This document shows positions 1 through 64,000 of a DNA stretch of 64,000 nucleotides, in pieces. How positions within the stretch are numbered: position 1 is the stretch's first letter; the number at the start of each line of letters is the position of its first letter. The translations under genes were made by a program, and so were the position numbers. The notes below the pieces were generated by a model. It did no database searches and was not told the origin of the DNA. It saw nothing but the letters and a program-made list of their open reading frames with translations. This stretch comes from Vulcanimicrobiota bacterium (GTDB lineage: Bacteria; Vulcanimicrobiota; Xenobia; Xenobiales; JADMJV01), in contig JBFWNU010000001.1 of NCBI GenBank assembly GCA_050250895.1, forward strand, positions 2,852,891 to 2,916,890. Reading direction: 5' to 3'.

Positions 1-2034
1 TAGAATCTGCTCTTTGCTATGTACGAAATCGCCGGCCGCGAGTCCGTTAATGACGGAGCCTTTGCCGGCGAACATCTGCATCGCTGCGTAGGACCCAAGA
101 TTTGGGACTCCCAGCATGACGATGCGGCTGCCGGGTCGTGAGCAGACCTCCCGCCAGAGGTCCGGTCGTCTGACCATAAGAGCGCGTGCGACCAAACCGC
201 CCATCGAATGACAGAGAAAGCGGATCGGTTGCTTGGAATCGACGGTCGCGAGAACCTCTTCCAATCGGATGGCAAGACGCTCGGCTTCCTCCACCGCCGT
301 CAGGCGCCAGTCGAACGGATGGACGACGACCTGGTGTGAGGCACTCAAAAACTCGCAGAGTTTTCCGTACCAGCGGCTCATTACGCCATCGGCCCTGACT
401 CCCACCCGTTTCCTGTCGAGAGTGAGCTCGCCAAATGCCCCTTTGACCAAATTCTGGAGTGAAACCCAGGTGGGTTTGCCGTCGACAGATAGGGTCGAGC
501 CCATGGCACCGGGCAGGACGAAAACCACAGGCCGCTTGTTCGCTCCTGCATCTCGATGTAAGAAGAACTTGATCGGACTTGGGATCTCGTGCTGGTCTGT
601 TTCGATTTGGCTGTATTTGGAATGGTCGCCAAGCAGTCCGCTTCGGATCGCCTCGTAGGTCGGCTCATTGTAGAAGTATCGGAGATGGTTCGCGTCCGGG
701 CCTTGATGCAGGTAGTAGCGGGCGTAAGCTCGCCGAATGCCTCCGTACATCGCTCGAGTAGGGACCACGTAATCGTGGTCTTCGAGGTAGAAGAGATCGG
801 CGGCCAGCAGGCCGACTTGCTGCTTCAGGCTGCCACCCTTCACATCTGCCGACACCACTGTCAAGTCGGCCGTCGTGGAGCGGTCGGGGCGATTGAGCAG
901 GCGCACCAGGGGCGAGTCAGGCAACATGGCCGCCAGGCCGGGCAGGACATCTGGCTTGCAGCGCTCCTTTATGAGAGCGAGAACACAAGCATGAATCGCG
1001 TCCCAGGCGTTCCGTAAGGCGCTGAACACCGGGGTGGCGGGGGCTGCCCCCACGGCGGTAGCCCCCAGAGCGGCTGCCCCTAAGGCCCAGCCGGGTACAT
1101 TGAGGAGGGTGGAGAGATATCGGTCCAGTCTTCCAGAGGCCAAGGTTGTGCCCCGGCCAGGGCAGGCCACACGGACAAAGCGTTCTACTTTCGGTCGTCG
1201 CTCGGCCAGAAGCTCACGGAACCGTGAGAAATCCGGGGCTACACTCTCGAAGAGTTGCTCGTCGAGCTTGTCGATAGTAGCGGGATCAATGCAGAGGAGT
1301 TCTCCTACGAGCCCACCTCGGGAGTGGCTCAGAATGTGCAGGCGGGCCCCCACCGGAAGGCATTCTAGCAGCGAGATGGCATTGGTCAAGGGGCTTTCCG
1401 TAAGAGTTCGATGGTCAAAGCCGTAAAAGACCCCGCCATAATTGTCCTTCACCAGGTCGAGCCATGCTTTCCGGCGGGAGGGCTCTGCCAGGCCGGCGAA
1501 GGCTGCCATGGTGGACGAGGCTGTACCATGTAGCAGCAATAGGGCCGGGGCCTCGGGGCAGGAGACCTGGTTCACCCTCTGGGTCTTGAACCAGCCGTCC
1601 TCAAAGGAACGCAACTCCAGCAGTCCGGGGTTTGGTATGACTCTGTCTTCCTGAGCTCGACAGAGGGCCCGCGCCGCTGGCGCTGTGGGGCTGAGACGAA
1701 AGACTTCGAGTGCTTTGAGCAGCGCGCCGGCACCTGCTCGCGTCTGTAGACCCGAGGAGAAACGGTCCAGGCGAATGATGCCATCGTCCGCCCCGTCTCG
1801 GGTCTGTGCGCTACGAAACTGGAGCTCTTCGGCGCTGGACCATTGACGGAATCCGCCCTCATACTCCAGCATGACCACATCGGTAGGCTCGACCGGTAGT
1901 GATTGCTCTTGGCCACCGTCCCTCACCGCAATGACCTCGACGCTGTGGACGACTTCGACCAGTTCCATCGGAGGGGTTACTGATGTCCTCCCCGATTCGG
2001 CTTTCTTCCCGGGAACAACAAGTCTGGGTTCCAT
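1..2034 (-). CDS. Large double alpha/beta-hydrolase (lipase/PGAP1-like) protein, 3' end off window; family often carries a C-terminal CHAT domain
   Basis: Manual translation: ATG at 2034 behind a GGAGG RBS, open to position 1 (MEPRLVVPG...LLLLHGTASST...HILSHSRGGLVGE...VFVLPGAMGS...PFDWRL...LCHSMGGLVAR...MLGVPNLGS). Two nucleophile-elbow motifs. Not in the ORF track because it has no stop in the window. CHAT domain is inference only. Confidence 0.8.
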   Translation of the reverse strand, partial: MEPRLVVPGKKAESGRTSVTPPMELVEVVHSVEVIAVRDGGQEQSLPVEPTDVVMLEYEGGFRQWSSAEELQFRSAQTRDGADDGIIRLDRFSSGLQTRAGAGALLKALEVFRLSPTAPAARALCRAQEDRVIPNPGLLELRSFEDGWFKTQRVNQVSCPEAPALLLLHGTASSTMAAFAGLAEPSRRKAWLDLVKDNYGGVFYGFDHRTLTESPLTNAISLLECLPVGARLHILSHSRGGLVGELLCIDPATIDKLDEQLFESVAPDFSRFRELLAERRPKVERFVRVACPGRGTTLASGRLDRYLSTLLNVPGWALGAAALGATAVGAAPATPVFSALRNAWDAIHACVLALIKERCKPDVLPGLAAMLPDSPLVRLLNRPDRSTTADLTVVSADVKGGSLKQQVGLLAADLFYLEDHDYVVPTRAMYGGIRRAYARYYLHQGPDANHLRYFYNEPTYEAIRSGLLGDHSKYSQIETDQHEIPSPIKFFLHRDAGANKRPVVFVLPGAMGSTLSVDGKPTWVSLQNLVKGAFGELTLDRKRVGVRADGVMSRWYGKLCEFLSASHQVVVHPFDWRLTAVEEAERLAIRLEEVLATVDSKQPIRFLCHSMGGLVARALMVRRPDLWREVCSRPGSRIVMLGVPNLGSYAAMQMFAGKGSVINGLAAGDFVHSKEQIL

Positions 2035-2141
2035 GACCGACACCTCCCCGAATTGGTCGCTATTGGTTCCTGGAGAAGGCGCAGACTCCTCCGAAGTGGA
2101 CCACTGCCGAATGAACTGAGATTGTAGGCCCGCTGACCGCG

Positions 2142-3458
2142 CTAGCTCACGCTCGTGGCGACTGGCAGTTTGTGGATATTGAACGCTTTGCTCTTCAGCG
2201 TCTCGAACCCGACGTGGGCGAATAGGCGGCAAGAATGGACCGCATCGCGCCCCTCGAGCAAGGCAGAGAGCCCGGACATGACCAGTCGACCGTCTTCTTT
2301 GACGGAAAGCAGAACGCGTTCATCGATCTCGGGACCCACCTCGAGTTGCCACGGTTCGGAAAAGCGACAGGAAGCGACACTGAGGGATGGAGCGAATTCA
2401 TAGGTGTCGCCCTGGACCTTGAGGGTTGGGACAATAAGGCCATCTGGCTCTTCGCCCTCGGTCAGCAGGCACAGGCTGAAGCGCTCGCCAGCCGGCAAGA
2501 AACCGACCTTTTTGGGAAGGCTTGGCAGGGCGCGATAGTGATAGGCGAGGATGTGGCGCAGGTCCAATCCTCCGTTGCCCTCGTTGTTGGCATCAAAACG
2601 AATACGCTCCAGGTCACCGTCTTTGATCTTCAGAAGCTGATAACCCGCATCCGCTAGTTCTTGTTGCGGGGGGATCTCGGGTACGAGGTTGTAGAATCTG
2701 AAGTCGTGAGCGTGAGCGATGCCGTCGAGGGCCGTGAACACTTTCAAGGCTAGTTTGATCTGGGCAAGAGGAAGGCCCTGGACCAGTCCGGCGAGGGCCC
2801 CCAGGGCCAGATGCTCCACCTGGTCCTCGACGAAGCGAGAAAGCTCACCCTCATTCAGTTTGGCTGTGATGTCTTTGATCTTAGCCATGACATCGAGTAG
2901 CGATGCTCCTGGTTCGAGCTTCAGCCCACTCTCTGCGAGCAACTCGTCGGCGATGTTGGTATTCAGGTCCAAAGGTTCGACTCCCTCGAGCGTTTTCAGC
3001 ATCTTGCTCAGTCGCTCGAAGACGCTGGTCGATTGAGCGATGGCTGCAAGCGATTTTACGGTTCCCTCGCCTTGTCTCAAAGCCGAACCGATATCCGCGT
3101 CTTCGAGGGGAGCCAGGAAGATTGACACCGCGGGGCCCCACACTTTGGCTCGGAACCGAAACTCGTTCTTTTGAAACTTCTTCTTGAAGAAGGAGGTATT
3201 GGTCAAGAACTCGGGGCTCTTATCGTTAGGGTCGAACATGAGGCCGAACAGGACCCAATTGCGACCTCTGAACGGATCCTCAGAGCCCAGCGCCTGGGTG
3301 ACCGCTGGGCCAAAGTCTACTTCGATAAACTGGCTCGGGCGTCGCTCGATGTGTGCCATGTCAGCAAGCGGGACGGTTTTGGAACCCTGGGAAATGATCG
3401 CGCGCATGGGAAAACTGCTCGGTTTGAACATCGACTTGCCTTTCATCTGAACTGGCAT
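2142..3458 (-). CDS. Hypothetical protein (438 aa)
   Basis: Long ORF with protein-like composition, co-oriented upstream of the hydrolase gene; no motif recognised. Confidence 0.6.
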   Translation of the reverse strand: MPVQMKGKSMFKPSSFPMRAIISQGSKTVPLADMAHIERRPSQFIEVDFGPAVTQALGSEDPFRGRNWVLFGLMFDPNDKSPEFLTNTSFFKKKFQKNEFRFRAKVWGPAVSIFLAPLEDADIGSALRQGEGTVKSLAAIAQSTSVFERLSKMLKTLEGVEPLDLNTNIADELLAESGLKLEPGASLLDVMAKIKDITAKLNEGELSRFVEDQVEHLALGALAGLVQGLPLAQIKLALKVFTALDGIAHAHDFRFYNLVPEIPPQQELADAGYQLLKIKDGDLERIRFDANNEGNGGLDLRHILAYHYRALPSLPKKVGFLPAGERFSLCLLTEGEEPDGLIVPTLKVQGDTYEFAPSLSVASCRFSEPWQLEVGPEIDERVLLSVKEDGRLVMSGLSALLEGRDAVHSCRLFAHVGFETLKSKAFNIHKLPVATSVS

Positions 3459-3701
3459 GGGAGAGGATTCGGAGCTCTCTCACTGCTAGCCTGTGGGCGC
3501 ACGTCAGGGACTATCCACAGAACCCCACGCCCGACCCCTTGCTCTTCGTGAGCTTCTTTTTTTTGGGGGACGACTCCTCTCGAATCCAATGGATTTGGGT
3601 ATGCGTTCACTGAGGTTAGAATGTGTCAGAAGGTGAGAAGGAGTGCGTCTTCGTCTGGCAAATCTTGAGCGCTCAGTCATCCATTTTAAGAGGGGGTTCA
3701 A

Positions 3702-5084
3702 ATGCTACAAGTCAATACGCAAGGTGCCAAAATGGTGCAGATCGCTGAAAGCCAATTGGGGCTGAAAGAAGACTCGCGAGGCGAGAACAAGGGTCCGGAG
3801 ATCAAGAAGTATTTCGAAGTGGCCGGCGTCGGAGAAGGTCTGGAATGGTGCAACTTCTTCGTCAACTGGGTTTACAAGCAGACCACCGGCAAGTTTGCTC
3901 CGTGGGGCAAAGACATGGGGTTCGTTCCCGAACTGGTGCGGTGGGCTAAGCAGAATGGTCGGTGGGTGCGTCACCACGACCCCAAAGACAAGCATTTCGC
4001 CCTAGCGGAGCCCCAGGTGGGGGACCTTCTCATCGTGGGCGACTTCCACCCGGATTTCTTGCCGAAGATGCAGCACTACAAGCACGTAGGCATCGTGGCC
4101 GAGGTCCATTCCCATAAGGTCGAGACCATCGACGGCAACGTGGGAAACATGGTGAGTCGCAACCATCGCTCTCGAGCGTTCGACGGCCACTCCGACTACA
4201 TTGCGGGCTATGTGCGACTGTTCGACTCTCTAGCGCCCATTGCCAACCCCCCCATCCAGAGCCGTCTGGTAGCGATGGCCCAGCATCGCTTGATCGTGCA
4301 TCTCGATCAACTGACTGCCGACTCCGAGTTGGTCAGCGAGATCCAGACTCGGCTCATGGAACTTGGACTGCTTAACCCTCCTGATGTCGATGGAATCATC
4401 GGTCCTCGCACCCTGGGGGCCCTGGCCAGGTTTTGTGACTTCGCCCACCTCGACAACATGGCTACCCGCAAATTCGGGCCAACCTTCGCGACCAAGCTTC
4501 TCGAGACCAGGCTCGTTCCTCAAGACTTCTCTATGGGTGTCAACCTGGTAGCGCCGGCGACCAACGAATCAAAGTTTGACACCGCTCTTCGCTTCGTGCT
4601 CAAGTGGGAGGGTGGCTTCGTCAATCATCCGGCTGACCCCGGAGGTGCCACCAACAAGGGCATCACCCAACGAACCTACGACGCCTATCGGCTACAGAAG
4701 TCCCTGCCGACCCGTTCGGTTCAGTTCCTGGCCGATGACGAGATGCGAGACATCTATTCGAATCGCTACTGGAAGCCGAGCCAGGCCGAGTTGATGGTAA
4801 CGCCTCTGGCCCTGGCGCACTTCGACAGCTGCGTCAACTTTGGCATCGGCGGGGGCACCACATTCCTGCAAGAGGCTTTAGGCCTGCCTATGGACGGCGA
4901 CCTCGGTTCCCAGACCCGCCAGGCCATGCTGGCTCGCAACAATCGTGAACTGGCCCTCGAGATCGTCGAGAAACGAATCGCGTATCGTCACGAACGAGTG
5001 CGCCGCAACCCCAGCCAGGAGGTCTTCTTGAAGGGTTGGCTCAACCGCGACAATGATCTCAGGCGCCTCATCCTGAGTTTGTAG
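3702..5084 (+). CDS. Multidomain peptidoglycan hydrolase: CHAP + PG-binding + glycoside hydrolase family 108 lysozyme + PG-binding_3
   Basis: CHAP: EWCNFFVNWV...HVGIV...TIDGN; PG-binding: VDGIIGPRT; GH108: EGGFVNHPADPGGATNKGIT; C-terminal FLKGWLNR. Confidence 0.88.
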   Translation: MLQVNTQGAKMVQIAESQLGLKEDSRGENKGPEIKKYFEVAGVGEGLEWCNFFVNWVYKQTTGKFAPWGKDMGFVPELVRWAKQNGRWVRHHDPKDKHFALAEPQVGDLLIVGDFHPDFLPKMQHYKHVGIVAEVHSHKVETIDGNVGNMVSRNHRSRAFDGHSDYIAGYVRLFDSLAPIANPPIQSRLVAMAQHRLIVHLDQLTADSELVSEIQTRLMELGLLNPPDVDGIIGPRTLGALARFCDFAHLDNMATRKFGPTFATKLLETRLVPQDFSMGVNLVAPATNESKFDTALRFVLKWEGGFVNHPADPGGATNKGITQRTYDAYRLQKSLPTRSVQFLADDEMRDIYSNRYWKPSQAELMVTPLALAHFDSCVNFGIGGGTTFLQEALGLPMDGDLGSQTRQAMLARNNRELALEIVEKRIAYRHERVRRNPSQEVFLKGWLNRDNDLRRLILSL

Positions 5085-5112
5085 TCAGCTCTCAGAAAGG
5101 ATTCGATTTCCC

Positions 5113-5418
5113 ATGGCCGCAAAATGTGAATTGGTCGACCTTTATAATAAGGAGACCATCCAGAATCTCCCCGCGCCCGGAGACGGCGAGTCTTATGCTG
5201 TCTTTCGCGTCGCCGAGTTTACCGAGGCCGGAATCCATGGCTTCATCCGATTGGTCCCCGCCGTGGGCCTGTCTATGTCTCGCAGCAGCATCCCCAAGGA
5301 GAAGGCTGCGCGCATTGGCCAGTTGGCGGCCCAGGTAGTGGAGACGCTCGAAGACGGCAAGATTTCCGACTTCGAGATCTTCATGTTGATGTCTGCCATC
5401 AGGCAGTTGAACAAATAG
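5113..5418 (+). CDS. Small hypothetical protein
   Basis: ORF with AAAGGA RBS-like sequence inside the hydrolase cluster; no domain recognised. Confidence 0.5.
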   Translation: MAAKCELVDLYNKETIQNLPAPGDGESYAVFRVAEFTEAGIHGFIRLVPAVGLSMSRSSIPKEKAARIGQLAAQVVETLEDGKISDFEIFMLMSAIRQLNK

Positions 5419-5495
5419 GGCACCGAGAGTCACCGCGACGCGGTGGCTCTCGGCCTTTTCTGTCGTTTCTAGTTTGCTTAGGATTGGAGTCTCCC

Positions 5496-5684
5496 ATGGA
5501 AATCGATCGTGAACTGATCGCCAATATACAGGCGTGCGCCGAGCTAGCTCAACAGCGGGCCGGTAGCCTGATGGTCCTGGGTGCGGACCCGCCCGGCCGC
5601 GCCGAGGCAGAGGCGGCCTATCGTGCTGCTGTTGGCTATCTGAACCAGGCCCTCGAAGCACTTCAAAAGTGTTCACCAACTTAA
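5496..5684 (+). CDS. Small helical hypothetical protein
   Basis: GGAG RBS before ATG 5496 (MEIDRELIANIQ...); fills the gap before the catalase-like gene. Confidence 0.45.
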   Translation: MEIDRELIANIQACAELAQQRAGSLMVLGADPPGRAEAEAAYRAAVGYLNQALEALQKCSPT

Positions 5685-5703
5685 ACACAGGGAGGTTGTA
5701 GCC

Positions 5704-6720
5704 ATGGCCGAGTTATTGGAGCTAGGCAAGGAATACCCACCCGCTGAGGAGGCCGGCCTCATCGAGAAGCTAAGGATGGCCATCCAGGGTGGAATGCAAA
5801 AGCAAACGCACTCACCAGTCACCCGGGCCCAGCACGCCAAGAGCCACGGTTGCCTGGCTGGGGAACTGAGAGTTGCAGACGACCTCCCTGCTGCATTGCG
5901 CGTAGGCATCTTCGCCAGGTCGACGATCTACCCGGTCTGGGTGCGATTTTCAAATGGAATGGGTCGCAATGAGGACGGGACCTTCCCGCCCGACGCCAGC
6001 CCAGACGTTCGAGGGGCCGCGATGAAGGTGATGCTCGGCAAGGAGTTTGCCACGGCGGAGCAGGACTTCGTCTTTATCAACAGCCCCATCTTCTTCATTC
6101 GGGACGTAGCCGGGTACCTTAGCTTCTTCCCGGTGGCCGAAGCCAAGAAGAGGGGGATCATCGTGTTGGAGAAAGACAAACCTCCGGTGATTCCTGAGGA
6201 GTGGAAGGATCGGTTCGCGGCGGTGAGCTACGCCTTCAAGATCGTCGGTGGGGTCATGGGGCAGAAGACTGGTTCGCCGCTCGAGACCAGGTATTGGACC
6301 GCCACGCCTTACCGGTTGGGCACGGCGGCCGTAAAGTATTCGCTGCGTCCCCACCTTGAGCCGCAGTCAGCGGCCCCGAACGAAAGCGACCATTACCGGG
6401 TCACGATGGCGCAGCAGTTGGCCCAGGCTCCGGCCCGTTTTGACCTGCTGGTACAGGTGCAGGTAGATGCGGAGGCCATGCCGGTTGAGGACCCGACCCA
6501 GGAATGGTCTGAAGCCGATTCGCCGTTCGTCAGGGTGGCCACTGTCGAACTCTTCGCTCAGAGCTTTGACTGTCCCGAGCGTAACCGCTTCGACGAGAGC
6601 CTATCGTTTTCGCCCTGGAACACTCTCCCTGAGCACGCGCCTCTGGGTGGAGTCAACCGGGCGCGCAGGATTTATCAAGACCTGGCCGAGCTGAGGAATG
6701 GTCGAAATGCGACGGCTTAG
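5704..6720 (+). CDS. Small catalase-family heme protein (mini-catalase / allene-oxide-synthase-like)
   Basis: RAQHAKSHGC (distal His), VRFSNG, PDVRGAAMK, QDFVFIN, FSPWN...PLGGVNRARRIY (proximal Tyr). Confidence 0.88.
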   Translation: MAELLELGKEYPPAEEAGLIEKLRMAIQGGMQKQTHSPVTRAQHAKSHGCLAGELRVADDLPAALRVGIFARSTIYPVWVRFSNGMGRNEDGTFPPDASPDVRGAAMKVMLGKEFATAEQDFVFINSPIFFIRDVAGYLSFFPVAEAKKRGIIVLEKDKPPVIPEEWKDRFAAVSYAFKIVGGVMGQKTGSPLETRYWTATPYRLGTAAVKYSLRPHLEPQSAAPNESDHYRVTMAQQLAQAPARFDLLVQVQVDAEAMPVEDPTQEWSEADSPFVRVATVELFAQSFDCPERNRFDESLSFSPWNTLPEHAPLGGVNRARRIYQDLAELRNGRNATA

Positions 6721-6759
6721 CGAATTGAATCTCGATATTGAAAGGAAGAGGCCGAAGAG

Positions 6760-8292
6760 ATGATCACAGCAGACGAGTTGGCGCAAGTCATGCCAAACCT
6801 GAAGGAAGCGAGGCTGAAGAAACTCCTGCCCTTCCTCCAGGAAGCCATGAAGGAGTTCAAGATCAACACCCATGGTCGGGAGGCTGCTTTCATCGCCCAG
6901 TTGGCCCATGAGTCAGGCGAGCTTCAGTTCATGGAGGAACTCGCTGATGGAAGCGATTACGAAGGGCGGGTCGATCTCGGGAATACTCACCCAGGCGACG
7001 GGCGTCGTTTCAAGGGGCGCGGACCGATCCAATTGACGGGGCGACATAACTACACTCTTTACGGCGAGAAGTTGAAGCTGAATCTAGTAGAGAACCCGGA
7101 GCAGGCTGCCAAGCCCGAGGTTGGTTTCAGGATCGCTGGACTCTACTGGTCGCTGAACGGCTTGAACCAACTCGCGGATGAAGGCGACTTTTTTCAGATT
7201 ACCCAGAGAATCAACGGTGGCCAACGCGGTCGTGAACATCGGGAGCGCTTCCACGAGCGAGCCCTCCGCGTGCTTTCCAAGGGCGACAAAGAGTTCGAGC
7301 CCGGTCCATCGTTATTCGTGAATGGGCAGCCGGTCCCGGACGCCTCCCTGAGCCGGGACGGCGCTACGTTGGTAAAGCTGCGAGCCATCGCAGAAAAAGG
7401 CTTGTTCAGGATACTGTCCACCGACAACGATGTTGCCACCATTCAACTACCGGACAAAAGCAACCACCAGGTGGCAATGGTCATCATCGACTCGAATGGT
7501 TACGTCGCGGTCCGGGACCTGCCATTTCAGATCAAGTTCGACGCGACCAACAAGTCCGTCAGCATTGGGAATGGCGAACCTCCGACAGTCTCGGTCGCAA
7601 GCGAGCTTCGAGAGGCCGTCTCGAATGGTGCTTGGAAGCTCATCTCCCCGCCTGACGCGTGGCGGAAGGCCATCGCGTTCGACGAGGCGCTCATTCCTCT
7701 GGTGGAGCAACTTGCCAGGAATTACGGGTGGGTTGCGAAGGTCGACCAGGTGCACAAGAAAGTCTACGTAGGCCCGTCGCTCAAGACCACTATCCCCCCT
7801 GAAACCAAACCAGGCGAGAAATCCAAGTTGAAAGTTGTCAAAGAGCCAAGTTCGCCCAGCGACCCCTACTTCGCGGGCGAGTTTGACAAGCGGGGTCCCC
7901 TCTACCGCATCGAGGGGCCGGAGACGCTGAAGACGCCACTAAGTGAACACTTTGTTCTGGGGGAGTTCGTTTGCAACAATCCGACTTTCAGGCAGTTCGT
8001 TAGGGTGCATGATGACCTCGTCCGGATGTTGGAGGAGATCAGAAGTGCCGTTGGCGGCGCGATCAATCTGACCAACGCTCACCGGCCGTGGCCGCACAAC
8101 GCGTCGATCGGCGGCGCCACCAAATCGGAACACATCGCCGGTACCGCTGCCGATATCTATACGGACGCGATCTCTAACAGCGAGCTTCATCGTATCTGCG
8201 ATAGGATCATAGGCAACAAGGGTGGCGTTGGCCGTTATGCCGATTTCGTTCACGTTGACGTGCGGGGATTCCATGCACGTTGGGATGGCTAA
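6760..8292 (+). CDS. GH19 lysozyme/chitinase + linker domains + peptidase M15A-type Zn peptidase
   Basis: AAFIAQLAHESG, FKGRGPIQLTGRHNY, ITQRINGG (GH19); SEHFVLGEF, SEHIAGTAADI, FVHVDVR (M15). Confidence 0.88.
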   Translation: MITADELAQVMPNLKEARLKKLLPFLQEAMKEFKINTHGREAAFIAQLAHESGELQFMEELADGSDYEGRVDLGNTHPGDGRRFKGRGPIQLTGRHNYTLYGEKLKLNLVENPEQAAKPEVGFRIAGLYWSLNGLNQLADEGDFFQITQRINGGQRGREHRERFHERALRVLSKGDKEFEPGPSLFVNGQPVPDASLSRDGATLVKLRAIAEKGLFRILSTDNDVATIQLPDKSNHQVAMVIIDSNGYVAVRDLPFQIKFDATNKSVSIGNGEPPTVSVASELREAVSNGAWKLISPPDAWRKAIAFDEALIPLVEQLARNYGWVAKVDQVHKKVYVGPSLKTTIPPETKPGEKSKLKVVKEPSSPSDPYFAGEFDKRGPLYRIEGPETLKTPLSEHFVLGEFVCNNPTFRQFVRVHDDLVRMLEEIRSAVGGAINLTNAHRPWPHNASIGGATKSEHIAGTAADIYTDAISNSELHRICDRIIGNKGGVGRYADFVHVDVRGFHARWDG

Positions 8293-8303
8293 GGAGGATT
8301 GAT

Positions 8304-8876
8304 ATGTCGACGGTTTCTGAGCAAGCGCTAACCTGGGTGGGCAGAGATTTCAGACCGGGTGTGCCGGAGCAGTGCATGAACTTTGTGCGGCACGTTCTGA
8401 AGGAATGCGGTAGCCCCCTCGCCGGCAAGGTGACTACAAAGCCGGTGGACGGTCTGTGGACCGGACCGGAACTGGCGAGCTCGCTAGCTGGAGAGGACCT
8501 GGGTCGGATCCTGTCCGCTCGCGGCGAACTGAAGTCTGGGGATATTCTGTTCTGGAAGAATACCTATGGAGATTGGGAAGAGGGCACGATCACGCACGTC
8601 GGGATTTACGTCGGCAATGACAAGTTCGTCCATCGCCCGACACGAGCCAGACCCGTTGAGAGCGAGTCGTTGGCGGGATTCTGGTCAAGGCAGTTTCGCT
8701 GTGCTATGCGAGTGAACGATACCGCGCCGGCACCGGCGAGTATTGAACCCGGTCCCGCCGAGAAGATCGTCTTTGAGATTGTCGCTCACTCGGGCAAGCT
8801 AAAAGGACGGATGGGCAACCATCCCTGGGTGGATCTGGACTCGATCACCATTCGCGGCGACTACAAAGGTAGTTAG
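8304..8876 (+). CDS. NlpC/P60-family cell-wall peptidase
   Basis: AGGAGG RBS then ATG 8304; QCMNFV (Cys), GDILFW, THVGIYVG (His), FVH. Confidence 0.82.
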   Translation: MSTVSEQALTWVGRDFRPGVPEQCMNFVRHVLKECGSPLAGKVTTKPVDGLWTGPELASSLAGEDLGRILSARGELKSGDILFWKNTYGDWEEGTITHVGIYVGNDKFVHRPTRARPVESESLAGFWSRQFRCAMRVNDTAPAPASIEPGPAEKIVFEIVAHSGKLKGRMGNHPWVDLDSITIRGDYKGS

Positions 8877-9006
8877 CCTGACCCAAGCTAGACAAGGGTT
8901 CGAACGCATTCTTGCGCCGGCTTGCGACGTGAGCCCTTCTGTTTGTGATGACGTTCGCAACGGGTTGCTTTGACGCCATCATCTACCAAAAGCGAGCGAT
9001 AGAGTT

Positions 9007-10653
9007 ATGTTTACGACATCCAGTCATCGTGCCAGGGATTTACTAGGCTTCGTTACCGCGCTAGTCTTGCTCGGGTTGTTGGTAACAGCGGAGTCGGCCC
9101 TGGCGGAGCCAAGCGCTTTCAAAGGTCGAGAGGATGCCCTCGCGGGGCTAATGAGGGAGCCTGGCGCCAAGTCTCCGGTGGACCCGCGTCAACTGGTTCA
9201 GCATCTTTTTCGCCACCCAGGCCTACGGCCCCACTTTCATTTGGTGGCGTTGCGGGGTGTTCACGGTGCGGGCGGCCTCGGTTGCTTTATCTCGGTCGAT
9301 GGCGAACTGGGTGATTCCACGATCGACGCGGGTGATTTCTTCCTTGGAATCTTTCTTTCGGGCGGCAATATCCGGCTTCTCGATTCGTTGGGTCCGCTCC
9401 AGATCGAAGCGCTCGCCTTCGATAGGAAGACCGGCGAATACAATTTTTATGAGAAACTTACGGGCGAGGACTGGGCGTTTCGTGGTGATTCCTCCGACAT
9501 TCTGAATCAGGTCAGCAAGGCCAACTTGGGGGATCCGATTGTCCTGTCAGGAACCACCCCTAGATGCACCGGGTGCCATACTCTCGGCGGGCCTATTCTG
9601 AAGGAACTCGACCCATGGACGAGTTGGAAGACAGAGCAGTCGTCGGGACTGACTGCCGGCGCTACGCTCCAGAATTCCGATGATTTGGTTCGAACTCTGG
9701 TCGCTAGAGCGGAGGGAGCCGAGCACCTGGACAAAGCAGTCCTCTCAGGACTCAGGAAATACGTGAATTCCATGGCGGCAAAGGGGCTGGAGAACGAACA
9801 GCAATGGTTGCGCTCAGTCCTGCACCCTCTCGAAATGAACCTTGTCTCTGATGCAAAGCCCTACGACTCGAGGAGCCCGGAGGACCACATCGAGCTACCT
9901 GCGGCCTTCTTTGTCGACCCTCGTTTGAGTGGGCCTGCTCCCCCGATTCTGGTAAAGAAGAAGGTCTATGCACAGGCACTTGCCAAGTTGGGCAGCACCT
10001 ATGATGCGGGTCGCGCGGAAGGGCAGTTCGCATTTCTCGTCCCAGTTCGTTCGCGGCACGATGAACTGCGAATTGATAACCTTCTGGAGCGCGGGAAGCT
10101 CGATCAGGAGACACTCGCTGACCTGCTAGCAGTGGACTATAGCACTCCGCTGTTTTCGCCCGACCGTGAATTTCTCATCACCAAGGTTCCCAAGACCTAC
10201 CGGGGAGCGGCCGAGTTGAAGGCGCAGCTGATCTCAACTGTTGCGGACGATGGCCACGCTTCTCGTGAACTTCGGAGGAACCTGACCGATCCCACGAGGG
10301 ACGTTCACTTTCATAAGGCTCAGGCTCTGGCACTCCTGGAGAAGGTGAGACGAAATGCCAACTCGACTGACGCGGTTGCTGGTTGGCTCGTCTTGGCGGC
10401 ACAGCGCCGACAAGAAATCACTTCGACGATCGATGCGGTCGGTACGGTCGTGCGGCGTTCAACGGTCAGCAAGATTGACACCGAGACGAAGTTCGGAGAG
10501 TCGTTCATTTTGGAAAACGGTGACCCGTCTGACGTCGCGAAGTCCCAGTTCCGGCACGGCTTTCCGGCCCTGAAGGCTCAATCGCCGTGGCCTCCCAAGC
10601 CCTATAGGCTTAGATTGGACCCGGTCACCGGCCTGAAGGCACTAAGGATTTAA
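9007..10653 (+). CDS. Secreted hypothetical protein with a single CxxCH motif
   Basis: N-terminal hydrophobic signal ending ALA-EP; CTGCH motif. Confidence 0.6.
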   Translation: MFTTSSHRARDLLGFVTALVLLGLLVTAESALAEPSAFKGREDALAGLMREPGAKSPVDPRQLVQHLFRHPGLRPHFHLVALRGVHGAGGLGCFISVDGELGDSTIDAGDFFLGIFLSGGNIRLLDSLGPLQIEALAFDRKTGEYNFYEKLTGEDWAFRGDSSDILNQVSKANLGDPIVLSGTTPRCTGCHTLGGPILKELDPWTSWKTEQSSGLTAGATLQNSDDLVRTLVARAEGAEHLDKAVLSGLRKYVNSMAAKGLENEQQWLRSVLHPLEMNLVSDAKPYDSRSPEDHIELPAAFFVDPRLSGPAPPILVKKKVYAQALAKLGSTYDAGRAEGQFAFLVPVRSRHDELRIDNLLERGKLDQETLADLLAVDYSTPLFSPDREFLITKVPKTYRGAAELKAQLISTVADDGHASRELRRNLTDPTRDVHFHKAQALALLEKVRRNANSTDAVAGWLVLAAQRRQEITSTIDAVGTVVRRSTVSKIDTETKFGESFILENGDPSDVAKSQFRHGFPALKAQSPWPPKPYRLRLDPVTGLKALRI

Positions 10654-10661
10654 CCGTTTCG

Positions 10662-13038
10662 ATGGCGGAGAATGATAAGATTAGTGCTTCCGAAGGTCGT
10701 CGATACAGGTATTCCGCATTTATCTCCTACAGTCACCGCGAGGACAAAGCATTGGCGGCGGCTTTACAACGGGCGTTGCAGACTCTAGCCCAGCCTTGGT
10801 ACCAGTGGCGTGCCATTCCAATTTATCGTGACGAAACGGACCTCTCGTGTTCTCCGGATGGCTGGGCGTCGATTGAAGCAAGGCTGAATGAATCTCAGTT
10901 CCTGGTGCTACTCTGTTCCCCATTGGCTGCCCAAAGCAAGTGGGTGAGAAAGGAGGTTGAGACTTGGGCGCAACGGCCAGATTCTCACGAGAGTTTAATC
11001 TTGGTTTTGACCGCAGGTGAACTGCATTGGGAAGATAAGTTAGGACAGTTCTCGCAGTATTCGGACGCTCTGCCTCAGCCACTGATGAAATTCTTCGACG
11101 CAGAGCCGCTCTGGGCAGACTTGAGTTGGGCTAAGCGGGAAACACAACTGCAACTCGGGCACCCGGATTTCAAGTTGGCTGTCGCGCGTATCGCGGCCAA
11201 GATTCGTGGATTGGACTTGGCCACGTTGGTTGATCAGGACCTCCATCAAGTCAGGACCCGTCAATGGCTTGCCCGCGCAGCGTTTTGGTTGATCTTTTTG
11301 CTTGGGCTTGGCGCGGCTTGGCTTCTCTGCTTACAAGGACAAGTATCTCGCGGAGTTGAGCGAAAGCTTGGCCATTTCTTCCGGCGATTTGGCCGAGCGA
11401 CGCCGGGTTCAAACCGTCCGAGAAGTTTTTAATCTTCAGATTTCTCAATATATGAATCAGAAGACCCAGTCACCGTCAGAGGCCCGCCGTTCGGCGATAG
11501 CCGCTGTCCAGACTCTGCTTGATACAAAAGAGTTGTCCAATGAGTTGCCTCAGCGGGTGAGGGCTGCCGTCTTGCTTGATGACGCCCTGTCCTCTACGGC
11601 ACCTATCTCTAAGGTGAGCCTCACTGCGGATCGTGGGTTCATAGCGCGCCTCGCCTTGTGTCCGGGAGGGAAGTATCTGGCCTATGACGGCAACGCCGGG
11701 CTTTTCTTACAGAGTCTGACGGGCGATCAAGAACCCCGCAAGCTTCAATCTGAGTTCGCGGGCGACGTGGGCGAAGGCTTCTGGTTTTCTGCAGACGGGA
11801 ACAGATTGTACTTTCAAGGCTCGGAAAAAACAGCGTACGGCTATAGTTTGAGTCAAGGCAAGTGGGATCAGGTCACACTCGACGAAGTCGATCGACTGAG
11901 AGAGCGCTCATTCGTGTGGGATGCGGGGAGTGAGCAGTCCTTTGTGGCAAGCCGTGGCGCGGTCAGAGTTGCTTTGTCCTCACAGGAAGGAGAAGGGACA
12001 AGCCCTCAACTTCGGATTGGCGAAAAGCACGAAGATACGTACTGGTCTGGACCAGGAGGAGAGCTTGTACGGGTTTGGGTCTCGGCGGACGGAGCGGTAG
12101 TAGCGCTGGGCTACTTCGACCCTTCGCAACGAGACTTCCGCATCCGTGTGTATCTGACGGAAGGCCCCGAGTTCCGGAACCAAGAGCTTCTTCGGCCAGA
12201 CCTCGTCATACAGGATTCACCTCATTACTTTGTGTTGGATTCCGCCTCCTCGCGTTTGGTGACTTGGGGTCAGGTAGGCGAGGGCGTATACCAAGCGAAC
12301 GTTTACGCCCTTAGGCCCACCGAGTTTCGGTCACCTCTTGTTTGGGGCGCGTGGTGGTTGAGTTCAAGCACCGACGAATTCCTGTGCTTTTCTTCCTCAG
12401 ATGATGGGGGAAACGAGGCCCGCAAGTACGCACTGTTCGATGTCGAAAGGAATAGGTTTGTTTCGGTGTCGTCCAAAGTTGACCTCTTGGTTCTCGAGAA
12501 AGCAGGCAACCATTTGCTCTTGCGCGAGGGCCCCAGCCACTTTGTCGTTCCCATTCATAACGGTGAACCCAACTTGGAACTGAGGCAGGTCGTCCGCCTA
12601 GATTCGCATTCTCCAAGTTCCAAGCAGGACATGTACGAGTTTTCCGACGTTAACGTTGGTAGCTACTACTATAGGGCTGGGTCGCAGGAGATCTTCTTTG
12701 AGGCGCGAGCAGCTTCGTCTGGGCGGTTCGACCGATGGCGGGAGCCGGAGAGGCTGGTCGCGGGACCCGAGGGTTGCCGAATGAAATGGTCTTTCGAGAG
12801 TCGGCAACCGTTGGTCTGGAGCCCAACCGCTCGCCAGTGGGTACCCCTCGAAGGGCTTGAGGACGAATTGGTGGCCGGGCGGAACGGGATTCGCGGACTG
12901 GATGGCAACTTTCGTATCTGTGTTTTCACGAGTTCATACTTCGCGTTCTGGTTCAATGAGAGATTGAAGATCGTTAGATTTGAGTTGCCGGAGATCCGTA
13001 ACAAGTTGGAGCAGTTGAAGCGGGAGACAATGTTGTAG
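10662..13038 (+). pseudogene. TIR - TM - beta-propeller-like protein split by a frameshift near 11295-11325
   Basis: ORF 10662-11432 has TIR motifs (AFISYSH, IYRDETD, SKWVRKEV) ending in a TM segment; overlapping ORF 11302-13038 in the +1 frame has WD40-like strands (FSADGNRLY, VSADGAVVA). Removing one base joins them. Confidence 0.7.
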
Positions 13039-13086
13039 GTTGGATAGGCAGCTACGCCAAGACCGTCCGCCCTCCGCCGAGAACTC

Positions 13087-13410
13087 TCACAGAAGGCCAT
13101 CCAACCTAGCCTGCAACTGGGCCCCATCTGCTGCAATTCCCTCGACCGCCTGCCGCAATTCCTCTAGCAGTTCTCGGTCCACCAGAACCGCCGCATCATC
13201 CCGACGAAAAAACCAGTCCACCGGCCGCTGAAGAAGCGCCGAAAGCGCTTCGAGGTGCGCGGCCTTGGGCAGCGAGTTACCCCCCTCCCACGCAACCACA
13301 GCCTGTCGCGAAACCCCCAATGCACGCGCGACCGCTTCATGAGTGAACCCCCGCTCTTTACGCGCCTGCTTCAGCCGTTTGCCCAGAATCTCTAAGATAG
13401 AACCGCTCAA
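13087..13410 (-). CDS. XRE-family HTH transcriptional regulator
   Basis: GKRLKQARKERGFTHEAVARALGVSRQAVVAWEGG...P is a classic HTH_3 pattern. Confidence 0.88.
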   Translation of the reverse strand: MSGSILEILGKRLKQARKERGFTHEAVARALGVSRQAVVAWEGGNSLPKAAHLEALSALLQRPVDWFFRRDDAAVLVDRELLEELRQAVEGIAADGAQLQARLDGLL

Positions 13411-13442
13411 GATGGTGCCAGCATACCCAAATCAAAAGCATA

Positions 13443-13471
13443 TTGACAGACAAGTTTAAATTGTCTAAAAT
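13443..13471 (+). promoter_or_regulatory. Sigma70 promoter of the que/dpd operon with an overlapping palindromic operator
   Basis: TTGACA (13443-48) - 17 nt - TAAAAT (13466-71); inverted repeat AGACAA-N7-TTGTCT at 13448-13466; AT-rich patch in a GC-rich window. Confidence 0.8.
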
Positions 13472-13600
13472 AGCAAAGAAGCAAATTAAAGTTGTCATTG
13501 TCTCAAGTCCCGCAAACGTGTGTTCTGAAGGAAATTCAATCCGGCCAGCGGAAAATTCAACCATGAGCAACGCCATGCAACATCGAGAGACTTTCTAGAG

Positions 13601-13831
13601 ATGCCCGTCAAAGTCAACGGAGACCAGTTCTTCCGGCTGGGCGAAGTGGCCGAGGCCGTGGGTGTCTGTCGTCAGACCCTGTGGCGCTGGCGCCAGGACG
13701 GGAAGATCCCCGAAGGTCGTCGCTATCGCGAGAAGCAGCTGCTCTACACCCACGAAGAGCTCGAGGCGGTCCGCGAGTTCGCAAATCGGATGGAACCCGC
13801 GTCGGTAGCGCGGGGCGGAGGAGAATCATGA
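13601..13831 (+). CDS. Small MerR/excisionase-like HTH DNA-binding protein
   Basis: [27 protein letters not shown]; ATGA overlap with queC. Confidence 0.8.
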
Positions 13832-14529
13832 AGAAAGCAGTCGTTCTGCTCAGCGGGGGTCTCGACTCGACCACCACCCTCGCCATCGCCAAGCACGAGG
13901 GTTTCCAGCCCTACGCTCTGACCTTCCGCTACGGCCAGCGGCACCTGGTCGAGATCGAGGCGGCCAAGAAGATCGCAAGCGAAATGGGGGTGGCACAGCA
14001 CGTCGTCGCCGACATCAACCTGCGCGCCTTCGGTGGCTCGGCCCTGACCGACGACATCGACGTGCCCAAGAACCGCGACACCCACCAGATGTCCGACGGC
14101 ATCCCGGTGACCTACGTGCCGGCCCGCAACACCATCTTCCTCTCCTTTGCCCTGGCCTGGGCCGAGGTGCTCGGCAGCCAGGACATCTTCATCGGCGTCA
14201 ACGCCCTCGACTACAGCGGCTATCCCGACTGCCGGCCCGAATACATCCAGGCTTATACGGCTATGGCCAACCTGGCCACGGCTGCCGGTGTCGAGGGGCG
14301 GCAGAAGCTGACCATTCACACTCCCCTCATCCAACTCACCAAAGCCCAGATCATCGAGCGCGGGCTCCAACTCGGGGTCAACTACGCCTCGACCCTCTCC
14401 TGCTATGACCCGGGCCCGGGCGGCCAGGCCTGCGGCGCCTGCGACTCGTGCCTGCTGCGACTGAAGGGCTTTCGCGAGAACGGCACCACCGACCCGGCCT
14501 CCTATCAGGAACCGGTGGCGGCTCGATGA
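13828..14529 (+). CDS. queC: 7-cyano-7-deazaguanine synthase
   Basis: [40 protein letters not shown]...[10 protein letters not shown]. Confidence 0.97.
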
Positions 14530-15161
14530 CCTACGCGGTCAAAGAGATCTTCTACACCCTGCAGGGCGAGGGGGCCAACAGTGGCCGGCCGTCGGTATTC
14601 TGCCGCTTCTCGGGCTGCAATCTGTGGTCGGGTCGCGAGCAAGACCGCGCCTCGGCCATCTGCCAGTTCTGCGACACCGACTTCGTGGGCACCAACGGGC
14701 CGGGTGGCGGCAAGTTCCGCTCACCCGAAGACCTGGCCGCGGCCATCGCCGAGCAGTGGCCGGCCGGCCAGGATTCACCGCGCTTCGTGGTCTGCACCGG
14801 GGGCGAACCTCTGCTGCAGGTCGACGAGCCTTTAGTGCAAGCCCTGCATCAACGGGGCTTTCAGGTGGCCGTCGAGACCAACGGCACGCTGGTTCCTCCG
14901 GCCGGCATCGACTGGGTTTGCGTCAGCCCCAAGGCGGGCTCCGACTTCGTGCTGCGCAAAGGTCACGAACTCAAGCTGGTCTTTCCTCAGTCAGGGGCCC
15001 CGCCCGAGCGCTTTGAAGACACCGAATTCGAACACTACTACCTGCAACCGATGGACGGGCCGAGGGTGAGCGAGAACACCCAGGCGGCCGTCCGCTACTG
15101 TCTCGACCACCCCCGTTGGAAGCTCAGCCTGCAGACGCACAAGCTTCTCGGTATTCCGTAA
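14526..15161 (+). CDS. queE: 7-carboxy-7-deazaguanine synthase (radical SAM, Cx14CxxC type)
   Basis: [22 protein letters not shown]...[23 protein letters not shown]. Confidence 0.96.
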
Positions 15162-15173
15162 AGGAGCGGCATC

Positions 15174-15641
15174 TTGGAAATCTATAAGGAATTTACTTTC
15201 GAGGCGGCTCATCGCCTGCCTTACGTGCCCGAGGGGCATAAGTGCGGGCGGTTGCACGGCCACTCGTTTCGGGTCGAGATTCACGTGCGCGGTCCGGTCG
15301 ACCCGCACACTGGCTGGATTATCGATTTCGCCGACATCAAGGCCGCCTTCCAGCCGCTTTACGAACAGTTGGATCACAACTACCTCAACGAGATTCCGGG
15401 GCTTGAGAATCCGACCAGCGAGAATCTCTCGCTCTGGATTTGGGACAAGTTGAAGCCAACGCTGCCCCTGCTCGCGCGGGTGGTGGTGAAAGAAACCTGC
15501 ACCTGCGGGTGCGTGTACGAGGGAATTCGAAAGGAAAATGAGTCAGATGGTCGACATTCAGAGTTCGCGGGACAACCGAATGGTGCCGCTCGCGCAGGTG
15601 GGCGTAACGGATCTGCGCTATCCGATCTCTGTCCTCGATAA
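15174..15641 (+). CDS. queD: 6-carboxy-5,6,7,8-tetrahydropterin synthase
   Basis: FEAAHRLP...[33 protein letters not shown]; C-terminal extension overlaps folE2. Confidence 0.95.
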
Positions 15642-16377
15642 GTCCGAGGGCAAGCAACAGACCGTGGCCCGGTTGACCATGTCGGTCAACCTGCCGCATC
15701 ATTTCAAAGGCACGCACATGAGCCGCTTTCTCGAGGTGCTCAACCACCATCGGGGCGAGTTCACGGTGCACACCTTTCCGGCCATCCTCAAAGAGTTGCG
15801 CGAGCGATTGCAGGCCGAGACGGCTCGCATCGAGGCCACGTTTCCGTATTTCATCGAGCGGGTGGCGCCGGCCAGCGGGGCTCGCGCCCTGCTCGACTAC
15901 GAGTGCTCGTTTCTCGGAGACCTCAGCCCCGAGCAGCAAGACTTCTTGCTCACGGTCACGGTGCCGGTCACCAGTCTGTGCCCCTGCAGCAAGGCCATCA
16001 GCGACTACGGCGCCCACAATCAACGCGGTCACGTGAAGATGGCGGTCAAGACGGTCAGCCACGAAAACCTGGTCTGGATCGAAGAGTTGGTGGAGATTGC
16101 CGAGCAGTCTGCCTCGGCTCCCGTCTACCCGCTGCTCAAGCGGGTCGACGAGCGGCACGTCACCATGCAGGCCTACGACAATCCGGTCTTCGTCGAGGAC
16201 ATCGTGCGCAATGTGGCCGTTCGCCTGCGCGAAGACGAACGGGTGGCCAGCTTCGAAGTCGAGGCGGTCAATCAAGAGAGCATCCACAATCACAGCGCCT
16301 TCGCCCGCACTTCGTGGGTTCGCACGGCTCCTGACCGAGAGCAAGCATCCGAGAGAGCCGCAGTTCTGGTAGGCTAG
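15538..16377 (+). CDS. folE2: GTP cyclohydrolase IB
   Basis: [49 protein letters not shown]. Confidence 0.95.
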
Positions 16378-16378
16378 C

Positions 16379-17320
16379 TTGGAAGTCGTCAACGTCGTCG
16401 TCACCTGCTCGAACCGCAAGTCGCTGCCGGTGTCGCCCGAGCTTTGCCTCGGGGGGCATCGGGCCAGTAGCCTGGCCGAGCGAGCAGCCAGCTGGTTGAC
16501 CGCCATTGGCCGGGCCGAGCAGCGTGCTCCGGCTCGCCAGGTCTATTGTGGCGGGCACTGGCATGTGGTGGCCCAACTCGAGCGGGCGCGGGTGAAGGTG
16601 GACCTCTGGGTGACCTCGGCCGGGTATGGCTTGATCCATGCCGACGACCCGATCGCTAGCTATCAGTCGACCTTTTCGACCCAGACCGAGAACTCGGTCT
16701 TTCAAGCCAGCTTGGGCAAAGAGGCTCGACCGGTCCATCGCGACTGGTGGTCGCATCTGGCCCGGTGGCCAGGGCCGGCGCCGGGTCGCCCGCGCTCGCT
16801 GGAAGAGTTGGCGGCCAAGTATCCCCGCCGGCCGATGCTGGTGGCCTTATCGTCAGTCTACCTCGGAGCGATAGGACACGATCTGGCCAGAGTGCCCAGC
16901 CACCTCGACGACCGTCTCATGATCGTGAGCCGCAAAACCCATCTGCCTGAAGAGTTGCACCCCTGGGTGGTCCCCTTCGATGCTCGCCTGCAAGACGAAC
17001 TTGGCGGAGCCCGTCAGAGCCTCTATGCTCGCGTTGTGCGCAAGATGCTCGACGAGGCTGATGAGCATCCCCTCAGGCTCAAGCCTCTGCAGCAGCGCTA
17101 TCAGACCCTGCTGGCCCAGGCCCCGCCGGTGGCCGTCTACAATCGCACTCCCCTCGAAGACGGCCAGGTCCGCGCCTTTATCAAGACGCAACTCAAGAAA
17201 GACCAGAGCCTGCGCCACACCCGAGCTCTGCGCGATTTTCGCAGCGCGGGTCTGGCCTGCGAGCAGAAGCGCTTCGCCAATCTCTTCGCCGAGGTACGCC
17301 AGGAGGTGCTGGGTGGCTAA
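16379..17320 (+). CDS. dpdC: DpdC-like protein (YaaA/DUF328-related fold)
   Basis: VVVTCSNRK and LWVTSAGYGLI resemble YaaA/DUF328-type motifs; sits between the preQ0 genes and dpdB/dpdA. Symbol is inferred from motif plus context. Confidence 0.62.
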   Translation: MEVVNVVVTCSNRKSLPVSPELCLGGHRASSLAERAASWLTAIGRAEQRAPARQVYCGGHWHVVAQLERARVKVDLWVTSAGYGLIHADDPIASYQSTFSTQTENSVFQASLGKEARPVHRDWWSHLARWPGPAPGRPRSLEELAAKYPRRPMLVALSSVYLGAIGHDLARVPSHLDDRLMIVSRKTHLPEELHPWVVPFDARLQDELGGARQSLYARVVRKMLDEADEHPLRLKPLQQRYQTLLAQAPPVAVYNRTPLEDGQVRAFIKTQLKKDQSLRHTRALRDFRSAGLACEQKRFANLFAEVRQEVLGG

Positions 17321-18413
17321 GCTCGAGTTCGCGGCCGTCAAGCTGTGCCAGCATCCCGAACTGCCCCTCTTTCTGTTCGGGTTGTCTTCGGGCGAGTTGC
17401 TCGAACTGGCCTCGGTGGCCCACGCCCAGCGCGACGACGGGGGAGACCTCATCGGCTATCAACGACCCGAAGTGCAACGGCATGTGGCCGAGATCGCCAG
17501 CTATCTGCGCCAGGAGCAGGTGCTCTTCCCCAACGCGGTGGTGTTGTGCCTCGAGTCAGCCCAATTTCGCAGCCACAAGCCGCGCGACCGGGCGGCCATT
17601 CAGTTTGGCACTCTGCGCATCCCCCAGCGTAAAGGCCGGCCGGCGGCCTGGGTGGTGGACGGCCAGCAGCGCATGCTGGCCCTGAAGAAGTCGGGGCGGG
17701 CCGACCTGCCCATCCCGGCCACCGCCTTCGTCACCGACGCCCTGGCCGTGCAGCGCGAACAGTTCTTGCGGGTCAACAATGCCCGACCTCTGCCCCGGGG
17801 CCTGATCACCGAGTTGCTGCCAAGCGTCGACCAGCCCATCACCGCTAACCTCGAGCGCTTTCGCCTGCCTTCACTGCTCTCCGAGATGCTCAACACCGAC
17901 CCCGCTTCGCCGTTGTTTCGCCGCATCCGGCGGGCATCTCATCCGGCCACTCCCGGAGCCAACATTTCCGACAACGCCGTGGTCCAGATGCTCAAGCGCA
18001 GTCTGCACACGCCGTCGGGTTGTCTGTTTGCTTATCAGAATGTGGCCACCGGCGAGTTGCAGGTAGAGTTGGCTCGACGAGCGCTGGTCTGCTACTGGGA
18101 GGCCGTCCGCCGGGTGTTTCCCGAGGCCTGGTCGCTGCCGCCCTCGCGCAGCCGCCTGACCCACGGGGCCGGCATTCAGGCCATGGGGCGCTTGATGGAC
18201 CGGGTGCTTAACCGCCTGGGACCCGAGACCTCGGTGGAGTCGGTGAGCGCTCGCCTCGAGTCGCTCAAGCCCCACTGTGCCTGGACGCGCGGGCACTGGC
18301 GTGGCCTCGACGGGCTGGCCTGGAACGGTCTGCAGAACGTCCAGGCCCACATCAAGCTGCTTTCGGAGTTTCTGATTCACACCTATCTGAGCGAGTGGAG
18401 CGAGGCGGCATGA
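17313..18413 (+). CDS. dpdB: DGQHR-domain protein DpdB (copy 1)
   Basis: GTG at 17313 after AGGAGG; GYQRPEV, FPNAVV, VVDGQQR, REQFLRVN, SRLTHGAGI. Confidence 0.85.
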   Translation: MAKLEFAAVKLCQHPELPLFLFGLSSGELLELASVAHAQRDDGGDLIGYQRPEVQRHVAEIASYLRQEQVLFPNAVVLCLESAQFRSHKPRDRAAIQFGTLRIPQRKGRPAAWVVDGQQRMLALKKSGRADLPIPATAFVTDALAVQREQFLRVNNARPLPRGLITELLPSVDQPITANLERFRLPSLLSEMLNTDPASPLFRRIRRASHPATPGANISDNAVVQMLKRSLHTPSGCLFAYQNVATGELQVELARRALVCYWEAVRRVFPEAWSLPPSRSRLTHGAGIQAMGRLMDRVLNRLGPETSVESVSARLESLKPHCAWTRGHWRGLDGLAWNGLQNVQAHIKLLSEFLIHTYLSEWSEAA

Positions 18414-19660
18414 AGTTCTTTTTTCCCGACAGTCAGGACCTGGTCGACCCGAGCTTCGACTTCGAGAACGAGACCCGCAACACGTTCCGGGTGCGCCAGC
18501 GCGACGACATCTACGCCCACGAGGTCTTCTCGGAGGTGCCCTACACAGGCATTCTGGTCTCGAAGACCTCGGTCGACGGCATCGGCTCAGAGCGCACCCG
18601 CTATAGCCTGGCCCAGAAGCATCGCTTGCTGCGGGTGGGTGTGCGCGAGTTCTTTCGCCTCGACGCCCAAAAGCGCGAGCGTCTCGAGACCATCGGCGAT
18701 TGCGGAGCCTTCTCCTACGCCAAAGAGCCGCGCCCGCCGTTCTCGGTCGATGAGGTCATCGACTTCTATACCGATTGCGGCTTCGACTATGGCGTGTCCA
18801 TCGACCACGTCATCTTCGAATACGACCAGGCGCTCGACGCGACCCCCGACCAGGTGCCCGACGAATGTCGCCAGCGCCAGCAGATTACTCTTCAGTTGGC
18901 CGACGAATTCCAGTCGCGCCATGCCGCTCGGAAATGCCGTTTTGAGCCGATGGGAGGGGCCCAGGGGTGGAGCCCCGACTCTTACGCCCACTCGGTGGTC
19001 GAACTCGAGAAAATGGGCTACACCTACATCGGCCTGGGTGGCCTCGTGCCTCTCAAGACCCCCGACATCCTGGCCGTGCTCGAGCGGGTGGCCCAGGTCA
19101 AGAAGCCCGAGACCCGCCTTCACCTGTTCGGCATCACTCGCATCAAAGAGGTGCTCAACTTTCAGGCCTTCGGTGTGGCCAGCTTCGATAGCACCTCGCC
19201 GTTGCGCCAGGCCTTCAAAGACGACCGCGACAACTACTACACCCTCGACCGCACCTATACGGCCATCCGCGTGCCCCAGATTGAAGGCAACGCCAGCCTC
19301 AAGCGCCGCATCACGGCCGGCAAGATCAATCAAGATGAGGCGCGCGAACTCGAGGGGCGCTGCCTCGACCTGCTCAAGCGCTTCGACCGCGGCGAGGCCA
19401 GTCTCGACGAGACCGTCGATGCTTTGCGCAGCTACGAAGAACTCTTTGACGGCAAGCGCGACCGCTCGGCCATCTACCGCGAGATTCTCGAGCACAGCCC
19501 CTGGAAGTCGTGCTCGTGCGATATCTGCCGCGACCTGGGGGTTCACGTCATCATGTTTCGGGGTGCCGAGCGCAACCGCCGCCGCGGCTTTCACAACGTC
19601 TTCATTTTCAATCAGCGTCTACGGCGAGAGATGAGTCGCCAACCAGCTACCGTCGGATAG
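18410..19660 (+). CDS. dpdA: DNA guanine transglycosylase DpdA (TGT-like)
   Basis: MKFFFPDSQD, IGDCGAFSY, SIDH, LGGLVP, HLFG, SFDSTSP, CSCDIC, RRRGFHN. Confidence 0.93.
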   Translation: MKFFFPDSQDLVDPSFDFENETRNTFRVRQRDDIYAHEVFSEVPYTGILVSKTSVDGIGSERTRYSLAQKHRLLRVGVREFFRLDAQKRERLETIGDCGAFSYAKEPRPPFSVDEVIDFYTDCGFDYGVSIDHVIFEYDQALDATPDQVPDECRQRQQITLQLADEFQSRHAARKCRFEPMGGAQGWSPDSYAHSVVELEKMGYTYIGLGGLVPLKTPDILAVLERVAQVKKPETRLHLFGITRIKEVLNFQAFGVASFDSTSPLRQAFKDDRDNYYTLDRTYTAIRVPQIEGNASLKRRITAGKINQDEARELEGRCLDLLKRFDRGEASLDETVDALRSYEELFDGKRDRSAIYREILEHSPWKSCSCDICRDLGVHVIMFRGAERNRRRGFHNVFIFNQRLRREMSRQPATVG

Positions 19661-19672
19661 GAAGGAACCACC

Positions 19673-20818
19673 ATGTCAACCATCACCGAACTCAGACTGC
19701 CCGCTCTCGAGATTTCTCAGGGGTCCGGTCGTCGCATCTACAGCTTCGCTGCCGACGGCAAGATGCTGCCGCTCTTCACCACCATCTCTCGCATTCACCG
19801 TGACGACGAGAGTCAGATTCAGGGCTACCAACGGCCCGAGGTGCGCTCGCACATTGGCGAGATCAAGACCTATCTCGAGTCAGAGAACCCGATGATTCCG
19901 AACGCCATCGTGGTGGCCTTCGACTCGCGCGTGAGCTTTGAGCCCATGAAGGGCGGGCTTGAGGGCGAGCATTCTCGTATGGGCACCCTGGTGATCCCCG
20001 TCGACGAGACGCTGCCGGACGAAGAGAAGCCTGGCTGGATCGTCGACGGCCAGCAACGCGCGGCCGCCATTCGCGAGGCCCAGGTGGAGAGTTTTCCTCT
20101 GAGCATCAACGCCTTCATCGCTAAGGACGCCACCGAACAGCGCGAGCAGTTCATCCTGGTCAATTCGACCAAACCTTTGCCGAAAGGGCTCATCTACGAG
20201 TTGTTGCCGACCACTGAGGCTCGCTTGCCCTCGCTTTTGCAGCGCCGACGTTTTCCGGCGCTGCTGGTGGATCGGCTCAATCACGATGAGGACTCGCCGA
20301 TGGTGGGGATGATCAAGACCCCGACCACGCCCGAAGGGTTGATCAAAGACAACTCTATCTTGAAGATGCTCGAGAATAGCCTCACCGATGGCGCTCTTTA
20401 TCGCTTTCGCGACCCGGCCACGGGCGAGGGGGATGCGGAGACGATGCTGGCTTTGTTGAAGAACTTCTGGACGGCGGTGGCTGAGGTCTTTGGGTTCGCC
20501 TGGAGCCTGCCGCCACGCCGGTCGCGCCTGGTGCACGGCGCGGGCATTACCGCTCTGGGTTTCGTGATGGATGCGATCGCTGACCGCTATAGGTCGGATG
20601 GTGTCCCCACGGTGGAGCAGTTCGCGGCAGACCTCGAGCCCCTGGTCGACATCTGCCGCTGGACCGACGGCTACTGGGACTTCGGTCCGGGCGCCCAGAG
20701 GAAGTGGAACGAGATTCAGAACACTTCGAAAGACATCCAGTTGCTGGCGAATCATCTGCTAGTCCAGTATAAATCGCGGGTTTGGTCGCGGCGATTGGCT
20801 GCCATTGGAGTTGGCTGA
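19673..20818 (+). CDS. dpdB: DGQHR-domain protein DpdB (copy 2)
   Basis: GYQRPEV, IPNAIVVAF, IVDGQQR, REQFILVNSTKPLPKGLIYELLP, SRLVHGAGI. Confidence 0.9.
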   Translation: MSTITELRLPALEISQGSGRRIYSFAADGKMLPLFTTISRIHRDDESQIQGYQRPEVRSHIGEIKTYLESENPMIPNAIVVAFDSRVSFEPMKGGLEGEHSRMGTLVIPVDETLPDEEKPGWIVDGQQRAAAIREAQVESFPLSINAFIAKDATEQREQFILVNSTKPLPKGLIYELLPTTEARLPSLLQRRRFPALLVDRLNHDEDSPMVGMIKTPTTPEGLIKDNSILKMLENSLTDGALYRFRDPATGEGDAETMLALLKNFWTAVAEVFGFAWSLPPRRSRLVHGAGITALGFVMDAIADRYRSDGVPTVEQFAADLEPLVDICRWTDGYWDFGPGAQRKWNEIQNTSKDIQLLANHLLVQYKSRVWSRRLAAIGVG

Positions 20819-20828
20819 AGGCCAAGCC

Positions 20829-21713
20829 TTACGGAGAGAATTGCGTGACGCTCGTTGCGACGGCAATGTTCTCGAGGGTCAGTAGACGCCTCTCGTTTCT
20901 TAGAAAGAGCCGCAACTCTTCTGATTCTTTAAAGGGTTCCTTCATTGAACTATGGTGTCGGCTGAGAGCGGCATATCTGAGGGATGGAGTTAGTTGAAAA
21001 TAACTCTGTAGGCGAGATGCCGGTAGCCATCCCGTCCTGAAGATCCAGGCCAGAGATTCTCCTTTCCCCAAATTGCAGCTTGTACACAAAATTTGCAGAT
21101 TCTCGAGTCCGTCCCCACCCAAGAAGTGCGGTATTATGTGGTCGAGGGTCGGCCGCCGGAAGTATCTCGCAAGTGCTACTTCCCCCGGCAATCTTGAGAT
21201 TGGCTCCAAAGTCTCTTCATCCAGGTCCGCTTCGACCTCCTGGAAGAGGTCGGCTTCATTGAAGAGATACCGACACAACTGGCATCGTAATGCTTGCCTC
21301 TTCATTATTTCTTTGTGATTGGTTCTCTCCAAATCGAGAGATTCGGTTTCTCGACCGTACCTATGGGATCGTCTCAGGCGCTTGAACACGATGGCCAATT
21401 GTCTTATTAGAACCTCCGGAAGGTCTTTGGTCTCGAGACGTTCGAACAGAGCTTTCGTTGCGAGTTCCTCAAAGTCTGGTTGCAATGCTTCGAAAAGGCT
21501 GCTCGGAACCATCGACCAGAGTCCTCGAAGGAGCAGTATGAGGGCGGCCTCTGCGTCGAATTGTTCCCGAGGCTGGCCAAGTGCGCTGCTTATCGCGGGG
21601 AGAAGATGGCCACATTGTCTTCGAAGGTCTCCCGACAGGAGCATCAATTCGAGCCGATCTCTTTGGTTGTTCGTTTCCGTGAGTACCTGTAACAGCATCG
21701 AGAATGGCGACAT
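20829..21713 (-). CDS. HNH endonuclease-domain protein
   Basis: CQLC...LDHIIPHFLGGDGLENLQILCTSCNLGKG. Confidence 0.88.
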   Translation of the reverse strand: MSPFSMLLQVLTETNNQRDRLELMLLSGDLRRQCGHLLPAISSALGQPREQFDAEAALILLLRGLWSMVPSSLFEALQPDFEELATKALFERLETKDLPEVLIRQLAIVFKRLRRSHRYGRETESLDLERTNHKEIMKRQALRCQLCRYLFNEADLFQEVEADLDEETLEPISRLPGEVALARYFRRPTLDHIIPHFLGGDGLENLQILCTSCNLGKGESLAWIFRTGWLPASRLQSYFQLTPSLRYAALSRHHSSMKEPFKESEELRLFLRNERRLLTLENIAVATSVTQFSP

Positions 21714-21725
21714 CGGACCTACTCC

Positions 21726-23375
21726 TCATGGGGTGGCTTTCTGAAAGAGCGGGGACTCGGAGTGGATATCGCCCAGCTTCTTGCCTCCGCGCAATTCACG
21801 CATAGCCTTCTTTATCCAGTCTGGGCCCTGGCCGCTTTGAAGCCCCGTGGATTCCCAGTTTTGGAAGAATGTGGGTGGCACTTCACCAAAAAAGTCATGA
21901 ACCTGATTCGAAAAATCCTGAATATCCTTGAATTTCGCGTCGCCTCCGGCCTTGCTCTCTAAGAAGAGGTCTTGAAGAGCGTGCATGGTGACAATATAGA
22001 GCAGATGGAATTTGTCTCTCTTCTCCCAAATGCCGGCCTTCGCATAGAGCTCACGAATCGCATACCAAAATGCATAGAAGTAGCTTGTCCAAGTCTCCCA
22101 GTCAGTCCATGCTTTCCGGGCTTGGGCTAGGCTCTTTGCTCCCAGGGCAGGCTGAAACATCTTCATCTCTTGCTGCGCGGATGTGGCGTTCCCGGTACGC
22201 GGAGAGGCTGAAGCTATCGATCTCCAGCGTTTCGCTAGTCTGAGCATGCCTCGGTCCGAGAGTTTTCCTTTATTGCTCACACCAACCACCTCGCCAGGTT
22301 GTGAGATCATGTTTGCAAATGGGCTGCGTGAGTCGTGATTCAGGTATTTCATGATGATTCGATCGGTATTCTTCATGCCGATAACGTCGAACCGCGTCTC
22401 AATCGTCTGCACTTCGCTGTTAGTGAGCGACGTGTTCAGGATGGCTGTCAAAAAGCCAGGCGATATCGGCTTAGCCAATTTGTTCAACACGACAAACTGA
22501 AAGACTTGCTCCACCCAGTCCGCGTCTTTGATGGCACACACATTGAATATGATAGGGTCCTTCTCGCTTTCGTATGCCCCATTAACACGATGCTGGCCAT
22601 CGACAATCATGGCGGGACGCAGCAGGGAAATTAGGAGATAGCGAAGCCTGCTTTCGGGCGAAAACTGCATTTTTTTTCTTCCCCGCTTTTTCACCCGTTC
22701 TTGCTGCTTGTAGCGTTTGGTTTCCTCGGCCAGCCATTCCTTCACTCTGTCCGAATCGGAGATGAACTTGTGGAAGGCTCTAAGCTTCGATCTGCCAACA
22801 TCAATCTCGCTGTCGACCGTAGTGTCGGCATCCCTCTCCTCGTCCTCGTCATCCTCGTCATCTTCCGTGAGATCTGGCTCGTCGTCGGTTGACTCCTCGT
22901 CGAGGTCTTCCTCGTTGGCTAGTTCCAGGCGAGGCGCTAACGCCGTCGCGACCAACTGCGTCAACTCCGAAAGATCGTGGGTGTCAGGATCATACTTTGG
23001 GCAATCGAAGCTTATGTGCACCATTTGGGGGGTGTATGCGAGCTGGGCTGCGCTAGGCCAACTGGCGGGGTACCCTATGGGCGTCGTTTGAAGTATGCTT
23101 TCTCTAAACGCTACGACAATGCTGGTCGGCGAGGATTCTCCGGTGTTAAAGAAACGAGTAATCCCTTGGTATCGTTTCGTGAGGGCCCGTTGAAAGCCCC
23201 CGTGAAAACGTTCGGACTTGGTTGGCACTCCGCCCCAGCGGAAAATGTGCTTGGCTGGGGCACAAAAGCTGACGAGTTCGAGCTTGGAGGAGCCTTGAGT
23301 GTACATCTCCCCCACGTACTCGTAATGGTCTGAAAGCCCCATCTTCGACAACAGCTTGACCCTCCTTGAACTCAC
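21726..23375 (-). CDS. Divergent DGQHR (DndB/ParB-like) domain protein with an acidic insertion
   Basis: GFQRAL, PTSIVVAF, IVDGQHR, QVFQFVVLN; D/E-rich tract. Confidence 0.8.
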   Translation of the reverse strand: MSSRRVKLLSKMGLSDHYEYVGEMYTQGSSKLELVSFCAPAKHIFRWGGVPTKSERFHGGFQRALTKRYQGITRFFNTGESSPTSIVVAFRESILQTTPIGYPASWPSAAQLAYTPQMVHISFDCPKYDPDTHDLSELTQLVATALAPRLELANEEDLDEESTDDEPDLTEDDEDDEDEERDADTTVDSEIDVGRSKLRAFHKFISDSDRVKEWLAEETKRYKQQERVKKRGRKKMQFSPESRLRYLLISLLRPAMIVDGQHRVNGAYESEKDPIIFNVCAIKDADWVEQVFQFVVLNKLAKPISPGFLTAILNTSLTNSEVQTIETRFDVIGMKNTDRIIMKYLNHDSRSPFANMISQPGEVVGVSNKGKLSDRGMLRLAKRWRSIASASPRTGNATSAQQEMKMFQPALGAKSLAQARKAWTDWETWTSYFYAFWYAIRELYAKAGIWEKRDKFHLLYIVTMHALQDLFLESKAGGDAKFKDIQDFSNQVHDFFGEVPPTFFQNWESTGLQSGQGPDWIKKAMRELRGGKKLGDIHSESPLFQKATP

Positions 23376-23644
23376 TTCGCGTTACGCCTAGTATCGGGCG
23401 GTTCTGGGAAGGCCGGTCATAGCCCTGCACCGCGAGTCGGACCGCAAACGGCCGGCAAGCCTCAGAGGATGTGAGGGGGACGCTCATCCTAGCTCTCGAG
23501 TCTTGTGCCAGAACAAGGTGATATACTCAGTATAACGGCGGGCGAGAAAGATCGACTCGTCCCAAAGCGTTTGTCTCTTCTCTTGGGGCGGGACCTCCCC
23601 GTGAGCCCGATCGGGGCGGCTTCACGCAAGAAGGCAAGTTCGCC

Positions 23645-24507
23645 TTGTCATTGATGATGCGGTGCTCTAGCACGAAAGAAGCTCAATCCCAAGCTGTCGC
23701 CGATTCCGTCGAGGCGATCGGGTCAGCTCTGGCGAGTTGTCCCGTTGGTCGGAATGGACGACAGGAACTGGCGGCAGCAGAACGCACGAGCTGTTCTTTG
23801 GATCGCGAACACGCCCAAGTTGGCCTTCTACGAAATCAGCAGTGTCAAGAGCGCCGAGACGGCCAAGCAAATTCTCGGAGAGGCCTTCGACGGCGTCTTA
23901 CTCACCGACCGCGTTTCCAATTACAACTTCCAGCCGTGGAAGAAGCGACAGTTTTGTTGGGCCACAGCGACCGACACTTCGCCAGATAGGTCAAGGGCAG
24001 GGGCCTTCAAGCGACATCGGGACATGGGCGATGGCCGAAATAGACCGGGTATTTGACCTCTGTCGCCGCGTTCGTGCTGACGAAATCAGCCGGAAACAGC
24101 TCAGCGAGAGCCTGAAGCCGATCAAAGCGCGTTTTGGGCGCCTTCTGAAAAAGGGTTCGTCGTGCGGCCATGAGCGTACCGAGAGGACCTGCGCGAATCT
24201 GCTCAGGAGATTTGAGTCCCTCTGGCTCTTCGCCACCCCACGAAGGGGTTGAACCGACCAACAACTCGTCCGAGCAGGCCCTCCGCCCGGGCGTGCGTTG
24301 GCGAGATACCAGCTTCGGCTCACCGAGCGAGCGGGGAAGCAAATTCACCGCGAGGATCCTAACAGTGCTCGAGACCTGTCGGAGACAGGGACGCTCGCAG
24401 TTAGACTACCTGGTCGATTGGCTGATGGCTTGGCTGGTTGGGTTGAGCGCCCTCTCTTCTGTCTTGCCCGCCCTGGCCAGTGGCGAATGGATAGGGTGAA
24501 CGGTTAC
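23645..24507 (+). mobile_element. IS66-family transposase 3' remnant (frameshifted) with right end
   Basis: Fragments GVLLTDR...RQFCWA and GVEPTNNSSEQALRPGV...GS.SERG...VLETCRRQG in different frames; ends in GGTGAACGGTTAC (reverse complement GTAACCG, IS66-type terminus). Confidence 0.85.
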
Positions 24508-24515
24508 ACTCCGCT

Positions 24516-26125
24516 GGGTCTGGATCGGTCTGAGAGCTGATTGGGCGACCCGACAATCTGAAGGACATGCCCTGGTTACTTCGTGAATCCCGGTCGAACA
24601 CCGATCCGGGAGGCCCCATGCAAGATTTGACGACACCGGCGGAAAGTGAGTTGGCCGGCGCCACACTTCAAGCGGGATTCGACGATGAAATCAATGAGGT
24701 AGTGAGGGCACTGCGGCGTGCGGTCGATGCGATGGTTGGGCTCGACTGCTCCTTCGAGGAGCGCGAGCGAGCCGCCCTGAGCATTGGAAATGAGGCCCAG
24801 CGTCGGCTCCTCGAGGACGAACTGCAATCCATTGTCGAGGCGCATGGGGTTGAACTCTTGATCGACGGAGAGCTGTACCGCAAACATCGGCCTGGGGCCC
24901 GCGACTACGCCAGCCTATGTGGCGCCCTGCGAGTCTCCCGATGCACGTATCGACTGGCCGGGGTCCGCAACGGACCGACCGTGGTGCCCCTCGAGATGCA
25001 GGCAGGTTTGATGGAAGGCGCAACTCCGGCGATGGCTTATCGGGTCGCGCTCGGCTACGCGAAGGAACACAGTCGAGGGCTGGAGGAGGACCTCCGCGCT
25101 TCACATCGTGTACCACCGTCGAGAACCAAGCTGGAGAAGATATGTCCAAGAGGCTCGGATGGAGAGCGAAGGAGGAGGCGCCCCGCATCGAGGCCTGTCT
25201 TCGTCCAAAACGAGCGGCTGCCTGAGGATGTGGCCGGCATCTCCATAGGACTCGACCGCACGGCGGTTCCGATGGAGGAGGCCCGTGCAGAGGGAGTCGC
25301 CCCCAAGACCCAAAGGAAGGCGCGGACGAAGCCTTACCTGCGGACGCCCCCAGGGCCGGTGGATGTCAACTATCGCATGGCCTATGTAGGCACGGTCTCC
25401 TTGACGGATGAGTATGGGGAGGGACTGGCCACGCGACGCTACGCGGCGATCCCGAGTGATGGGCCGGACGACATGCTCCATGGGATGATGGGCGATGTAC
25501 GGAACGCTTTGCGGCGAAATCCTCAACTGCGGGTGGGCGTGGTCCAAGATGGCGCACCCGAGATGTGGAATCTTGTGCGGGCCTCACTCAAGACGGCCGA
25601 GGTGACGGAGTGGCTTGAAACGATAGACCGCTACCATCTGAACGAACGGCTGGCCAGAGTTCTAAAGGTCATCGAACCAAACCCTGACGCCCGCATCCCC
25701 CAGCTACGCGCCTGGCACGATGAGTTCGACATCGATGACCAGACCATCGAGCGCATCGAGGCCACTATCGTGTCAGCAATCAAAACCTGTCGGGGGGACG
25801 GCCTCGTCGTACTCGAGGACAACGCCACTTTCATAGGCAACAATAAAGACCGAATGCGCTACGTTGCGCTGGGGGAGGCTGGCCGCCCTGTCAGCAGCGG
25901 TGCCACGAAGGGAGCGTGCCGATACGTGATCGGTGAGAGGGCCAAGCGTGCGAGCAGACGTTGGCACGAGGATGGACTAGAGGCCGCCCTCGCTCTGCGG
26001 AGCATCTACTGTAGTGACCGCTTGCCGCGGTTCTTCGTCCATCTGCAGAGGTGCTACTCCGCTGAAATTCGAGAGGCCGACTGGAGCAATGAACCCGCCG
26101 CGTGATCTCAGACGCATCCAGACCC
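24516..26125 (+). mobile_element. Complete IS of the ISKra4/ISLre2 (Mutator-like DDE) type
   Basis: 20-bp TIRs GGGTCTGGATCGGTCTGAGA (24516-35) and reverse complement of 26106-25 (18/20 match); 8-bp TSD ACTCCGCT at 24508-15 and 26126-33. Confidence 0.88.
24618..26105 (+). CDS. ISKra4/ISLre2-like transposase, probably inactive
   Basis: GLDRTAVP, QDGAPEMW, IDRYHL, RMRY, SSGATKGAC, RW...G. Confidence 0.8.
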   Translation: MQDLTTPAESELAGATLQAGFDDEINEVVRALRRAVDAMVGLDCSFEERERAALSIGNEAQRRLLEDELQSIVEAHGVELLIDGELYRKHRPGARDYASLCGALRVSRCTYRLAGVRNGPTVVPLEMQAGLMEGATPAMAYRVALGYAKEHSRGLEEDLRASHRVPPSRTKLEKICPRGSDGERRRRRPASRPVFVQNERLPEDVAGISIGLDRTAVPMEEARAEGVAPKTQRKARTKPYLRTPPGPVDVNYRMAYVGTVSLTDEYGEGLATRRYAAIPSDGPDDMLHGMMGDVRNALRRNPQLRVGVVQDGAPEMWNLVRASLKTAEVTEWLETIDRYHLNERLARVLKVIEPNPDARIPQLRAWHDEFDIDDQTIERIEATIVSAIKTCRGDGLVVLEDNATFIGNNKDRMRYVALGEAGRPVSSGATKGACRYVIGERAKRASRRWHEDGLEAALALRSIYCSDRLPRFFVHLQRCYSAEIREADWSNEPAA

Positions 26126-26180
26126 ACTCCGCTAGAAGGTCCCAATCGAGCCAATCCCGAAAGTTCAGTCGGAGCAACCA

Positions 26181-27695
26181 ATGATCTTTCTTTCCTACAG
26201 ACGTAGTGATTCCACTCCATACTCCACTCTCATTCGAGATTTTCTGACGCGAGAGTTCGGGGCGAAGCGCCTCTTTCGGGATCTAGAAGAAATCGAAGCA
26301 GGAGAGGAATACGCTCGAGTTCTCAAAGAAAAAATCGGCAAGTCCAACGCTGTCCTCGTGCTAGTCGGGCCGAAGTGGCTTCAAGAATTCCTGGACCGAG
26401 ACGGTCAAACTGACTACGTGGTTATGGAAATGAAAACGGCGTTCGGCCGGAGGCGACCGATAATCCCTGTCCTCGTTGGTGGAGGTCGACTCCCAAGCGA
26501 GAAGGATTTGGAGAATTTGCCAGCAGAGACCCGCGACCTAGTCTCTAATCTCAAAGCTCTCAACGCGGTCACCTACCCCGATGACGTGGCAGGCCGAGAC
26601 GATGCCGAACGAAAACTCCTCCGAAGACTCCATCGTCTGAAAGGCCTCTCTCCCCTTCCGCGCCGCCTGGCGATAGGCACTCTTTTGCTCGTTCTGCTGT
26701 CAGTGTCGCTCGATACGTCCTTCCGATGGCTCCCGCGCAAGCCTGGGCTTCTTTCGGTTCAGGCGCCACGCGAAGTAACGTTCGATGTCGTGCACTACAG
26801 CGACGAGCATCCCGACGGGGTTGTCACCCATTCCCGACTCACCGGACGTCGTGTCATGCTCCTTCCCCCCGGTCTCTACTATCTAGACTTTCATGCCGAC
26901 GGCCGAGTCGTTTCCTATATCCTCAGACAACCGTCGTTCCGCTACCAGGCTCTGGAGTTTGACCCCGCCCGGAACGAGGATGGCGAGGATTGGGCCGCAC
27001 TACCAGCCGGCGAGTATCTCATCGGGGACAAACGAGTCCAGCTTTCTGCATTCGAGATTCAAAGGTTCGAAGTGACCAGGGTTGACTATCGCACGAAGCT
27101 CCTCGAGGATCCCGAAGCGCTGCGGTGCGCCCGTCGGGCGGTGGAACTTGCCAAAGGAGGGGTTGAATTGCCTAAGGACTTCTTTGCCTATAACGAGGAG
27201 AGAATTCAGCAGTACTCACCGTCCCCAACGAACCCGGTGATCGGACTGAACTTTTACCAAGCCTACGGTTATGCGATCTCTCAAGGCCTTAGTCTTCCCA
27301 CCGAGGCGGAATGGGCCGTTGGCTCTGGCTACCTGGGCAAGAAGGAGATTAGTCGGTTTCCCTGGGGAGAGACGGAACCAGCCTTTTACGCTGTGTCCAG
27401 TTTTGCGAAGCTTCTCACCGACGACAACAGGAGAACTCTGTCGGTGGGGTCTCTCGAAAAGGGAAAGAATCCCAAGACTCAGGTCTACGACTCTCTGGGA
27501 AACGCACGAGAATGGGTTGACCAATGGAGGTCTGGCGCCCCCTACGAGCTTGCCGAGGGCGCCAAGCAAGTTGTAAAGGGCTCGGGGTTCGACTCAATGT
27601 ATCTCCAAGACCTGGTTAGCCCGGGCGTCCCGGTCGACGCCGATGAAACTTTTCGAGACACGGTTGGTTTTAGGTGTGTTCGAAGAAGGGACTAG
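26181..27695 (+). CDS. TIR - TM - formylglycine-generating-enzyme (FGE/SUMF1)-like domain protein
   Basis: MIFLSYRRSD, LFRD, DYVVMEM, IIPVLV; TM LAIGTLLLVLLSV; LPTEAEW, FPWG, GNAREWV, VGFRCV. Confidence 0.88.
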   Translation: MIFLSYRRSDSTPYSTLIRDFLTREFGAKRLFRDLEEIEAGEEYARVLKEKIGKSNAVLVLVGPKWLQEFLDRDGQTDYVVMEMKTAFGRRRPIIPVLVGGGRLPSEKDLENLPAETRDLVSNLKALNAVTYPDDVAGRDDAERKLLRRLHRLKGLSPLPRRLAIGTLLLVLLSVSLDTSFRWLPRKPGLLSVQAPREVTFDVVHYSDEHPDGVVTHSRLTGRRVMLLPPGLYYLDFHADGRVVSYILRQPSFRYQALEFDPARNEDGEDWAALPAGEYLIGDKRVQLSAFEIQRFEVTRVDYRTKLLEDPEALRCARRAVELAKGGVELPKDFFAYNEERIQQYSPSPTNPVIGLNFYQAYGYAISQGLSLPTEAEWAVGSGYLGKKEISRFPWGETEPAFYAVSSFAKLLTDDNRRTLSVGSLEKGKNPKTQVYDSLGNAREWVDQWRSGAPYELAEGAKQVVKGSGFDSMYLQDLVSPGVPVDADETFRDTVGFRCVRRRD

Positions 27696-27706
27696 TTAGC
27701 GTGACC

Positions 27707-28441
27707 ATGCGTTGTAACTCCTTGTTGCTCGCGCTCATACTGCTTAGCAGTCGGAGTGCCTTCGCTCAATTGGAAGTCTTCTTAGGAGAAACGCTCATCG
27801 CAAAGGATGTTCAAATCGAACAGCTTGGCAAGACAATCACGGATTATGCCTTGCGACGAGACGGAATGTTGCCGCCCCCGCAGACGATACCTATCGCCGG
27901 CGCTGCCTTCCGCGACATCCTCAGGCAACTCACGGAGCAAGATGTCAACTACAAGATCGTGAGTGTCCAGGCACTCGCTTCCGGCGCGAGCAAGCCCGCA
28001 GCAATCTCCGCCGACTGGCAGCATCGAACAGTCAAGGCAAGCCAAGAGTATGAGCTGCAACTTTTTCCCGAGAACAAACGGTGGTGGTCGCCGACCCTGA
28101 GGTTCACCTATCTGGCCGATGGTCAAATCAAAACCAACGCGCGCGCCATCCAGTTTCATCAGACCCGGGGCACTTATTTGATTCAGTTGCCCAAAGGCTG
28201 GACATCAAACCATATCAAGTCCTCGGGTCTGGCAGATCTTTCACAGCAACGCTCCGAAAACCTCCTGCCGTTCTCGGCCAAAGAGTGGATATATTGGCCC
28301 GCCTACACCGTTCGAGGGGCCGGTTTGGTGGAGGAACGAGTTTTTGATGGGCCAATTCCGGCACAACAGCAGGCTCAGCAACAACCGTGCCCCGGCCCGT
28401 ATTACTTCTTCGTCATCGTCAACAGTCAAGGGACGCCGTAG
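27707..28441 (+). CDS. Secreted hypothetical protein
   Basis: Signal peptide MRCNSLLLALILLSSRSAFA-Q; starts 11 nt after the TIR-FGE stop. Confidence 0.6.
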   Translation: MRCNSLLLALILLSSRSAFAQLEVFLGETLIAKDVQIEQLGKTITDYALRRDGMLPPPQTIPIAGAAFRDILRQLTEQDVNYKIVSVQALASGASKPAAISADWQHRTVKASQEYELQLFPENKRWWSPTLRFTYLADGQIKTNARAIQFHQTRGTYLIQLPKGWTSNHIKSSGLADLSQQRSENLLPFSAKEWIYWPAYTVRGAGLVEERVFDGPIPAQQQAQQQPCPGPYYFFVIVNSQGTP

Positions 28442-28550
28442 GCCTAGTTGGGATGGGTGGACCACCCTGCCTCTGAAACGCGGGTTACCTCGCGAGGCAG
28501 AGCCGCATCGGAAATAGAACTTTCCTAAGAACAAAGAGGATGGCCCACCC

Positions 28551-28793
28551 ATGAACGTCACTGCCGCAAACGCCCAGAATCTGATCTTCGTTGAGCTAGA
28601 TGTCCAGAGGGATTCGATCTACCTGGCAGCAGTCCAAAACTACGGTAAAGCGTTGTCGGCGAAAAGCGCCTCGGCACGCCTCGGCACGAAGAAGCGCGAC
28701 AAAATGCGCCAGTTCGTGCACAAGTATCGCAGGCCTCCCATTGGAGCAGTTGGGGTGGTGAGACCTGCCCGGAAACTGGATGAGCAGGAGTGA
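28551..28793 (+). pseudogene. Possible IS110-family transposase N-terminal remnant
   Basis: IFVELDVQRDSIYLAAV resembles the IS110 start motif xVGLDVHKDSI; short and degenerate. Confidence 0.4.
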
Positions 28794-28885
28794 AGTCTAT
28801 TCGGCTTCAAGCCACCGCACGACTGACAATCTCTGTCAGGGGAGTTTGCTACGCTGTGAAGAAGAGCCTACTCCGGGAGGTCGTC

Positions 28886-31800
28886 ATGGGTCGAACCACA
28901 GCAGTGCAAGCGCCAAACTGCCCCTGTTGTCAGGGGCCGATGACGCTGCGCCAAGCGCGCAAAGGACGCGGCTACGGCGCCTATTTCTGGGGCTGCCTGC
29001 GCTTCCCCCACTGCCGCGGCACCCGCGACTACGACGAAGAGCCGCTGGAAGTCCCAGAGGCCCCACCCCCGAAGCCGAAGGCCCCCGCACCACCACCACC
29101 CGTCGATCCCATCGACATCCTGGTCGATGTCGGCATTCCTGTGGGTGCCATCATGGTCAATCCGAAAGACCCCGAAGCCGGGCCGGCACGCTTTCTGGGC
29201 TGTAACGAGAGCCAGATCGCCCGCTACCACCTCATCTGGCCCAACGAGCCCCGCCAGATGCGCCTCAAGAACAGCCCTTACCGCCGCCACGTCCTGTTCA
29301 TAGGCGCTCCCGTCGAGGTCGACCAGGAAGGCCAGGTGCTGACCGGGCGAGTGGTCGAGCGCGCCGAACACGACGAGGGCCAACTTTGGCGCTACGTCAT
29401 CGAGACCGAAGCAGGCGAACTGATTCTCGACGAGGCAAAGGTCACCCCGCAACGCGCCGAGACTCACAGCCCCATCGACCAACTCGAAGCCCTGTCCTGG
29501 CGGGGCGGTGGGCGCTTTGCCGCGCGCTGGTCGGTGCTCCAGACGCTGGCCTCGTGGTATGCCGATACCGACGGCATTCCCGCTCTGTTGGGCGGTCGCA
29601 TCCGCCCCATGGGTCACCAACTCTACGCCGCCCGAAGAATCCTCTGGGACCGGAGCCCGCGCTTCATCCTGGCCGACGAAGTGGGCCTGGGTAAGACCAT
29701 CGAGGCCGGCCTCGTGGCCCAGTCCCTGCTGGCCCAAGACCCGAGCCTGCGCGTGCTGGTGATTGCCCCGGGCTCGATGAGCCGTCAATGGTTCTGCGAG
29801 CTCTATCTTCGCTTTGGCGCCCGACCCTACGTCCATATCGATGCCGCCCGCATCCGCGAATCCTCTCACGCTGAGGTGCTCAAGCTGCTGCGCTCTGACC
29901 GTCTAGTGGTGTCGACCACGGCGTTAGAAGCCTATCCCTCGGTGCGAAAGCTTCTCGAGGCCCAAAAGTGGGGCCTGGTCATCGTCGACGAGGCCCATCA
30001 CTACGCCCCCCAGAGCGAGTTCTACCAGACCCTGCGCACCCTCTCGCAGCAGTCCTACGGGTTCCTGGCGCTCTCGGCCACCCCGTCCAAGCGTCAACTC
30101 GATAGCCTGCTGGGTTTGCTGGCGCTGGTGGCTCCCGAGGCCTACCAACCCGACCAACTCGAGGCCTTCAAAGACCGTTATGAACGCCAGGAAGAGATCT
30201 GGGACGTCTTGATGACCTCGAAGAATTACATCGAGAGCGTCATCAAGGCCGGGGCGTTCCTCGAGCAAGACGACCTCGACTTTCTCGTCGAAGAGTGGGA
30301 GGACAAGATCGAGGGTGACTACAACCTCGAGCGCTTCGTGGTGCGCATGCGCCAGGGCGAAAGCGAGGCGGCCGACCAGTTGGTCGCCTACGTTCAAGAG
30401 TTCCATCGCCTCGATCATCGACTCATCCGCACTCGCCGCTCGACCGTCGACCCCGAGCACTCCTGGTGGTCGCGGCGTGAGGTCGAAGTCGTGCGCTATC
30501 AGGCCTCGACCGACGAACTGGTGCTGGCCCGGCACTTCGACCAGATGCCGCGACCAGACGAACACGACGGGCCCGGCTACGCACTGGCTCTGACCCTGGG
30601 CCGGCTGGCCTGCACCACTCCCCAGCAACTGGCCGGGGCCCTGGGCCTTCGGGGGGCGAGCAAAGCCAATCCCGGCCGCACGCTAGAAGAGTTGGAATCT
30701 GACCCTGGCCCGGCCGATGAGGCCCATCTGCTCGCCAATATTCTCGAGAAGACACCGCCTCTGCCAGGAGAACGCCGGTGGCTTCAGGCTGCCCGCGAGC
30801 TGGCCGCCGCCTGGCTCGAGGCCGAGCCGGTTTGCGGTCGCTTTCGCGCCGCCTGCGATTGGATTCGCGACCATCTCCAGCAAGACTCCGGCCACAAGGT
30901 CCTGGTCTTCTCGCAAGAACAGTCCACCGTGGCGGCGTTTTACGAGTTGTTAGCTCAAGAACTCGGAGACAATGCGGTCGAACTCTTCCACTACCAACTG
31001 CCAGACGAACGGCTGGCCCAGGCGGCCTTGCGATTCCAGCGGCGCACTTCGTGTCGGGTGCTGGTTTCTGACGAGTTGGGCGGAGAAGGTCGCAACTTCC
31101 AGATGGCAAGCGCCGTGCTGCATCTCGACACACCCTATTCGGTCAGCCGACTCGAGCAGCGCATCGGCCGCCTCGACCGCGCCGGACGCCCCAGCCACAA
31201 ACCGGTGAAGAGCGTAGTCATGGAGGGCCCGCTGGCTCTCGAGCAAGCTCTCATTCACCTGCATCGCGAGGTGCTCGAGGTCTATACGCGCTCGGTCGGT
31301 GGTCTCGAGTTCGGCTTGCCGCGATTTCATCAGTCGATTCTTCGAGCGGCTGCGTTCGGGGCTGAAGTGTTGCAGGGTCTCGAAGAGCCCCTGCGAGAAG
31401 CCGTGCAAGAGGAGCGTCAGGTGGCCGACGACGCCTTCCGTCGTGCTCTTGACGCCACCGGGCCGCAACTTGAACGCGCCAACCAGTTGGCTTCGCTGCT
31501 CAGCGAAGAGCATCTCGACGAGAGCTACCAGAGCCTGGTGGGCTGGGCACGGCTCATGGAGATGAAAACCTCCTGCTCCGAGCCCGGGGTCTATGAATAC
31601 AGCTGGGACTGGGAGCATCTCAAACGCCCCACCAGCGCGCTTTCAGCCGATGGTCGAATTCCCAAGGCGGGCAAGCGCAGTTGCCAGGGCACCTACTCCC
31701 GCGAGACCGCTCTGGGCAACGAATCGCTGCAGTTTTTCGGGCCCGGTCATCAGCTCATCGACGCCATCCTGCACGATGTCAGGCATTGTGACGAGGGGCG

Positions 31801-32362
31801 GGCTACGGTGCTGGCTCGCAACCTTGGCCCCGACTATCAGGGTAAGATTTTGCTGGTGGTGCTAGGACGTTGCCAGGTCGAGCCGGCCGGGCTTCCTTCG
31901 GGGCTCTTGGCTCGCGCCCAGCGCCACCTCTGGCCCGAGCCCGTGGTGGAACTGTTCGTGCTCGACACCAACGAGCCGGCCGACAGTGCGCCTTTGGAGG
32001 ATGCCGCCCTGCGAGCGAAGTTGCTGAGCCCAGAGGTGTATTCGCGATTTCGCAAGATCGCGGCGGGCAAGGTGGCGAAGATGATGCCCCAGATGATCGA
32101 GGCCGTGCGGGTAGCGGTACCGAAGGCGTTGCGCGTGATGAGTACGGGCAGGTTGGCGCGACGGGCCGATGCTTGCACACGCTTGGCCGACGAGTTGCGA
32201 CAAGAGATGGAATACTATCGGTGGCTCGGCGAACACGAACCGCAGCGGGCCCCGTTCGCCCGTGGCGAACTGGCCGACCGCCAGTTGCTGCTCGAGCGAG
32301 TTCGCGACGAGCGCATCGAACTCGAGGGCCTGGCCCTCGTCATCGGGACGCAGAAAGATTGA
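28886..32362 (+). CDS. dpdE: DpdE, SNF2/RapA-like helicase with N-terminal C4 zinc ribbon
   Basis: ATG 28886 after GGGAGG; LADEVGLGKT, DEAHH, SATP, EGRNFQ, EQRIGRLDR; first gene of the E-F-G-H-I run. Confidence 0.85.
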   Translation: MGRTTAVQAPNCPCCQGPMTLRQARKGRGYGAYFWGCLRFPHCRGTRDYDEEPLEVPEAPPPKPKAPAPPPPVDPIDILVDVGIPVGAIMVNPKDPEAGPARFLGCNESQIARYHLIWPNEPRQMRLKNSPYRRHVLFIGAPVEVDQEGQVLTGRVVERAEHDEGQLWRYVIETEAGELILDEAKVTPQRAETHSPIDQLEALSWRGGGRFAARWSVLQTLASWYADTDGIPALLGGRIRPMGHQLYAARRILWDRSPRFILADEVGLGKTIEAGLVAQSLLAQDPSLRVLVIAPGSMSRQWFCELYLRFGARPYVHIDAARIRESSHAEVLKLLRSDRLVVSTTALEAYPSVRKLLEAQKWGLVIVDEAHHYAPQSEFYQTLRTLSQQSYGFLALSATPSKRQLDSLLGLLALVAPEAYQPDQLEAFKDRYERQEEIWDVLMTSKNYIESVIKAGAFLEQDDLDFLVEEWEDKIEGDYNLERFVVRMRQGESEAADQLVAYVQEFHRLDHRLIRTRRSTVDPEHSWWSRREVEVVRYQASTDELVLARHFDQMPRPDEHDGPGYALALTLGRLACTTPQQLAGALGLRGASKANPGRTLEELESDPGPADEAHLLANILEKTPPLPGERRWLQAARELAAAWLEAEPVCGRFRAACDWIRDHLQQDSGHKVLVFSQEQSTVAAFYELLAQELGDNAVELFHYQLPDERLAQAALRFQRRTSCRVLVSDELGGEGRNFQMASAVLHLDTPYSVSRLEQRIGRLDRAGRPSHKPVKSVVMEGPLALEQALIHLHREVLEVYTRSVGGLEFGLPRFHQSILRAAAFGAEVLQGLEEPLREAVQEERQVADDAFRRALDATGPQLERANQLASLLSEEHLDESYQSLVGWARLMEMKTSCSEPGVYEYSWDWEHLKRPTSALSADGRIPKAGKRSCQGTYSRETALGNESLQFFGPGHQLIDAILHDVRHCDEGRATVLARNLGPDYQGKILLVVLGRCQVEPAGLPSGLLARAQRHLWPEPVVELFVLDTNEPADSAPLEDAALRAKLLSPEVYSRFRKIAAGKVAKMMPQMIEAVRVAVPKALRVMSTGRLARRADACTRLADELRQEMEYYRWLGEHEPQRAPFARGELADRQLLLERVRDERIELEGLALVIGTQKD

Positions 32363-34854
32363 AGACACTCCTGCAAGAGGCCAAGTGCCTGACCGAAGCC
32401 CTCGAGGCTGCCGAAGCGCTGGGAGCGCTCGACTGGCAGGGTCAGTCGGTGATGGCCTGCCTCCAGTGCTTTCTTCGGGCCACGGCACCCTCAGACCGGG
32501 GGGCATTGCTGCGTGAATTGGTGCGACTTTGCGAAGGGATCGTGTCGCTGCCCTTCCGACCCGAGATCGAGAGCCTGGGGGCCGACATCCTCGCTCGCTA
32601 CGGCTTGCGCTCGAACCTGCGCGACGAGCGCATCTATTTGAGTCTGGCTCCCGGCCGACCGGGCGTCGAGAGTGATTTTCTGAAGAGAGTGGCCTGGGCG
32701 TGCCAACTCGACCGACTCACGCGTCGGCCCTATCCTCCCACCCTGGCCGACGGTTCGCTGCGGCGCTTGATGGGCCGGGACGGCTATCGCACTCCCACCC
32801 AGAAGGCGGCCGCCCGCGCCGCCATGATGATGCCGGGCGACGGCAGTCTGCTGGTGACGATGCCGACGGGTGCCGGCAAGAGCCTCATCTTCCATCTGGC
32901 CACTCTTTGGTGGATCGAGGGCACCGCTCCCGGTCGGGCTTGCTCGGTCGTGGTCGTGCCGACCGTTTCACTGGCCCTGGACCACGAGCGCACCGCCCGT
33001 GCCATTCCCGGCCTCGAAGGCAGTCGCGCCCTGCGAAGCGATCTCGCTCCCAGCCTCTATCAGGAGACACTCGAAGCCTTTCGTCGCGGCGAGGTGCCGA
33101 TTCTGTTCGTCTCGCCCGAGGCCGCCATGGGCCGGGCCCGAGACGCCCTGCTCGAAGCGGCCACATCGCTGGCCGAGAAGACCGAGCGGCTACAGGCGCG
33201 TTTGATGGGCTTCTTTGTCGATGAGGTCCACATCGTCGAGTCCTGGGGGCGCTCATTCCGCCCCGACTTCCAGCGCCTGCCCGCCCTGGCCGCCGAATTG
33301 CGCGAGCGCAACAGCAGCCTGCGCACCATCCTGCTCTCGGCCACCGTCAGCGATTCGGCCCTCGAGTTGTTGAAGGCCAGCTACGGCACCGACCAGTTCC
33401 TCTCGCTCTCGGCCGGCGTGGCCCGCTATGAGTTCGACTGGATGGTTAATCGCTGCCCCAACCGCGAGGAGCGTCACCAGCAGGCCTTGCAGGCCCTCGA
33501 CCTGTTGCCCCGGCCCTGCATCGTCTACACCACCACCCGCGACGACGCTGAGCACCTCTACCGCGACCTCGGTCAACGGGGCTACCAGCGGCTTCGCATG
33601 TTCACGGGGGACACCTCGGGCCTCGAGCGCCAGGACATCATTCAAGAGTGGGCCACCGATCAGGTCGATCTGGTGGTGGCCACCTCGGCCTTCGGTATGG
33701 GTATCAACAAGTCCAACGTGCGGGCCGTGCTGCACGCCTGTTTGCCCGAGAATGCCTCGCGTTACTACCAGGAGGTAGGGCGAGGTGGGCGCGATGGCCA
33801 TCAGTGTCTGGCCCTCTGTTTGTGGTGTCCTGAAGACCTTCGCACCGCCCGCGGGTTGTCGACTAGCGAGTGGCTGACGCCCGAGATGGCCGCCACGCGC
33901 TGGCAGGCCCTGCTCGACGACGCTCGGGGCAACGGCGGCTTGCGCTCCAACAAAGGCTCCCACGAGGTCACGGTGCGCCTCGACGCTGCTCACCAGGCTC
34001 TCGGTTCGAAGACCGGCGGACGCAACCGTGACTGGAATCGCCGACTCTTGAACTTGCTCCAGCGCGGCCGAGCTATCGAGTTGCTCACCGATGGCCAGGC
34101 TGACCACGACAGCCCGGTGTGGAGGTTTCGGGTGCTCAAGCCCGAGATCTTCGGCTCTGGGCCCGAGGCCCTGGCTAGCCTGAACGCCCTGCGCGATGCC
34201 GAGCAACACGAAGTCAACCGCCAGTTGCAGGTCCTTCAGGCGCTGGTCGAGCACCCCGAAAGTCAGTGCCTGTTGGCCGGCCTCTTCGAGTTCGTCGAGG
34301 CTGGCCAGCCGATGCCCCAGTATTGCGGCCACTGTGCCTGGTGCCATGCCCAGGGCATCACTCCCCCCGAGAAGCTGCATTTCGGCGGCCTGGATGAGGT
34401 CTGGCCGCTGCGCCCCCCGCGGCGTGAGGTCTTCCCCAGCGGCGTCAGCGCGCTCCAACACGGCGGCGACCTGATGGCCCTCATCCCGCGCTTGCAGCGG
34501 GCCGGCCTGCAACAGTTTCTCGTGCCCGATGGCGAAGGCGAGCAGGCCCTGCGAGTGGTGGGCGAACAGCCGGGCCTGGGACTGGTCCTCGAGTTCTCGA
34601 TGGTCTTGCGTCAGGACTGGGCGCCCGCCGAAATGCCCACCGCGGTCTTCTTCACCGACGAGCGACCCCAGAACGACTCGATGATGAGTTGGGTTCGCAA
34701 GCGGTCTAAGCGCCATCCCAACCACGTCTGGCTGCTGGTGGCTCCCCCGAACATCGGCTTCGAGGAGCGGGGCCTCAACGTGCTGGCCAGCCAGGCACCC
34801 TACGACGAAGCCCAACTAGAAGCCCTCATCAGAAAGGAACCCGTCACTCCGTGA
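32359..34854 (+). CDS. dpdF: DpdF, RecQ-like helicase
   Basis: TTG start overlapping the dpdE stop; MPTGAGKS, DEVH, SFRPDFQ, SAT, ATSAFGMGINK, QEVGRGGRDG. Confidence 0.87.
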   Translation: MKTLLQEAKCLTEALEAAEALGALDWQGQSVMACLQCFLRATAPSDRGALLRELVRLCEGIVSLPFRPEIESLGADILARYGLRSNLRDERIYLSLAPGRPGVESDFLKRVAWACQLDRLTRRPYPPTLADGSLRRLMGRDGYRTPTQKAAARAAMMMPGDGSLLVTMPTGAGKSLIFHLATLWWIEGTAPGRACSVVVVPTVSLALDHERTARAIPGLEGSRALRSDLAPSLYQETLEAFRRGEVPILFVSPEAAMGRARDALLEAATSLAEKTERLQARLMGFFVDEVHIVESWGRSFRPDFQRLPALAAELRERNSSLRTILLSATVSDSALELLKASYGTDQFLSLSAGVARYEFDWMVNRCPNREERHQQALQALDLLPRPCIVYTTTRDDAEHLYRDLGQRGYQRLRMFTGDTSGLERQDIIQEWATDQVDLVVATSAFGMGINKSNVRAVLHACLPENASRYYQEVGRGGRDGHQCLALCLWCPEDLRTARGLSTSEWLTPEMAATRWQALLDDARGNGGLRSNKGSHEVTVRLDAAHQALGSKTGGRNRDWNRRLLNLLQRGRAIELLTDGQADHDSPVWRFRVLKPEIFGSGPEALASLNALRDAEQHEVNRQLQVLQALVEHPESQCLLAGLFEFVEAGQPMPQYCGHCAWCHAQGITPPEKLHFGGLDEVWPLRPPRREVFPSGVSALQHGGDLMALIPRLQRAGLQQFLVPDGEGEQALRVVGEQPGLGLVLEFSMVLRQDWAPAEMPTAVFFTDERPQNDSMMSWVRKRSKRHPNHVWLLVAPPNIGFEERGLNVLASQAPYDEAQLEALIRKEPVTP

Positions 34855-35741
34855 GCGTTCTCAGTAGCACCCGAGGAGACCCAGAACTCCTCTACGCCGT
34901 CTTGCGCCTGCTCCAGGCGCGGGGCGAACCGCTGGCCACCACCGAGTTGCGCGACTGGCTGCAACCCGGCCTGGAGAGATACCCCGGTAGTCTGCTAGGA
35001 GACACCCTGGGGGTGGCCCGCAGCCTGGGTCTGGTGCAGTCGGTCGGCAAGAGCGTCGAGCTCACCTCAGAAGAGCCCCTTGACGCCATCGTGCAACTCG
35101 CCGATCGCGTCCACCTCAGACTTTGCACCTGTACCGCCGACGACCCGGACCTGGTGCTCTATCAGACTTTTGCCTGGTTCGTGGTGCAGTGCGAAAAGAA
35201 TGGCCAGACCACCCAGTGGATCGAGGGCTATTCGCGGCGTTCGGACCTGGCCGATGAGATCGACCAGGCCCTGCGCACCCTGCGACCCGACCAGGATGCC
35301 CGGGTGTTCAACGACTCGAAATATGCAAGTTGGAGCAACTGGCTGCACTTCACCGGCCTCGCCTGCGACCTGGGCAAGAGTTTTGGATTCTATCCGTTCG
35401 TCTACGAGCGGCTCAAACGGGAACTAGCCCGAGTGTCACACGACCTCGGTTTGAGAAAACAACTCGACCTGGAGATCGTGCTCCAGGAGGTGGCTCGCGC
35501 GATGCCTTATCTCGACGGCGGCAGAATTTTCGCAGACCTCTCGTCGGCGCTGAGGTGGCAGCAGCCACCTCGCAAGCTGACCCTGGTGCTTAGCACCGCC
35601 TTGCGCGAACTGCACGACCTCGAAGAGATCGAACTAGTCTCGAAGGGCGACATGGCCGACGCCTTCGCCCTGGCCGAAGACCGCTACTCGCGGGTCGGCT
35701 TCGCCCGCTGGATTGTTTTGAAGGAAGGTCTGTTTTCGTGA
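34851..35741 (+). CDS. dpdG: DpdG
   Basis: Size and position between dpdF and dpdH; FNDSK...W, PYLDGG, LSTALRELH motifs. Confidence 0.78.
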   Translation: MSVLSSTRGDPELLYAVLRLLQARGEPLATTELRDWLQPGLERYPGSLLGDTLGVARSLGLVQSVGKSVELTSEEPLDAIVQLADRVHLRLCTCTADDPDLVLYQTFAWFVVQCEKNGQTTQWIEGYSRRSDLADEIDQALRTLRPDQDARVFNDSKYASWSNWLHFTGLACDLGKSFGFYPFVYERLKRELARVSHDLGLRKQLDLEIVLQEVARAMPYLDGGRIFADLSSALRWQQPPRKLTLVLSTALRELHDLEEIELVSKGDMADAFALAEDRYSRVGFARWIVLKEGLFS

Positions 35742-38700
35742 GCTTCGAGGGATTTGTTTGTTGGAAAGAGAGCGATGCCCGGGCCATCCTGGCCACCGAG
35801 GCTCTGGAAGGCAGTGAGGCCGCCTTCTTAGCCACCCATCTGCCCATCTCCGACTTCGAGGTGCAGGGCGTTCACGGGGCCGACATTCAGGAGGCCACCG
35901 AACAGGCTCTGCTCGACGTTCTCTCCACTCCCGAACGGCGCCACGCTTTTTGCGTGGTGGAGGGTGAGCCCGGTTCGGGGAAGTCGCATCTCATTCGCTG
36001 GCTTGGCGTCCGGTGGCCGCGAGGCGACGATCTCGTCCTGCTCATTCAGCGCGCCGATGGCAGCCTTGAGGGCACTCTCGAGCAACTGACCCGCAAGGTG
36101 CCCGAGCGTTACGCGCATCTCTTCGCGGGTCTCGGCAGTCGTCAAGAGGCCTCGTTGCGGGGACGGGCTCGCCTCTTCCTTTCGACTCTGGCCCGAACCC
36201 TCGAGGAGGATTACTTCGAAGAAGACGTTCCCCATGCCGAATGGTGTGCCAACTTTCAACTCTCTGACCTCTTCGACAACCCGGCCGTGCGCGACAATTG
36301 GCGAACCCCTGGCCGAATTCTCGACATCTATTCTGGTCGGACCAACTCAGAATTGGGCTTCTTTACCCTGAAGGATATCGCTGAACTGGCCGACCTCGAA
36401 AGCCGGATCCAGAACGAGAAGCCACCGCCAAAGGCTTTTCGCTTCATCCGCACGCTGGCAAAAGAGGGGCGGGAGCTGCGCAACTTTCTGGAGGCCGACT
36501 ATACCGAGTCGGAGATCAAAGCGGCCGCCGGCGACAAGCTCGTCAACACCTTCACCCTGGTCGACGCGCTGAACGTGCGTCTCAACCATGCCATTCAGAA
36601 CCTTATCGGCATCAGCTCGCACGGGCTGCGCGAACTCTTTCTGCGCTTGCGCCGCGAACTCAAGAAAGACAACCGTCGGCTGGTGCTGCTGCTGGAGGAC
36701 ATCACCAACTTTCAGGGCATCGACCAGCAGTTGATCGACGCCCTGGTCACCCAGAGCACCACCCGCACCGAAGACGACCTCTGCGACCTGGTCTCGGCGG
36801 TGGGCATTACGCCTGCCTACTTCGAGCGCTACCTCAGCACCATGGGCAACTACATCGAGCGCATTACCTATCACGTTCGCCTCGGGCGCGAGCAAGAGGG
36901 CAGTCACATGCAAGACGTGGCCAGCCTGCGCAACCCGGAAGCCCAGGTTCAATTTGCCGCCAACTACCTTCGAGCCACCCGGGCCGGGTTAGAACGCCTG
37001 GAACAGTGGGCCGGCAGCCAGGACCAGTCAGTTCCCAATGTCTGCTTGTCCTGTCAGCACCGGTCGGTGTGCCATGGTGCCTTCGGAGCCGCCGACGGAG
37101 TCGGTCTCTACCCCTTTACGGCCGGGGCCATCACGGGCATGTTCCATCGACTGGTCGACCCTCACGCGGCCACCCAGACCACACATCAGACTCCGCGCGG
37201 TATGCTCCAGGGAGTCTTGACCCCGACGCTGATGCACCCGCACGTCATCGAAGAGCAAGAATTTCCCTCACCCCACGCCGATGTGCCCTGGATCCCCGAG
37301 GAGCGACGGAGGTTGCGGGGCGACCACAAGCAGTTTCTGGCCGTCCAGGTGCAAGACCTCGACACGCGCCAACGCCTCGAGCGCCTCATCGAACTGTGGG
37401 GCACCCGCGACCACGTCGAGACCACCAAAGACGAAGCGGGTGAATTGCTTTTTGCCGGGCTCTCACGGGGGGTCTACGAAGCCTTTTCATTGCCGTGGTT
37501 GGGCGATGCCCAGCGGGCGCTCGAGACCCCCGCGCCGCCGCCCCCGCCTGTGGCGGTGGAACAGCCGAGAGTGCACCGAGTCCAGCCATCGGCGCCCTCG
37601 CCCAAGAAGAGTCGGACCGAGGTCATCCCGTCCGAGAAGCGCGCCACACCGAAGAAGGTGCGAGTCGACCTCGACATACGACGCGACCAGCTAGCGAATT
37701 GGCTAAAAGACGGGGGTCGTCTTGAAGATGCGGAGTTCTGGGCAGCGCAGGTTCAGAAGCTCCTGGACCTTTTGCCCTGGGCCCATTTGGACGTATCCCC
37801 GGCAATTCGAAGAGGCTTCTTCACGTCGAACCTCATCCACATCGAACGAAGTGGCACCGCACGCCGCGCCTACCACTTCGTCATTCCGGCCGAGAAGTGG
37901 TTGGCTGACGGACTCGAGGTCTTCATTGCTATCGAGGCGGGCACCGCAGAGGTCAGCGAGTTCCAGCGGCGCTGTCTGGCTCGGGCTCTGTCTCAACTGA
38001 AGAGGCTCGTCCTGCGACGTGTGGCCGAGGTGATTCCCTCGGTCGAGGGTCGACCCTGGTCGGTTGCCGGGTCAGCAACCCAGCTGCTGGTGGCGATGGA
38101 GTGGTTGGGCAAAGGAGCTTCGCCCGAGCAACCGCTGGTGGAGCAGTGGATACGGGTGCGCGACGACCAGGCACCCGGGGCGCCATCGAAGGAGAGAACA
38201 CAAAGGTGGCGGCGCGTGGCCGAGTTGAGCAGGCACCGGAGCGTGCTTCGTAACCTGCTGGCGAGTTTCATCACCTTACGAGACGGCACAGTCTTCTTGG
38301 ACGCAGCCGATGCGTGCACCGCGCTCGAGCGCCTGCGCCGAACGTTTTCGTTCGACGCAACCCCCGATCTGCCCGACCTTCAGCATTGGGCGGACATGAA
38401 GAAACTTGGGCAGCGGGCGCAAGACTCGCGCGCAGATTTTCAGTTGGCGGCAAGAGACGAGATTCGTCGTTTGCGAGACGGCTGCCAGGAGTTGGACGAG
38501 TACTTGCGCCAGAACTCGCTTTCGGAGCACGTGAAACGCATAGACTCGGTTCTCGAGGGAGTGCAGCGAGTGGATGTTCTTACCACCAATCGGCCCCGCG
38601 AATGGCATGACCAGCGAGGGGCGCTCGAGGACGCGGGGCTGATTGGGCCTTCGCCGGCTCTCGACATCTGCGGCTTCTTGGACGAGACACTTGAGCGCGA

Positions 38701-38950
38701 CGGCGAGTTCTCATCGCCTCTCGATGCTTTCCTCTGGTGTAGGGGGGCGCCGGCTGAAGCTCTGCAGCTGGTCCTTTCGGCCTGTCGCTCGGGAGAAGCC
38801 CTGGTGGCCGACCTCTTCACCCACGTACAGACCTATGGAGATGTGCGTGGCGGGGAAGCGAGTCTATCGAAGGTTCACGAGCGGGGCGAGTGGTTGAAAT
38901 CGGTGGGCGACGCCCTTCGGGCGCAGTTGGAGGTGAAGAGTGAAGTCTAA
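35738..38950 (+). CDS. dpdH: DpdH, P-loop ATPase
   Basis: GEPGSGKSHLIRW, LVLLLED, CxxC...CHGAFG...GLYPF. Confidence 0.85.
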   Translation: MSFEGFVCWKESDARAILATEALEGSEAAFLATHLPISDFEVQGVHGADIQEATEQALLDVLSTPERRHAFCVVEGEPGSGKSHLIRWLGVRWPRGDDLVLLIQRADGSLEGTLEQLTRKVPERYAHLFAGLGSRQEASLRGRARLFLSTLARTLEEDYFEEDVPHAEWCANFQLSDLFDNPAVRDNWRTPGRILDIYSGRTNSELGFFTLKDIAELADLESRIQNEKPPPKAFRFIRTLAKEGRELRNFLEADYTESEIKAAAGDKLVNTFTLVDALNVRLNHAIQNLIGISSHGLRELFLRLRRELKKDNRRLVLLLEDITNFQGIDQQLIDALVTQSTTRTEDDLCDLVSAVGITPAYFERYLSTMGNYIERITYHVRLGREQEGSHMQDVASLRNPEAQVQFAANYLRATRAGLERLEQWAGSQDQSVPNVCLSCQHRSVCHGAFGAADGVGLYPFTAGAITGMFHRLVDPHAATQTTHQTPRGMLQGVLTPTLMHPHVIEEQEFPSPHADVPWIPEERRRLRGDHKQFLAVQVQDLDTRQRLERLIELWGTRDHVETTKDEAGELLFAGLSRGVYEAFSLPWLGDAQRALETPAPPPPPVAVEQPRVHRVQPSAPSPKKSRTEVIPSEKRATPKKVRVDLDIRRDQLANWLKDGGRLEDAEFWAAQVQKLLDLLPWAHLDVSPAIRRGFFTSNLIHIERSGTARRAYHFVIPAEKWLADGLEVFIAIEAGTAEVSEFQRRCLARALSQLKRLVLRRVAEVIPSVEGRPWSVAGSATQLLVAMEWLGKGASPEQPLVEQWIRVRDDQAPGAPSKERTQRWRRVAELSRHRSVLRNLLASFITLRDGTVFLDAADACTALERLRRTFSFDATPDLPDLQHWADMKKLGQRAQDSRADFQLAARDEIRRLRDGCQELDEYLRQNSLSEHVKRIDSVLEGVQRVDVLTTNRPREWHDQRGALEDAGLIGPSPALDICGFLDETLERDGEFSSPLDAFLWCRGAPAEALQLVLSACRSGEALVADLFTHVQTYGDVRGGEASLSKVHERGEWLKSVGDALRAQLEVKSEV

Positions 38951-39653
38951 GTTGGCGCCACTGGAGGAACTCGAAGCTGCTTTACCCGGCCTGGGCGGGG
39001 CCGTTCAACGACACCACCTGGGCCAGAAGCTGGACTTTGCCTGTTCTCGCCTCGATAAGATCGCCGGAAGAGCGCAGGAGTTGGCGACCTATCCCGAGGT
39101 TCTGCCCCTGGTAATTGAGCAGCTCGAGGCCGTTGTTCGAGAGAATCTAGCTGGCAAGGCGCGAGGAGTTTGGGCCATCGGGGACAGGGCGTGCAAAGCG
39201 GACACCGCCGACGCTCTCGACGAGTTGGCTCGGGAGTTGAGCAAGATTGGCGAGTGGGCTAAGGAGATGCAGAGCTATCTCTTGGCGGCCTGGCAGCGAC
39301 GGGTCAAGACGGAGTTCGGCCCGGCCGGCCACTTGGGCCGGGTCCTCCAAGAACTCGCCGATGCGCCAGACCTGCGCGAAGTCGCCGAAATGATGACTGA
39401 GGTCGGTGCCGAGGGGGCGAAGTGCGGTGCCCGCTTGCCAGTGAACGAGGAACAGCGGAGGAGGTTCGCCCGCTTACGGGCTGAGCGCGACGAGGCCTAT
39501 GCGCTGTTGGCTGCTTCAGGGGCAGCGGATGATGTGGTGGAGTTTCTCCAGGCTGTGGCCGAGGATAGAGCGACGCTGGAGCAGGTCACTCCGGGAGTTT
39601 TTGGTTGGTTGCGGGAGAAGGGCGCTGGGGGAAGGTTTAGGGTGGGGTTATGA
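38940..39653 (+). CDS. dpdI: DpdI-like helical protein
   Basis: 237 aa coiled-coil-like ORF overlapping the dpdH end; call rests mainly on position and size. Confidence 0.6.
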   Translation: MKSKLAPLEELEAALPGLGGAVQRHHLGQKLDFACSRLDKIAGRAQELATYPEVLPLVIEQLEAVVRENLAGKARGVWAIGDRACKADTADALDELARELSKIGEWAKEMQSYLLAAWQRRVKTEFGPAGHLGRVLQELADAPDLREVAEMMTEVGAEGAKCGARLPVNEEQRRRFARLRAERDEAYALLAASGAADDVVEFLQAVAEDRATLEQVTPGVFGWLREKGAGGRFRVGL

Positions 39654-39686
39654 AGCACTCCGTGATAAGGGGTGTTTTCGGCTGCT

Positions 39687-42600
39687 CTAGAGGTCAAATT
39701 CCCGGAGTCGCCTCGCAACCAACCGCCTTAGTTCTGGTAGCCGTGAAAAAAGTTGGTTACCGGGGCACTCTGTTGGCACCAGGTCACGATGGCCAACGAT
39801 CGAGTCTGGACTTATTTTGCTTGCGTAACATATTGACGCACAAAGCTCGACCAATCTCTCCCATTGCTCGGGTGGCATCTCGGTTTTGCGAAAATCACCA
39901 AAGTTTTCAATGCCAATAGAATTTGAGTTGTCCTCCTTGGTCCCGGCGTGGGCGCCCTGGACAGTAAAGCCTTTTCGCGCGGCCGCCAACGAGCCTTCCC
40001 GCCCCTCAAAGACAACACCATCTGATGATATCACGAACTGAACGCCAACATCGTCCCACGCGCGCTCAAAATCTATTCTCTGGAGGGATCTCATGTTCGC
40101 TCGCGCAGTTCCTTCGGCGTCATTCCTGGCTAACACTGGCAAGCTCCCAGTGTGATGAATCACAATAGATTTAGCCTCCCCGAGCTTAAACTCCCGCTTC
40201 GCGCGCAGGGCCCCCCATTCCGATCTGGTCACGACCTCATCCAGAGTCTTGAAAGGATTGGGCGGGGCGACAGCCATACTCTGAATCGGCCACGCGCGAA
40301 CCTTCGGCTTTGGTGGAGGAAAGCCCGGAGGTGGGCCCCAAGCCAAGACTAAGAGAAGACCCAAGCCAAGGCCAAACGCGGTGAGTCGCTCTATCATCTG
40401 GTCGAGGAGCCCGATCAGAGCGAACCCTTGACCAATTAGGTAGACAGTACAGGCCAGCACGGGAAGCCACTCTTGGGCACCAACCAAATTCAAGGCAACC
40501 GCCAGCATCAATCCAGAAAGGGCCAGACGCCATCGTGGAGCCGAGTTGCCAGGAAGTTGGCCGATTTCCCAAATCCAATAGAGGGTCAGCAACAACCAGC
40601 CAAACCGCCCCGTGGAGGTGGAATATAAGATTGCGAGCACCGCTCGACCTGGAAGAGGAGTATTGAGATCCAGGCATCGCTCTGGGGCTACTCGATCCCA
40701 TAATCTGGCAACTTTCTGTCTCCAGATTGCCATCGCCAATACGAACGCGATAAGGAGCACCTCCGAAACGGGCTTGGCGCGGCCGGCCAGTTCAGCCAGA
40801 TAGAGGTCCAAAAGGAAGAGTGAGGTCAAGAAGCAGGCAAGTAGAAAGATGACTTCCAAAAATGACTGACGACAGGCAAGACGAGTGAACACAATCCGTC
40901 GAATTCCGTAGAGTGAAAAGACCAGAAACGCGATGAAGGGAAACGCGATGAAGGCTCCCGATGGCCAAGGAAAACTAAAGATGATCGCTGGCCACACGAG
41001 TAGTCCTGCGAATAGCCCACCCCGCGGCATCTCGTTGAAGGAGCCCTTTACCACCAGTTGGAGAGCCCGCTCCGGGTCGATTCGGTCCACCGCGCTCAGC
41101 GGGCGCCTGATTTGGAATGGGGCCCGGTGTTGCCACAGAATTCCCAGACATCCGCAACACATCATCAAGACAGCCCCGACGGGCTCGACAGCGAAACCGA
41201 AGGGAATCGAAAAAAGTAGCGCTCGATAGAGGCGCCCCTTCCGTTCTCCGTTGCCGAAGAGCAAAATGGCGCTTAACAAGGCCGCGAAGAGAATACCCAC
41301 GGGTCGCGGCCACCACAGAGCCGCAACCGTGCCCAGAACCACTGATCCTATCGTAGTCGGGATGGCCGAATGATGCTGCCCTATCTCGAGTGAGGCTCGG
41401 AGTTCCTTCAGAGCAGTCCACAAACGAAGCCGGACCCGTTGACGCTCGCCATCGTCCAGGGTAATTGAGCCCTCCGCACCATCTTCCGTTTCAGGCACAC
41501 TGGTGTCGTGCAAATGTCTGACGAGGTCGGCGACTTGTTCGCTTTGGGCTCGCGCCTCTTCGCGCGGGAGGCTTGCCAGCAACCAATCCCTCAGCCACGT
41601 TGGTATGGATCCGGTGCGAAACCAGGGGAGTCGGAAAAGTTTGAGCAGAGAGGCAGTGCCCCGTTCACCAGTGGGTCGCCCGGCTAGAAGTGCGAGCGTC
41701 AGATCGAAATGAAGACTCCTGTAGGTAGCGCAACTCTGAAGCACCCGAAAGTGGTCGTGCCCCAGGTATGCTTCCAACTGATTCAGGAACTCTTCGATTT
41801 TCTGCGGACTAGGAGGGCGCGGCGCCGTCCACGTCCGCTCGTCAAGTTGGAGAGCCAAAGGATATCCCTCTTCCGCTGGGTAAAGTTGCTCCTTCGCTCC
41901 ACTCGTTAAAGCATCCAAGCCCTCGTAGCTGAATGGAGAAATCAAAATCCCCGACTGCTTCAACCTGTTAAGCAACTCAGGGAACTCCAAAACGTCGGGT
42001 AGCGCCATCACTCGAACAATGCGCTCGCGCGAGAGTTGGAGCAACCATTTGAGTGGTTGAAAGGAGAATGCCTGGTGGAGACTCCTCGGTGCGGCGAATA
42101 CCCACACCTCGCTCGGGTTGAGTCGACCGAACAACTCCTCCCGGTGAAGCCACTGACCTCTGTAGCGCACAAACCTGGGTTCGCCCTCAAAATAGGCCCA
42201 ATGGACGGGGAGACTAGCGTCTAGGAGTTGTTGGGCGAAGCCTTCGAACAACCGAGCTTGGTGGTCAAGATGGGACCGCCGCTCTATTAGGAAGAAGTAG
42301 ACCTTCAACCTGGTTGTCTGATGGTACACTGGCGTGAAAAGCCCAGCATGGCGGACAGTGGCTTTCACCGACCGGCCAATGCTCAGCACCGGTTCTGCCG
42401 AGGCCTTCTTAAGTGCCAGACTCCGGACAAGCCGAGCGAGCAGATTGTGGTCAAACCAGCGTGACCCCGTCAGTTTGCGCTGAGAGTGACGTCTGAGAGA
42501 CACTTCCCACGCTTTTCTTACCAGGACTGGTTCAATGCGGGATAGCTTCGTCATGGCGACGAGGAGACAGGCAAGTCCGAGGCTCGCCAAAGTGGCGGTA

Positions 42601-44099
42601 AGAACCCAATCCGGCAGGAGCGGGGGCCTAGAAACAATTGAGGCACCAAGGTTCCATACCTTGAAGTTCCTTTCCAAATCCACAAGTCTTAGTTCTGGGC
42701 AGGAGGTGAACAACCAACGTCCATCTGCGCTGGTCAGTAGAGAGATAATCGACCCCTCCAGCTTGATACTGGAGACCTCACTACGCTTGGCCAAATCCCA
42801 TATTCTAACACGACCGTCCTCTTGTCCGAGAAGGAGCCGCTTATCCGGCGACCAGGTGAGCGTGGTAATTGGGCTCTCGGCTCTAGGAATGGTGGCGAGC
42901 AGTCGGTCGTATTCCCAGACTTGAACGGACCCATCCACTAGGAGGAGCCCGGCTTCCCCATCGGGGTGGCAAACCGCTTTCGCAACCGCCCGGCTAAGGG
43001 TCGCGCGCCGTGAAGCCTCGCCCTTGCTCATCCAATCGATCTCATTCTCACCAACCGCCGTTACAGCACGGTCGCCAGCCACTGCCAAAACTCGGTGCCC
43101 GATCGATCCCAACCGAAACGGGATGGGTGGGAGCATTTTGCCATCGCCATCGGCTCGTCCATCGATTCCGGCCACTAATGCCACTTCTCCATCGGCCAAG
43201 CCGCAGGTCAACGTCGGCCACTCGGACCCCCTCCCGGCCATCAGTGCTGTCACCGGTGCGGATCCGATCTCAATTTGAAAGCTGCGGATTGTCGGATCTT
43301 CAGCCGGCCGAAATGACCTGACATCAAAAACCCAGACACTCCCGTTTCCGTCACCTACGGCTAGGACTCGACCTGCCGCCACCAACTTCGTTATTGGACC
43401 GCCCCTCCACGGCGTCTCCGTTCGCCGCCCGTCGATCCAGAGGTCCAGTTTCTCACCTGATGCGACCGCAAGATAACCAGCCCCTGCGACAATCGGGGTT
43501 GTGATGGACGAATCGATTTGACCGAGGTCTTCGTAACCGTTAGTCTTTTCAAGATAGCGCTCAGAGAGTGTCCACATCCGCAGACTGCCGTCCGCGCCCA
43601 ATGCAAAGAGCGAAGAACCGCCGTGAGACTTACTAAAATTTGAAGAGTTCGGTGTCGGAATGACCGAAGGTTGGGGGGGAGCTTGAGGAACCATGTTCGT
43701 GCGACTGACATCCGACAGAAGGTCAGCGGGTGCGGTTGTGCGCGGCGGGCAGAACTTATAGGTCAGTATGAGAACTGTGCTAAGAAGGAGCGCGACTATC
43801 CACCACCTGGACTTTGGCACGGTTGGCGGCTCAACAACTGGCTCTGGCCCAGAACCAGCACTCTCAAGCCGGAGCCACTGAGCGAAGTCTCGCGAAAAGG
43901 TCTCCTGCTCCGGGGCACTTTTGACCAGAATTGGTCTCAGAAAGTCGCGTGCATCAGCGAGTCTGAACTCAGGGTTTCCTCTAACCAAGTTCTTTAGGAG
44001 TGCGTGGCCCCTTAGCCTCTCTCGAACTCCAACGCTATATCCTCGCCCCTCAAGAAATTCAAACAGCCGATCCAGCGTCGTCGGACTAGGAATCAACAA
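39687..44099 (-). CDS. MoxR-associated protein: TM + WD40 propeller + TM + degenerate vWA-like region + multi-TM + C-terminal Amidase_2/PGRP-like domain
   Basis: WD repeats (DGSLRMW, GSVWVFD, WSPD...DGRVRIWD); SIGRSVKATVRHAGLFTPVY...FLIERRSHLDHQ (vWA-like); many hydrophobic segments; VVTRSEWGA, IVIHHTG, GAH, SIGIE, GHRD, TECPG. Confidence 0.8.
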   Translation of the reverse strand: MLIPSPTTLDRLFEFLEGRGYSVGVRERLRGHALLKNLVRGNPEFRLADARDFLRPILVKSAPEQETFSRDFAQWLRLESAGSGPEPVVEPPTVPKSRWWIVALLLSTVLILTYKFCPPRTTAPADLLSDVSRTNMVPQAPPQPSVIPTPNSSNFSKSHGGSSLFALGADGSLRMWTLSERYLEKTNGYEDLGQIDSSITTPIVAGAGYLAVASGEKLDLWIDGRRTETPWRGGPITKLVAAGRVLAVGDGNGSVWVFDVRSFRPAEDPTIRSFQIEIGSAPVTALMAGRGSEWPTLTCGLADGEVALVAGIDGRADGDGKMLPPIPFRLGSIGHRVLAVAGDRAVTAVGENEIDWMSKGEASRRATLSRAVAKAVCHPDGEAGLLLVDGSVQVWEYDRLLATIPRAESPITTLTWSPDKRLLLGQEDGRVRIWDLAKRSEVSSIKLEGSIISLLTSADGRWLFTSCPELRLVDLERNFKVWNLGASIVSRPPLLPDWVLTATLASLGLACLLVAMTKLSRIEPVLVRKAWEVSLRRHSQRKLTGSRWFDHNLLARLVRSLALKKASAEPVLSIGRSVKATVRHAGLFTPVYHQTTRLKVYFFLIERRSHLDHQARLFEGFAQQLLDASLPVHWAYFEGEPRFVRYRGQWLHREELFGRLNPSEVWVFAAPRSLHQAFSFQPLKWLLQLSRERIVRVMALPDVLEFPELLNRLKQSGILISPFSYEGLDALTSGAKEQLYPAEEGYPLALQLDERTWTAPRPPSPQKIEEFLNQLEAYLGHDHFRVLQSCATYRSLHFDLTLALLAGRPTGERGTASLLKLFRLPWFRTGSIPTWLRDWLLASLPREEARAQSEQVADLVRHLHDTSVPETEDGAEGSITLDDGERQRVRLRLWTALKELRASLEIGQHHSAIPTTIGSVVLGTVAALWWPRPVGILFAALLSAILLFGNGERKGRLYRALLFSIPFGFAVEPVGAVLMMCCGCLGILWQHRAPFQIRRPLSAVDRIDPERALQLVVKGSFNEMPRGGLFAGLLVWPAIIFSFPWPSGAFIAFPFIAFLVFSLYGIRRIVFTRLACRQSFLEVIFLLACFLTSLFLLDLYLAELAGRAKPVSEVLLIAFVLAMAIWRQKVARLWDRVAPERCLDLNTPLPGRAVLAILYSTSTGRFGWLLLTLYWIWEIGQLPGNSAPRWRLALSGLMLAVALNLVGAQEWLPVLACTVYLIGQGFALIGLLDQMIERLTAFGLGLGLLLVLAWGPPPGFPPPKPKVRAWPIQSMAVAPPNPFKTLDEVVTRSEWGALRAKREFKLGEAKSIVIHHTGSLPVLARNDAEGTARANMRSLQRIDFERAWDDVGVQFVISSDGVVFEGREGSLAAARKGFTVQGAHAGTKEDNSNSIGIENFGDFRKTEMPPEQWERLVELCASICYASKISPDSIVGHRDLVPTECPGNQLFSRLPELRRLVARRLREFDL

Positions 44100-45024
44100 A
44101 CTCTCTGACCCACTCTAACGAAGGTGGCATATCCTCCTTGGCCTTTACCAAAAGGCCGAGGCTAGCGCTAAGGCGCTCGACTGCCCAAGACCAGTCGGGA
44201 CTATCGACCTCGTGAAGCCAGACCATGAACTCCCCCGTGCTCGGGATCCGGACCAGTCCACGCTCGCGCAGCCCAATAAAGAAGTCTAAAGCTTTGTCCA
44301 ATCGGTCTAGTCGCTCAAGACGCGTTGAAACCATCGCCTTTAGCTCTTCTTTCTCTGGAAGCGGAATATGGAAGTAGGCGCAGCGGCGGAGGAAGGGGCT
44401 CGGAAGAAGCGATTCCGCATTGCTTGTCAAGAAAATGATGGGACTGCAGGCTGGGTTCGCTTCTAGTTTCACTCTGTGCGGCAATTCTGTCATTTCGAAA
44501 GATGGAGCGTCCTCGAAGGCTGCAAGCAAATCGTTGGGGAAATCTCTCGGAGCCTTATCAATTTCGTCGATGAGGACCAAGCTTCGCACAGGCTCGGTGC
44601 CACACTCTGAGTTCCATAGGCTGAGCTCACGCGGCCGACCCTCGCCGTCCCTTCCCCAGGACCTAAGAATTGCCTTGCCTAGGGCGTTAAAGGTGACAAA
44701 AGATGTCGGCTCGATCGTCTCTCCCTCAGCGCGTAGCTGAGCAGCCCTGAAGTGCCCGATGTGGTCGAAGCTATAGAAAAGATCCTGGTAGCAGGTTGAA
44801 GATCTGGCATTAAACCGATATACAGGCACGCGGAGCTCATTTCCCACATAATAGGCCAGTTGTGTCTTTCCGACTCCTGGATCGCCGGTGACCAAAAACG
44901 GGAGGCCGAGCGTTAGGGCACTCTGTACAGCCTTCTTTAACTCGGGAGAAGCTATATATTCTTGAGGTCGAAATTTCGGTGGTAGGGTTGCTGGAAGGAT
45001 AAAATCCCCTGCCTTCTTGGTCAT
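44086..45024 (-). CDS. MoxR-family AAA+ ATPase
   Basis: ATG 45024 (ATGA overlap); GDPGVGKT, LIDEIDKAPRDFPNDLL, TSN, PFLRRC. Confidence 0.92.
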   Translation of the reverse strand: MTKKAGDFILPATLPPKFRPQEYIASPELKKAVQSALTLGLPFLVTGDPGVGKTQLAYYVGNELRVPVYRFNARSSTCYQDLFYSFDHIGHFRAAQLRAEGETIEPTSFVTFNALGKAILRSWGRDGEGRPRELSLWNSECGTEPVRSLVLIDEIDKAPRDFPNDLLAAFEDAPSFEMTELPHRVKLEANPACSPIIFLTSNAESLLPSPFLRRCAYFHIPLPEKEELKAMVSTRLERLDRLDKALDFFIGLRERGLVRIPSTGEFMVWLHEVDSPDWSWAVERLSASLGLLVKAKEDMPPSLEWVREFVDS

Positions 45025-46340
45025 TTGGCGTCTCCAAAAAAATGCGGCTTGAGAATGTCGCCAATGCGCTCTACCCAAATCTCCATGGTCAACGGCTCTT
45101 CGAGTATTTTTCTGGCTTGTGATTCTATTTGCTTTAGTTGGTAGGCTCCACACCACCGCGGAAGGTGCTCTAGATTGATCTTCTCGAAGCCGTCGATTCG
45201 AATACATTCGGCGCCGGGTCCGTTCAACCACGACTCCACGTCCCGCTGCGAGAGTGTGCTTTGAGCGGATGGGTTGAACCAGGTAGCCAACTTTGCCAAC
45301 AGCCCAGGTTCGCGGTATTCTAGAAAAAAGATCACAGAAGCCTGGGGATTTCTGCCGAGACTCTTTTTGAGCAGTCGAAGATATTCACCGAAACGGGGCT
45401 GCATCATTTTCCTTAGAGTCTCTTTCTGGCAGACATATTGATAAAGGAGTCGGGGGCCCCTTCCTACCTGTGAAATCAACTCTCTCTCCACTTCATCCGG
45501 TTCCCAACTCTCCAAGGGCGGGATGTCCAAGCTACGGGGTTCCTGGGGATGTGCGGCGAGATGATCGGTGAAGCGAGAGATGACGTGGCCTGCTAACCCA
45601 AACGCTGCGAACATTTGGCTGCGTTCTCTTTGTCCGGCCCTAAAGAGCTCTCTCTGCGAGTGCCGATTGACCAGGTATTCAACTACTCCCAGTCCCGGCC
45701 GAGAGGGTCCGCACGTAGGGCTCCCATTCCTCCCACCCGCTTCTAGTTCGAACGTGAAATCCCCACACACACTGCGATAACTGTCCAACTTTGGGTCTTT
45801 TCGAACCTCTCGTAGCAACTCTTCTTGCCGCCAACGACCAACCCACAAGATGTCTTTGACATCAATATCGCGACCAAACGGGTGATTCGTTTTTGGTTTG
45901 GTATCGGAGGCTTCCCAACGCTCGTCAAACTGTTTGAAGAACTGCTGTCGGAGTTCATCTTCCCTTTGGCTTTGACCCTCGTCGCTGTCCGCCAAAAAGT
46001 AGAGGGCGCAGTTTGCCGTATTTGTCATCTTGCCAATGAAGAACTCAAGTTCAAGGTATACCCAGCTCTTCTTTCTCGTCAGATTATTGATTGTGTTTTC
46101 AGAGACAAAGACTACCAAGCCTGCCGAGCTCCTCAAACCAGCAGCGAGTTTGGGCGTGATGCCGTCGCCGGGCTTGATAACCGCTTCGTCCAGGAAGACG
46201 GAGAGAGCGTGTTTACCTACTTCGCGAACCTTGAGCGAATCATAAACACTACGCACCCAGCCGCGCTCATGATGGTCTTGACCCTTGTCCCGGCTGTCGT
46301 GCGAAAGGAACAAATCGTAATGTTGATTATCGTCAGCCAT
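45021..46340 (-). CDS. TIR domain + probable inactive STAND (iSTAND)-like domain protein
   Basis: YDLFLSHDSRDK, VFLD, SWVYLEL; C-terminal YLVNRHSQ... region directly upstream of MoxR. iSTAND call is inferred from context. Confidence 0.7.
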   Translation of the reverse strand: MADDNQHYDLFLSHDSRDKGQDHHERGWVRSVYDSLKVREVGKHALSVFLDEAVIKPGDGITPKLAAGLRSSAGLVVFVSENTINNLTRKKSWVYLELEFFIGKMTNTANCALYFLADSDEGQSQREDELRQQFFKQFDERWEASDTKPKTNHPFGRDIDVKDILWVGRWRQEELLREVRKDPKLDSYRSVCGDFTFELEAGGRNGSPTCGPSRPGLGVVEYLVNRHSQRELFRAGQRERSQMFAAFGLAGHVISRFTDHLAAHPQEPRSLDIPPLESWEPDEVERELISQVGRGPRLLYQYVCQKETLRKMMQPRFGEYLRLLKKSLGRNPQASVIFFLEYREPGLLAKLATWFNPSAQSTLSQRDVESWLNGPGAECIRIDGFEKINLEHLPRWCGAYQLKQIESQARKILEEPLTMEIWVERIGDILKPHFFGDAK

Positions 46341-46353
46341 GTAACGGAGTGGA

Positions 46354-46374
46354 ACTGCGAAACGAATTCGCAGT
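46354..46374. other. Intergenic hairpin / palindrome
   Basis: ACTGCGAA-acgaa-TTCGCAGT, a perfect 8-bp inverted repeat between the two TIR genes. Confidence 0.45.
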
Positions 46375-46410
46375 CCAGCCGCCCTTATCCTGTCAACCTA
46401 TCTGCGATGC

Positions 46411-47145
46411 CTAGCCAAAGAAGGCGTCGAAAATGTGCGGGGAAAGGAGGAGGACGAGAAAAAAAAGCCAGGCGATGTTGACCTCGAGTTTACCCAACGG
46501 GGTTTCCCTCTCCGGGTCTTGCTTCAGGCCACCGAGGCCTGCGTCGTTTTGGCCGCTCTCAGGAAACTCATCAATTGATGGGGCCTTCTTTTGTATGTCA
46601 TTGATTGAAGGCGATTCCTCTCGCCATGATCCGGCCGGGGTTCCCCCCTCGAAAGGCCGGGATAGGGTGAAGCTGATTCCTTCGGCGAGAAGCTCGGCTT
46701 GTTGTAGCCACTCCGGTTGACCCGGGTGGAGTAACGCCTCGCGACCGTCTGTGTGGAGGAAGAAGCGAATCTGCTTAAACCTGGATAGAAGGTCCCAAAT
46801 CTCCTCAGCCGCCCGACTACGAGGTATTTCTGATTGGAGCAGGATGGGAACGACCTTTGACATACCGTGATTACCAAGAAACGCGGATAGCTCATATCGA
46901 CACCATTCGGACTCGAAGTAGGCCCGAGAAACAATGCAGAGTAACAGCCGGCTGCGCCCAAGCACCCTCTCTGCTTCAAATTCGACACCCGCTGAGAGAC
47001 CGGTGTCATTGAAGATTTTGGTGGGGCGGCCGATGTGCGCCGTAATCCTTTGCTGGAGGAACACCATTAGGGACTCCACCCACTCGGCATCTTCCCCTGT
47101 GTAGCTTATGTATAGGTCGTAGTCAGGGTCGTCTCGGATATTCAT
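46411..47145 (-). CDS. TIR domain protein with C-terminal TM anchor
   Basis: YDLYISY, KIFND, SEWCRYEL, VVPILL; C-terminal IAWLFFLVLLLSP. Confidence 0.85.
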   Translation of the reverse strand: MNIRDDPDYDLYISYTGEDAEWVESLMVFLQQRITAHIGRPTKIFNDTGLSAGVEFEAERVLGRSRLLLCIVSRAYFESEWCRYELSAFLGNHGMSKVVPILLQSEIPRSRAAEEIWDLLSRFKQIRFFLHTDGREALLHPGQPEWLQQAELLAEGISFTLSRPFEGGTPAGSWREESPSINDIQKKAPSIDEFPESGQNDAGLGGLKQDPERETPLGKLEVNIAWLFFLVLLLSPHIFDAFFG

Positions 47146-47150
47146 GAAAT

Positions 47151-50100
47151 TTAGTCCTCGCCGCTGCCCCTCGCTGGAAGTGCGTCAAGCACCCGCCGGT
47201 CCCAACCCTTCGGTCGGACATCGGGGCACTTGGCAAGGGCCTTGCCGGTCGGCGGGGTTTCGGGTTTTAGACAAGCGAGGTCGGCGGGCTCCATCAAGGC
47301 TCTTCGACTCAAAGCCGCCCTCGCCTGCGTCCCTGACATCAAATCACTGCTCCCAAACAGACAAGCCTCACAGCCATCCGGGCACAGTCGTCCCGCGAAG
47401 CGAAAGACTTGCTCGGCCAGTCGCTCTTCGGGGCTCATCCCGGCCTCATGCGAGACGCCCTCCAGTCCCCGATAGGCGGCAAGTAGGCCCGCCAACTGTG
47501 GCGAGCGGCCGTCCTGAGCTGCTTTCACCGCTCCCGTTACCAGTTCCCAGGTCGACGGGGCCCTGGGCATCGACTGGGCCAGTTCGGCCTCGACCGCTCG
47601 CACTTCGCGAACCAGGTCGAAGAAGTCGAACTGCTCCACGCCGACCGTCTCGCGACCGTGCAACAACTGCACCAGGCGTCCAAGGTCACCATCCACGCTC
47701 AATTCGGTCCGTAGCGCCTCGACGAGAGCTGCCCGGTCGAGCGAGCGCCACCGCTCGTGCTGCTCGCTCATGGCCAGCATCCGGTCCACCGCCGCGTCCT
47801 CGCGAGCGTTCGGACAGTCCACCAGGCCATGGTCCCGAACCTCGTCGAGGGCCTCTTCGAAGCTCTCCAAAAAGGTCCGGGTGGTCCCGTCCCCGTGGTC
47901 ACCGTTCTCCACCACCGAGATGATGTCGTGAGACTCGGCCCCAAATTGCAGAGGCAGCCGAGCGTGAAAGAGCACCCGGCGCTCGTCCCCCCGCCCATAG
48001 AGCACGAAGAGGTCCCGCAGACGCATCGCCAACCCATGCAGAAAGAGCGACCGAAGGTAACCCCGAAAGACCTCCGCGTCGCTGACATCGGTGACGATCT
48101 TGCGAAAGGTGTCGGCGAAGCCGGCCCGCTCCAGCACCTTTTCCAGCTTGTCGATGCGCCGCTCGGTCAGCAACGGGTGATAGCGCAAGACGTTGCGATA
48201 GGTCTCTCGCAGCAGGTTCATCATCCTGGTCTGGTCCCACCGCCCCCGCAACACTTTCTTCCCTTCGTCACTGGCGGCCGCGCTCACGAACAACTCGGCC
48301 AGGCGGTTGGCTTCGAAGCTATTCACGCCGAGGCCCGATAGCCTGCTCTCCATCAAATAGGCCAGTAACTTGCCCCGATAGTGGCGCTCCTCGCCCGGAT
48401 TGGCCTGGAGATGCTCCAGCATGGCATCGACCCGAGCATCGAGCTTGGCGCTGTCGACGTGAAACCGCACTCCCTCGGTCTCGACCTGATAGCCGTGCAG
48501 CAGGGTCTTGTCGGTCTTGGGATAGACGAAGGTCTGGGTGAACTCGGCGTCCTGGGTCTTGGTGTCTTTGAGCTTCAGCGACACGTCGGCCCCCCAGTAT
48601 AGGCGGGTGACCCGCAGCCCCGTGCCCGGCCGGTCGGATGAGCCGACAAAGGCCTCGACTTTCTCGAACAGGTCAGATAGGTCGGTGGGGGTGATGTCGC
48701 TGCCGCGGCCGTCTTCAGCCGCCACCACCAGAAAGCCCCGTAGGAATGAGCGACTCTTTTCGGTGGCCGGCAGGCCCGGCTCTTGCTGTTGCTTGTCTCG
48801 CTTGATGAGACCGTGGCCCTCGCGATAGAGCCAACCCGAGGTGAAGCTGGCGCCAGACATTTTCCCGCCGAGGTCGAGGTCGAGGGTCTTCGGACGGCAG
48901 ATCTTGGGGTAGATCTCGGCCCCAAGGCCATCCCGCACCTCGACGGGCAGCTCGCGACGAAAGTCTTCTCCGCTCTGTTCCTGACCGGTGAGCGTGAAGC
49001 CGGTGCTGTCGCGATAGTCGCTCAAGAAGGGGCTGCGACCGGGCGTGGGGGGCACCCAGTGGACCGTCCCCATGCCGTAGCGGCGGGTCATATTGCCCGG
49101 GGCGCACTCGGTAAAGGCCAGGGTGATATCGACAGGCACCGGGTCTCGCGCATCGGGATGGCGCACCATCAGCAGCGGCAGGTTGATCGAGTCAAACAGC
49201 CGCTGGGGCACCCAGGCCAGACTGCCACGCCACGTCGAGGGCTCTGCGGTCACGTCCAGTCCTTCCTCTTCCAGCAGCTGCTGAAACAAGGGAAGCGAGC
49301 TCTCGAGGCCGAGAATGGCGAACACCGTTGGCCCGCAGGCGGCCACGACCATCTCATCCGCCATGGTCACCAGTTGAGGCGCCACCTCGAGCTTGCCAGA
49401 GGTTCTTCTCAAGCCGTACTTTCCGGGATGCAGGGTTCGAAAGCGGGCCACGGCGTCGAGAGCGGTGGCGGCCGCCTGACCACGCACGACGAAATAGTTG
49501 CTGATGTTGAGCGGCACCGCGAAGTTGCGGGCATCGAGCATCCGCCGAGGCGAGCGAAAGTACCACGAGTCTCGCGAGGAATAGACCGACAACGTCACTC
49601 CCGTCACGGGACGGTCATCGGCTCCGCGGCCCCCTCGACCCTTGCGTTGGATGAAACTGGCTAGATTGCCCGGAGCATAGTGCTGATAGACGAGCGTCAT
49701 GTCGGGGTCGTCATAGCCCACCTCGAGAGTCGAGGTGGCAAAAATGAGGTCACTGTTCTGCAGCAGTTCTTCGGTGCGACCGCTGGTGCCTGAAAAGATG
49801 GGGCGGTGGGCTACCGTGAGAGGGTCGCCGGGGCGATAGCGTTTGCCGGCCATCCACTGAGCCTGGTCGGTGGCCGCGAAGAACCAACACTCGCCCTCAC
49901 GAAAGCGGTCACAAGAGAGCGGCTCCCTGCAGCAGGCGCGGCACGGCTCGCCGGTGGCCGGGTCGTCGTCAAGTAGTTCGGTGCGTAGCGCCGCCAGTTT
50001 GTTGGCCTCCGCATCCGAGTAATCGCTGTGCAGGCGCTTGAGTTTGTCGATCGAGTCGAGAAAGACCACGCCTCGAAAGCCGCCTTCTTTGCCGGTACGG

Positions 50101-53100
50101 CGGCGCATTCCGTGGGCCAAACACATCAGGCACTGGATGGTGGTCGAAGCGCCGGCGATGTCCTGGCCTCGCGATTCGACCTCTGGCTGGACGAAGTAGA
50201 AATACTCCCGACCGCGCGGATTGACCAGTCGTTCCTCCTCGGTCGGCCCCAGGGCCACCACCTGCTGGCGGCCACAAAGGTCACCCCACACCCGGTCGGG
50301 GCGGCTCAGGGTGGCGCTCATCCCAATGGCCAGAGGACTTTCGTCGCCGTTGACGGTCAGGCGCGCCAACAACCGCCGCAGGGCATAGCCAACCTGGGCC
50401 CCGTGCACATGCGAGTAGAGATGGATCTCGTCGGCCATCACCGCCCGAGCGGGAGCAAACTCCGTATCGCCAAAGATCGCACCATATCTGGAGTCGTGTT
50501 GCCACTGGTGGAGCGACTCGGTGACCGGCAAGAAGAAGTGAGGCGGGTTTTGGCGCAGGCCCTCCTTCGAGCCAATCCACCCCAAGAAGCACCAACCGCA
50601 AGCACACTCCAGTCGGTCGGCCCCTCCTCGGCCCTCACCCTCGAGCAAAGATAGATCCTGCGAACATTCAGGACAAGAGAAGAAAGGAAACTGCAAGGCT
50701 CCGCCAGGCAGCGCCCGCCATTCTTCGAACTTGTCGGGGTTGGACCGCAGATAGCCAAAGGCCGAGGGTACGCTGCCGTTCTGCAAGCCGATGGTGAGAG
50801 GAGCGACCCCGGGGTGCTGGTTGAACGCGGCCAGGTAGCGCACCAACCGCTGCGCCTGGTTGGCCCCCAGGCGAATGCGGGGATAGACCAGGATGGCCCG
50901 GCAGCCGCGCACCCCCCGCAGTGCGTCGACGGCTGCTCCCACCAGCATCGGCAGGCAAGCCGCTTCGGTCTTGCCCGAGCCGGTGTCGGCTGTTACCACG
51001 AAGGCCTCCTCCTTGCCAACCCCCAGCCAGGCCGAGAGGATGCTCAAAAGAGCGCGCTGCTGAAAGCCGGCGATGGTCGGGTTGTCGACGCCCCAGCAGA
51101 CCGAGAGCATGTGAGCGCAGGCCTCCAGGGCCAACTCAAGATTGGGATCGTCGGCCAGCAGGCCCCGGGCCTGCTCCAGAGTGGCCCGCAGAGAAACGTC
51201 ACGAATCGGCTTCTGGCGGTCGATGGTCTCGAGCTTGAGTGAGCGCACCAGATAGGGGCGCCGGTGGGCGTCGCCCTTGCGAAAGCGCTGCTTCACGTAG
51301 CGCAACTCGCGGGCCAACTCGGCCATGCGACTGCGAACGCCGCCTTGCTCGTCGGGCATCAGATGGCCATGTTGCTCAAGCCGGTTAATGGGTTCTAAAA
51401 GCGCGTCGCGGGCCACACCCAGTCTTTCGGCCAGCGTGGAGAGCATCACCCACGATTCGGTCACGCCGAAATTGATGCGACCTCGCTCGATATCCTCAAG
51501 AGCGTTCAATACCTCGAAGTCACCGTCGGTGAGTTGCACTTCTGGCGGTGGCAGGGGCTGCTCGTTCACTTCCGTCGCGCTAGTCAGATCGAAGGTTGGT
51601 TCGTCGTTATGGCTGGTCTCCACCAAAAGGCCCTCTTTGACCAGGTCTCTCAGCAAGGGCAGTAAGACATCCTGCTCCTGGGCATTGACCCATACAAAGC
51701 TGTTGCGCAGGTGGCGGTATTGGGGCGCGAATCGGCCTCGGCGGCGAGAGTGGATCACCTCGTCGATGCGGCTGCGCACGGTCACCTCATCGGCGGTAAA
51801 TGGCAACGACGGCGGCTCGATCGGTTTGAAGCACCAGAACCTTCCGTGGGGCCCCGTCTGTTCGGCGAACTCGATCATGCCCAGGGTTAGCAACTGATGA
51901 AAGAGGGCGAAGGGCGGTTGGTAGGCAAGCTTCTTGCGGACTGCGCTCACGGTGGCGTTGCCGTAGCGGCTCTCGAGGGCGCAAGCTTTGATGGCTCCGA
52001 AGAGTTCCTCGAGTTCCCTCGTCAGCTCTGGGGGATCTTCGACGGCAGAGACCTCGACTGGCTGTAGCTCTTCTGGCGCCTGACCGAAGGTCTTGACGCG
52101 GATGGTGACCTCGACCCCTCTTCCGTCGCACTGACGTTCGACTGCGCCGATTTTGTGTGTGTCGAAGAGGAACTCGCGCAGCAGTTGGGCGTGTTCAAAG
52201 AGTTCCTCGTCGGGTGGCACCACCTCGAGCAGACGATTGCTGGCGATCACCACCAGTTTGGTCTTAGCTCGCGTGATCATCACGTTGAGGCGCTGGGGAT
52301 TGAAGAGAAACTCGGCCTCTGACAGAGCGAATTCTGGGTCTGAGACGGTGTAGCAGGCCAGAATGGTATCGCGCTCTTTGCCCTGGATGCGCTCCACCGT
52401 CTCGACCACACAGCCCTCACTCAGCGTCGAGTTCTCGAAGCTCCGTCGAATAGCGGCGTTCTGGGCACGATGCGGCGTGATGATGGCGAACCGGTCCTGC
52501 CAGAACTGGTCGTGGTCGAGATAGCGGTGGAACAGCCTGGCCAGGTGGCCGGCTAGATCGACCTCGAATGGGTTGAGCGTGCCGTTCGGCGGGCCATCGT
52601 GCAGCAGCACCACGATCGGATGCTCGGGGTCGAGCACGGCGCACTCCCAGGGGGCTAGAGCCTCCCTCCAGTCGCCTCGCAGTTCCAGGCGCTGCTGCCC
52701 TGACTGCTCGGACGCTTTGTAGTTGCTCTGGTAGAAGCTCTGCGCCGGAAAAGCGGCCAGGGGGGCATTGAGCCGAAAAGTCTCGTCGAGGGGAAACTCC
52801 GGAATCTCGGCCTTCTTCAAGAAGGCATAGAGCGAGCCCGTGAGGCGCCGCTCATCGAGTTCTTCATCCTGGCTGGCCCGGATGGGAGCTAACTGGCGGT
52901 CGTCGCCCACCACCAGCACGCGCCCGTCGTTGGCCAACCCACCTAGCCCCAGCAGGCCGTGCGAGAGCAGCATTTGCGAGGCTTCGTCGACACAGACCAG
53001 GTCGAACCTGGGAGCGTCGCCCCGTTTGAGCCTCTTGAAGAGCGACCACACGGTACCGCCGGCCACAAACCACTCGGCCTCGAGCGGCTTGACCGTCTTG

Positions 53101-53522
53101 TGGTCGAGGGCCTCCACATCGCCAGCCAGATCCTCCGGAGCCTGCTTGCCCAGGAAGAATACCGGCCCCGGGCCCGTGCGGCGCACGACCGCGTTCAGCA
53201 CGTTGACCACCGCGTTGCGCGTGAAGGCCGTCACGAAGACTCGGCAGGGCCGATTCTGGGCTTGCCGAGCCCTCAGATAGCCCACTGTCATGGCCGAGAG
53301 CACGAAGGTCTTGCCGGTGCCTGGAGGGCCTAGCAACAGTGCCGCCCTGTGGTTGGCGATCCCCTGCCAGGCCCGCTGTTGGCCGTCCAGGAGTTTGGTC
53401 ACCCCGCTCAGTTCCTGGCCCTCGAGCCAGGCTTGTCGGGAGTGCTCGGCCACCTGGGCCGCAAATTCGGCAGGCTTGGCCAGAAAGTGGTTGATTTGTT
53501 GGCGCACGCCGCTGTCGATCAC
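47151..53522 (-). CDS. dpdJ: Fusion of Dna2/Upf1-like SF1 helicase and DpdJ (SF2 DEAD/DEAH helicase), 2123 aa
   Basis: SF1: GPPGTGKT, DEASQ, GDDRQL, TVERIQGKE, RLNVMITRAK. SF2: ADTGSGKTEA, DEIH, SATL, TSTLEVGYD, QRKGRGGR; C-terminal CPDGCEAC. Confidence 0.85.
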   Translation of the reverse strand: MIDSGVRQQINHFLAKPAEFAAQVAEHSRQAWLEGQELSGVTKLLDGQQRAWQGIANHRAALLLGPPGTGKTFVLSAMTVGYLRARQAQNRPCRVFVTAFTRNAVVNVLNAVVRRTGPGPVFFLGKQAPEDLAGDVEALDHKTVKPLEAEWFVAGGTVWSLFKRLKRGDAPRFDLVCVDEASQMLLSHGLLGLGGLANDGRVLVVGDDRQLAPIRASQDEELDERRLTGSLYAFLKKAEIPEFPLDETFRLNAPLAAFPAQSFYQSNYKASEQSGQQRLELRGDWREALAPWECAVLDPEHPIVVLLHDGPPNGTLNPFEVDLAGHLARLFHRYLDHDQFWQDRFAIITPHRAQNAAIRRSFENSTLSEGCVVETVERIQGKERDTILACYTVSDPEFALSEAEFLFNPQRLNVMITRAKTKLVVIASNRLLEVVPPDEELFEHAQLLREFLFDTHKIGAVERQCDGRGVEVTIRVKTFGQAPEELQPVEVSAVEDPPELTRELEELFGAIKACALESRYGNATVSAVRKKLAYQPPFALFHQLLTLGMIEFAEQTGPHGRFWCFKPIEPPSLPFTADEVTVRSRIDEVIHSRRRGRFAPQYRHLRNSFVWVNAQEQDVLLPLLRDLVKEGLLVETSHNDEPTFDLTSATEVNEQPLPPPEVQLTDGDFEVLNALEDIERGRINFGVTESWVMLSTLAERLGVARDALLEPINRLEQHGHLMPDEQGGVRSRMAELARELRYVKQRFRKGDAHRRPYLVRSLKLETIDRQKPIRDVSLRATLEQARGLLADDPNLELALEACAHMLSVCWGVDNPTIAGFQQRALLSILSAWLGVGKEEAFVVTADTGSGKTEAACLPMLVGAAVDALRGVRGCRAILVYPRIRLGANQAQRLVRYLAAFNQHPGVAPLTIGLQNGSVPSAFGYLRSNPDKFEEWRALPGGALQFPFFSCPECSQDLSLLEGEGRGGADRLECACGWCFLGWIGSKEGLRQNPPHFFLPVTESLHQWQHDSRYGAIFGDTEFAPARAVMADEIHLYSHVHGAQVGYALRRLLARLTVNGDESPLAIGMSATLSRPDRVWGDLCGRQQVVALGPTEEERLVNPRGREYFYFVQPEVESRGQDIAGASTTIQCLMCLAHGMRRRTGKEGGFRGVVFLDSIDKLKRLHSDYSDAEANKLAALRTELLDDDPATGEPCRACCREPLSCDRFREGECWFFAATDQAQWMAGKRYRPGDPLTVAHRPIFSGTSGRTEELLQNSDLIFATSTLEVGYDDPDMTLVYQHYAPGNLASFIQRKGRGGRGADDRPVTGVTLSVYSSRDSWYFRSPRRMLDARNFAVPLNISNYFVVRGQAAATALDAVARFRTLHPGKYGLRRTSGKLEVAPQLVTMADEMVVAACGPTVFAILGLESSLPLFQQLLEEEGLDVTAEPSTWRGSLAWVPQRLFDSINLPLLMVRHPDARDPVPVDITLAFTECAPGNMTRRYGMGTVHWVPPTPGRSPFLSDYRDSTGFTLTGQEQSGEDFRRELPVEVRDGLGAEIYPKICRPKTLDLDLGGKMSGASFTSGWLYREGHGLIKRDKQQQEPGLPATEKSRSFLRGFLVVAAEDGRGSDITPTDLSDLFEKVEAFVGSSDRPGTGLRVTRLYWGADVSLKLKDTKTQDAEFTQTFVYPKTDKTLLHGYQVETEGVRFHVDSAKLDARVDAMLEHLQANPGEERHYRGKLLAYLMESRLSGLGVNSFEANRLAELFVSAAASDEGKKVLRGRWDQTRMMNLLRETYRNVLRYHPLLTERRIDKLEKVLERAGFADTFRKIVTDVSDAEVFRGYLRSLFLHGLAMRLRDLFVLYGRGDERRVLFHARLPLQFGAESHDIISVVENGDHGDGTTRTFLESFEEALDEVRDHGLVDCPNAREDAAVDRMLAMSEQHERWRSLDRAALVEALRTELSVDGDLGRLVQLLHGRETVGVEQFDFFDLVREVRAVEAELAQSMPRAPSTWELVTGAVKAAQDGRSPQLAGLLAAYRGLEGVSHEAGMSPEERLAEQVFRFAGRLCPDGCEACLFGSSDLMSGTQARAALSRRALMEPADLACLKPETPPTGKALAKCPDVRPKGWDRRVLDALPARGSGED

Positions 53523-55753
53523 GCCTGGTCTCCCAGCATCTCGAGAAACTCGACCACCCTCTCGGTATTGAAGTCGCGGAAGGAGCGGTCAATAAACCAC
53601 TGATCCTCGGGGTTGTCCAGCAAAAGGTGCTGCATCTCGGCGGACCCGTACTTCGCGGCCCACATCCGGGCCCGCACCTGCGTGTTGCTGTCGACAGGGT
53701 CTAGTTGGATCTGAAAAGGTTCCCAGCGGGTGGGGTCGAGCAGGATGTCGGGGTCGTTGTTGGTCAGCACCAGGTTGATGTCATCCGGCCCCAACTCCGC
53801 GTCGCGGCTTTCGGTTGGCACCCTGAACCTGAACCTGGCCCACGGCTTGCCCTCGCGATGACTCTCGAGTCGCAGCTGGGCGAAGCACTTCATCGCATCG
53901 CGGCGCGCCTCCCAAGGTTGGGCCAGGCTGATGAGGGCGTTGAGCATCCCAGACTTCTCGGCCAGCAACTCGTAGGCTCGCAAGATCTCGAGGTCTTCTC
54001 TACCCAGCGGATTGAATTCGGCCTGGAACGCGAAAGGCTGTTTTCTCAGCCGCAGGAACGGAGAAGCAGCGGCAGCGTTCTGTTCGAGCACCCACCGGGC
54101 CAGGTGGCGCAACGAGGCCAGACGAATGCGCAGGTCGTCTTCGATGTCGCGCATACCCCGGTGACCATCTCGAAGCTTGCGCAAGACCTCGATGGAGAGT
54201 CGGGTGGAGAAGTCTCGCTTGAAAGCTTGCGACGGTTCGTAGGCCTCGCTCAGTCCGACAGCGGTGAGAGCCTGGGTGACCTGGCGCAGGTCGTAGGACA
54301 CTGTCACCGGCAGCAGATAGAGCTGCTCCATCACCGTCCTCAGGGCGGTGGCGGGAAGGTGGTGATAGCCGCGATAGCCTGGTTCGGGGATGACTTCTTC
54401 GGGCGGGAATAGTCGCACCAGGTCAAGCAGTCCGGTGCGGATGTCGGGGTCGTTCAGGTGGCGACCCACTGCCCGTTGCAAGTCTTTGGCTTCGGATGGC
54501 TCATAGAGCAAGATGTGGGCGTAGAGGCGCTGGGCTTCGGGCAGCCGCTGGTTGTGCTCGTGCAGCCGTCGCAGGTCGAGGACCAGTTTGCCCAGCACTT
54601 GCTTTAGCGCGCGTATCTCCTCGGCGGGCTGGCCCTTCGGCAAGAGGGCTGTGGCGTATTGCACCTCACCCTGCCAGTCGAGGAGATAGCCGAGAGTGAC
54701 CAGGTTGCCCTGCATCGGGTCGGAGTCGACCACCAGATACAGGCCTACGTCGATGCGAGGTGGCATCAGGTAGGTATAGCGCTCTTCGAGTATCTTCGGC
54801 TGCCCATTCACCAGCGTCTCGGCTCGGAGCCGGAGCAACTCGGCCTGGCGCTTGAGCGACCAGCTGTCGAGCTTCTGGTTGCGGATACCCTGGGCGCGGG
54901 CCAGGCCACCCACTGTGTGGATGCCCAGCTTCTCCAGGGCCCGCTTGGCCTCGTGGCTCATGCCCGGCACGGCCGATACGTCATTCTTGGCGGCTTCTCG
55001 CTCGATGGCGCGACGGCAATGGGGGAGATAGCCACACTGCTCGCATTTGTAGTAGAGGTGGAAGAAGGTTTCGTCTCGTCCGGGTTCTACGACCTGTTCT
55101 TGCAGCCGAGGCACGGTTCTTTCGAAGAAGTCTCTGACCAGGTTCTCATAGCTCTTGAGCTTGAACTCGAGCCTGTCATAGAGCCCGTCGGCTCCGTCTT
55201 CACCGCGGCGCAGGTGCCAGATTTCGCCCACTTCGTCCACTCTCGCCTCGACGCCCATGTCTTTGAGCATGCCCTGGAGCAGGTGGGAGTAGAAAGCCAC
55301 CTGCGCTTTGTGGAAGTAGGTGGCCACCTGGGTTGCTTTGACGTCGATGATGCGAATGGCGCCGTCGACCCACTGGAGTAGGTCGGGGTAGCAATGCCTG
55401 AAGATGATCTGGTCGTCGCTGCTGAGTTGCTGCCTCAGGCTCGGGCCGCCGAAGAGGACGGCCTGGTGGGCGAACTCGCAGTCGTTCTGACCGCGCAGGA
55501 AGGCCGCCGTGATGCGCTGGCCGAGGTTCTGCTCGCCCGCCTTTGGGGTGAGGACCTTGCTCTCGCGCGCCAGGCGGCGGACGACGGCCAGTTCGAAGTC
55601 GTTGCCCAGTTCGGCCCAGCTGTCCTTCTGGTCGTCTTTGAGGATAGGGATGGCCTCGCGCTCGTCGCGACTCATCGTCTCGTAGCGCGTCTTGCGGTCA
55701 CATCGATATTGAAACCACGATTTGATGGTCGTGGCACTGAAGCTTAGTGGCAT
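53519..55753 (-). CDS. PD-(D/E)XK RecB/Cas4-like nuclease with putative Fe-S cysteines (Dna2/TM0106-like N-terminal half)
   Basis: YRCDRK...PDLL...IIDVKAT...HKAQVAFY...KCEQCGYLPHC; HhH-like VPGMS; 4-nt overlap with the helicase-DpdJ gene. Confidence 0.82.
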   Translation of the reverse strand: MPLSFSATTIKSWFQYRCDRKTRYETMSRDEREAIPILKDDQKDSWAELGNDFELAVVRRLARESKVLTPKAGEQNLGQRITAAFLRGQNDCEFAHQAVLFGGPSLRQQLSSDDQIIFRHCYPDLLQWVDGAIRIIDVKATQVATYFHKAQVAFYSHLLQGMLKDMGVEARVDEVGEIWHLRRGEDGADGLYDRLEFKLKSYENLVRDFFERTVPRLQEQVVEPGRDETFFHLYYKCEQCGYLPHCRRAIEREAAKNDVSAVPGMSHEAKRALEKLGIHTVGGLARAQGIRNQKLDSWSLKRQAELLRLRAETLVNGQPKILEERYTYLMPPRIDVGLYLVVDSDPMQGNLVTLGYLLDWQGEVQYATALLPKGQPAEEIRALKQVLGKLVLDLRRLHEHNQRLPEAQRLYAHILLYEPSEAKDLQRAVGRHLNDPDIRTGLLDLVRLFPPEEVIPEPGYRGYHHLPATALRTVMEQLYLLPVTVSYDLRQVTQALTAVGLSEAYEPSQAFKRDFSTRLSIEVLRKLRDGHRGMRDIEDDLRIRLASLRHLARWVLEQNAAAASPFLRLRKQPFAFQAEFNPLGREDLEILRAYELLAEKSGMLNALISLAQPWEARRDAMKCFAQLRLESHREGKPWARFRFRVPTESRDAELGPDDINLVLTNNDPDILLDPTRWEPFQIQLDPVDSNTQVRARMWAAKYGSAEMQHLLLDNPEDQWFIDRSFRDFNTERVVEFLEMLGDQA

Positions 55754-55810
55754 CGAACCCCCGATTCGTTCAGGGCCGTTCGTCGCCAGTGCTGGTTCGC
55801 CTTCGATGAC

Positions 55811-57538
55811 CTAACGATCATCCCTCAACCGGTGCAGAACCTGGAGGAGCGGGCCGAGCTGCTCCCTCTCCCACGCACCCAGGGGGCTCTGGACATCAGA
55901 GCCAGCGTTGTTAGCGACCGACGAGGCTACTTGGGCGGTGCGGGCCCCTTCCGAGACGCTGTCTTTTTGGACCGTTTCGCTCTTGGACCGCAAATCCACA
56001 AACATAATGGATTTTACATCTTTTGCGTGTGGCAAGTCCTCTAGTTTTGCACCGGGCAACAACAAGGGAAACAACTTGAAGGCGGGTTCGGTCCTCAGTC
56101 GATGGAGTGCCACCGCAAGCTCAGGCAGTTGGCCATGCTGCGATTCTGGCGTCCGCTCGTTGATGGCAAAAAGGACCGAGCGAGATAACCAAAAACCTGT
56201 AGTGAGTTCTCTTGCATAGTCGGTTCCAGGCGGGATGTCTCGACACCAGAATACCTTCAAACCTTCCTCTCTGAGGAGATTGACGATCGGGTGAATCGCC
56301 TCACTCGCGCTAAAGGGGTAACTCACAAAGATGTCGTACGAGTCAACCACTGCGCGGACCAGATCGTCAAACGGGCTGGGGTCTCGCTCGAAGTCGATGT
56401 AGTTGGGGACTACCATCTCCGACCCGCTGGTCTCCGAACCATCGAATAGATGATCTGTGGTGGCATCATGTAATAGAACTGGAATGACACGGCGATTCCC
56501 CGATCGTCTCGAGCGCTCCCGAAATGTGTTGGCGGGCGAGCCTTCACGGTCAGCTTTGCCACACAGGATCACCTCGACATTCCTTTGGCGGTCGTGGTGC
56601 AAGCGGGATTTCAGGTCGCCGGTTGGGACCGGGGCATCTCTCGCGAGGGCTACGCTGAGGCCCACGCCTTGGAGCATTGCTTTTAGAGATTTGGCGTCCT
56701 CAAGTAATTCTTCCTGATGCCAGATAACGACCTCGCCGCCGCCAGCCTCTTCCAGCACGGCCTTGTCGAGCTTCTCAGCGATACTCTCTGCCAGTAGCCT
56801 CGGGCCGAGGGACCATTTGGTGTAGTATAGCCAGTGCGAGGCGCCTTTGGGCAGGTTTTCGTCGATCTGAATCGCAAGGATGAAGTCCCTCTGAAGCCGT
56901 TGTTGATCCCGGGCCACGGTCCACTCTGCCTCGCAATGGACCGAGGTCAAGTAATCGTCGGAAATCAGCACCACCGTGTAGCGAGACGCCCAGTATCGAC
57001 CGGGAATGGTGCGCTGCGTCCCCCAGATGTCGATATGTTCGTTTTCGTCATAGAAGACCCGTATGCCCCGACGTTCTAGCTCATGACGAAGTTGGTTTGC
57101 CTTTGCTCGTTGAGTGCCCCGGAAAGACAGCGCGACATCGTAACGATACTTGTGGCGGTAATACCGCCAAGACGCGGCAGCCGCGAGGGCCTTTTCTATG
57201 TCTGGTTGGCCATTCGGTGTTGTGCCCATCTCTACGACGCCCGTGTATAGCTTGTGATGTTGAAGGCTGGTGTCGTCCTTTCCAAAAGTTATGAATGCTG
57301 GGTGAGGTCGTCTCTGGTCATCGCAATGCATCCATATGCTCTCGACGAGTTTGGAATGGCGAATCACCCCCGCGCGCAAATCCGCCAACAAGATGAGATC
57401 TTGTTCTAGAGCCTGACTGCAGGACGGGATTTCACTGCACTGAGACACTTCCAGCGAGATGGCACGCTTTTCAGCTAGTTCTCTCAGTTCGCCTGCAAGA
57501 AGGTCGCGGGTATCTTGTGCTAGGATTAGGATCTTCAT
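55811..57538 (-). CDS. Multi-TIR protein (two clear TIR domains, one degenerate)
   Basis: YDVALSFRG...VFYD...SVHCEAEW; middle ...RRVIPVLL; YDIFVSY...KVFW...QLPELAVA...FPLLLPG. Confidence 0.8.
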   Translation of the reverse strand: MKILILAQDTRDLLAGELRELAEKRAISLEVSQCSEIPSCSQALEQDLILLADLRAGVIRHSKLVESIWMHCDDQRRPHPAFITFGKDDTSLQHHKLYTGVVEMGTTPNGQPDIEKALAAAASWRYYRHKYRYDVALSFRGTQRAKANQLRHELERRGIRVFYDENEHIDIWGTQRTIPGRYWASRYTVVLISDDYLTSVHCEAEWTVARDQQRLQRDFILAIQIDENLPKGASHWLYYTKWSLGPRLLAESIAEKLDKAVLEEAGGGEVVIWHQEELLEDAKSLKAMLQGVGLSVALARDAPVPTGDLKSRLHHDRQRNVEVILCGKADREGSPANTFRERSRRSGNRRVIPVLLHDATTDHLFDGSETSGSEMVVPNYIDFERDPSPFDDLVRAVVDSYDIFVSYPFSASEAIHPIVNLLREEGLKVFWCRDIPPGTDYARELTTGFWLSRSVLFAINERTPESQHGQLPELAVALHRLRTEPAFKLFPLLLPGAKLEDLPHAKDVKSIMFVDLRSKSETVQKDSVSEGARTAQVASSVANNAGSDVQSPLGAWEREQLGPLLQVLHRLRDDR

Positions 57539-57931
57539 CCTGGGCCTCGGAATTTGGACCTGGCGACTCGATTTTGCTGGGGCTTGTCGTTGTAAAGTCC
57601 AGGGGATTTACATTTGGGCATGGATTGCGATCCTTCTTCCTGTCGGCCAGGGTGCCTCACTCGGAATGCAATGGCGCCCAGATGTGTCTGGGGGACTGTT
57701 CTGCTACGGATCTTGTCCCTCTCAGCACTGCTTTCGGCGGTCGCCCGTAGCGGGCCTTCACTGGGACCGATGAGGCATCCAACACCATGCGCCGCACCGT
57801 CCTCCAATATAGTTGGGTGTTTTGCTACAATCAATCACAGGCTTGGAGGCCATGTCCCTTGCTCTTCTAGAGGATCGGGTCTCGGCGGGCTTACCAAGGA
57901 ATCGCATCAGCACCCAGATGAGGTTCGCGGA

Positions 57932-58008
57932 CTTGGCCGGCACCAGGGCCCGATTGTAGCCCGAGCGGGAGCCGACCGAGCGCACGATGTTGGTCGAGTA
58001 GGGCGCGT
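57932..58008 (-). repeat. 77-nt diverged copy of 63748-63824
   Basis: Manual alignment 70/77 identical; both encode APYSTNxVRSxGSRSGxNRALVPAK. Confidence 0.85.
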
Positions 58009-58248
58009 GGTCGAACTCACAGGTCAACTGCAACTCGAACTCATTTGTTGGCCTGCGCAGCAGCCCGCGCGGGCCCTCGATGCCCGGGTCAGGGTGCCGC
58101 GAACTCACCTGGTCTTTCCATCGCCGGCCTCGAAAGGGCGGCAGGGCGGCGAACTGGTGACGGATACGGGCCCGCCAGTCGGGTGCGGCCAGGCGCCGGT
58201 GGCCTGGCGAGAACAGGGTATGATTGAGTGTGATCTCGGTCCGGGGCT

Positions 58249-59460
58249 TCACGAGGGGAACTTGTGGCCCAGGAAGCGCTGGACCAGGCCGCCACGAGCC
58301 TCGCGAGCGAGAATGGCCCGGATGCGCTCCTCGACCTCCTGCACCCGCCCGGCCTTGCCTGCCGCTTCCATCGTGTAAGAGTAGGCCAGCGACACATCCT
58401 CGCCGGTCACCTCATAGCCATACCCGGCCGCCAGCCAGGTCAGAGCCGCCAGGCCCGCCTCGAGAGCAAAATCGGGTCGCTTCTCGGCGAAGTCCCGAGC
58501 GGCCCGGGTGAGGGTCTGGGGCGCGCAGGGGGCGGACTGGGCCAGGGCGATGGCCTGGTCGAAGAGCTTGGCATCCTTGGCGGCCGCGAACCACTTGCCC
58601 TCATCGCCCGGATTGGCCTCGACCAGGTCGGCCAGGATCTGCTCGGGCGAGCGGTGGGGATACTTCTTGGCCACCGCCCGAAACCAGGCCAGGTAGGTTC
58701 CCGCCCGGTTGGCCTCCAGGCCGTAGCGCTGGTAGGCCTCCTCGACCAGGCCCGAAGAGAGCAGAAGCTCCTCGCAGGCGCGGTCGACCAAAACGGGGCT
58801 GTAGCCATCGCGGCTGGCCTCGGCGTAGCGAAGGGCCTCGGCCTTCCTGCCCAGGGCGGCCAGCGCCTTCACCCCGTACTGCCGATAGTGCCACATTTTG
58901 TAGGGGCATATCTCGAGCAATTCCATGAGTTCCTCGTAGCGCTCGGCGGCCAGCAACGCATTCAAGCAGCAGCTCGTGCCCTTGAAATAGGCACCCTTCT
59001 CGGGACCCCAGACGAGTTTCACGAGGGGCATCAGGCGGTCGGCCCATTCCGCGGCGAGCTTTTGGTTGGCACACATGGCGCCCCAATGGTCCGCCAGGCT
59101 CTCGACCCAGGGCATCTCGTCTTCCTGATAGGCTTCCCAGAGCCGCTCCAGCCACTGGTCTCGAGTCTTGTCATCGGCGGGGGCGGCCGCGATGATATCA
59201 GACAGCGTGGCCAAGGCTCCGTTGACGGTCGAGCCCATCGCGCCCGAGGAACCGTCCACCCGTTCGAGGGCCGGGGCCACCCGCTCGATGAACAGCACAG
59301 CTCCTTCGGCCGCCAGCAACGGGTCGGTCTTGGCCACCTTCTTGATCTCGGCAACCGCCTCTTTCACCCGCTTCATCGCCGGCTGCGACTGCCAGCCGAA
59401 GGCGTTACGGCGGAACCGGGCTCTGAATTGCCAGGCGTGCTTTTTGCTCTTCTCGGCCAT
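58249..59460 (-). CDS. Alpha-helical hypothetical protein
   Basis: MAEKSKKHAWQFRARFRRNAFGW...; strong GC3 codon bias; no catalytic motif recognised. Confidence 0.75.
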   Translation of the reverse strand: MAEKSKKHAWQFRARFRRNAFGWQSQPAMKRVKEAVAEIKKVAKTDPLLAAEGAVLFIERVAPALERVDGSSGAMGSTVNGALATLSDIIAAAPADDKTRDQWLERLWEAYQEDEMPWVESLADHWGAMCANQKLAAEWADRLMPLVKLVWGPEKGAYFKGTSCCLNALLAAERYEELMELLEICPYKMWHYRQYGVKALAALGRKAEALRYAEASRDGYSPVLVDRACEELLLSSGLVEEAYQRYGLEANRAGTYLAWFRAVAKKYPHRSPEQILADLVEANPGDEGKWFAAAKDAKLFDQAIALAQSAPCAPQTLTRAARDFAEKRPDFALEAGLAALTWLAAGYGYEVTGEDVSLAYSYTMEAAGKAGRVQEVEERIRAILAREARGGLVQRFLGHKFPS

Positions 59461-59515
59461 CGTAGGTGCTCGTTCGCCGGCAAGACTCGACCTCCTTGCC
59501 CGACTTGACTCCGAG

Positions 59516-59580
59516 CGACGGCTGCACAGTCCAGGGCGTCCCCATCGGCGGCTTCGCGGGGGACGGCATCCCATCGAACG
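59516..59580 (+). repeat. 65-nt diverged copy of 62008-62072
   Basis: Manual alignment 58/65 identical; both encode DGCTVQGxxIGGFAGDGIxSN. Confidence 0.85.
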
Positions 59581-61218
59581 CTACCGAAGGATGTGACGGG
59601 TTTCTCCATAGGACTCTGCAGCCATTCGCGGCAGAGCTTGCATCGTCTGAATGACCTTCTTCGAGCCCAGCACGAAGAGTTGCGAGCGGGCGCGACTGAC
59701 TCCGATGGCGGCCAACCGAAAGTCTCGCAACTTGGTCAGCCGGTCTTGCAACAGGAGCACGACATCAGACTCGAGTCCTTTGAAGCGGTGGACGGTTTCC
59801 ACCGTGACAGCATCCCTCGCTTCCATTCTACTCAACGGCCAACGGTGGACCGTCCGACCGACCAGAAAATCTCTAAGCGCGCGGGTCTGACAGAGTATGG
59901 CGACCTGATTAGCTGAAATCTCGTGCTCTTGGAGTTGCTGGAAGCGCGTTTCCAGTTGGGCCAGAAGGGCAGCATCGTCTTCGATGACAGAGAACTCGGG
60001 CTCCGGCCCCTCAACAGGCAGGGAGTCGTAGGCCCGCCGCTGCAGGGCCCCAACCAACCCGGCGACAGGACGGGTATTCCGACAGTTCACGGTGAGTTCG
60101 TAGGTAAACCCTTCGACCGGCGGTCGCCAGTCGTCGTCACGATAAATATTCTGATCGGTGTCGCCGAAGATGTAGAAGCGATCTTGTTTGAGTAGTTTCT
60201 CAAGGACCTCCCACCACAGGGGTAAGAAGTCCTGCGCCTCGTCGGCCACGATGGCGTCCACTTTGAACCCGTTCTGAGCTGCAGCGTGAGCGAGCAGCCT
60301 GGGGCATTCATCATTCCAAAAGGCGCTGTCGTTCGCCGCAGGGGTTGGCAGCCCAGCCTTCTTCATTTGCTCCACGGCCAGTCCGTGAAAGTGGACAGCC
60401 TGCACGCCTTTGAGGTGACGGGTGCGCTCGGCCAGATGACTTCCGAGCGGCTCGTTGTAACAGGTCAGGAGCACTTCGAGGCCTTCCTGTGCCAGGCGGC
60501 GCGCTTGCTCGATGGCCAGCACGGTCTTGCCGGTGCCCGCGCCACCAGTGACAAAGAATCGCCTATTGCGACGCAGACCATTCAGGACAAAGAATTGTTG
60601 CTCGGTCAGTACCATCTGTTGTCGGCCCACATCTTCGACCTGGACGGCGAGCAGTGGCGCGACAGAGCGACGGGGGGCCAGCAGATCGACCATGACATCG
60701 ACATGTTCCAGGGCCCGGCATCGACCCATCATCGCTATCAACTTCGGCTGGGGGTGTAGTAGATCGTCGCGAAGCCATACGACCTCGGACTTTTCCCGCG
60801 GGCCGAGTCGAGGCAGCGAAGACATGTCGGGAAACACCACGGCGTAGCAGCTCGGAAGCCTCGAGAGGTTGACGTGATTGCAGAGATGTCTGCGTAGCGT
60901 CTTCGACGCTACCATGGCCTGCTCGAACGGGTTCTTGATGGAGTGCCTCTGCTTATTGCGATTGACGCTGTACCATTGGCCCCGGTCTACCTCGATGCCA
61001 CCACCCTTCACCTCGAGCACGGCTAGACCGTGTTCAGGGTGGAGGATGACGAAGTCGGCCTCTCCGTCCTGTCCTTCGTCGAACCAGGCAACCGAGTGAA
61101 AGACGTGCCAGCCTGTGGGAAGCGCGCCCAACGCATCCCACACTTTACGCTCGGAATAGGGCCAATCGTTGCTGGTGGAAAGTGAGTTTCGAGTCGCCAC
61201 AACGAGTCTCTTCGGCAT
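59581..61218 (-). CDS. NERD nuclease + SF1 (UvrD-like) helicase
   Basis: GEADFVILHP...LEVKGG, NPFEQA; GGAGTGKT, DEAQD, NCRNT, TVHRFKGLE, SRAR. Confidence 0.9.
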   Translation of the reverse strand: MPKRLVVATRNSLSTSNDWPYSERKVWDALGALPTGWHVFHSVAWFDEGQDGEADFVILHPEHGLAVLEVKGGGIEVDRGQWYSVNRNKQRHSIKNPFEQAMVASKTLRRHLCNHVNLSRLPSCYAVVFPDMSSLPRLGPREKSEVVWLRDDLLHPQPKLIAMMGRCRALEHVDVMVDLLAPRRSVAPLLAVQVEDVGRQQMVLTEQQFFVLNGLRRNRRFFVTGGAGTGKTVLAIEQARRLAQEGLEVLLTCYNEPLGSHLAERTRHLKGVQAVHFHGLAVEQMKKAGLPTPAANDSAFWNDECPRLLAHAAAQNGFKVDAIVADEAQDFLPLWWEVLEKLLKQDRFYIFGDTDQNIYRDDDWRPPVEGFTYELTVNCRNTRPVAGLVGALQRRAYDSLPVEGPEPEFSVIEDDAALLAQLETRFQQLQEHEISANQVAILCQTRALRDFLVGRTVHRWPLSRMEARDAVTVETVHRFKGLESDVVLLLQDRLTKLRDFRLAAIGVSRARSQLFVLGSKKVIQTMQALPRMAAESYGETRHILR

Positions 61219-61354
61219 CGGGGACCAGGTTCCTTAGCTCGCAATCGTTGCGGTGGGCGGTTCACGCCTCCCAGTTGCTGCACTCGCTCCTCCAAAAGGA
61301 AGCTCGGGCCCGTCCCAGAAACCCCGAACAATCCATTCGAGGGGGTCCTCAATC

Positions 61355-62584
61355 GTGAAACGCTTTCTACTCCTCATCTTGCTCGCCGCTTGCCTGGCGG
61401 GCTGCGACAATAGTAGCGATGACTTCTTCGGCACACCGAGCAATCCGGTGTCAGCCCCGCAAGCCGTCAACGACGCTTACAACGGGCTCGGCAACGCTCC
61501 CCTCAGCGTGGCCCTCGCCCAGGGAGTCCTGGTCAACGACACCGTCCCAGCGCCCGTCACGGCCTTCCAGAACCCCAGCGCCCAGGGAGCCACCGTAGCC
61601 GTCAACGCCGACGGCTCGTTCACGTACACCCCGGTCAACGGCTTTCAGGGTGCGGACACGTTTACTTACACGACGACCAACTCCAGCGGTCAATCCACCG
61701 CCACGGTGACGCTCAATGTCGCCAACACGGCTCGCTTCGTCAATAACACCGCCGCCCCCGGCAATCCGGGCACCTTCGCCGCCCCCTTCAGCAGCTTGGC
61801 TGAAGCTCAAGCTAACTCCGTCCCTGGCGACACCATCTTCGTCTTTCGCGGCAATGGCAACCCCTACACCGGCATCACCCTTCAGAACAATCAGCGCCTC
61901 ATCGGTGAAGGCTCGGGCCTGGTGGTGGCTCGCCAGGACGTTCTGGCTCAGGGCACGGTCGTTCCCCAGGGCCCCTTCCCCATCATCGGCGGCACGGTCA
62001 TCATGGCCGACGGCTGCACCGTCCAGGGCCTCCATATCGGCGGATTCGCGGGGGACGGCATCACGTCGAACGGCGTGGATGGGACGATTGTGGGCAACGA
62101 GTTTGCCGATATCACGAACCCTGGGAACGTTGGGAACCAGGCTATGGACTTCGATCTCACTTCGGGAGCTTGGACGATTCAGGGGAACAATTTCGTAGAT
62201 ATTCAGGCCGGCGCCATCGTGGTTTCTGGGGCCCTTCTGTCAGGCACGGCAACCTATGTTTTTACAGACAATATTGCCAATAATACAGGCGCGATGGTCT
62301 TCTTCGGGGCAGCGGGTACGTCACAAATCCGGGCACAGGTGTCGCGGAATTCCATAGTTGGTGCAGTGGCCGTTGATTCCTTTAGCTTTGTGGCGGGCGA
62401 CCAGGCGACCTTGTGTTTGGACTTAGAGGGCAATTCAACCGACCAGATGTATAGCTTTGGAAACTCCGCGACATCGACGCTCAATGTTGAGCAGTTTGCA
62501 AGTTTGAATTCACTCAACAATGGGACCGGCAACATCGTTACCGGGACCATCACGGAGGTCGCCAATGGCTTTTGCAATTTCTAA
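61355..62584 (+). CDS. Lipoprotein with Ig-like (cadherin-like) domain and beta-helix region
   Basis: GTG start, lipobox LAGC; PQAVNDAY, GVLVND, DGSFTYTP, DTFTY; Asn/Gly-rich parallel beta-helix-like C-terminus. Confidence 0.82.
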   Translation: MKRFLLLILLAACLAGCDNSSDDFFGTPSNPVSAPQAVNDAYNGLGNAPLSVALAQGVLVNDTVPAPVTAFQNPSAQGATVAVNADGSFTYTPVNGFQGADTFTYTTTNSSGQSTATVTLNVANTARFVNNTAAPGNPGTFAAPFSSLAEAQANSVPGDTIFVFRGNGNPYTGITLQNNQRLIGEGSGLVVARQDVLAQGTVVPQGPFPIIGGTVIMADGCTVQGLHIGGFAGDGITSNGVDGTIVGNEFADITNPGNVGNQAMDFDLTSGAWTIQGNNFVDIQAGAIVVSGALLSGTATYVFTDNIANNTGAMVFFGAAGTSQIRAQVSRNSIVGAVAVDSFSFVAGDQATLCLDLEGNSTDQMYSFGNSATSTLNVEQFASLNSLNNGTGNIVTGTITEVANGFCNF

Positions 62585-63999
62585 TTGGTGCCCTTCCACG
62601 TTAGCACGGCCGAACCATCCAGCATTTGGGCGTATCGATCCGTCCGGTTGAGGCTTAGGCTAAACACGTCAATCTGCGTAGCGTCGCCGGGCGTATGTTG
62701 GGCGAGTTGGCTCAAGAAGATGGCCCGCACACGCGCCAGTTCTTGCTGTCCTCTTAGCCTTTGAGTTAGGGGCAGATCCTGTGCTCGTCGGTAGAGGACG
62801 CCTTGATACTGTATATTCAGCAAAGACTCGTCCAGAACGTAGGTGGCCGCATCACCTCGCATCGATCCTGGCTCCACGGGAAAGAGACTAAGTGGAACTG
62901 ATGGAATCACGATTCCAACAATTCCGGATTGAGTGTGGTCGTCTTCCCCAATCATCACCTGACTAACCACCTCCATCTCGGTCAACTCCGGAGCGAGCAC
63001 CATGCGCACATCTCGCAACTCCATCGGGCGGGTGGTCTCCTTCGAGACCACCGCGCCGACGACCGTGACATCCGAAGCGGCGAAGCGGCCGCCGGAGTAG
63101 ACGAGGCCCTGAAAGCGCGAACTCACGCGGCCCTCGCCCTGAATGGTCACATCACCATCAGCCACCAGAGCGGTCATCGCCGACTCGGTCCGCATCGAGC
63201 CACGCACGACCACGTTGCCGGTGCACACGATGGCGCCGTGGCCGGTGATGTCGCCGTTGATGGTCAGGTCGCCATCGACCCACAGCAAGCCGTCGTCGAG
63301 GGCCAGGTCGCCGAGGCTCAGCGAGCCGAGATTGTAGCAGCGACCGGACACCTCGGAGTCACCCTGGTAGGCGTAGGCATAGTCGAGGGCGCGCGGGTCG
63401 AACTGGCCGGCACTGACCGACGGCAGCTCTTCGGGAGCGTGGTTCGCCAGCACCCTCCCAGCCGTCGACCGGGTCAGGGTGATCGAGCCCACCGCCTGGG
63501 CGTCTCCCAGCACTTCGCTGTCGCTGAGCACGGCACTGCCATTGGTGACCAGGTTGCCGGGGCGGCGGTCGTCTTCGTCGAGCCCGTCCTCGAGAGCGGC
63601 CAGACTATCCACCGAGAAGACCTCGAGGTTCGAGCCGTTCAGGGGCCCGGCGGCGGCCAGCGAGTAGGGGAAGGGCGGGAAGTGGATGTAGGCCTCGCGC
63701 ACGACCGTCTTGTTATTACAGCGTCCCACGGCTACCAGGTGGACGGTCTTGGCCGGCACCAGGGCTCGGTTGAAGCCCGAGCGTGAGCCGGCCGAGCGCA
63801 CGTTGTTGGTGGAGTAGGGCGCGTCACCCTCGGCGAAGGTGAGCGTGCCCAGCGCCTCGCGCGAGGGAGCGTAGTGTAGCTCGCCGGCGAAGTCGGCATC
63901 GGCCTTGAGTTCGCCGATGGCCTGGTAGATGACCGAGTCGGCGCACAGGCTCGCCTGGGCCCGATTTGCCTCGGCAGTGGTTACCTGCAGTTGGGTGGT
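62581..63999 (-). CDS. PilX-like / polymer-forming beta-repeat surface protein, 5' end off window
   Basis: Frame stays open from 63801 to the window edge (..EANRAQASLCADS..); VDGDLTINGDITGHGAIVCTGNV repeats. Confidence 0.65.
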   Translation of the reverse strand, partial: TTQLQVTTAEANRAQASLCADSVIYQAIGELKADADFAGELHYAPSREALGTLTFAEGDAPYSTNNVRSAGSRSGFNRALVPAKTVHLVAVGRCNNKTVVREAYIHFPPFPYSLAAAGPLNGSNLEVFSVDSLAALEDGLDEDDRRPGNLVTNGSAVLSDSEVLGDAQAVGSITLTRSTAGRVLANHAPEELPSVSAGQFDPRALDYAYAYQGDSEVSGRCYNLGSLSLGDLALDDGLLWVDGDLTINGDITGHGAIVCTGNVVVRGSMRTESAMTALVADGDVTIQGEGRVSSRFQGLVYSGGRFAASDVTVVGAVVSKETTRPMELRDVRMVLAPELTEMEVVSQVMIGEDDHTQSGIVGIVIPSVPLSLFPVEPGSMRGDAATYVLDESLLNIQYQGVLYRRAQDLPLTQRLRGQQELARVRAIFLSQLAQHTPGDATQIDVFSLSLNRTDRYAQMLDGSAVLTWKGTN

Positions 64000-64000
64000 C

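Follow-up and report, generated by a model that had tools for sequence, protein, structure and literature searches.

The operon and its genomic setting

The region analysed here is a window of 64,000 nt from a Vulcanimicrobiota bacterium (GCA_050250895.1, JBFWNU010000001.1:2852891-2916890), and all positions are counted within this window. ORF calling delimited an operon of four ORFs at 39687-47145, all on the minus strand, as are all the operon features whose coordinates are given below. Gene 1 (46411..47145, 244 aa) was annotated as a standalone TIR protein, gene 2 (45021..46340, 439 aa) as a TIR domain followed by a divergent inactive-STAND module, gene 3 (44086..45024, 312 aa; longest ORF 44086-45231) as a MoxR-clade AAA+ ATPase and gene 4 (39687..44099, 1470 aa) as a scaffold in the membrane, the 'vWA component'. 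A gap of 70 nt separates genes 1 and 2. The start of gene 3 is most likely the ATG at 45024, which would give an ATGA overlap with the gene 2 stop, and gene 4, which starts with a TTG codon, overlaps the gene 3 stop by 14 nt. An earlier note on this DNA had described four co-oriented genes with overlapping junctions among the last three, and the ORF coordinates and both overlaps agreed with it.

The operon lies within a defence island of the Dpd DNA-modification type. Gene 1 starts 5 nt after the stop of the DpdJ helicase gene (47151..53522, minus strand; PADLOC DpdJ, 1710 bits), and the flanks carry DpdE-H genes on the plus strand on one side and DpdJ and a DpdK-like gene on the minus strand on the other. 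The Dpd-type genes found in the window were DpdA, B, E, F and H, together with DpdG, QueC and QueE, and the window also holds three more TIR genes or TIR-like defence matches, with helicase defence genes nearby. The GC content of the operon (0.53-0.57) is lower than that of its flanks (0.61-0.66), which is consistent with an inserted cassette.

Two TIR proteins and a MoxR-clade ATPase

The TIR label that had been given to gene 1 was confirmed by a Pfam TIR_2 match at 1.7e-12. The protein aligned with TIR domains of the PDB, its SEWCRYEL stretch being paired with SEWCKYEL of TLR2, and hydropathy located a single C-terminal hydrophobic segment (216-244), with the helix at about residues 216-240; the product is predicted to be a tail-anchored TIR protein. 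Glu85 of gene 1 falls in the WCxxE motif of this stretch and Glu97 of gene 2 in the corresponding motif (SWVYLEL), and we take both to occupy the catalytic Glu position of the WxxxE helix in NAD+-cleaving TIRs.

Gene 2 comprises a TIR region (about residues 3-145) and an iSTAND-like module (about residues 215-435). Its TIR_2 match (3e-5) lay under the Pfam gathering score and NCBIfam retron-TIR matched at 1.6e-10, which, with the fold match to RPP1 given below, identifies a TIR fold. For the second module, a Pfam iSTAND (PF19995) scan of gene 2 gave no match, hmmsearch for iSTAND yielded 9.3 bits, a score equalled by 1 of 2000 shuffles, and the hhalign comparison with 50 iSTAND neighbours was weak (probability 45.5%, E 2e-4). 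The features of the ESM Atlas placed gene 2 at 0.95 and 0.94 to clusters carrying iSTAND on 35-41% of their members, and the Atlas's own model reached a structure TM of 0.66 against a cluster in which 74% of the members carry iSTAND. An AF2 model (pLDDT 73.5), built on an alignment of presumed relatives and possibly biased by it, found the TIR-NLR RPP1 as its best PDB match in Foldseek (2.2e-8), with Avs4 among the matches. The gene 2 sequence contains no Walker A GK[ST] motif, and a word-based sequence search detected no relatives of it. We read gene 2 as a TIR domain joined to a STAND-like module that lacks a P-loop.

Gene 3 carries a Walker A motif (GDPGVGKT) and a Walker B motif (LIDEID). 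Its Pfam matches were the generic AAA/AAA_5 families, the best PDB match of its family profile was Midasin (1e-15), and the P-loop, DE and RR columns were invariant in the family alignment. Gene 3 is read as an intact MoxR-clade AAA+ ATPase.

Architecture of the gene 4 scaffold

The public gene call for gene 4 (P0005) covers just 827 aa, from residue 644. The AF2 model of gene 4 is unbroken across residue 644, and relatives align across residues 534-874, at up to 4e-33, as well as across residues 1-98. The protein begins with a helical domain (residues 1-96; 43812..44099) that is common to the family, with BLAST matches in 56 of the 163 stored relatives as well as in 35 ORFs from related loci; a Pfam scan of these residues gave no match. 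The family's N-terminal domain is a CoxE-like 4-helix domain according to the portion of Kaur et al. (PMC7159879) available to us. A WD40 beta-propeller follows (residues about 160-490; 42630..43622), matched by Pfam WD40 (5e-11) and many propeller families and enclosed by two TM segments located by hydropathy, TM1 (residues 97-117; 43749-43811) and TM2 (residues 498-518; 42546-42608). A propeller between two TM segments of a 1470-aa protein had been proposed before and was recovered here. The loop between the two TM helices is a variable part of the family's scaffolds; where relatives have WD40, it is found at the C-terminus and not in this loop.

An alpha/beta Rossmann-like, vWA-like domain (residues about 560-735; 41895..42422) was recognised with AF2 and Foldseek. 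The best PDB match of the core model (pLDDT 85.4, pTM 0.81) was the vWA of NorD from NorQD (E 2.3e-3, prob 0.93, TM at most 0.35); five NorQD entries were among the Foldseek matches listed, and unrelated Rossmann folds score similarly. A vWA domain is a six-stranded Rossmannoid fold whose MIDAS aspartates sit where strands 1 and 4 end. At the two MIDAS-type sites, where the family has Asp in 46/59 and 37/59 proteins, gene 4 carries E606 and A670, states shared by 7/59 (Glu at the first acidic site) and 3/59 (Ala at the second) relatives. Since both acids are replaced, the canonical peptide-binding mode may be lost. Pfam vWA matched neither gene 4 nor 12 relatives, and a PDB sequence search of the core gave no vWA match. 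The modelled fold lends the vWA identity of the core weak support. The degenerate vWA-like region of the earlier note stood as a weak fold match to NorD with replaced MIDAS acids, and a sequence-profile match to vWA was not found. Its claim of iSTAND and vWA similarity fared likewise: direct Pfam scans were negative for both, so that the iSTAND label of gene 2 and the vWA label of gene 4 are indirect, and family and fold evidence spoke for iSTAND and, weakly, for vWA.

The core continues into a conserved helical module (residues about 745-870; 41490..41867) with the signature RLPWFRxGxxPxWLR, a motif that 113 of the 168 stored proteins contain, and the columns of the module were invariant. It probably corresponds to the vWA-L linker, which is described in the part of Kaur 2021 that was available.

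The multi-TM block that had been noticed earlier was located at residues 911-1259 (40323..41369), where hydropathy gave 10 certain and 1 putative TM helices. No relatives of this block were found in Pfam, in the ESM Atlas or by BLAST/phmmer against relatives and loci, and none of 158 relatives or 80 loci held a counterpart of the C-terminal half of gene 4 (TM block plus Amidase_2). Ten TM helices would leave the C-terminus on the side of the cytoplasmic core and 11 would place the amidase domain outside; the count is 10 or 11, and the loops give conflicting signals in their charge. The linker that follows (residues 1260-1285) contains 4 K/R and 0 D/E, so that the positive-inside rule would favour a cytoplasmic amidase. 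For the four K/R-rich loops of the block all to lie inside, one hydrophobic segment would have to be non-spanning, which makes the TM parity uncertain.

A PGRP-like domain with an intact zinc site and a replaced tyrosine

Gene 4 ends with a PGRP-like Amidase_2 domain (residues 1289-1454; 39738..40235), identified by Pfam and by alignment with PGRP-LB and preceded by a Pro/Lys-rich linker (1260-1288). Amidase_2 (PF01510) matched residues 1309-1448 at 6.3e-20, with 72.3 bits against a cut-off of 26, and the closest solved relative was Drosophila PGRP-LB (1.6e-18); the NCBIfam AmpD match was weak (0.007). The Zn-ligand positions of PGRP-LB are kept (HH 1315/1316, H1437 and C1445), and V1353 stands in the column of PGRP-LB Y78 (VGVQF vs IGYSF), where 6/6 bacterial PGRP-like relatives have Tyr. 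Glu1398, in the sequence SIGIE, is present in gene 4, and 0/6 of the same relatives have Glu there; we presume this position to be that of the general base, or catalytic Glu, of AmpD-type Amidase_2 enzymes, so that some hydrolysis is conceivable. The combination of Zn ligands, the SIGIE Glu and Val for the catalytic Tyr, as given in the earlier note, was upheld.

The identities of the Zn-binding His, His and Cys ligands are those given by Orlans 2021. In the part of that paper available to us, PGRP-LB Y78F lost activity on all substrates and kept PGN binding, T7 lysozyme Y46F was inactive, and non-catalytic PGRPs typically had lost the Zn site and invariantly kept the Tyr. Because the catalytic Tyr is replaced by Val, we count the domain as an Amidase_2 fold and not as an active amidase, and the Tyr-to-Val change favours peptidoglycan binding over cleavage. 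Judged by its residues, the domain has probably lost its cutting activity and may sense the cell wall rather than cleave it.

Relatives of the operon

With residues 521-910 of gene 4 as the core query, 1.84e9 representatives yielded 2035 relatives at an E of 1e-3 or below, of which 1015 had an E of 1e-10 or below. Immediately upstream of the core gene and in the same orientation, 64 of the 80 related loci carried a MoxR homologue (E below 1e-30) and 6 a fragmentary one; 9 of the 10 misses were contig-end truncations. The gene before MoxR matched Pfam iSTAND in 49/57 loci, TIR_2 in 20/57 and caspase in 5/57, and the partner modules of relatives include TIR, caspase, trypsin and EAD. The 4-nt overlap of the third-component gene with MoxR seen here recurred in 24/61 loci, and a TIR gene at the position of gene 1 was present in just 2/57.

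TM helices precede the core in 52/53 relatives and exactly one follows it in 34/53. The C-terminal modules of relatives are hypervariable. The commonest was FGE-sulfatase (12/44), a share that agrees with its presence in roughly 22% of iSTAND systems in the consulted portion of Kaur et al. (PMC7159879). No other examined family member carries a wall hydrolase at the C-terminal position of gene 4, and the amidase-tipped architecture is a singleton. The relatives come from cyanobacteria, proteobacteria and other bacteria that grow as filaments or aggregates, in line with the iSTAND systems of Kaur et al.

These results support placing the operon among the MoxR-vWA ternary conflict systems, in the iSTAND class and in a membrane-embedded form. 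The TIR / TIR-iSTAND-like / MoxR / vWA reading of the earlier note gained support from the MoxR and iSTAND counts and from the Atlas placement of gene 2 at 0.95, and the expected linkage of homologues with MoxR and TIR was observed in the same loci (64/80 and 20/57, respectively).

Comparison with known systems

The iSTAND ternary systems were described by Kaur, Burroughs, Iyer and Aravind (eLife 2020, PMC7159879); in the literature, as far as it was accessible, no experimental test of them was found, and the class is a computational prediction. As in the systems presented in the available text of that paper, the operon has the order third component, MoxR, large scaffold, with the TIR at the N-terminus of the third component and with a scaffold that starts with a helical domain, contains TM helices and is hypervariable at its C-terminus. 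Some of those systems have cell-wall or peptidoglycan-associating modules after a TM segment, according to the same portion. The operon differs from them in its PGRP-like Amidase_2 behind a 10-11-TM block, in the WD40 between two N-terminal TM helices, in the change of both MIDAS-type acids, in an iSTAND-like module beyond the reach of the Pfam model and in an extra tail-anchored TIR gene. The words 'amidase' and 'PGRP' are absent from the main text of Kaur 2020 and 2021 in the portions available, and the source data of the 2020 paper may list such an architecture.

The accessible part of Dore et al. (PNAS 2024, PMC10907252) describes DGR-diversified ternary systems, mostly of VMAP type, with C-type-lectin/FGS sensors. 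There, the C-terminal ligand-binding domain of the scaffold is proposed as the sensor and the TIR or peptidase modules of the partner as the effector, and TM helices put some targets in the periplasm. The part of Kaur et al. (PMC7159879) available to us treats the C-terminal modules of the vWA component as effectors. Like the Dore systems, the operon has a MoxR ATPase adjoining a large protein with a C-terminal binding-type module; unlike theirs, this module is PGRP-like and not lectin-like.

MoxR-vWA pairs are known above all for acting as assembly chaperones (Kaur 2020, PMC7159879, as available). The operon resembles NorQ/NorD and CoxD/CoxE in that a MoxR-clade AAA+ adjoins an alpha/beta-domain partner; in the PDB comparisons, the core matched the NorD vWA best by fold and the ATPase family matched Midasin best by sequence. 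It differs from these pairs in a core that lacks a sequence-level vWA signal, in a third, TIR-bearing component and in a partner that is embedded in the membrane and carries sensor-like modules. The amidase domain is predicted to bind without cutting, as in receptor PGRPs, which in the available part of Orlans 2021 have lost the Zn site and kept the Tyr; in the operon's domain this is reversed, the Zn site being kept and the Tyr lost. Unlike animal PGRPs and T7 lysozyme, it is joined to a bacterial scaffold that spans the membrane several times, and the comparison with PGRP-Toll is an analogy only, with no common descent with animal immune pathways implied. Among TIR-STAND receptors, the gene 2 model aligned best with RPP1 (TIR + NB-ARC), with Avs4 also matched; in contrast to RPP1 and Avs, gene 2 lacks the Walker A lysine and C-terminal repeat sensors, and would depend on a separate AAA+ ATPase.

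Proposed function and alternative readings

We consider it fairly likely that the operon is a membrane-embedded iSTAND-class anti-invader system of the Dpd island, in which the PGRP-like tip binds and senses damage of the envelope or wall. The gene 3 ATPase would act on the cytoplasmic core of gene 4 as a switch, coupling the state of the variable modules of gene 4 to the assembly of the TIR-iSTAND protein. The TIRs of gene 2, together with the membrane-bound gene 1 product recruited through TIR-TIR contacts, could in turn use up NAD+ or produce a nucleotide signal that would stop the infected cell. In this scheme, the PGRP-like domain would most likely bind peptidoglycan or a muropeptide without cutting it, serving as a sensor or an anchor through which damage to the envelope or cell wall is reported, and not as a lytic effector, and the WD40 loop could offer a second ligand-binding surface, probably extracytoplasmic. 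As the earlier note proposed, cell-wall sensing or cleavage may be coupled to TIR signalling.

The same ternary system could instead use Amidase_2 as an active lytic effector that cuts the cell's own peptidoglycan from the periplasm in abortive infection. The domain keeps all three Zn ligands, unlike typical non-catalytic PGRPs, 11 TM helices would put it outside, and Glu1398, at the presumed catalytic Glu site of AmpD-type enzymes and absent from the six relatives, could be a compensating change. The accessible text of Kaur et al. (PMC7159879) also models the C-terminal modules of scaffolds as effectors. However, even non-catalytic PGRPs invariably have the Tyr and its loss alone inactivates PGRP-LB and T7 lysozyme (Orlans 2021, in the part available), Val at 1353 cannot donate a hydroxyl, the TM count of 10 or 11 comes with contradictory loop charges and the other family members examined have no wall hydrolase at this position; we regard a lytic role as unlikely, if the foremost of the alternatives. 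Next to it, and also unlikely, is a version of the system in which the amidase-like domain is cytoplasmic and senses the anhydro-muropeptides of wall turnover, whose level would go up under an attack on the wall, following an AmpD/NOD-like rather than a PGRP-Toll logic. Ten 'certain' TM segments would bring the C-terminus to the side of the core, the linker 1260-1285 (4 K/R, 0 D/E) and the weak AmpD match (0.007) fit such a location, and the K/R-rich loops leave the TM parity uncertain. Yet the domain is far closer to the secreted or extracellular PGRP type (1.6e-18) than to AmpD, and the post-core module of relatives usually follows one TM; one such module (P0007), multi-haem cytochrome-like by sequence, is taken by us as periplasmic. 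In the available portion of Kaur et al. (PMC7159879), peptidoglycan-associating modules likewise follow a TM segment.

Two further readings set the proposed function aside. The cassette might be decaying, a horizontally acquired ternary system with eroded key sites that no longer works as a unit, given E606 and A670 in place of the family's conserved aspartates, V1353 in place of the invariant Tyr, a gene 2 that has no relatives in the word-based search and fails Pfam iSTAND, a GC content below that of the flanks and a singleton architecture. This seems improbable, as the four reading frames are intact, including the 4.4-kb ORF, the translationally coupled junctions and the ATPase motifs are kept, the Glu of the first acidic site and the Ala of the second recur in relatives (7/59 and 3/59, respectively), and the core AF2 model is confident (pLDDT 85). 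The operon might also, by analogy with the NorQ/NorD or CoxD/CoxE maturation pairs, encode a MoxR-chaperoned complex that remodels the envelope or cell wall or takes part in signalling there, and that just happens to be located in a defence island. The chaperone role of MoxR-vWA pairs (Kaur 2020, as available), NorD as the best fold match and the putative cell-wall binding of the amidase domain could be adduced for it. That reading appears very improbable, in view of the two TIR genes in the operon, the hypervariable C-terminal modules and the TIR, caspase, trypsin and EAD modules of relatives' partners, which are typical of conflict systems. Moreover, Dpd genes lie on both sides of the operon, with more TIR and helicase defence genes near.

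Organization of the operon

The four genes of the operon lay head to tail on the minus strand, between positions 39687 and 47145 of the window. Gene 1 (46411-47145; 244 aa) began 5 nt after the stop codon of DpdJ, as read directly at the junction, and was separated by 70 nt from gene 2 (45021-46340; 439 aa). The longest ORF of gene 3 spanned 44086-45231, and the ATG at 45024 formed an ATGA overlap with the gene 2 stop codon; with this start, gene 3 encodes 312 aa. The TTG start of gene 4 (39687-44099; 1470 aa) overlapped the gene 3 stop by 14 nt. The earlier note had described co-oriented genes with overlapping junctions at the last three, and this layout was correct, since the ORFs and junctions read directly agreed with it. 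A consensus scan of the operon for promoters and terminators found sites no more numerous than in shuffled sequences. The public call for gene 4 starts at an internal GTG at residue 644 and gives a protein of 827 aa, 643 residues short. We rejected this call because it loses the N-terminal domain common to the relatives and splits an alpha/beta domain confidently modelled by AlphaFold as one unit (pLDDT 85.4, pTM 0.81).

Related loci and family assignment

Related loci were collected from genomes, one for each species, that were scanned with an alignment of 12 sequences and the pattern L[VA]RLPWFRxG, which the window's own LFRLPWFRTG does not match; 123 were confirmed and 80 kept. They came from Acidobacteriota, many filamentous cyanobacteria, relatives of Beggiatoa and Thiomargarita, Planctomycetota, Gemmatimonadota and others. 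In 64 of the 80 loci, the gene directly upstream of the scaffold gene, and in the same orientation, was a strong homologue of gene 3 (E < 1e-30), and in 6 others the homologue was fragmentary; among the 10 loci lacking a homologue, 9 finished at a contig end and one (L079) was a true miss. The ATPase gene was preceded by a same-strand ORF of at least 100 aa in 61 of the 64 loci, with a 4-nt overlap in 24 loci, as in this operon. Pfam was run on 57 of these 61 ORFs, the four shortest (117-237 aa) being left out, and matched iSTAND (PF19995) in 49, TIR_2 in 20, caspase in 5, DUF4062 in 5 and EAD9 in 3. FGE-sulfatase was the commonest added domain of the scaffolds (12/44), followed by WD40 (6/44), in the 44 of 53 complete scaffold genes chosen to fit a residue limit. 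By hydropathy, transmembrane (TM) segments preceded the core in 52 of the 53 scaffolds, while exactly one segment followed it in 34 and five to nine in 6.

This combination of ATPase, iSTAND gene and scaffold agrees with the iSTAND ternary systems that Kaur et al. 2020 (PMC7159879) described as a MoxR ATPase, a vWA protein and a third protein. According to that paper, the vWA protein begins with a CoxE-like domain of 4 helices, has TM segments in some cases and ends in a highly variable C-terminus, where the commonest module is the FGE-sulfatase domain (FGS, ~22%) and where the peptidoglycan-associating modules PEGA, OmpA, PASTA and Sel1 occur after a TM segment; the third protein carries an inactive STAND behind TIR, peptidase or adaptor domains. 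We therefore consider it very probable that the operon belongs to the iSTAND-class ternary systems, and the earlier reading of a TIR, TIR-iSTAND-like, MoxR and vWA system was supported by the MoxR and iSTAND genes of the related loci. MoxR-vWA ternary systems are widespread and, in the literature found, known from comparative genomics only (as far as the text of these papers covers them); our literature search found no experimental study of an iSTAND system.

Two side observations were made on the related loci. In Anabaena azotica, a related iSTAND-MoxR-scaffold operon (L003, 5045-10094) is on a plasmid of 38.5 kb, so these cassettes can be plasmid-borne. Seven loci (L019, L024, L026, L028, L032, L037 and L039), several of them cyanobacterial, had a same-strand ORF of ~316-332 aa in the ~1 kb preceding the iSTAND gene, with its end 17-85 nt before that gene.

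Genes 1, 2 and 3

The TIR domain of gene 1 was recognized by Pfam (TIR_2, 1.7e-12) and by TIR matches in the PDB, and a single hydrophobic helix was found at the C-terminus of its product. Gene 1 is an accessory gene, because the position upstream of the iSTAND gene is variable among 57 loci, with TIR in only 2 of them and caspase, the commonest Pfam match there, in 7.

The N-terminal TIR of gene 2 was weaker (TIR_2 3e-5, below the gathering score; NCBIfam retron-TIR 1.6e-10), and the ~300 residues after it drew no Pfam match, although E values as high as 10 were allowed. A word-based search for relatives returned only gene 2 itself. When gene 2 was aligned by hhalign with 50 of the 57 neighbour proteins at the iSTAND position, residues 294-432 were matched with a probability of 45.5% (E 2e-4); hmmsearch gave 9.3 bits, a score equalled by 1 of 2000 shuffles, and aligned the N-terminal part alone. 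Sequence evidence for the predicted iSTAND domain is thus weak, and fold and feature evidence is better. The AlphaFold model of gene 2 (pLDDT 73.5), built on an alignment with the neighbours that could bias it, had the plant TIR-NLR RPP1 as top match (2.2e-8), followed by AAA+ ATPases, SAMD9 and Avs4. The ESM Atlas, whose evidence is independent of that model, placed residues 205-439 beside clusters with iSTAND on 35-41% of their members (scores 0.95 and 0.94), and its own single-sequence model reached a TM score of 0.66 on an EAD2/iSTAND cluster. The GxxxxGK[ST] motif was absent from the gene 2 sequence. We accepted gene 2 as a TIR joined to a putative divergent, inactive STAND.

Pfam returned generic AAA matches alone for gene 3, and a single-sequence PDB search gave no match. 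A profile built from gene 3 and 34 of the 61 neighbours had Midasin as its best PDB match (1e-15), a protein within the MoxR/dynein-midasin clade as defined by Kaur et al. 2020 (PMC7159879). The P-loop, Walker B and Arg columns were invariant across the gene 3 family. PADLOC named no system for genes 3 and 4, and neither a vWA or iSTAND domain nor a named defence system came out of direct scans of genes 2 and 4 with Pfam, NCBIfam and PADLOC.

The scaffold protein and its core

A word-based search with gene 4 returned 16 proteins, one being its own 827-aa public call; the relatives aligned to residues 534-874 and many of them also to 1-98. An exhaustive phmmer search with residues 521-910 recovered 2035 representatives with E values up to 1e-3, of which 1015 stayed within 1e-10; the core family alone thus counts ~2000 representatives at 50% identity. 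The nearest core relative showed 38% identity, and the family signature RLPWFRxG was present in 113 of 168 proteins examined. The sequences of the relatives shared a common plan: an N-terminal helical domain, a TM segment, a variable insert, a second TM segment, the alpha/beta-plus-helical core, usually one more TM segment and then an unrelated C-terminal module, such as TIR, a multi-haem-like domain, WD40, metallo-beta-lactamase or FGE-sulfatase. The helical connector was called vWA-L in the 2021 follow-up of Kaur et al.

The earlier note had called the core a degenerate vWA-like region. Kaur et al. 2020 (PMC7159879) define the vWA site by an Asp at the end of strand 1 and another at the end of strand 4; these two columns were Asp in 46 and 37 of 59 relatives, and gene 4 has Glu606 and Ala670. 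The match to a vWA fold was weak. The best PDB match of the core model was the vWA of NorD, from the MoxR-vWA pair NorQ-NorD (five entries, E 2.3e-3, TM score at most 0.35), with no match reaching 1e-3 and with Rossmann-type folds unrelated to vWA scoring alongside. Searches of the core against Pfam and PDB sequences, including a scaffold-family profile against the PDB, found no vWA domain, and no vWA was among the matches listed by Pfam for 12 scaffold family members at E up to 10. Within the family fit, vWA is the least secure label; "degenerate vWA-like" would be a fair description, short of a demonstrated fact.

Pfam WD40 repeats covered residues ~160-490, flanked by hydrophobic segments at 97-117 and 498-518, which confirmed the propeller noticed between two TM segments. 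This placement, in the loop that joins TM helices 1 and 2, distinguishes gene 4 from its relatives, in which WD40 is C-terminal. The hydrophobic block of residues 911-1259 had no Pfam match and no usable ESM Atlas match. Neither this block nor the amidase domain showed similarity to any of 158 core-bearing relatives by BLAST, or to any of the 3293 ORFs in the 80 loci. With the last 560 residues of gene 4 as query, distant amidase-only proteins alone were retrieved, at up to 31% identity. The words "amidase" and "PGRP" were absent from the main text of both Kaur et al. papers (2020 and 2021) and from two of the supplementary files, and a literature search found no paper joining "peptidoglycan recognition protein" with MoxR and TIR. 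The locus thus adds a new architecture to a known class of ternary systems predicted by comparative genomics.

Topology was scanned with Kyte-Doolittle, TopPred-like and Hessa-type methods. We infer that the N-terminal domain and the core are cytoplasmic, where they would meet the soluble ATPase and the gene 2 product; the seven K/R among the 27 residues after TM2 agree with a cytoplasmic core, and the WD40 loop would then lie outside. For the block, the TopPred-like scan gave 10 certain and 1 putative segments; 11 spans would place the amidase domain outside and 10 inside. The K/R-rich loops 953-970, 992-1024, 1067-1078 and 1129-1152 can all be cytoplasmic only if segment 961-991 is non-spanning, and in the linker that follows the final helix there are 4 K/R and zero acidic residues. 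We gave up a firm side for the amidase domain, as the three scans yielded differing segment sets and contradictory charge bias.

The amidase domain is predicted to bind peptidoglycan

Residues 1309-1448 of gene 4 matched Amidase_2 (Pfam 6.3e-20), and the best solved relatives were animal peptidoglycan recognition proteins (PGRPs), with Drosophila PGRP-LB at 1.6e-18. The alignment to PGRP-LB kept the HH pair, H1437 and C1445, and placed V1353 at the position of Tyr78, as had been read from the sequence: an Amidase_2 fold with its Zn ligands and Val at the catalytic Tyr. In the deposited Y78F mutant of PGRP-LB, Phe occupies this column. According to Orlans et al. 2021, Tyr78 is invariant even in non-catalytic PGRPs, Y78F alone kills the activity of PGRP-LB on all substrates without affecting its binding to peptidoglycan, and Y46F of T7 lysozyme is likewise inactive. 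The same paper describes the Zn site as typically lost in receptor PGRPs, whereas it is intact in the gene 4 domain. Tyr was kept at the V1353 column in all six alignable bacterial PGRP-like relatives, and with Val at this position the domain is predicted to bind peptidoglycan without cutting it. Glu1398 is at what we take to be the position of the general-base Glu of AmpD-type enzymes, and none of the six relatives had Glu in that column. The intact Zn site and Glu1398 are caveats on this prediction.

Proposed mechanism and alternatives

Our preferred mechanism, which as a whole we judge rather probable, is that the variable modules of the scaffold would report an envelope event, the MoxR ATPase would act as a switch on its cytoplasmic core, and the output would come from the TIR-iSTAND protein together with the membrane TIR. 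In this it sides with Dore et al. 2024 (PMC10907252), for whom the variable C-terminal module is the sensor, and not with Kaur et al. (PMC7159879), for whom it is the effector. That peptidoglycan sensing is the trigger is a tentative, somewhat doubtful proposal. Its most specific form, an immune receptor in which the silenced PGRP-type domain, perhaps with the WD40 loop, would detect peptidoglycan damage or fragments at the envelope and trigger TIR through the scaffold and MoxR, is unlikely as a complete statement.

There are two other readings of the amidase domain. An active lytic effector could draw on the intact Zn site and Glu1398 but would have to work with Val in place of the catalytic Tyr, and we hold it equally unlikely; a cytoplasmic muropeptide sensor, which would go with 10 spans and not with 11, seems slightly less likely still. 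As for the operon as a whole, a decayed cassette is improbable: the degenerate vWA site and V1353 stand beside intact ATPase motifs and overlapping gene junctions. A non-immune envelope complex, against which the two TIR genes of the operon speak, is more improbable than any of these.

If true, the most specific form, with the silenced PGRP-type domain as detector, would mean that a prokaryote couples PGRP-like sensing to a TIR output, and would directly support the hypervariable C-terminal modules of ternary-system scaffolds as sensors, not effectors. The particular value of the locus is a clean, assayable test of whether a variable module senses or attacks: the fold of its module is well understood, one residue in it is diagnostic, and binding and amidase assays could separate "binds wall" from "cuts wall". 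Should the domain bind without cutting and gate TIR, bacterial TIR immunity triggered by peptidoglycan would have a first example; should it not, the locus would simply add another architecture to a hypervariable family.

The operon lies within a Dpd island

The operon was located within a Dpd (7-deazaguanine DNA modification) island, at 13681-39653 and 47151-55753. Upstream, on the plus strand, were QueC, QueE, DpdB, DpdA, DpdB, insertion-sequence genes and DpdE, F, G and H; the operon was preceded on its minus strand by DpdJ and a RecB-like gene at the DpdK position. The Dpd cluster was split and rearranged, with other genes inserted. The GC content of the operon was 0.53-0.57 versus 0.61-0.66 for the flanking Dpd genes, which fits an inserted cassette. 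We rejected the idea that the operon belongs to the Dpd system itself, since Dpd genes are lacking where its relatives are found, in loci of cyanobacteria, acidobacteria and others, and its GC differs from the flanks.

Several other genes of the window were noted. Three adjacent plus-strand genes (3702-8876) showed weak similarities to cell-wall hydrolases (holin-associated muramidase-like, L,D-endopeptidase-like and NlpC/P60-like), all below curated cut-offs. An HNH endonuclease gene (20829-21713, minus strand) lay between DpdB and a third DGQHR-domain gene (21726-23375), the latter on the strand opposite to the QueC-DpdB run, and an IS66-family fragment (171-aa ORF) and an ISKra4-family transposase (512 aa) occupied 23737-26105 within the Dpd cluster. 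At 59581-61218 (minus strand), a NERD/UvrD-type helicase matched the PADLOC model of a reverse-transcriptase-associated helicase (7e-52), with no adjacent reverse transcriptase noticed. The window also held two further TIR genes. One, just past the DpdK-position gene (55811-57538, minus strand; 575 aa), had two TIR_2 stretches (6.8e-30) and weak similarity to PADLOC SAVED-TIR. The other (26181-27695, plus strand; 504 aa) had an N-terminal TIR_2 fused directly to a C-terminal FGE-sulfatase domain, the commonest variable module of iSTAND-system scaffolds.

Follow-up and report, generated by a model that had tools for sequence, protein, structure and literature searches.

The window, a stretch of 64,000 nucleotides from a Vulcanimicrobiota bacterium, carries a Dpd island that includes two overlapping reverse-strand ORFs, one for a 744-aa nuclease (P0002) and one for an unusually built DpdJ (P0001):

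13681..20818, forward strand: modification arm, with queC, queE, folE2 (15538-16377), dpdC, dpdB, dpdA and a second dpdB
20829-21713: HNH endonuclease of the same island, another possible cutter
28790..39653, forward strand: remainder of the restriction arm, dpdE-dpdI-like, convergent with dpdJ
28790-32362, forward strand: dpdE
31870-34854, forward strand: dpdF
34851-35741, forward strand: dpdG
35738-38950, forward strand: dpdH
38940-39653, forward strand: dpdI-like
47151..53522, reverse strand: long DpdJ P0001, 2123 aa, GTG start; SF1B helicase, linker and YprA-type SF2 DpdJ
52083..53522, reverse strand: Dna2/Upf1-like SF1B module, DpdJ residues 1-480, Walker A at 65-72 and DEASQ at 179-183
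51516..52082, reverse strand: linker, DpdJ residues 481-669, with 27-34% column conservation and without a domain match
47154..51515, reverse strand: full DpdJ homologue, DpdJ residues 670-2123
53519..55753, reverse strand: nuclease P0002, 744 aa, ATG start; translationally coupled to dpdJ and the conserved partner of the long DpdJ
55004..55753, reverse strand: RecB/Cas4-like PD-(D/E)XK domain, nuclease residues 1-250, with D124, D137-x-K139, Q151xxxY155 and a cysteine set
54794..55003, reverse strand: HhH-like DNA-binding segment and linker helix, nuclease residues 251-320
54254..54793, reverse strand: predicted RNase H-like fold, nuclease residues 321-500
53522..54253, reverse strand: conserved C-terminal region, nuclease residues 501-744, without a family match

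In the modification arm, DpdA scores 579.6 bits (cut-off 200), the two DpdB proteins reach 368.6 and 504.3 bits (cut-off 300), and PADLOC DpdC is matched at 251.7 bits; QueC, QueE and FolE2 are also present in the island. PADLOC matches were obtained for all six of DpdE, F, G, H, I and J, that of DpdI being weak (E 8.9e-4), and the restriction-arm proteins all fall under the NCBIfam equivalog cut-offs. For DpdJ, the equivalog NF041067 gave 319 bits against a cut-off of 800, over residues 672-1360 only, and relatives are called 'AAA domain-containing protein' by PGAP.

The long ORF joins two motors in a single chain. Its SF1 motifs, GPPGTGKT (65-72) and DEASQ (179-183), are followed by the SF2 motifs TGSGKT (847-852), DEIH (1031-1034) and QRKGRGGR (1292-1299), and the Pfam domains run in the same order, AAA_11/AAA_12 and then DEAD/Helicase_C. 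In 36 members of the long-DpdJ family, the motifs of both sets reach a conservation of 95% or more. Among solved structures, the helicase domain of mouse DNA2 comes closest to residues 48-477 (5EAN, E 6e-30), with Upf1, Sen1 and IGHMBP2 next; judged by these matches, the added N-terminal module is a Dna2-like SF1B helicase. From residue 670 onwards, the chain comprises an N-terminal DNA-binding region, RecA1 with a Zn ribbon, DEIH, RecA2 and a C-terminal part in which the cysteines C1903, C2047, C2051 and C2054 are conserved. The PADLOC DpdJ profile PDLC02895 matches P0001 with 1709.9 bits, residues 6-2076 aligning to positions 3-2104 of 2112, and hhalign places the long family on canonical DpdJ with a probability of 100% (E 2e-72) over 1112 columns starting at residue 670, covering positions 10-1224 of the 1507 in the template. 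By profile homology, the C-terminal 1450 aa or so are a DpdJ homologue.

In the nuclease, PDDEXK_1 of Pfam is matched at 22.4 bits, barely above its cut-off of 22. In an alignment of 18 sequences D124, K139, Q151 and Y155 are invariant and D137 nearly so. Its cysteines are arranged as C18 ... C237-x2-C240-x5-C246, a spacing that we take to be of the Fe-S 'iron-staple' type; C237, C240 and C246 are invariant in 18/18 nucleases and C18 in the 15/15 that retain the N-terminus, and the enzyme probably carries an Fe-S cluster. Residues 251-320 give weak HhH-type Pfam matches in some family members only, and the model shows helices there. Residues 321-500 follow the secondary-structure order b1-b2-b3-a-b4-a-b5-a, with D343, E418 and E421 invariant and D345 nearly invariant, which fits a probable second domain of RNase H-like fold; Atlas leads for this region point to RNase_H_2 (cosine 0.88), and the PF13482 (RNase_H_2 / YprB-like) HMM found no match on the nuclease. 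A sequence search of solved structures likewise returned no relative of the nuclease, the Dna2 nuclease domain included. Several assignments to named families were rejected: Cas4 (PF01930) scored 13 bits against a gathering score of 22.7, with weak matches in 6/18 members and no CRISPR context seen around the gene; TM0106 (TIGR03491) scored 48.9 bits against a curated cut-off of 97.45 and is matched by 18/18 members, all under the cut-off, so that the protein is related to this family but stands outside it; and a divergent DpdD is contradicted by an hhalign probability of 0.12%.

At the junction, which reads ...GCG TGA / GTG ATC..., the stop TGA and the start GTG share GTGA, giving an overlap of 4 nt. 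A sequence-only reading of this DNA had described a PD-(D/E)XK nuclease with a split cysteine set overlapping the long ORF by 4 nt, and coordinates, junction and alignment agree with it. That reading had also placed two full helicase motif sets in the 2123-aa ORF, which the motifs, the Pfam domains and the conservation in 36 members bear out, and had assigned its C-terminal half to DpdJ, as the PADLOC and hhalign results confirm.

Comparison with related loci shows that this arrangement is a conserved unit. Among 38 loci in which the nuclease is complete and 2 kb or more of sequence follows it, the fused SF1 and DpdJ core lies in one ORF right downstream of the nuclease in 37. The overlap is exactly 4 nt in 32 of these 37, and some overlap exists in 35. 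The single long ORF recurs in 37 independent genomes; with lengths of 2102-2216 aa it is present in genomes of several phyla and in 4 plasmids. The in-frame SF1::DpdJ fusion is kept in 37/37 loci and in all 120 relatives among the matches listed. The pair was located only in dpd loci, with dpdH in 37/38 genomes, and its nuclease is the sole recognisable conserved nuclease across them. The loci span hundreds of protein clusters from Alphaproteobacteria, Myxococcota, Gammaproteobacteria, Acidobacteriota and others, as well as plasmids.

Fused relatives of the two ORFs also occur. Single-chain nuclease::SF1 proteins of 1174-1490 aa align to all of P0002 and to residues 44-472 of P0001 (32-35% identity, E 2e-50), and P0306, a protein of 3312 aa, runs from nuclease through AAA_11/12 to DpdJ in one chain. 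P0306 is a lone cluster representative, and its triple fusion may be a sequencing artefact. The stand-alone nuclease::SF1 proteins were found at sites that lack dpd genes, vary in gene content and resemble defence islands (GmrSD, NERD-UvrD, Uma2), which suggests that they can function apart from Dpd. We read the nuclease and SF1B together as one ancestral nuclease-helicase cassette. The earlier description of the added module as Dna2-like is upheld by these single-chain relatives, together with 5EAN as best structure and the C..CxxCxxxxxC set.

DpdK and DpdD of canonical Dpd are lacking. The sequence-only reading had found neither, and a six-frame HMM search of the whole source genome (9.5 Mb, 99.64% complete) left DpdK below its cut-off of 100 bits, the best match reaching 27.3, and yielded nothing for DpdD at E<=0.01, while the same models were positive on canonical control plasmids, DpdK in 3/3 and DpdD in 3/3, with 2 over cut-off. 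The suggested co-absence with homologous fusions held as well: DpdK and DpdD each exceeded the cut-off in 0/38 genomes with the nuclease and long DpdJ pair. In the plasmid collection, the nuclease occurs in 4 records, identical to the 4 with long-form DpdJ, DpdK occurs in 6 records, all of the canonical tier, and nuclease and DpdK occur together in 0.

It is likely that the two ORFs make up the effector module in a Dpd subtype that is both distinct and widespread and in which a Dna2-like cassette replaces DpdK and DpdD. The distinctness proposed earlier is borne out by the absence of DpdK and DpdD and by the linkage, with the qualification that the long DpdJ already has a PADLOC HMM; the subtype itself has been undescribed until now. 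Similarly, the proposed graft onto DpdJ stands as a fusion and falls as a one-off event, since the architecture belongs to a widespread family. In the mechanism that we favour, DpdA, DpdB and DpdC would place 7-deazaguanine marks on self DNA, the DpdE-I proteins with DpdJ would engage DNA without marks, and the conserved start/stop overlap would yield nuclease and long DpdJ at a fixed ratio. The two proteins may form a complex, and the nuclease, as the putative cutter of the subtype, would degrade DNA while docked on DpdJ as both motors travel along it. The predicted polarities are opposite, 5'-3' for SF1B and 3'-5' for the YprA-type SF2, so the pair could work like RecBCD or AddAB. A bolder and more tentative version, which we regard as possible without favouring it, holds that the single-chain, opposite-polarity double motor and its coupled two-domain nuclease constitute a RecBCD-like shredder of 7-deazaguanine-free DNA. 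The nuclease-SF1B part would then be a portable effector cassette known as a stand-alone protein, as a split form whose helicase part is joined to DpdJ and as a complete fusion, which displaced the PLD nuclease, and this substitution would identify which Dpd components kill.

Nucleases of the Cas4, Dna2 and AddB types process DNA ends, Dna2 and Cas4 by trimming them, and the pair might accordingly act in Dpd with a nuclease that is not the primary cutter, serving end processing, resection or clean-up after cleavage by DpdE-H or HNH. An HNH endonuclease is indeed encoded in the island, and a passage of a 2016 review treats it as an open question which enzyme carries out Dpd restriction. This alternative is unlikely: an HNH homologue occurs in just 1/50 related loci (L025), the subtype offers no other recognisable conserved nuclease, and the fact that the pair and the PLD nuclease DpdK exclude each other without exception favours an equal role. 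Somewhat less probable still is that nuclease and SF1 helicase are a unit of their own, able to serve defence or repair unaided, which settled beside DpdJ and was then fused to it, leaving restriction to other proteins. The nuclease::SF1 proteins that live without dpd genes in defence-island-like surroundings speak for such a unit; the fusion to DpdJ in every locus and listed relative, the 4-nt overlap in most loci and the confinement of the pair to dpd loci, never alongside DpdK or DpdD, argue against it.

The SF1 region also matches PADLOC MkoA/MkoC (Mokosh), and its solved relatives include Upf1, Sen1 and IGHMBP2, which would suit an RNA helicase of the Upf1/Mokosh type and an attack on phage RNA instead of DNA; we consider this very improbable, given that the DNA enzyme DNA2 is the best solved relative, that the coupled nuclease has an HhH segment and is of the RecB/Cas4 type acting on DNA, and that the surrounding system modifies and restricts DNA. 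Nothing found speaks for two genes merged by faulty assembly or annotation, and this reading is practically dismissed by the recurrence of the same single ORF in independent genomes and plasmids and by the end-to-end match to the 2112-position PADLOC profile.

The NCBI pipeline gives neither the nuclease nor the long DpdJ a name; with PADLOC also lacking a nuclease model, surveys probably score such islands as incomplete. A passage of the GATOR-GC paper places Archangium among genera with islands without the restriction operon. The Archangium violaceum locus L008 holds the nuclease, long dpdJ, dpdI and dpdH, with dpdE-F-G-H on the same contig.

Among known systems, Dna2 shares with the pair the order of a PD-(D/E)XK nuclease with a Cys cluster followed by an SF1B helicase, whereas here the unit is split over two ORFs, its helicase half is fused to an SF2 helicase, and the nuclease has additional predicted RNase H-like and C-terminal regions. 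The TM0106 family and the stand-alone nuclease::SF1B proteins show the same succession of Cas4-like nuclease, HhH and predicted RNase H-like region; the Dpd nuclease is longer and is always paired with the long DpdJ. RecBCD and AddAB likewise combine two motors with a RecB-family nuclease, and AddB carries an Fe-S 'iron staple'. They serve as a proposed working analogy only, in which motors of opposite polarity would feed a nuclease, with homology at the superfamily level at most. The motors here are SF1B and SF2 in one chain; such a fused double helicase would be an unusual motor design. BRIGADE type I of haloarchaea and a Deinococcus taeanensis plasmid variant combine a DpdJ-like YprA helicase with an SF1 helicase-nuclease, but they keep the PLD nuclease and a separate SF1, whereas here the PLD is gone and the SF1 is fused. 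The helicase of the Deinococcus variant is of the UvrD type, with the annotation 3'-5' exonuclease.

Canonical Dpd (dpdA-K; Enterobacter cloacae pPOL9A and Agrobacterium vitis plasmids) has in common with this island DpdA, two DpdB, DpdC, the preQ0 genes, the order dpdE-F-G-H-I and a DpdJ of the YprA type, whose homology extends across some 1100 columns. The subtype differs in lacking the PLD DpdK and DpdD, in placing a 744-aa PD-(D/E)XK nuclease ahead of DpdJ, in an extra ~670 aa of DpdJ with the SF1B helicase and, at this locus, in a dpdJ convergent with dpdI rather than downstream of it. The C-terminal four-cysteine cluster, lost in canonical Dpd according to a passage of the YprA preprint, is kept in the long DpdJ. 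The subtype represents a natural swap experiment, with no exceptions seen, in which a nuclease-helicase cassette with readily mutated active sites replaces DpdK and DpdD, and this replacement points to DpdK (with DpdD) and the cassette as equivalent effector modules acting via DpdJ.

The window is a Dpd island, and the pair within its restriction arm, a PD-(D/E)XK nuclease and a long DpdJ, belongs to a common Dpd subtype that has no name as yet and carries neither DpdK nor DpdD. The components are the following, the last two as given by the ORF call.

13681 to 20818: modification arm, with queC, queE, folE2, dpdC, dpdB, dpdA and a second dpdB
28790 to 39653, forward strand: restriction arm, with dpdE, dpdF, dpdG, dpdH and a weak dpdI
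47151 to 53522, reverse strand: long DpdJ, 2123 aa, GTG start
53519 to 55753, reverse strand: nuclease, 744 aa, ATG start

DpdA and DpdB of the window pass their NCBIfam cut-offs. Every restriction-arm protein falls under its equivalog cut-off (DpdE 364.5 against 500, DpdF 487.8 against 550, DpdG 58.9 against 80, DpdH 323.6 against 450, and DpdJ 319 against 800), and therefore the whole arm represents a divergent lineage. The ORF at 27674-28441, 5' of dpdE, was considered as a DpdD substitute and rejected, as it has no family match and no homologue in related loci.

Several other genes accompany these arms. Between the modification genes and dpdE (24567-28441, forward strand) lie an ISKra4-family transposase, a TIR::FGE-sulfatase fusion of 504 aa and a 255-aa ORF without family assignment. 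After the second dpdB (20829-23375, reverse strand), an HNH endonuclease of 294 aa is accompanied by a protein of 549 aa that weakly resembles DpdB/DGQHR. Homologues of both are found just upstream of the nuclease in a Mesorhizobium locus (L025), and the annotation of the canonical Agrobacterium plasmid locus includes an HNH/DGQHR pair as well; such a pair may be an accessory Dpd module. The forward-strand stretch 3702-11432 encodes cell-wall hydrolase-type proteins (CHAP/GH108/PG-binding; GH19/M15 peptidase) and, at 10662-11432, a ThsB-like TIR protein. The edge of the island carries a further gene of defence type, separate from the Dpd genes, at 59581-61218 (reverse strand); it encodes a NERD and UvrD-type helicase matched by PADLOC RTasNERD-Hel at 175 bits. 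Altogether, the 64-kb window contains at least six TIR-domain ORFs.

The nuclease stop codon TGA and the dpdJ start codon GTG share the tetranucleotide GTGA, giving the 4-nt overlap claimed by the sequence-only reading, and the two helicase motif sets it had described in the downstream ORF are confirmed. Pfam domains in the long DpdJ run from AAA_11/AAA_12 (SF1) to DEAD/Helicase_C (SF2). The SF1 motifs are GPPGTGKT (65-72) and DEASQ (179-183), and those of SF2 are TGSGKT (847-852), DEIH (1031-1034) and QRKGRGGR (1292-1299). Both sets are at least 95% conserved among 36 long-DpdJ family members, as are C1903, C2047, C2051 and C2054.

The C-terminal half, which the same reading had assigned to DpdJ, scores as such. 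The PADLOC DpdJ model PDLC02895 (2112 positions) covers residues 6-2076 in one stretch with 1709.9 bits, and the canonical-length models PDLC02896 and NF041067 begin at residue 670-672, at model position 1-11. A profile of 24 long-form proteins compared by hhalign with three PGAP-named canonical DpdJs gave a probability of 100% (E 2e-72, 1112 columns), the alignment starting at window residue 670 and covering template positions 10-1224 of 1507. The protein is thus a complete DpdJ homologue with about 670 additional N-terminal residues. Within this extension, profile positions 48-477 find the mouse DNA2 helicase domain as best solved structure (5EAN, E 6e-30), followed by Upf1/NAM7, Sen1 and IGHMBP2, all of them SF1B enzymes.

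The PD-(D/E)XK nuclease with a split cysteine set, claimed by the same reading, also holds. PDDEXK_1 is barely passed (22.4 bits, cut-off 22), and TIGR03491, the TM0106 RecB-like family, reaches 48.9 bits, under its cut-off of 97.45. In an alignment of 18 members, D124, K139, Q151 and Y155 never vary and D137 hardly does, which corresponds to the D...(D/E)xK...QxxxY pattern that RecB/Cas4-type nucleases have. C237, C240 and C246 are likewise invariant, and C18 is kept in all 15 members possessing the N-terminus. AddB and Dna2 have an Fe-S 'iron staple' with the same CxxCxxxxxC spacing, and the cysteines here form a putative Fe-S cluster site. Against solved structures, the nuclease profile gave no meaningful match (best E 0.38).

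An AlphaFold2 model of the nuclease (mean pLDDT 83, pTM 0.70) shows, past residue 336, the order b-b-b-a-b-a-b-a of an RNase H-like fold. D343 (invariant) and D345 (nearly invariant) lie at the end of the first strand of this region, and E418 and E421 follow the fourth. The nearest ESM Atlas entries by features are RNase_H_2 clusters (0.88), taken as a lead only, and TIGR03491 alignments extend into the putative RNase H-like region, although Pfam RNase_H_2 gives no score. On strand order, acidic residues, the Atlas lead and the TIGR03491 reach, a second, RNase H-like nuclease domain is therefore likely.

The Dna2-like link between nuclease and helicase, proposed earlier, is supported by single-chain relatives as well as by the DNA2 match. 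A search for longer proteins with the nuclease returned six of 1333-1490 aa, and a search of cluster representatives added many more, 1200-1330 aa long, that match the nuclease profile N-terminally. In the long single-chain proteins AAA_11/AAA_12 follows the nuclease part. In one of them, P0122, residues 11-881 align with nuclease residues 5-741 and residues 931-1388 with long-DpdJ residues 44-472 (32% identity, E 2e-50); another, P0125, is 35% identical to the SF1 region. Same-order relatives encode two such fusions (1174 and 1191 aa; Cas4/PDDEXK with AAA_11/12), whose surroundings vary and contain no dpd genes. A 3312-aa protein, P0306, joins all parts in one chain: nuclease profile at 11-879, AAA_11 at 929-993, AAA_12 at 1161-1373, and a DpdJ part from about 1750, with 31% identity to the long DpdJ from residue 628. 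This triple fusion is supportive only, because it is a single representative. Judged from these architectures, nuclease and SF1 appear to form one cassette, and their occurrence in several fused forms speaks for a physical cooperation between the nuclease and the SF1-DpdJ protein. A further fusion state is seen in P0391 (2017 aa), with a UvrD/GajB-like helicase at about 220-680, the nuclease profile at 768-1331 and an SF1B module at 1558-1980 that matches the start of the long-DpdJ profile.

The pair is widespread. At least 477 nuclease relatives of similar length were found (E<=0.001, 7999 candidates scored), and among 1.84 billion cluster representatives the nuclease matched 182 at E<=1e-30, 469 at 1e-10 and 883 at 0.001. 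The SF1 region matched 663 proteins at E<=1e-10; among the 120 matches listed, all carry AAA_11/12 with DEAD, and nearly all measure 2088-2390 aa, four being shorter. A locus survey, with one genome per species scanned, yielded 50 loci. In 40 of them a nuclease match spans 90% or more of the query, and 38 of the 40 extend at least 2 kb downstream. SF1 and DpdJ core lie in one ORF immediately downstream of the nuclease in 37/38; the exception, L004, has unrelated ORFs there and then the contig end. Start and stop overlap in 35 of the 37, by exactly 4 nt in 32, and the remaining two have gaps of 1 and 2 nt.

In most related loci dpdJ is followed by convergent dpdI-dpdH, and DpdH is present in 37/38 genomes with the pair. 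DpdE is optional within the subtype: a DpdE-like gene adjoins dpdF-G-H in 11/38 pair genomes (including Myxococcota and Sphingomonas), as in the window, and 24/38, mostly Rhizobiales, Caulobacterales and other Alphaproteobacteria, have no DpdE match at E<=1e-30. The three long-form plasmids examined (L059, L062, L063) have no annotated DpdE. Plasmid loci of Caulobacter sp. S6 and Methylobacterium sp. XJLW are compact representatives of the subtype. Hosts of the pair include Alphaproteobacteria, Myxococcota, Chromatiaceae, Bryobacteraceae and Lentisphaeria. Near the window genome its distribution is patchy, with the nuclease in 0/15 same-family genomes and in one same-order genome (44% identity). 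A random sample of 401 genomes contained DpdJ in 2 of 400 scored (one unscored) and DpdA in 2/401, the seed genome counted in both.

The absence of dpdK and dpdD noticed in the window extends to the whole genome (9.5 Mb, 99.64% complete), where the best DpdK score in six-frame HMM searches was 27.3 bits, far under the cut-off of 100, and DpdD gave no match at E<=0.01. Among the 38 genomes with the pair, none has DpdK over cut-off, eight showing weak PLD-type matches of at most 30.4 bits, and none has DpdD at E<=0.001. In three canonical plasmids used as positive controls, DpdK was recovered in 3/3 (182-199 bits) and DpdD scored 630, 494.5 and 290 bits against 300, that is, over cut-off in two. 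DpdD has no Pfam domain, and the nuclease as a divergent DpdD is ruled out by an hhalign probability of 0.12%.

The DpdJ core, searched by tblastn in all 72,556 plasmids, provided a sample not selected by nuclease type. Of 19 records matched, four show 57-60% identity, two 36% and the others at most 31%. The nuclease occurs in exactly the four top-tier records, the canonical DpdK query found six plasmids, all of the lowest tier, and no plasmid has both. By these queries nine records have neither: the two at 36%, Scytonema and six haloarchaeal ones. A PLD gene of its own is present in the Deinococcus record. Together with the pair in 37/38 loci, these plasmids agree with the distinct Dpd subtype that had been claimed; the observation is confirmed and the earlier interpretation supported.

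Four co-oriented genes lie between dpdI and dpdJ (39687-47145, reverse strand), encoding a WD40 and Amidase_2 protein (1470 aa), an AAA ATPase (weakly IetA/MadB-like) and TIR proteins of 439 and 244 aa. The last begins 5 nt past the end of dpdJ. No homologue of any of the four occurs in the 50 related loci, and their GC is lower (0.53-0.57 versus 0.61-0.66). The block appears to have been inserted into the dpd operon in this lineage specifically, and its genes are possibly co-transcribed with the operon. A promoter/terminator scan of 39000-58500 found nothing exceeding shuffled expectation. On the other side, 57 nt separate the nuclease start from the end of an upstream gene for a 575-aa protein with two TIR-like regions. 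The start of that gene shares 4 nt with an ORF of 99 aa (both within 55811-57834, reverse strand), and related loci showed neither of the two.

Dna2, Upf1 and similar SF1B enzymes have 5'-3' polarity, and MrfA, a relative of YprA, has 3'-5' polarity. If the SF1B and SF2 motors of the long DpdJ share these polarities, the two, held in one chain, could head for the same end of a duplex, each on its own strand, an arrangement resembling that of RecB and RecD, and could feed a RecB-family nuclease. The outcome could be a processive degradation machine for DNA without 7-deazaguanine marks, with recognition supplied by other Dpd proteins.

The PADLOC model PDLC02895 already covers the long DpdJ. In the searchable full text of the Dpd, DpdJ and 7-deazaguanine literature (including 10.1101/2025.09.15.676423, PMC11888242, PMC10164549, PMC5699537 and PMC12839542), neither an SF1-fused DpdJ nor its nuclease is described, and supplementary tables may list the architecture. 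The searchable papers contain no account of the nuclease partner, of the loss of DpdK and DpdD or of the cassette origin. Dpd-like classes that are uncharacterized appear in the YprA preprint (10.1101/2025.09.15.676423), as does a DNA2-like helicase/nuclease of the haloarchaeal BRIGADE type I, and the GATOR-GC paper (PMC11888242) gives 146 dpd gene compositions, with dpdD and dpdI least often clustered.

Compared with known systems, the canonical Enterobacter and Agrobacterium maps follow the order dpdE-F-G-H-I-J-K-D, whereas the long-form plasmids examined carry a hypothetical protein (about 770 aa) and an 'AAA domain-containing protein' (about 2100-2170 aa), convergent with dpdI-H-G-F. A third Dpd arrangement is found on a Deinococcus taeanensis plasmid (L061, 15539-23710), where two separate proteins make up DpdJ, a helicase of 1027 aa and a protein of 736 aa that contains MZB. 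Next come a PLD nuclease and a UvrD-type SF1 helicase, the latter with the annotation 3'-5' exonuclease. The DpdJ core of this plasmid, 36% identical to that of the window, stands between the long and canonical forms.
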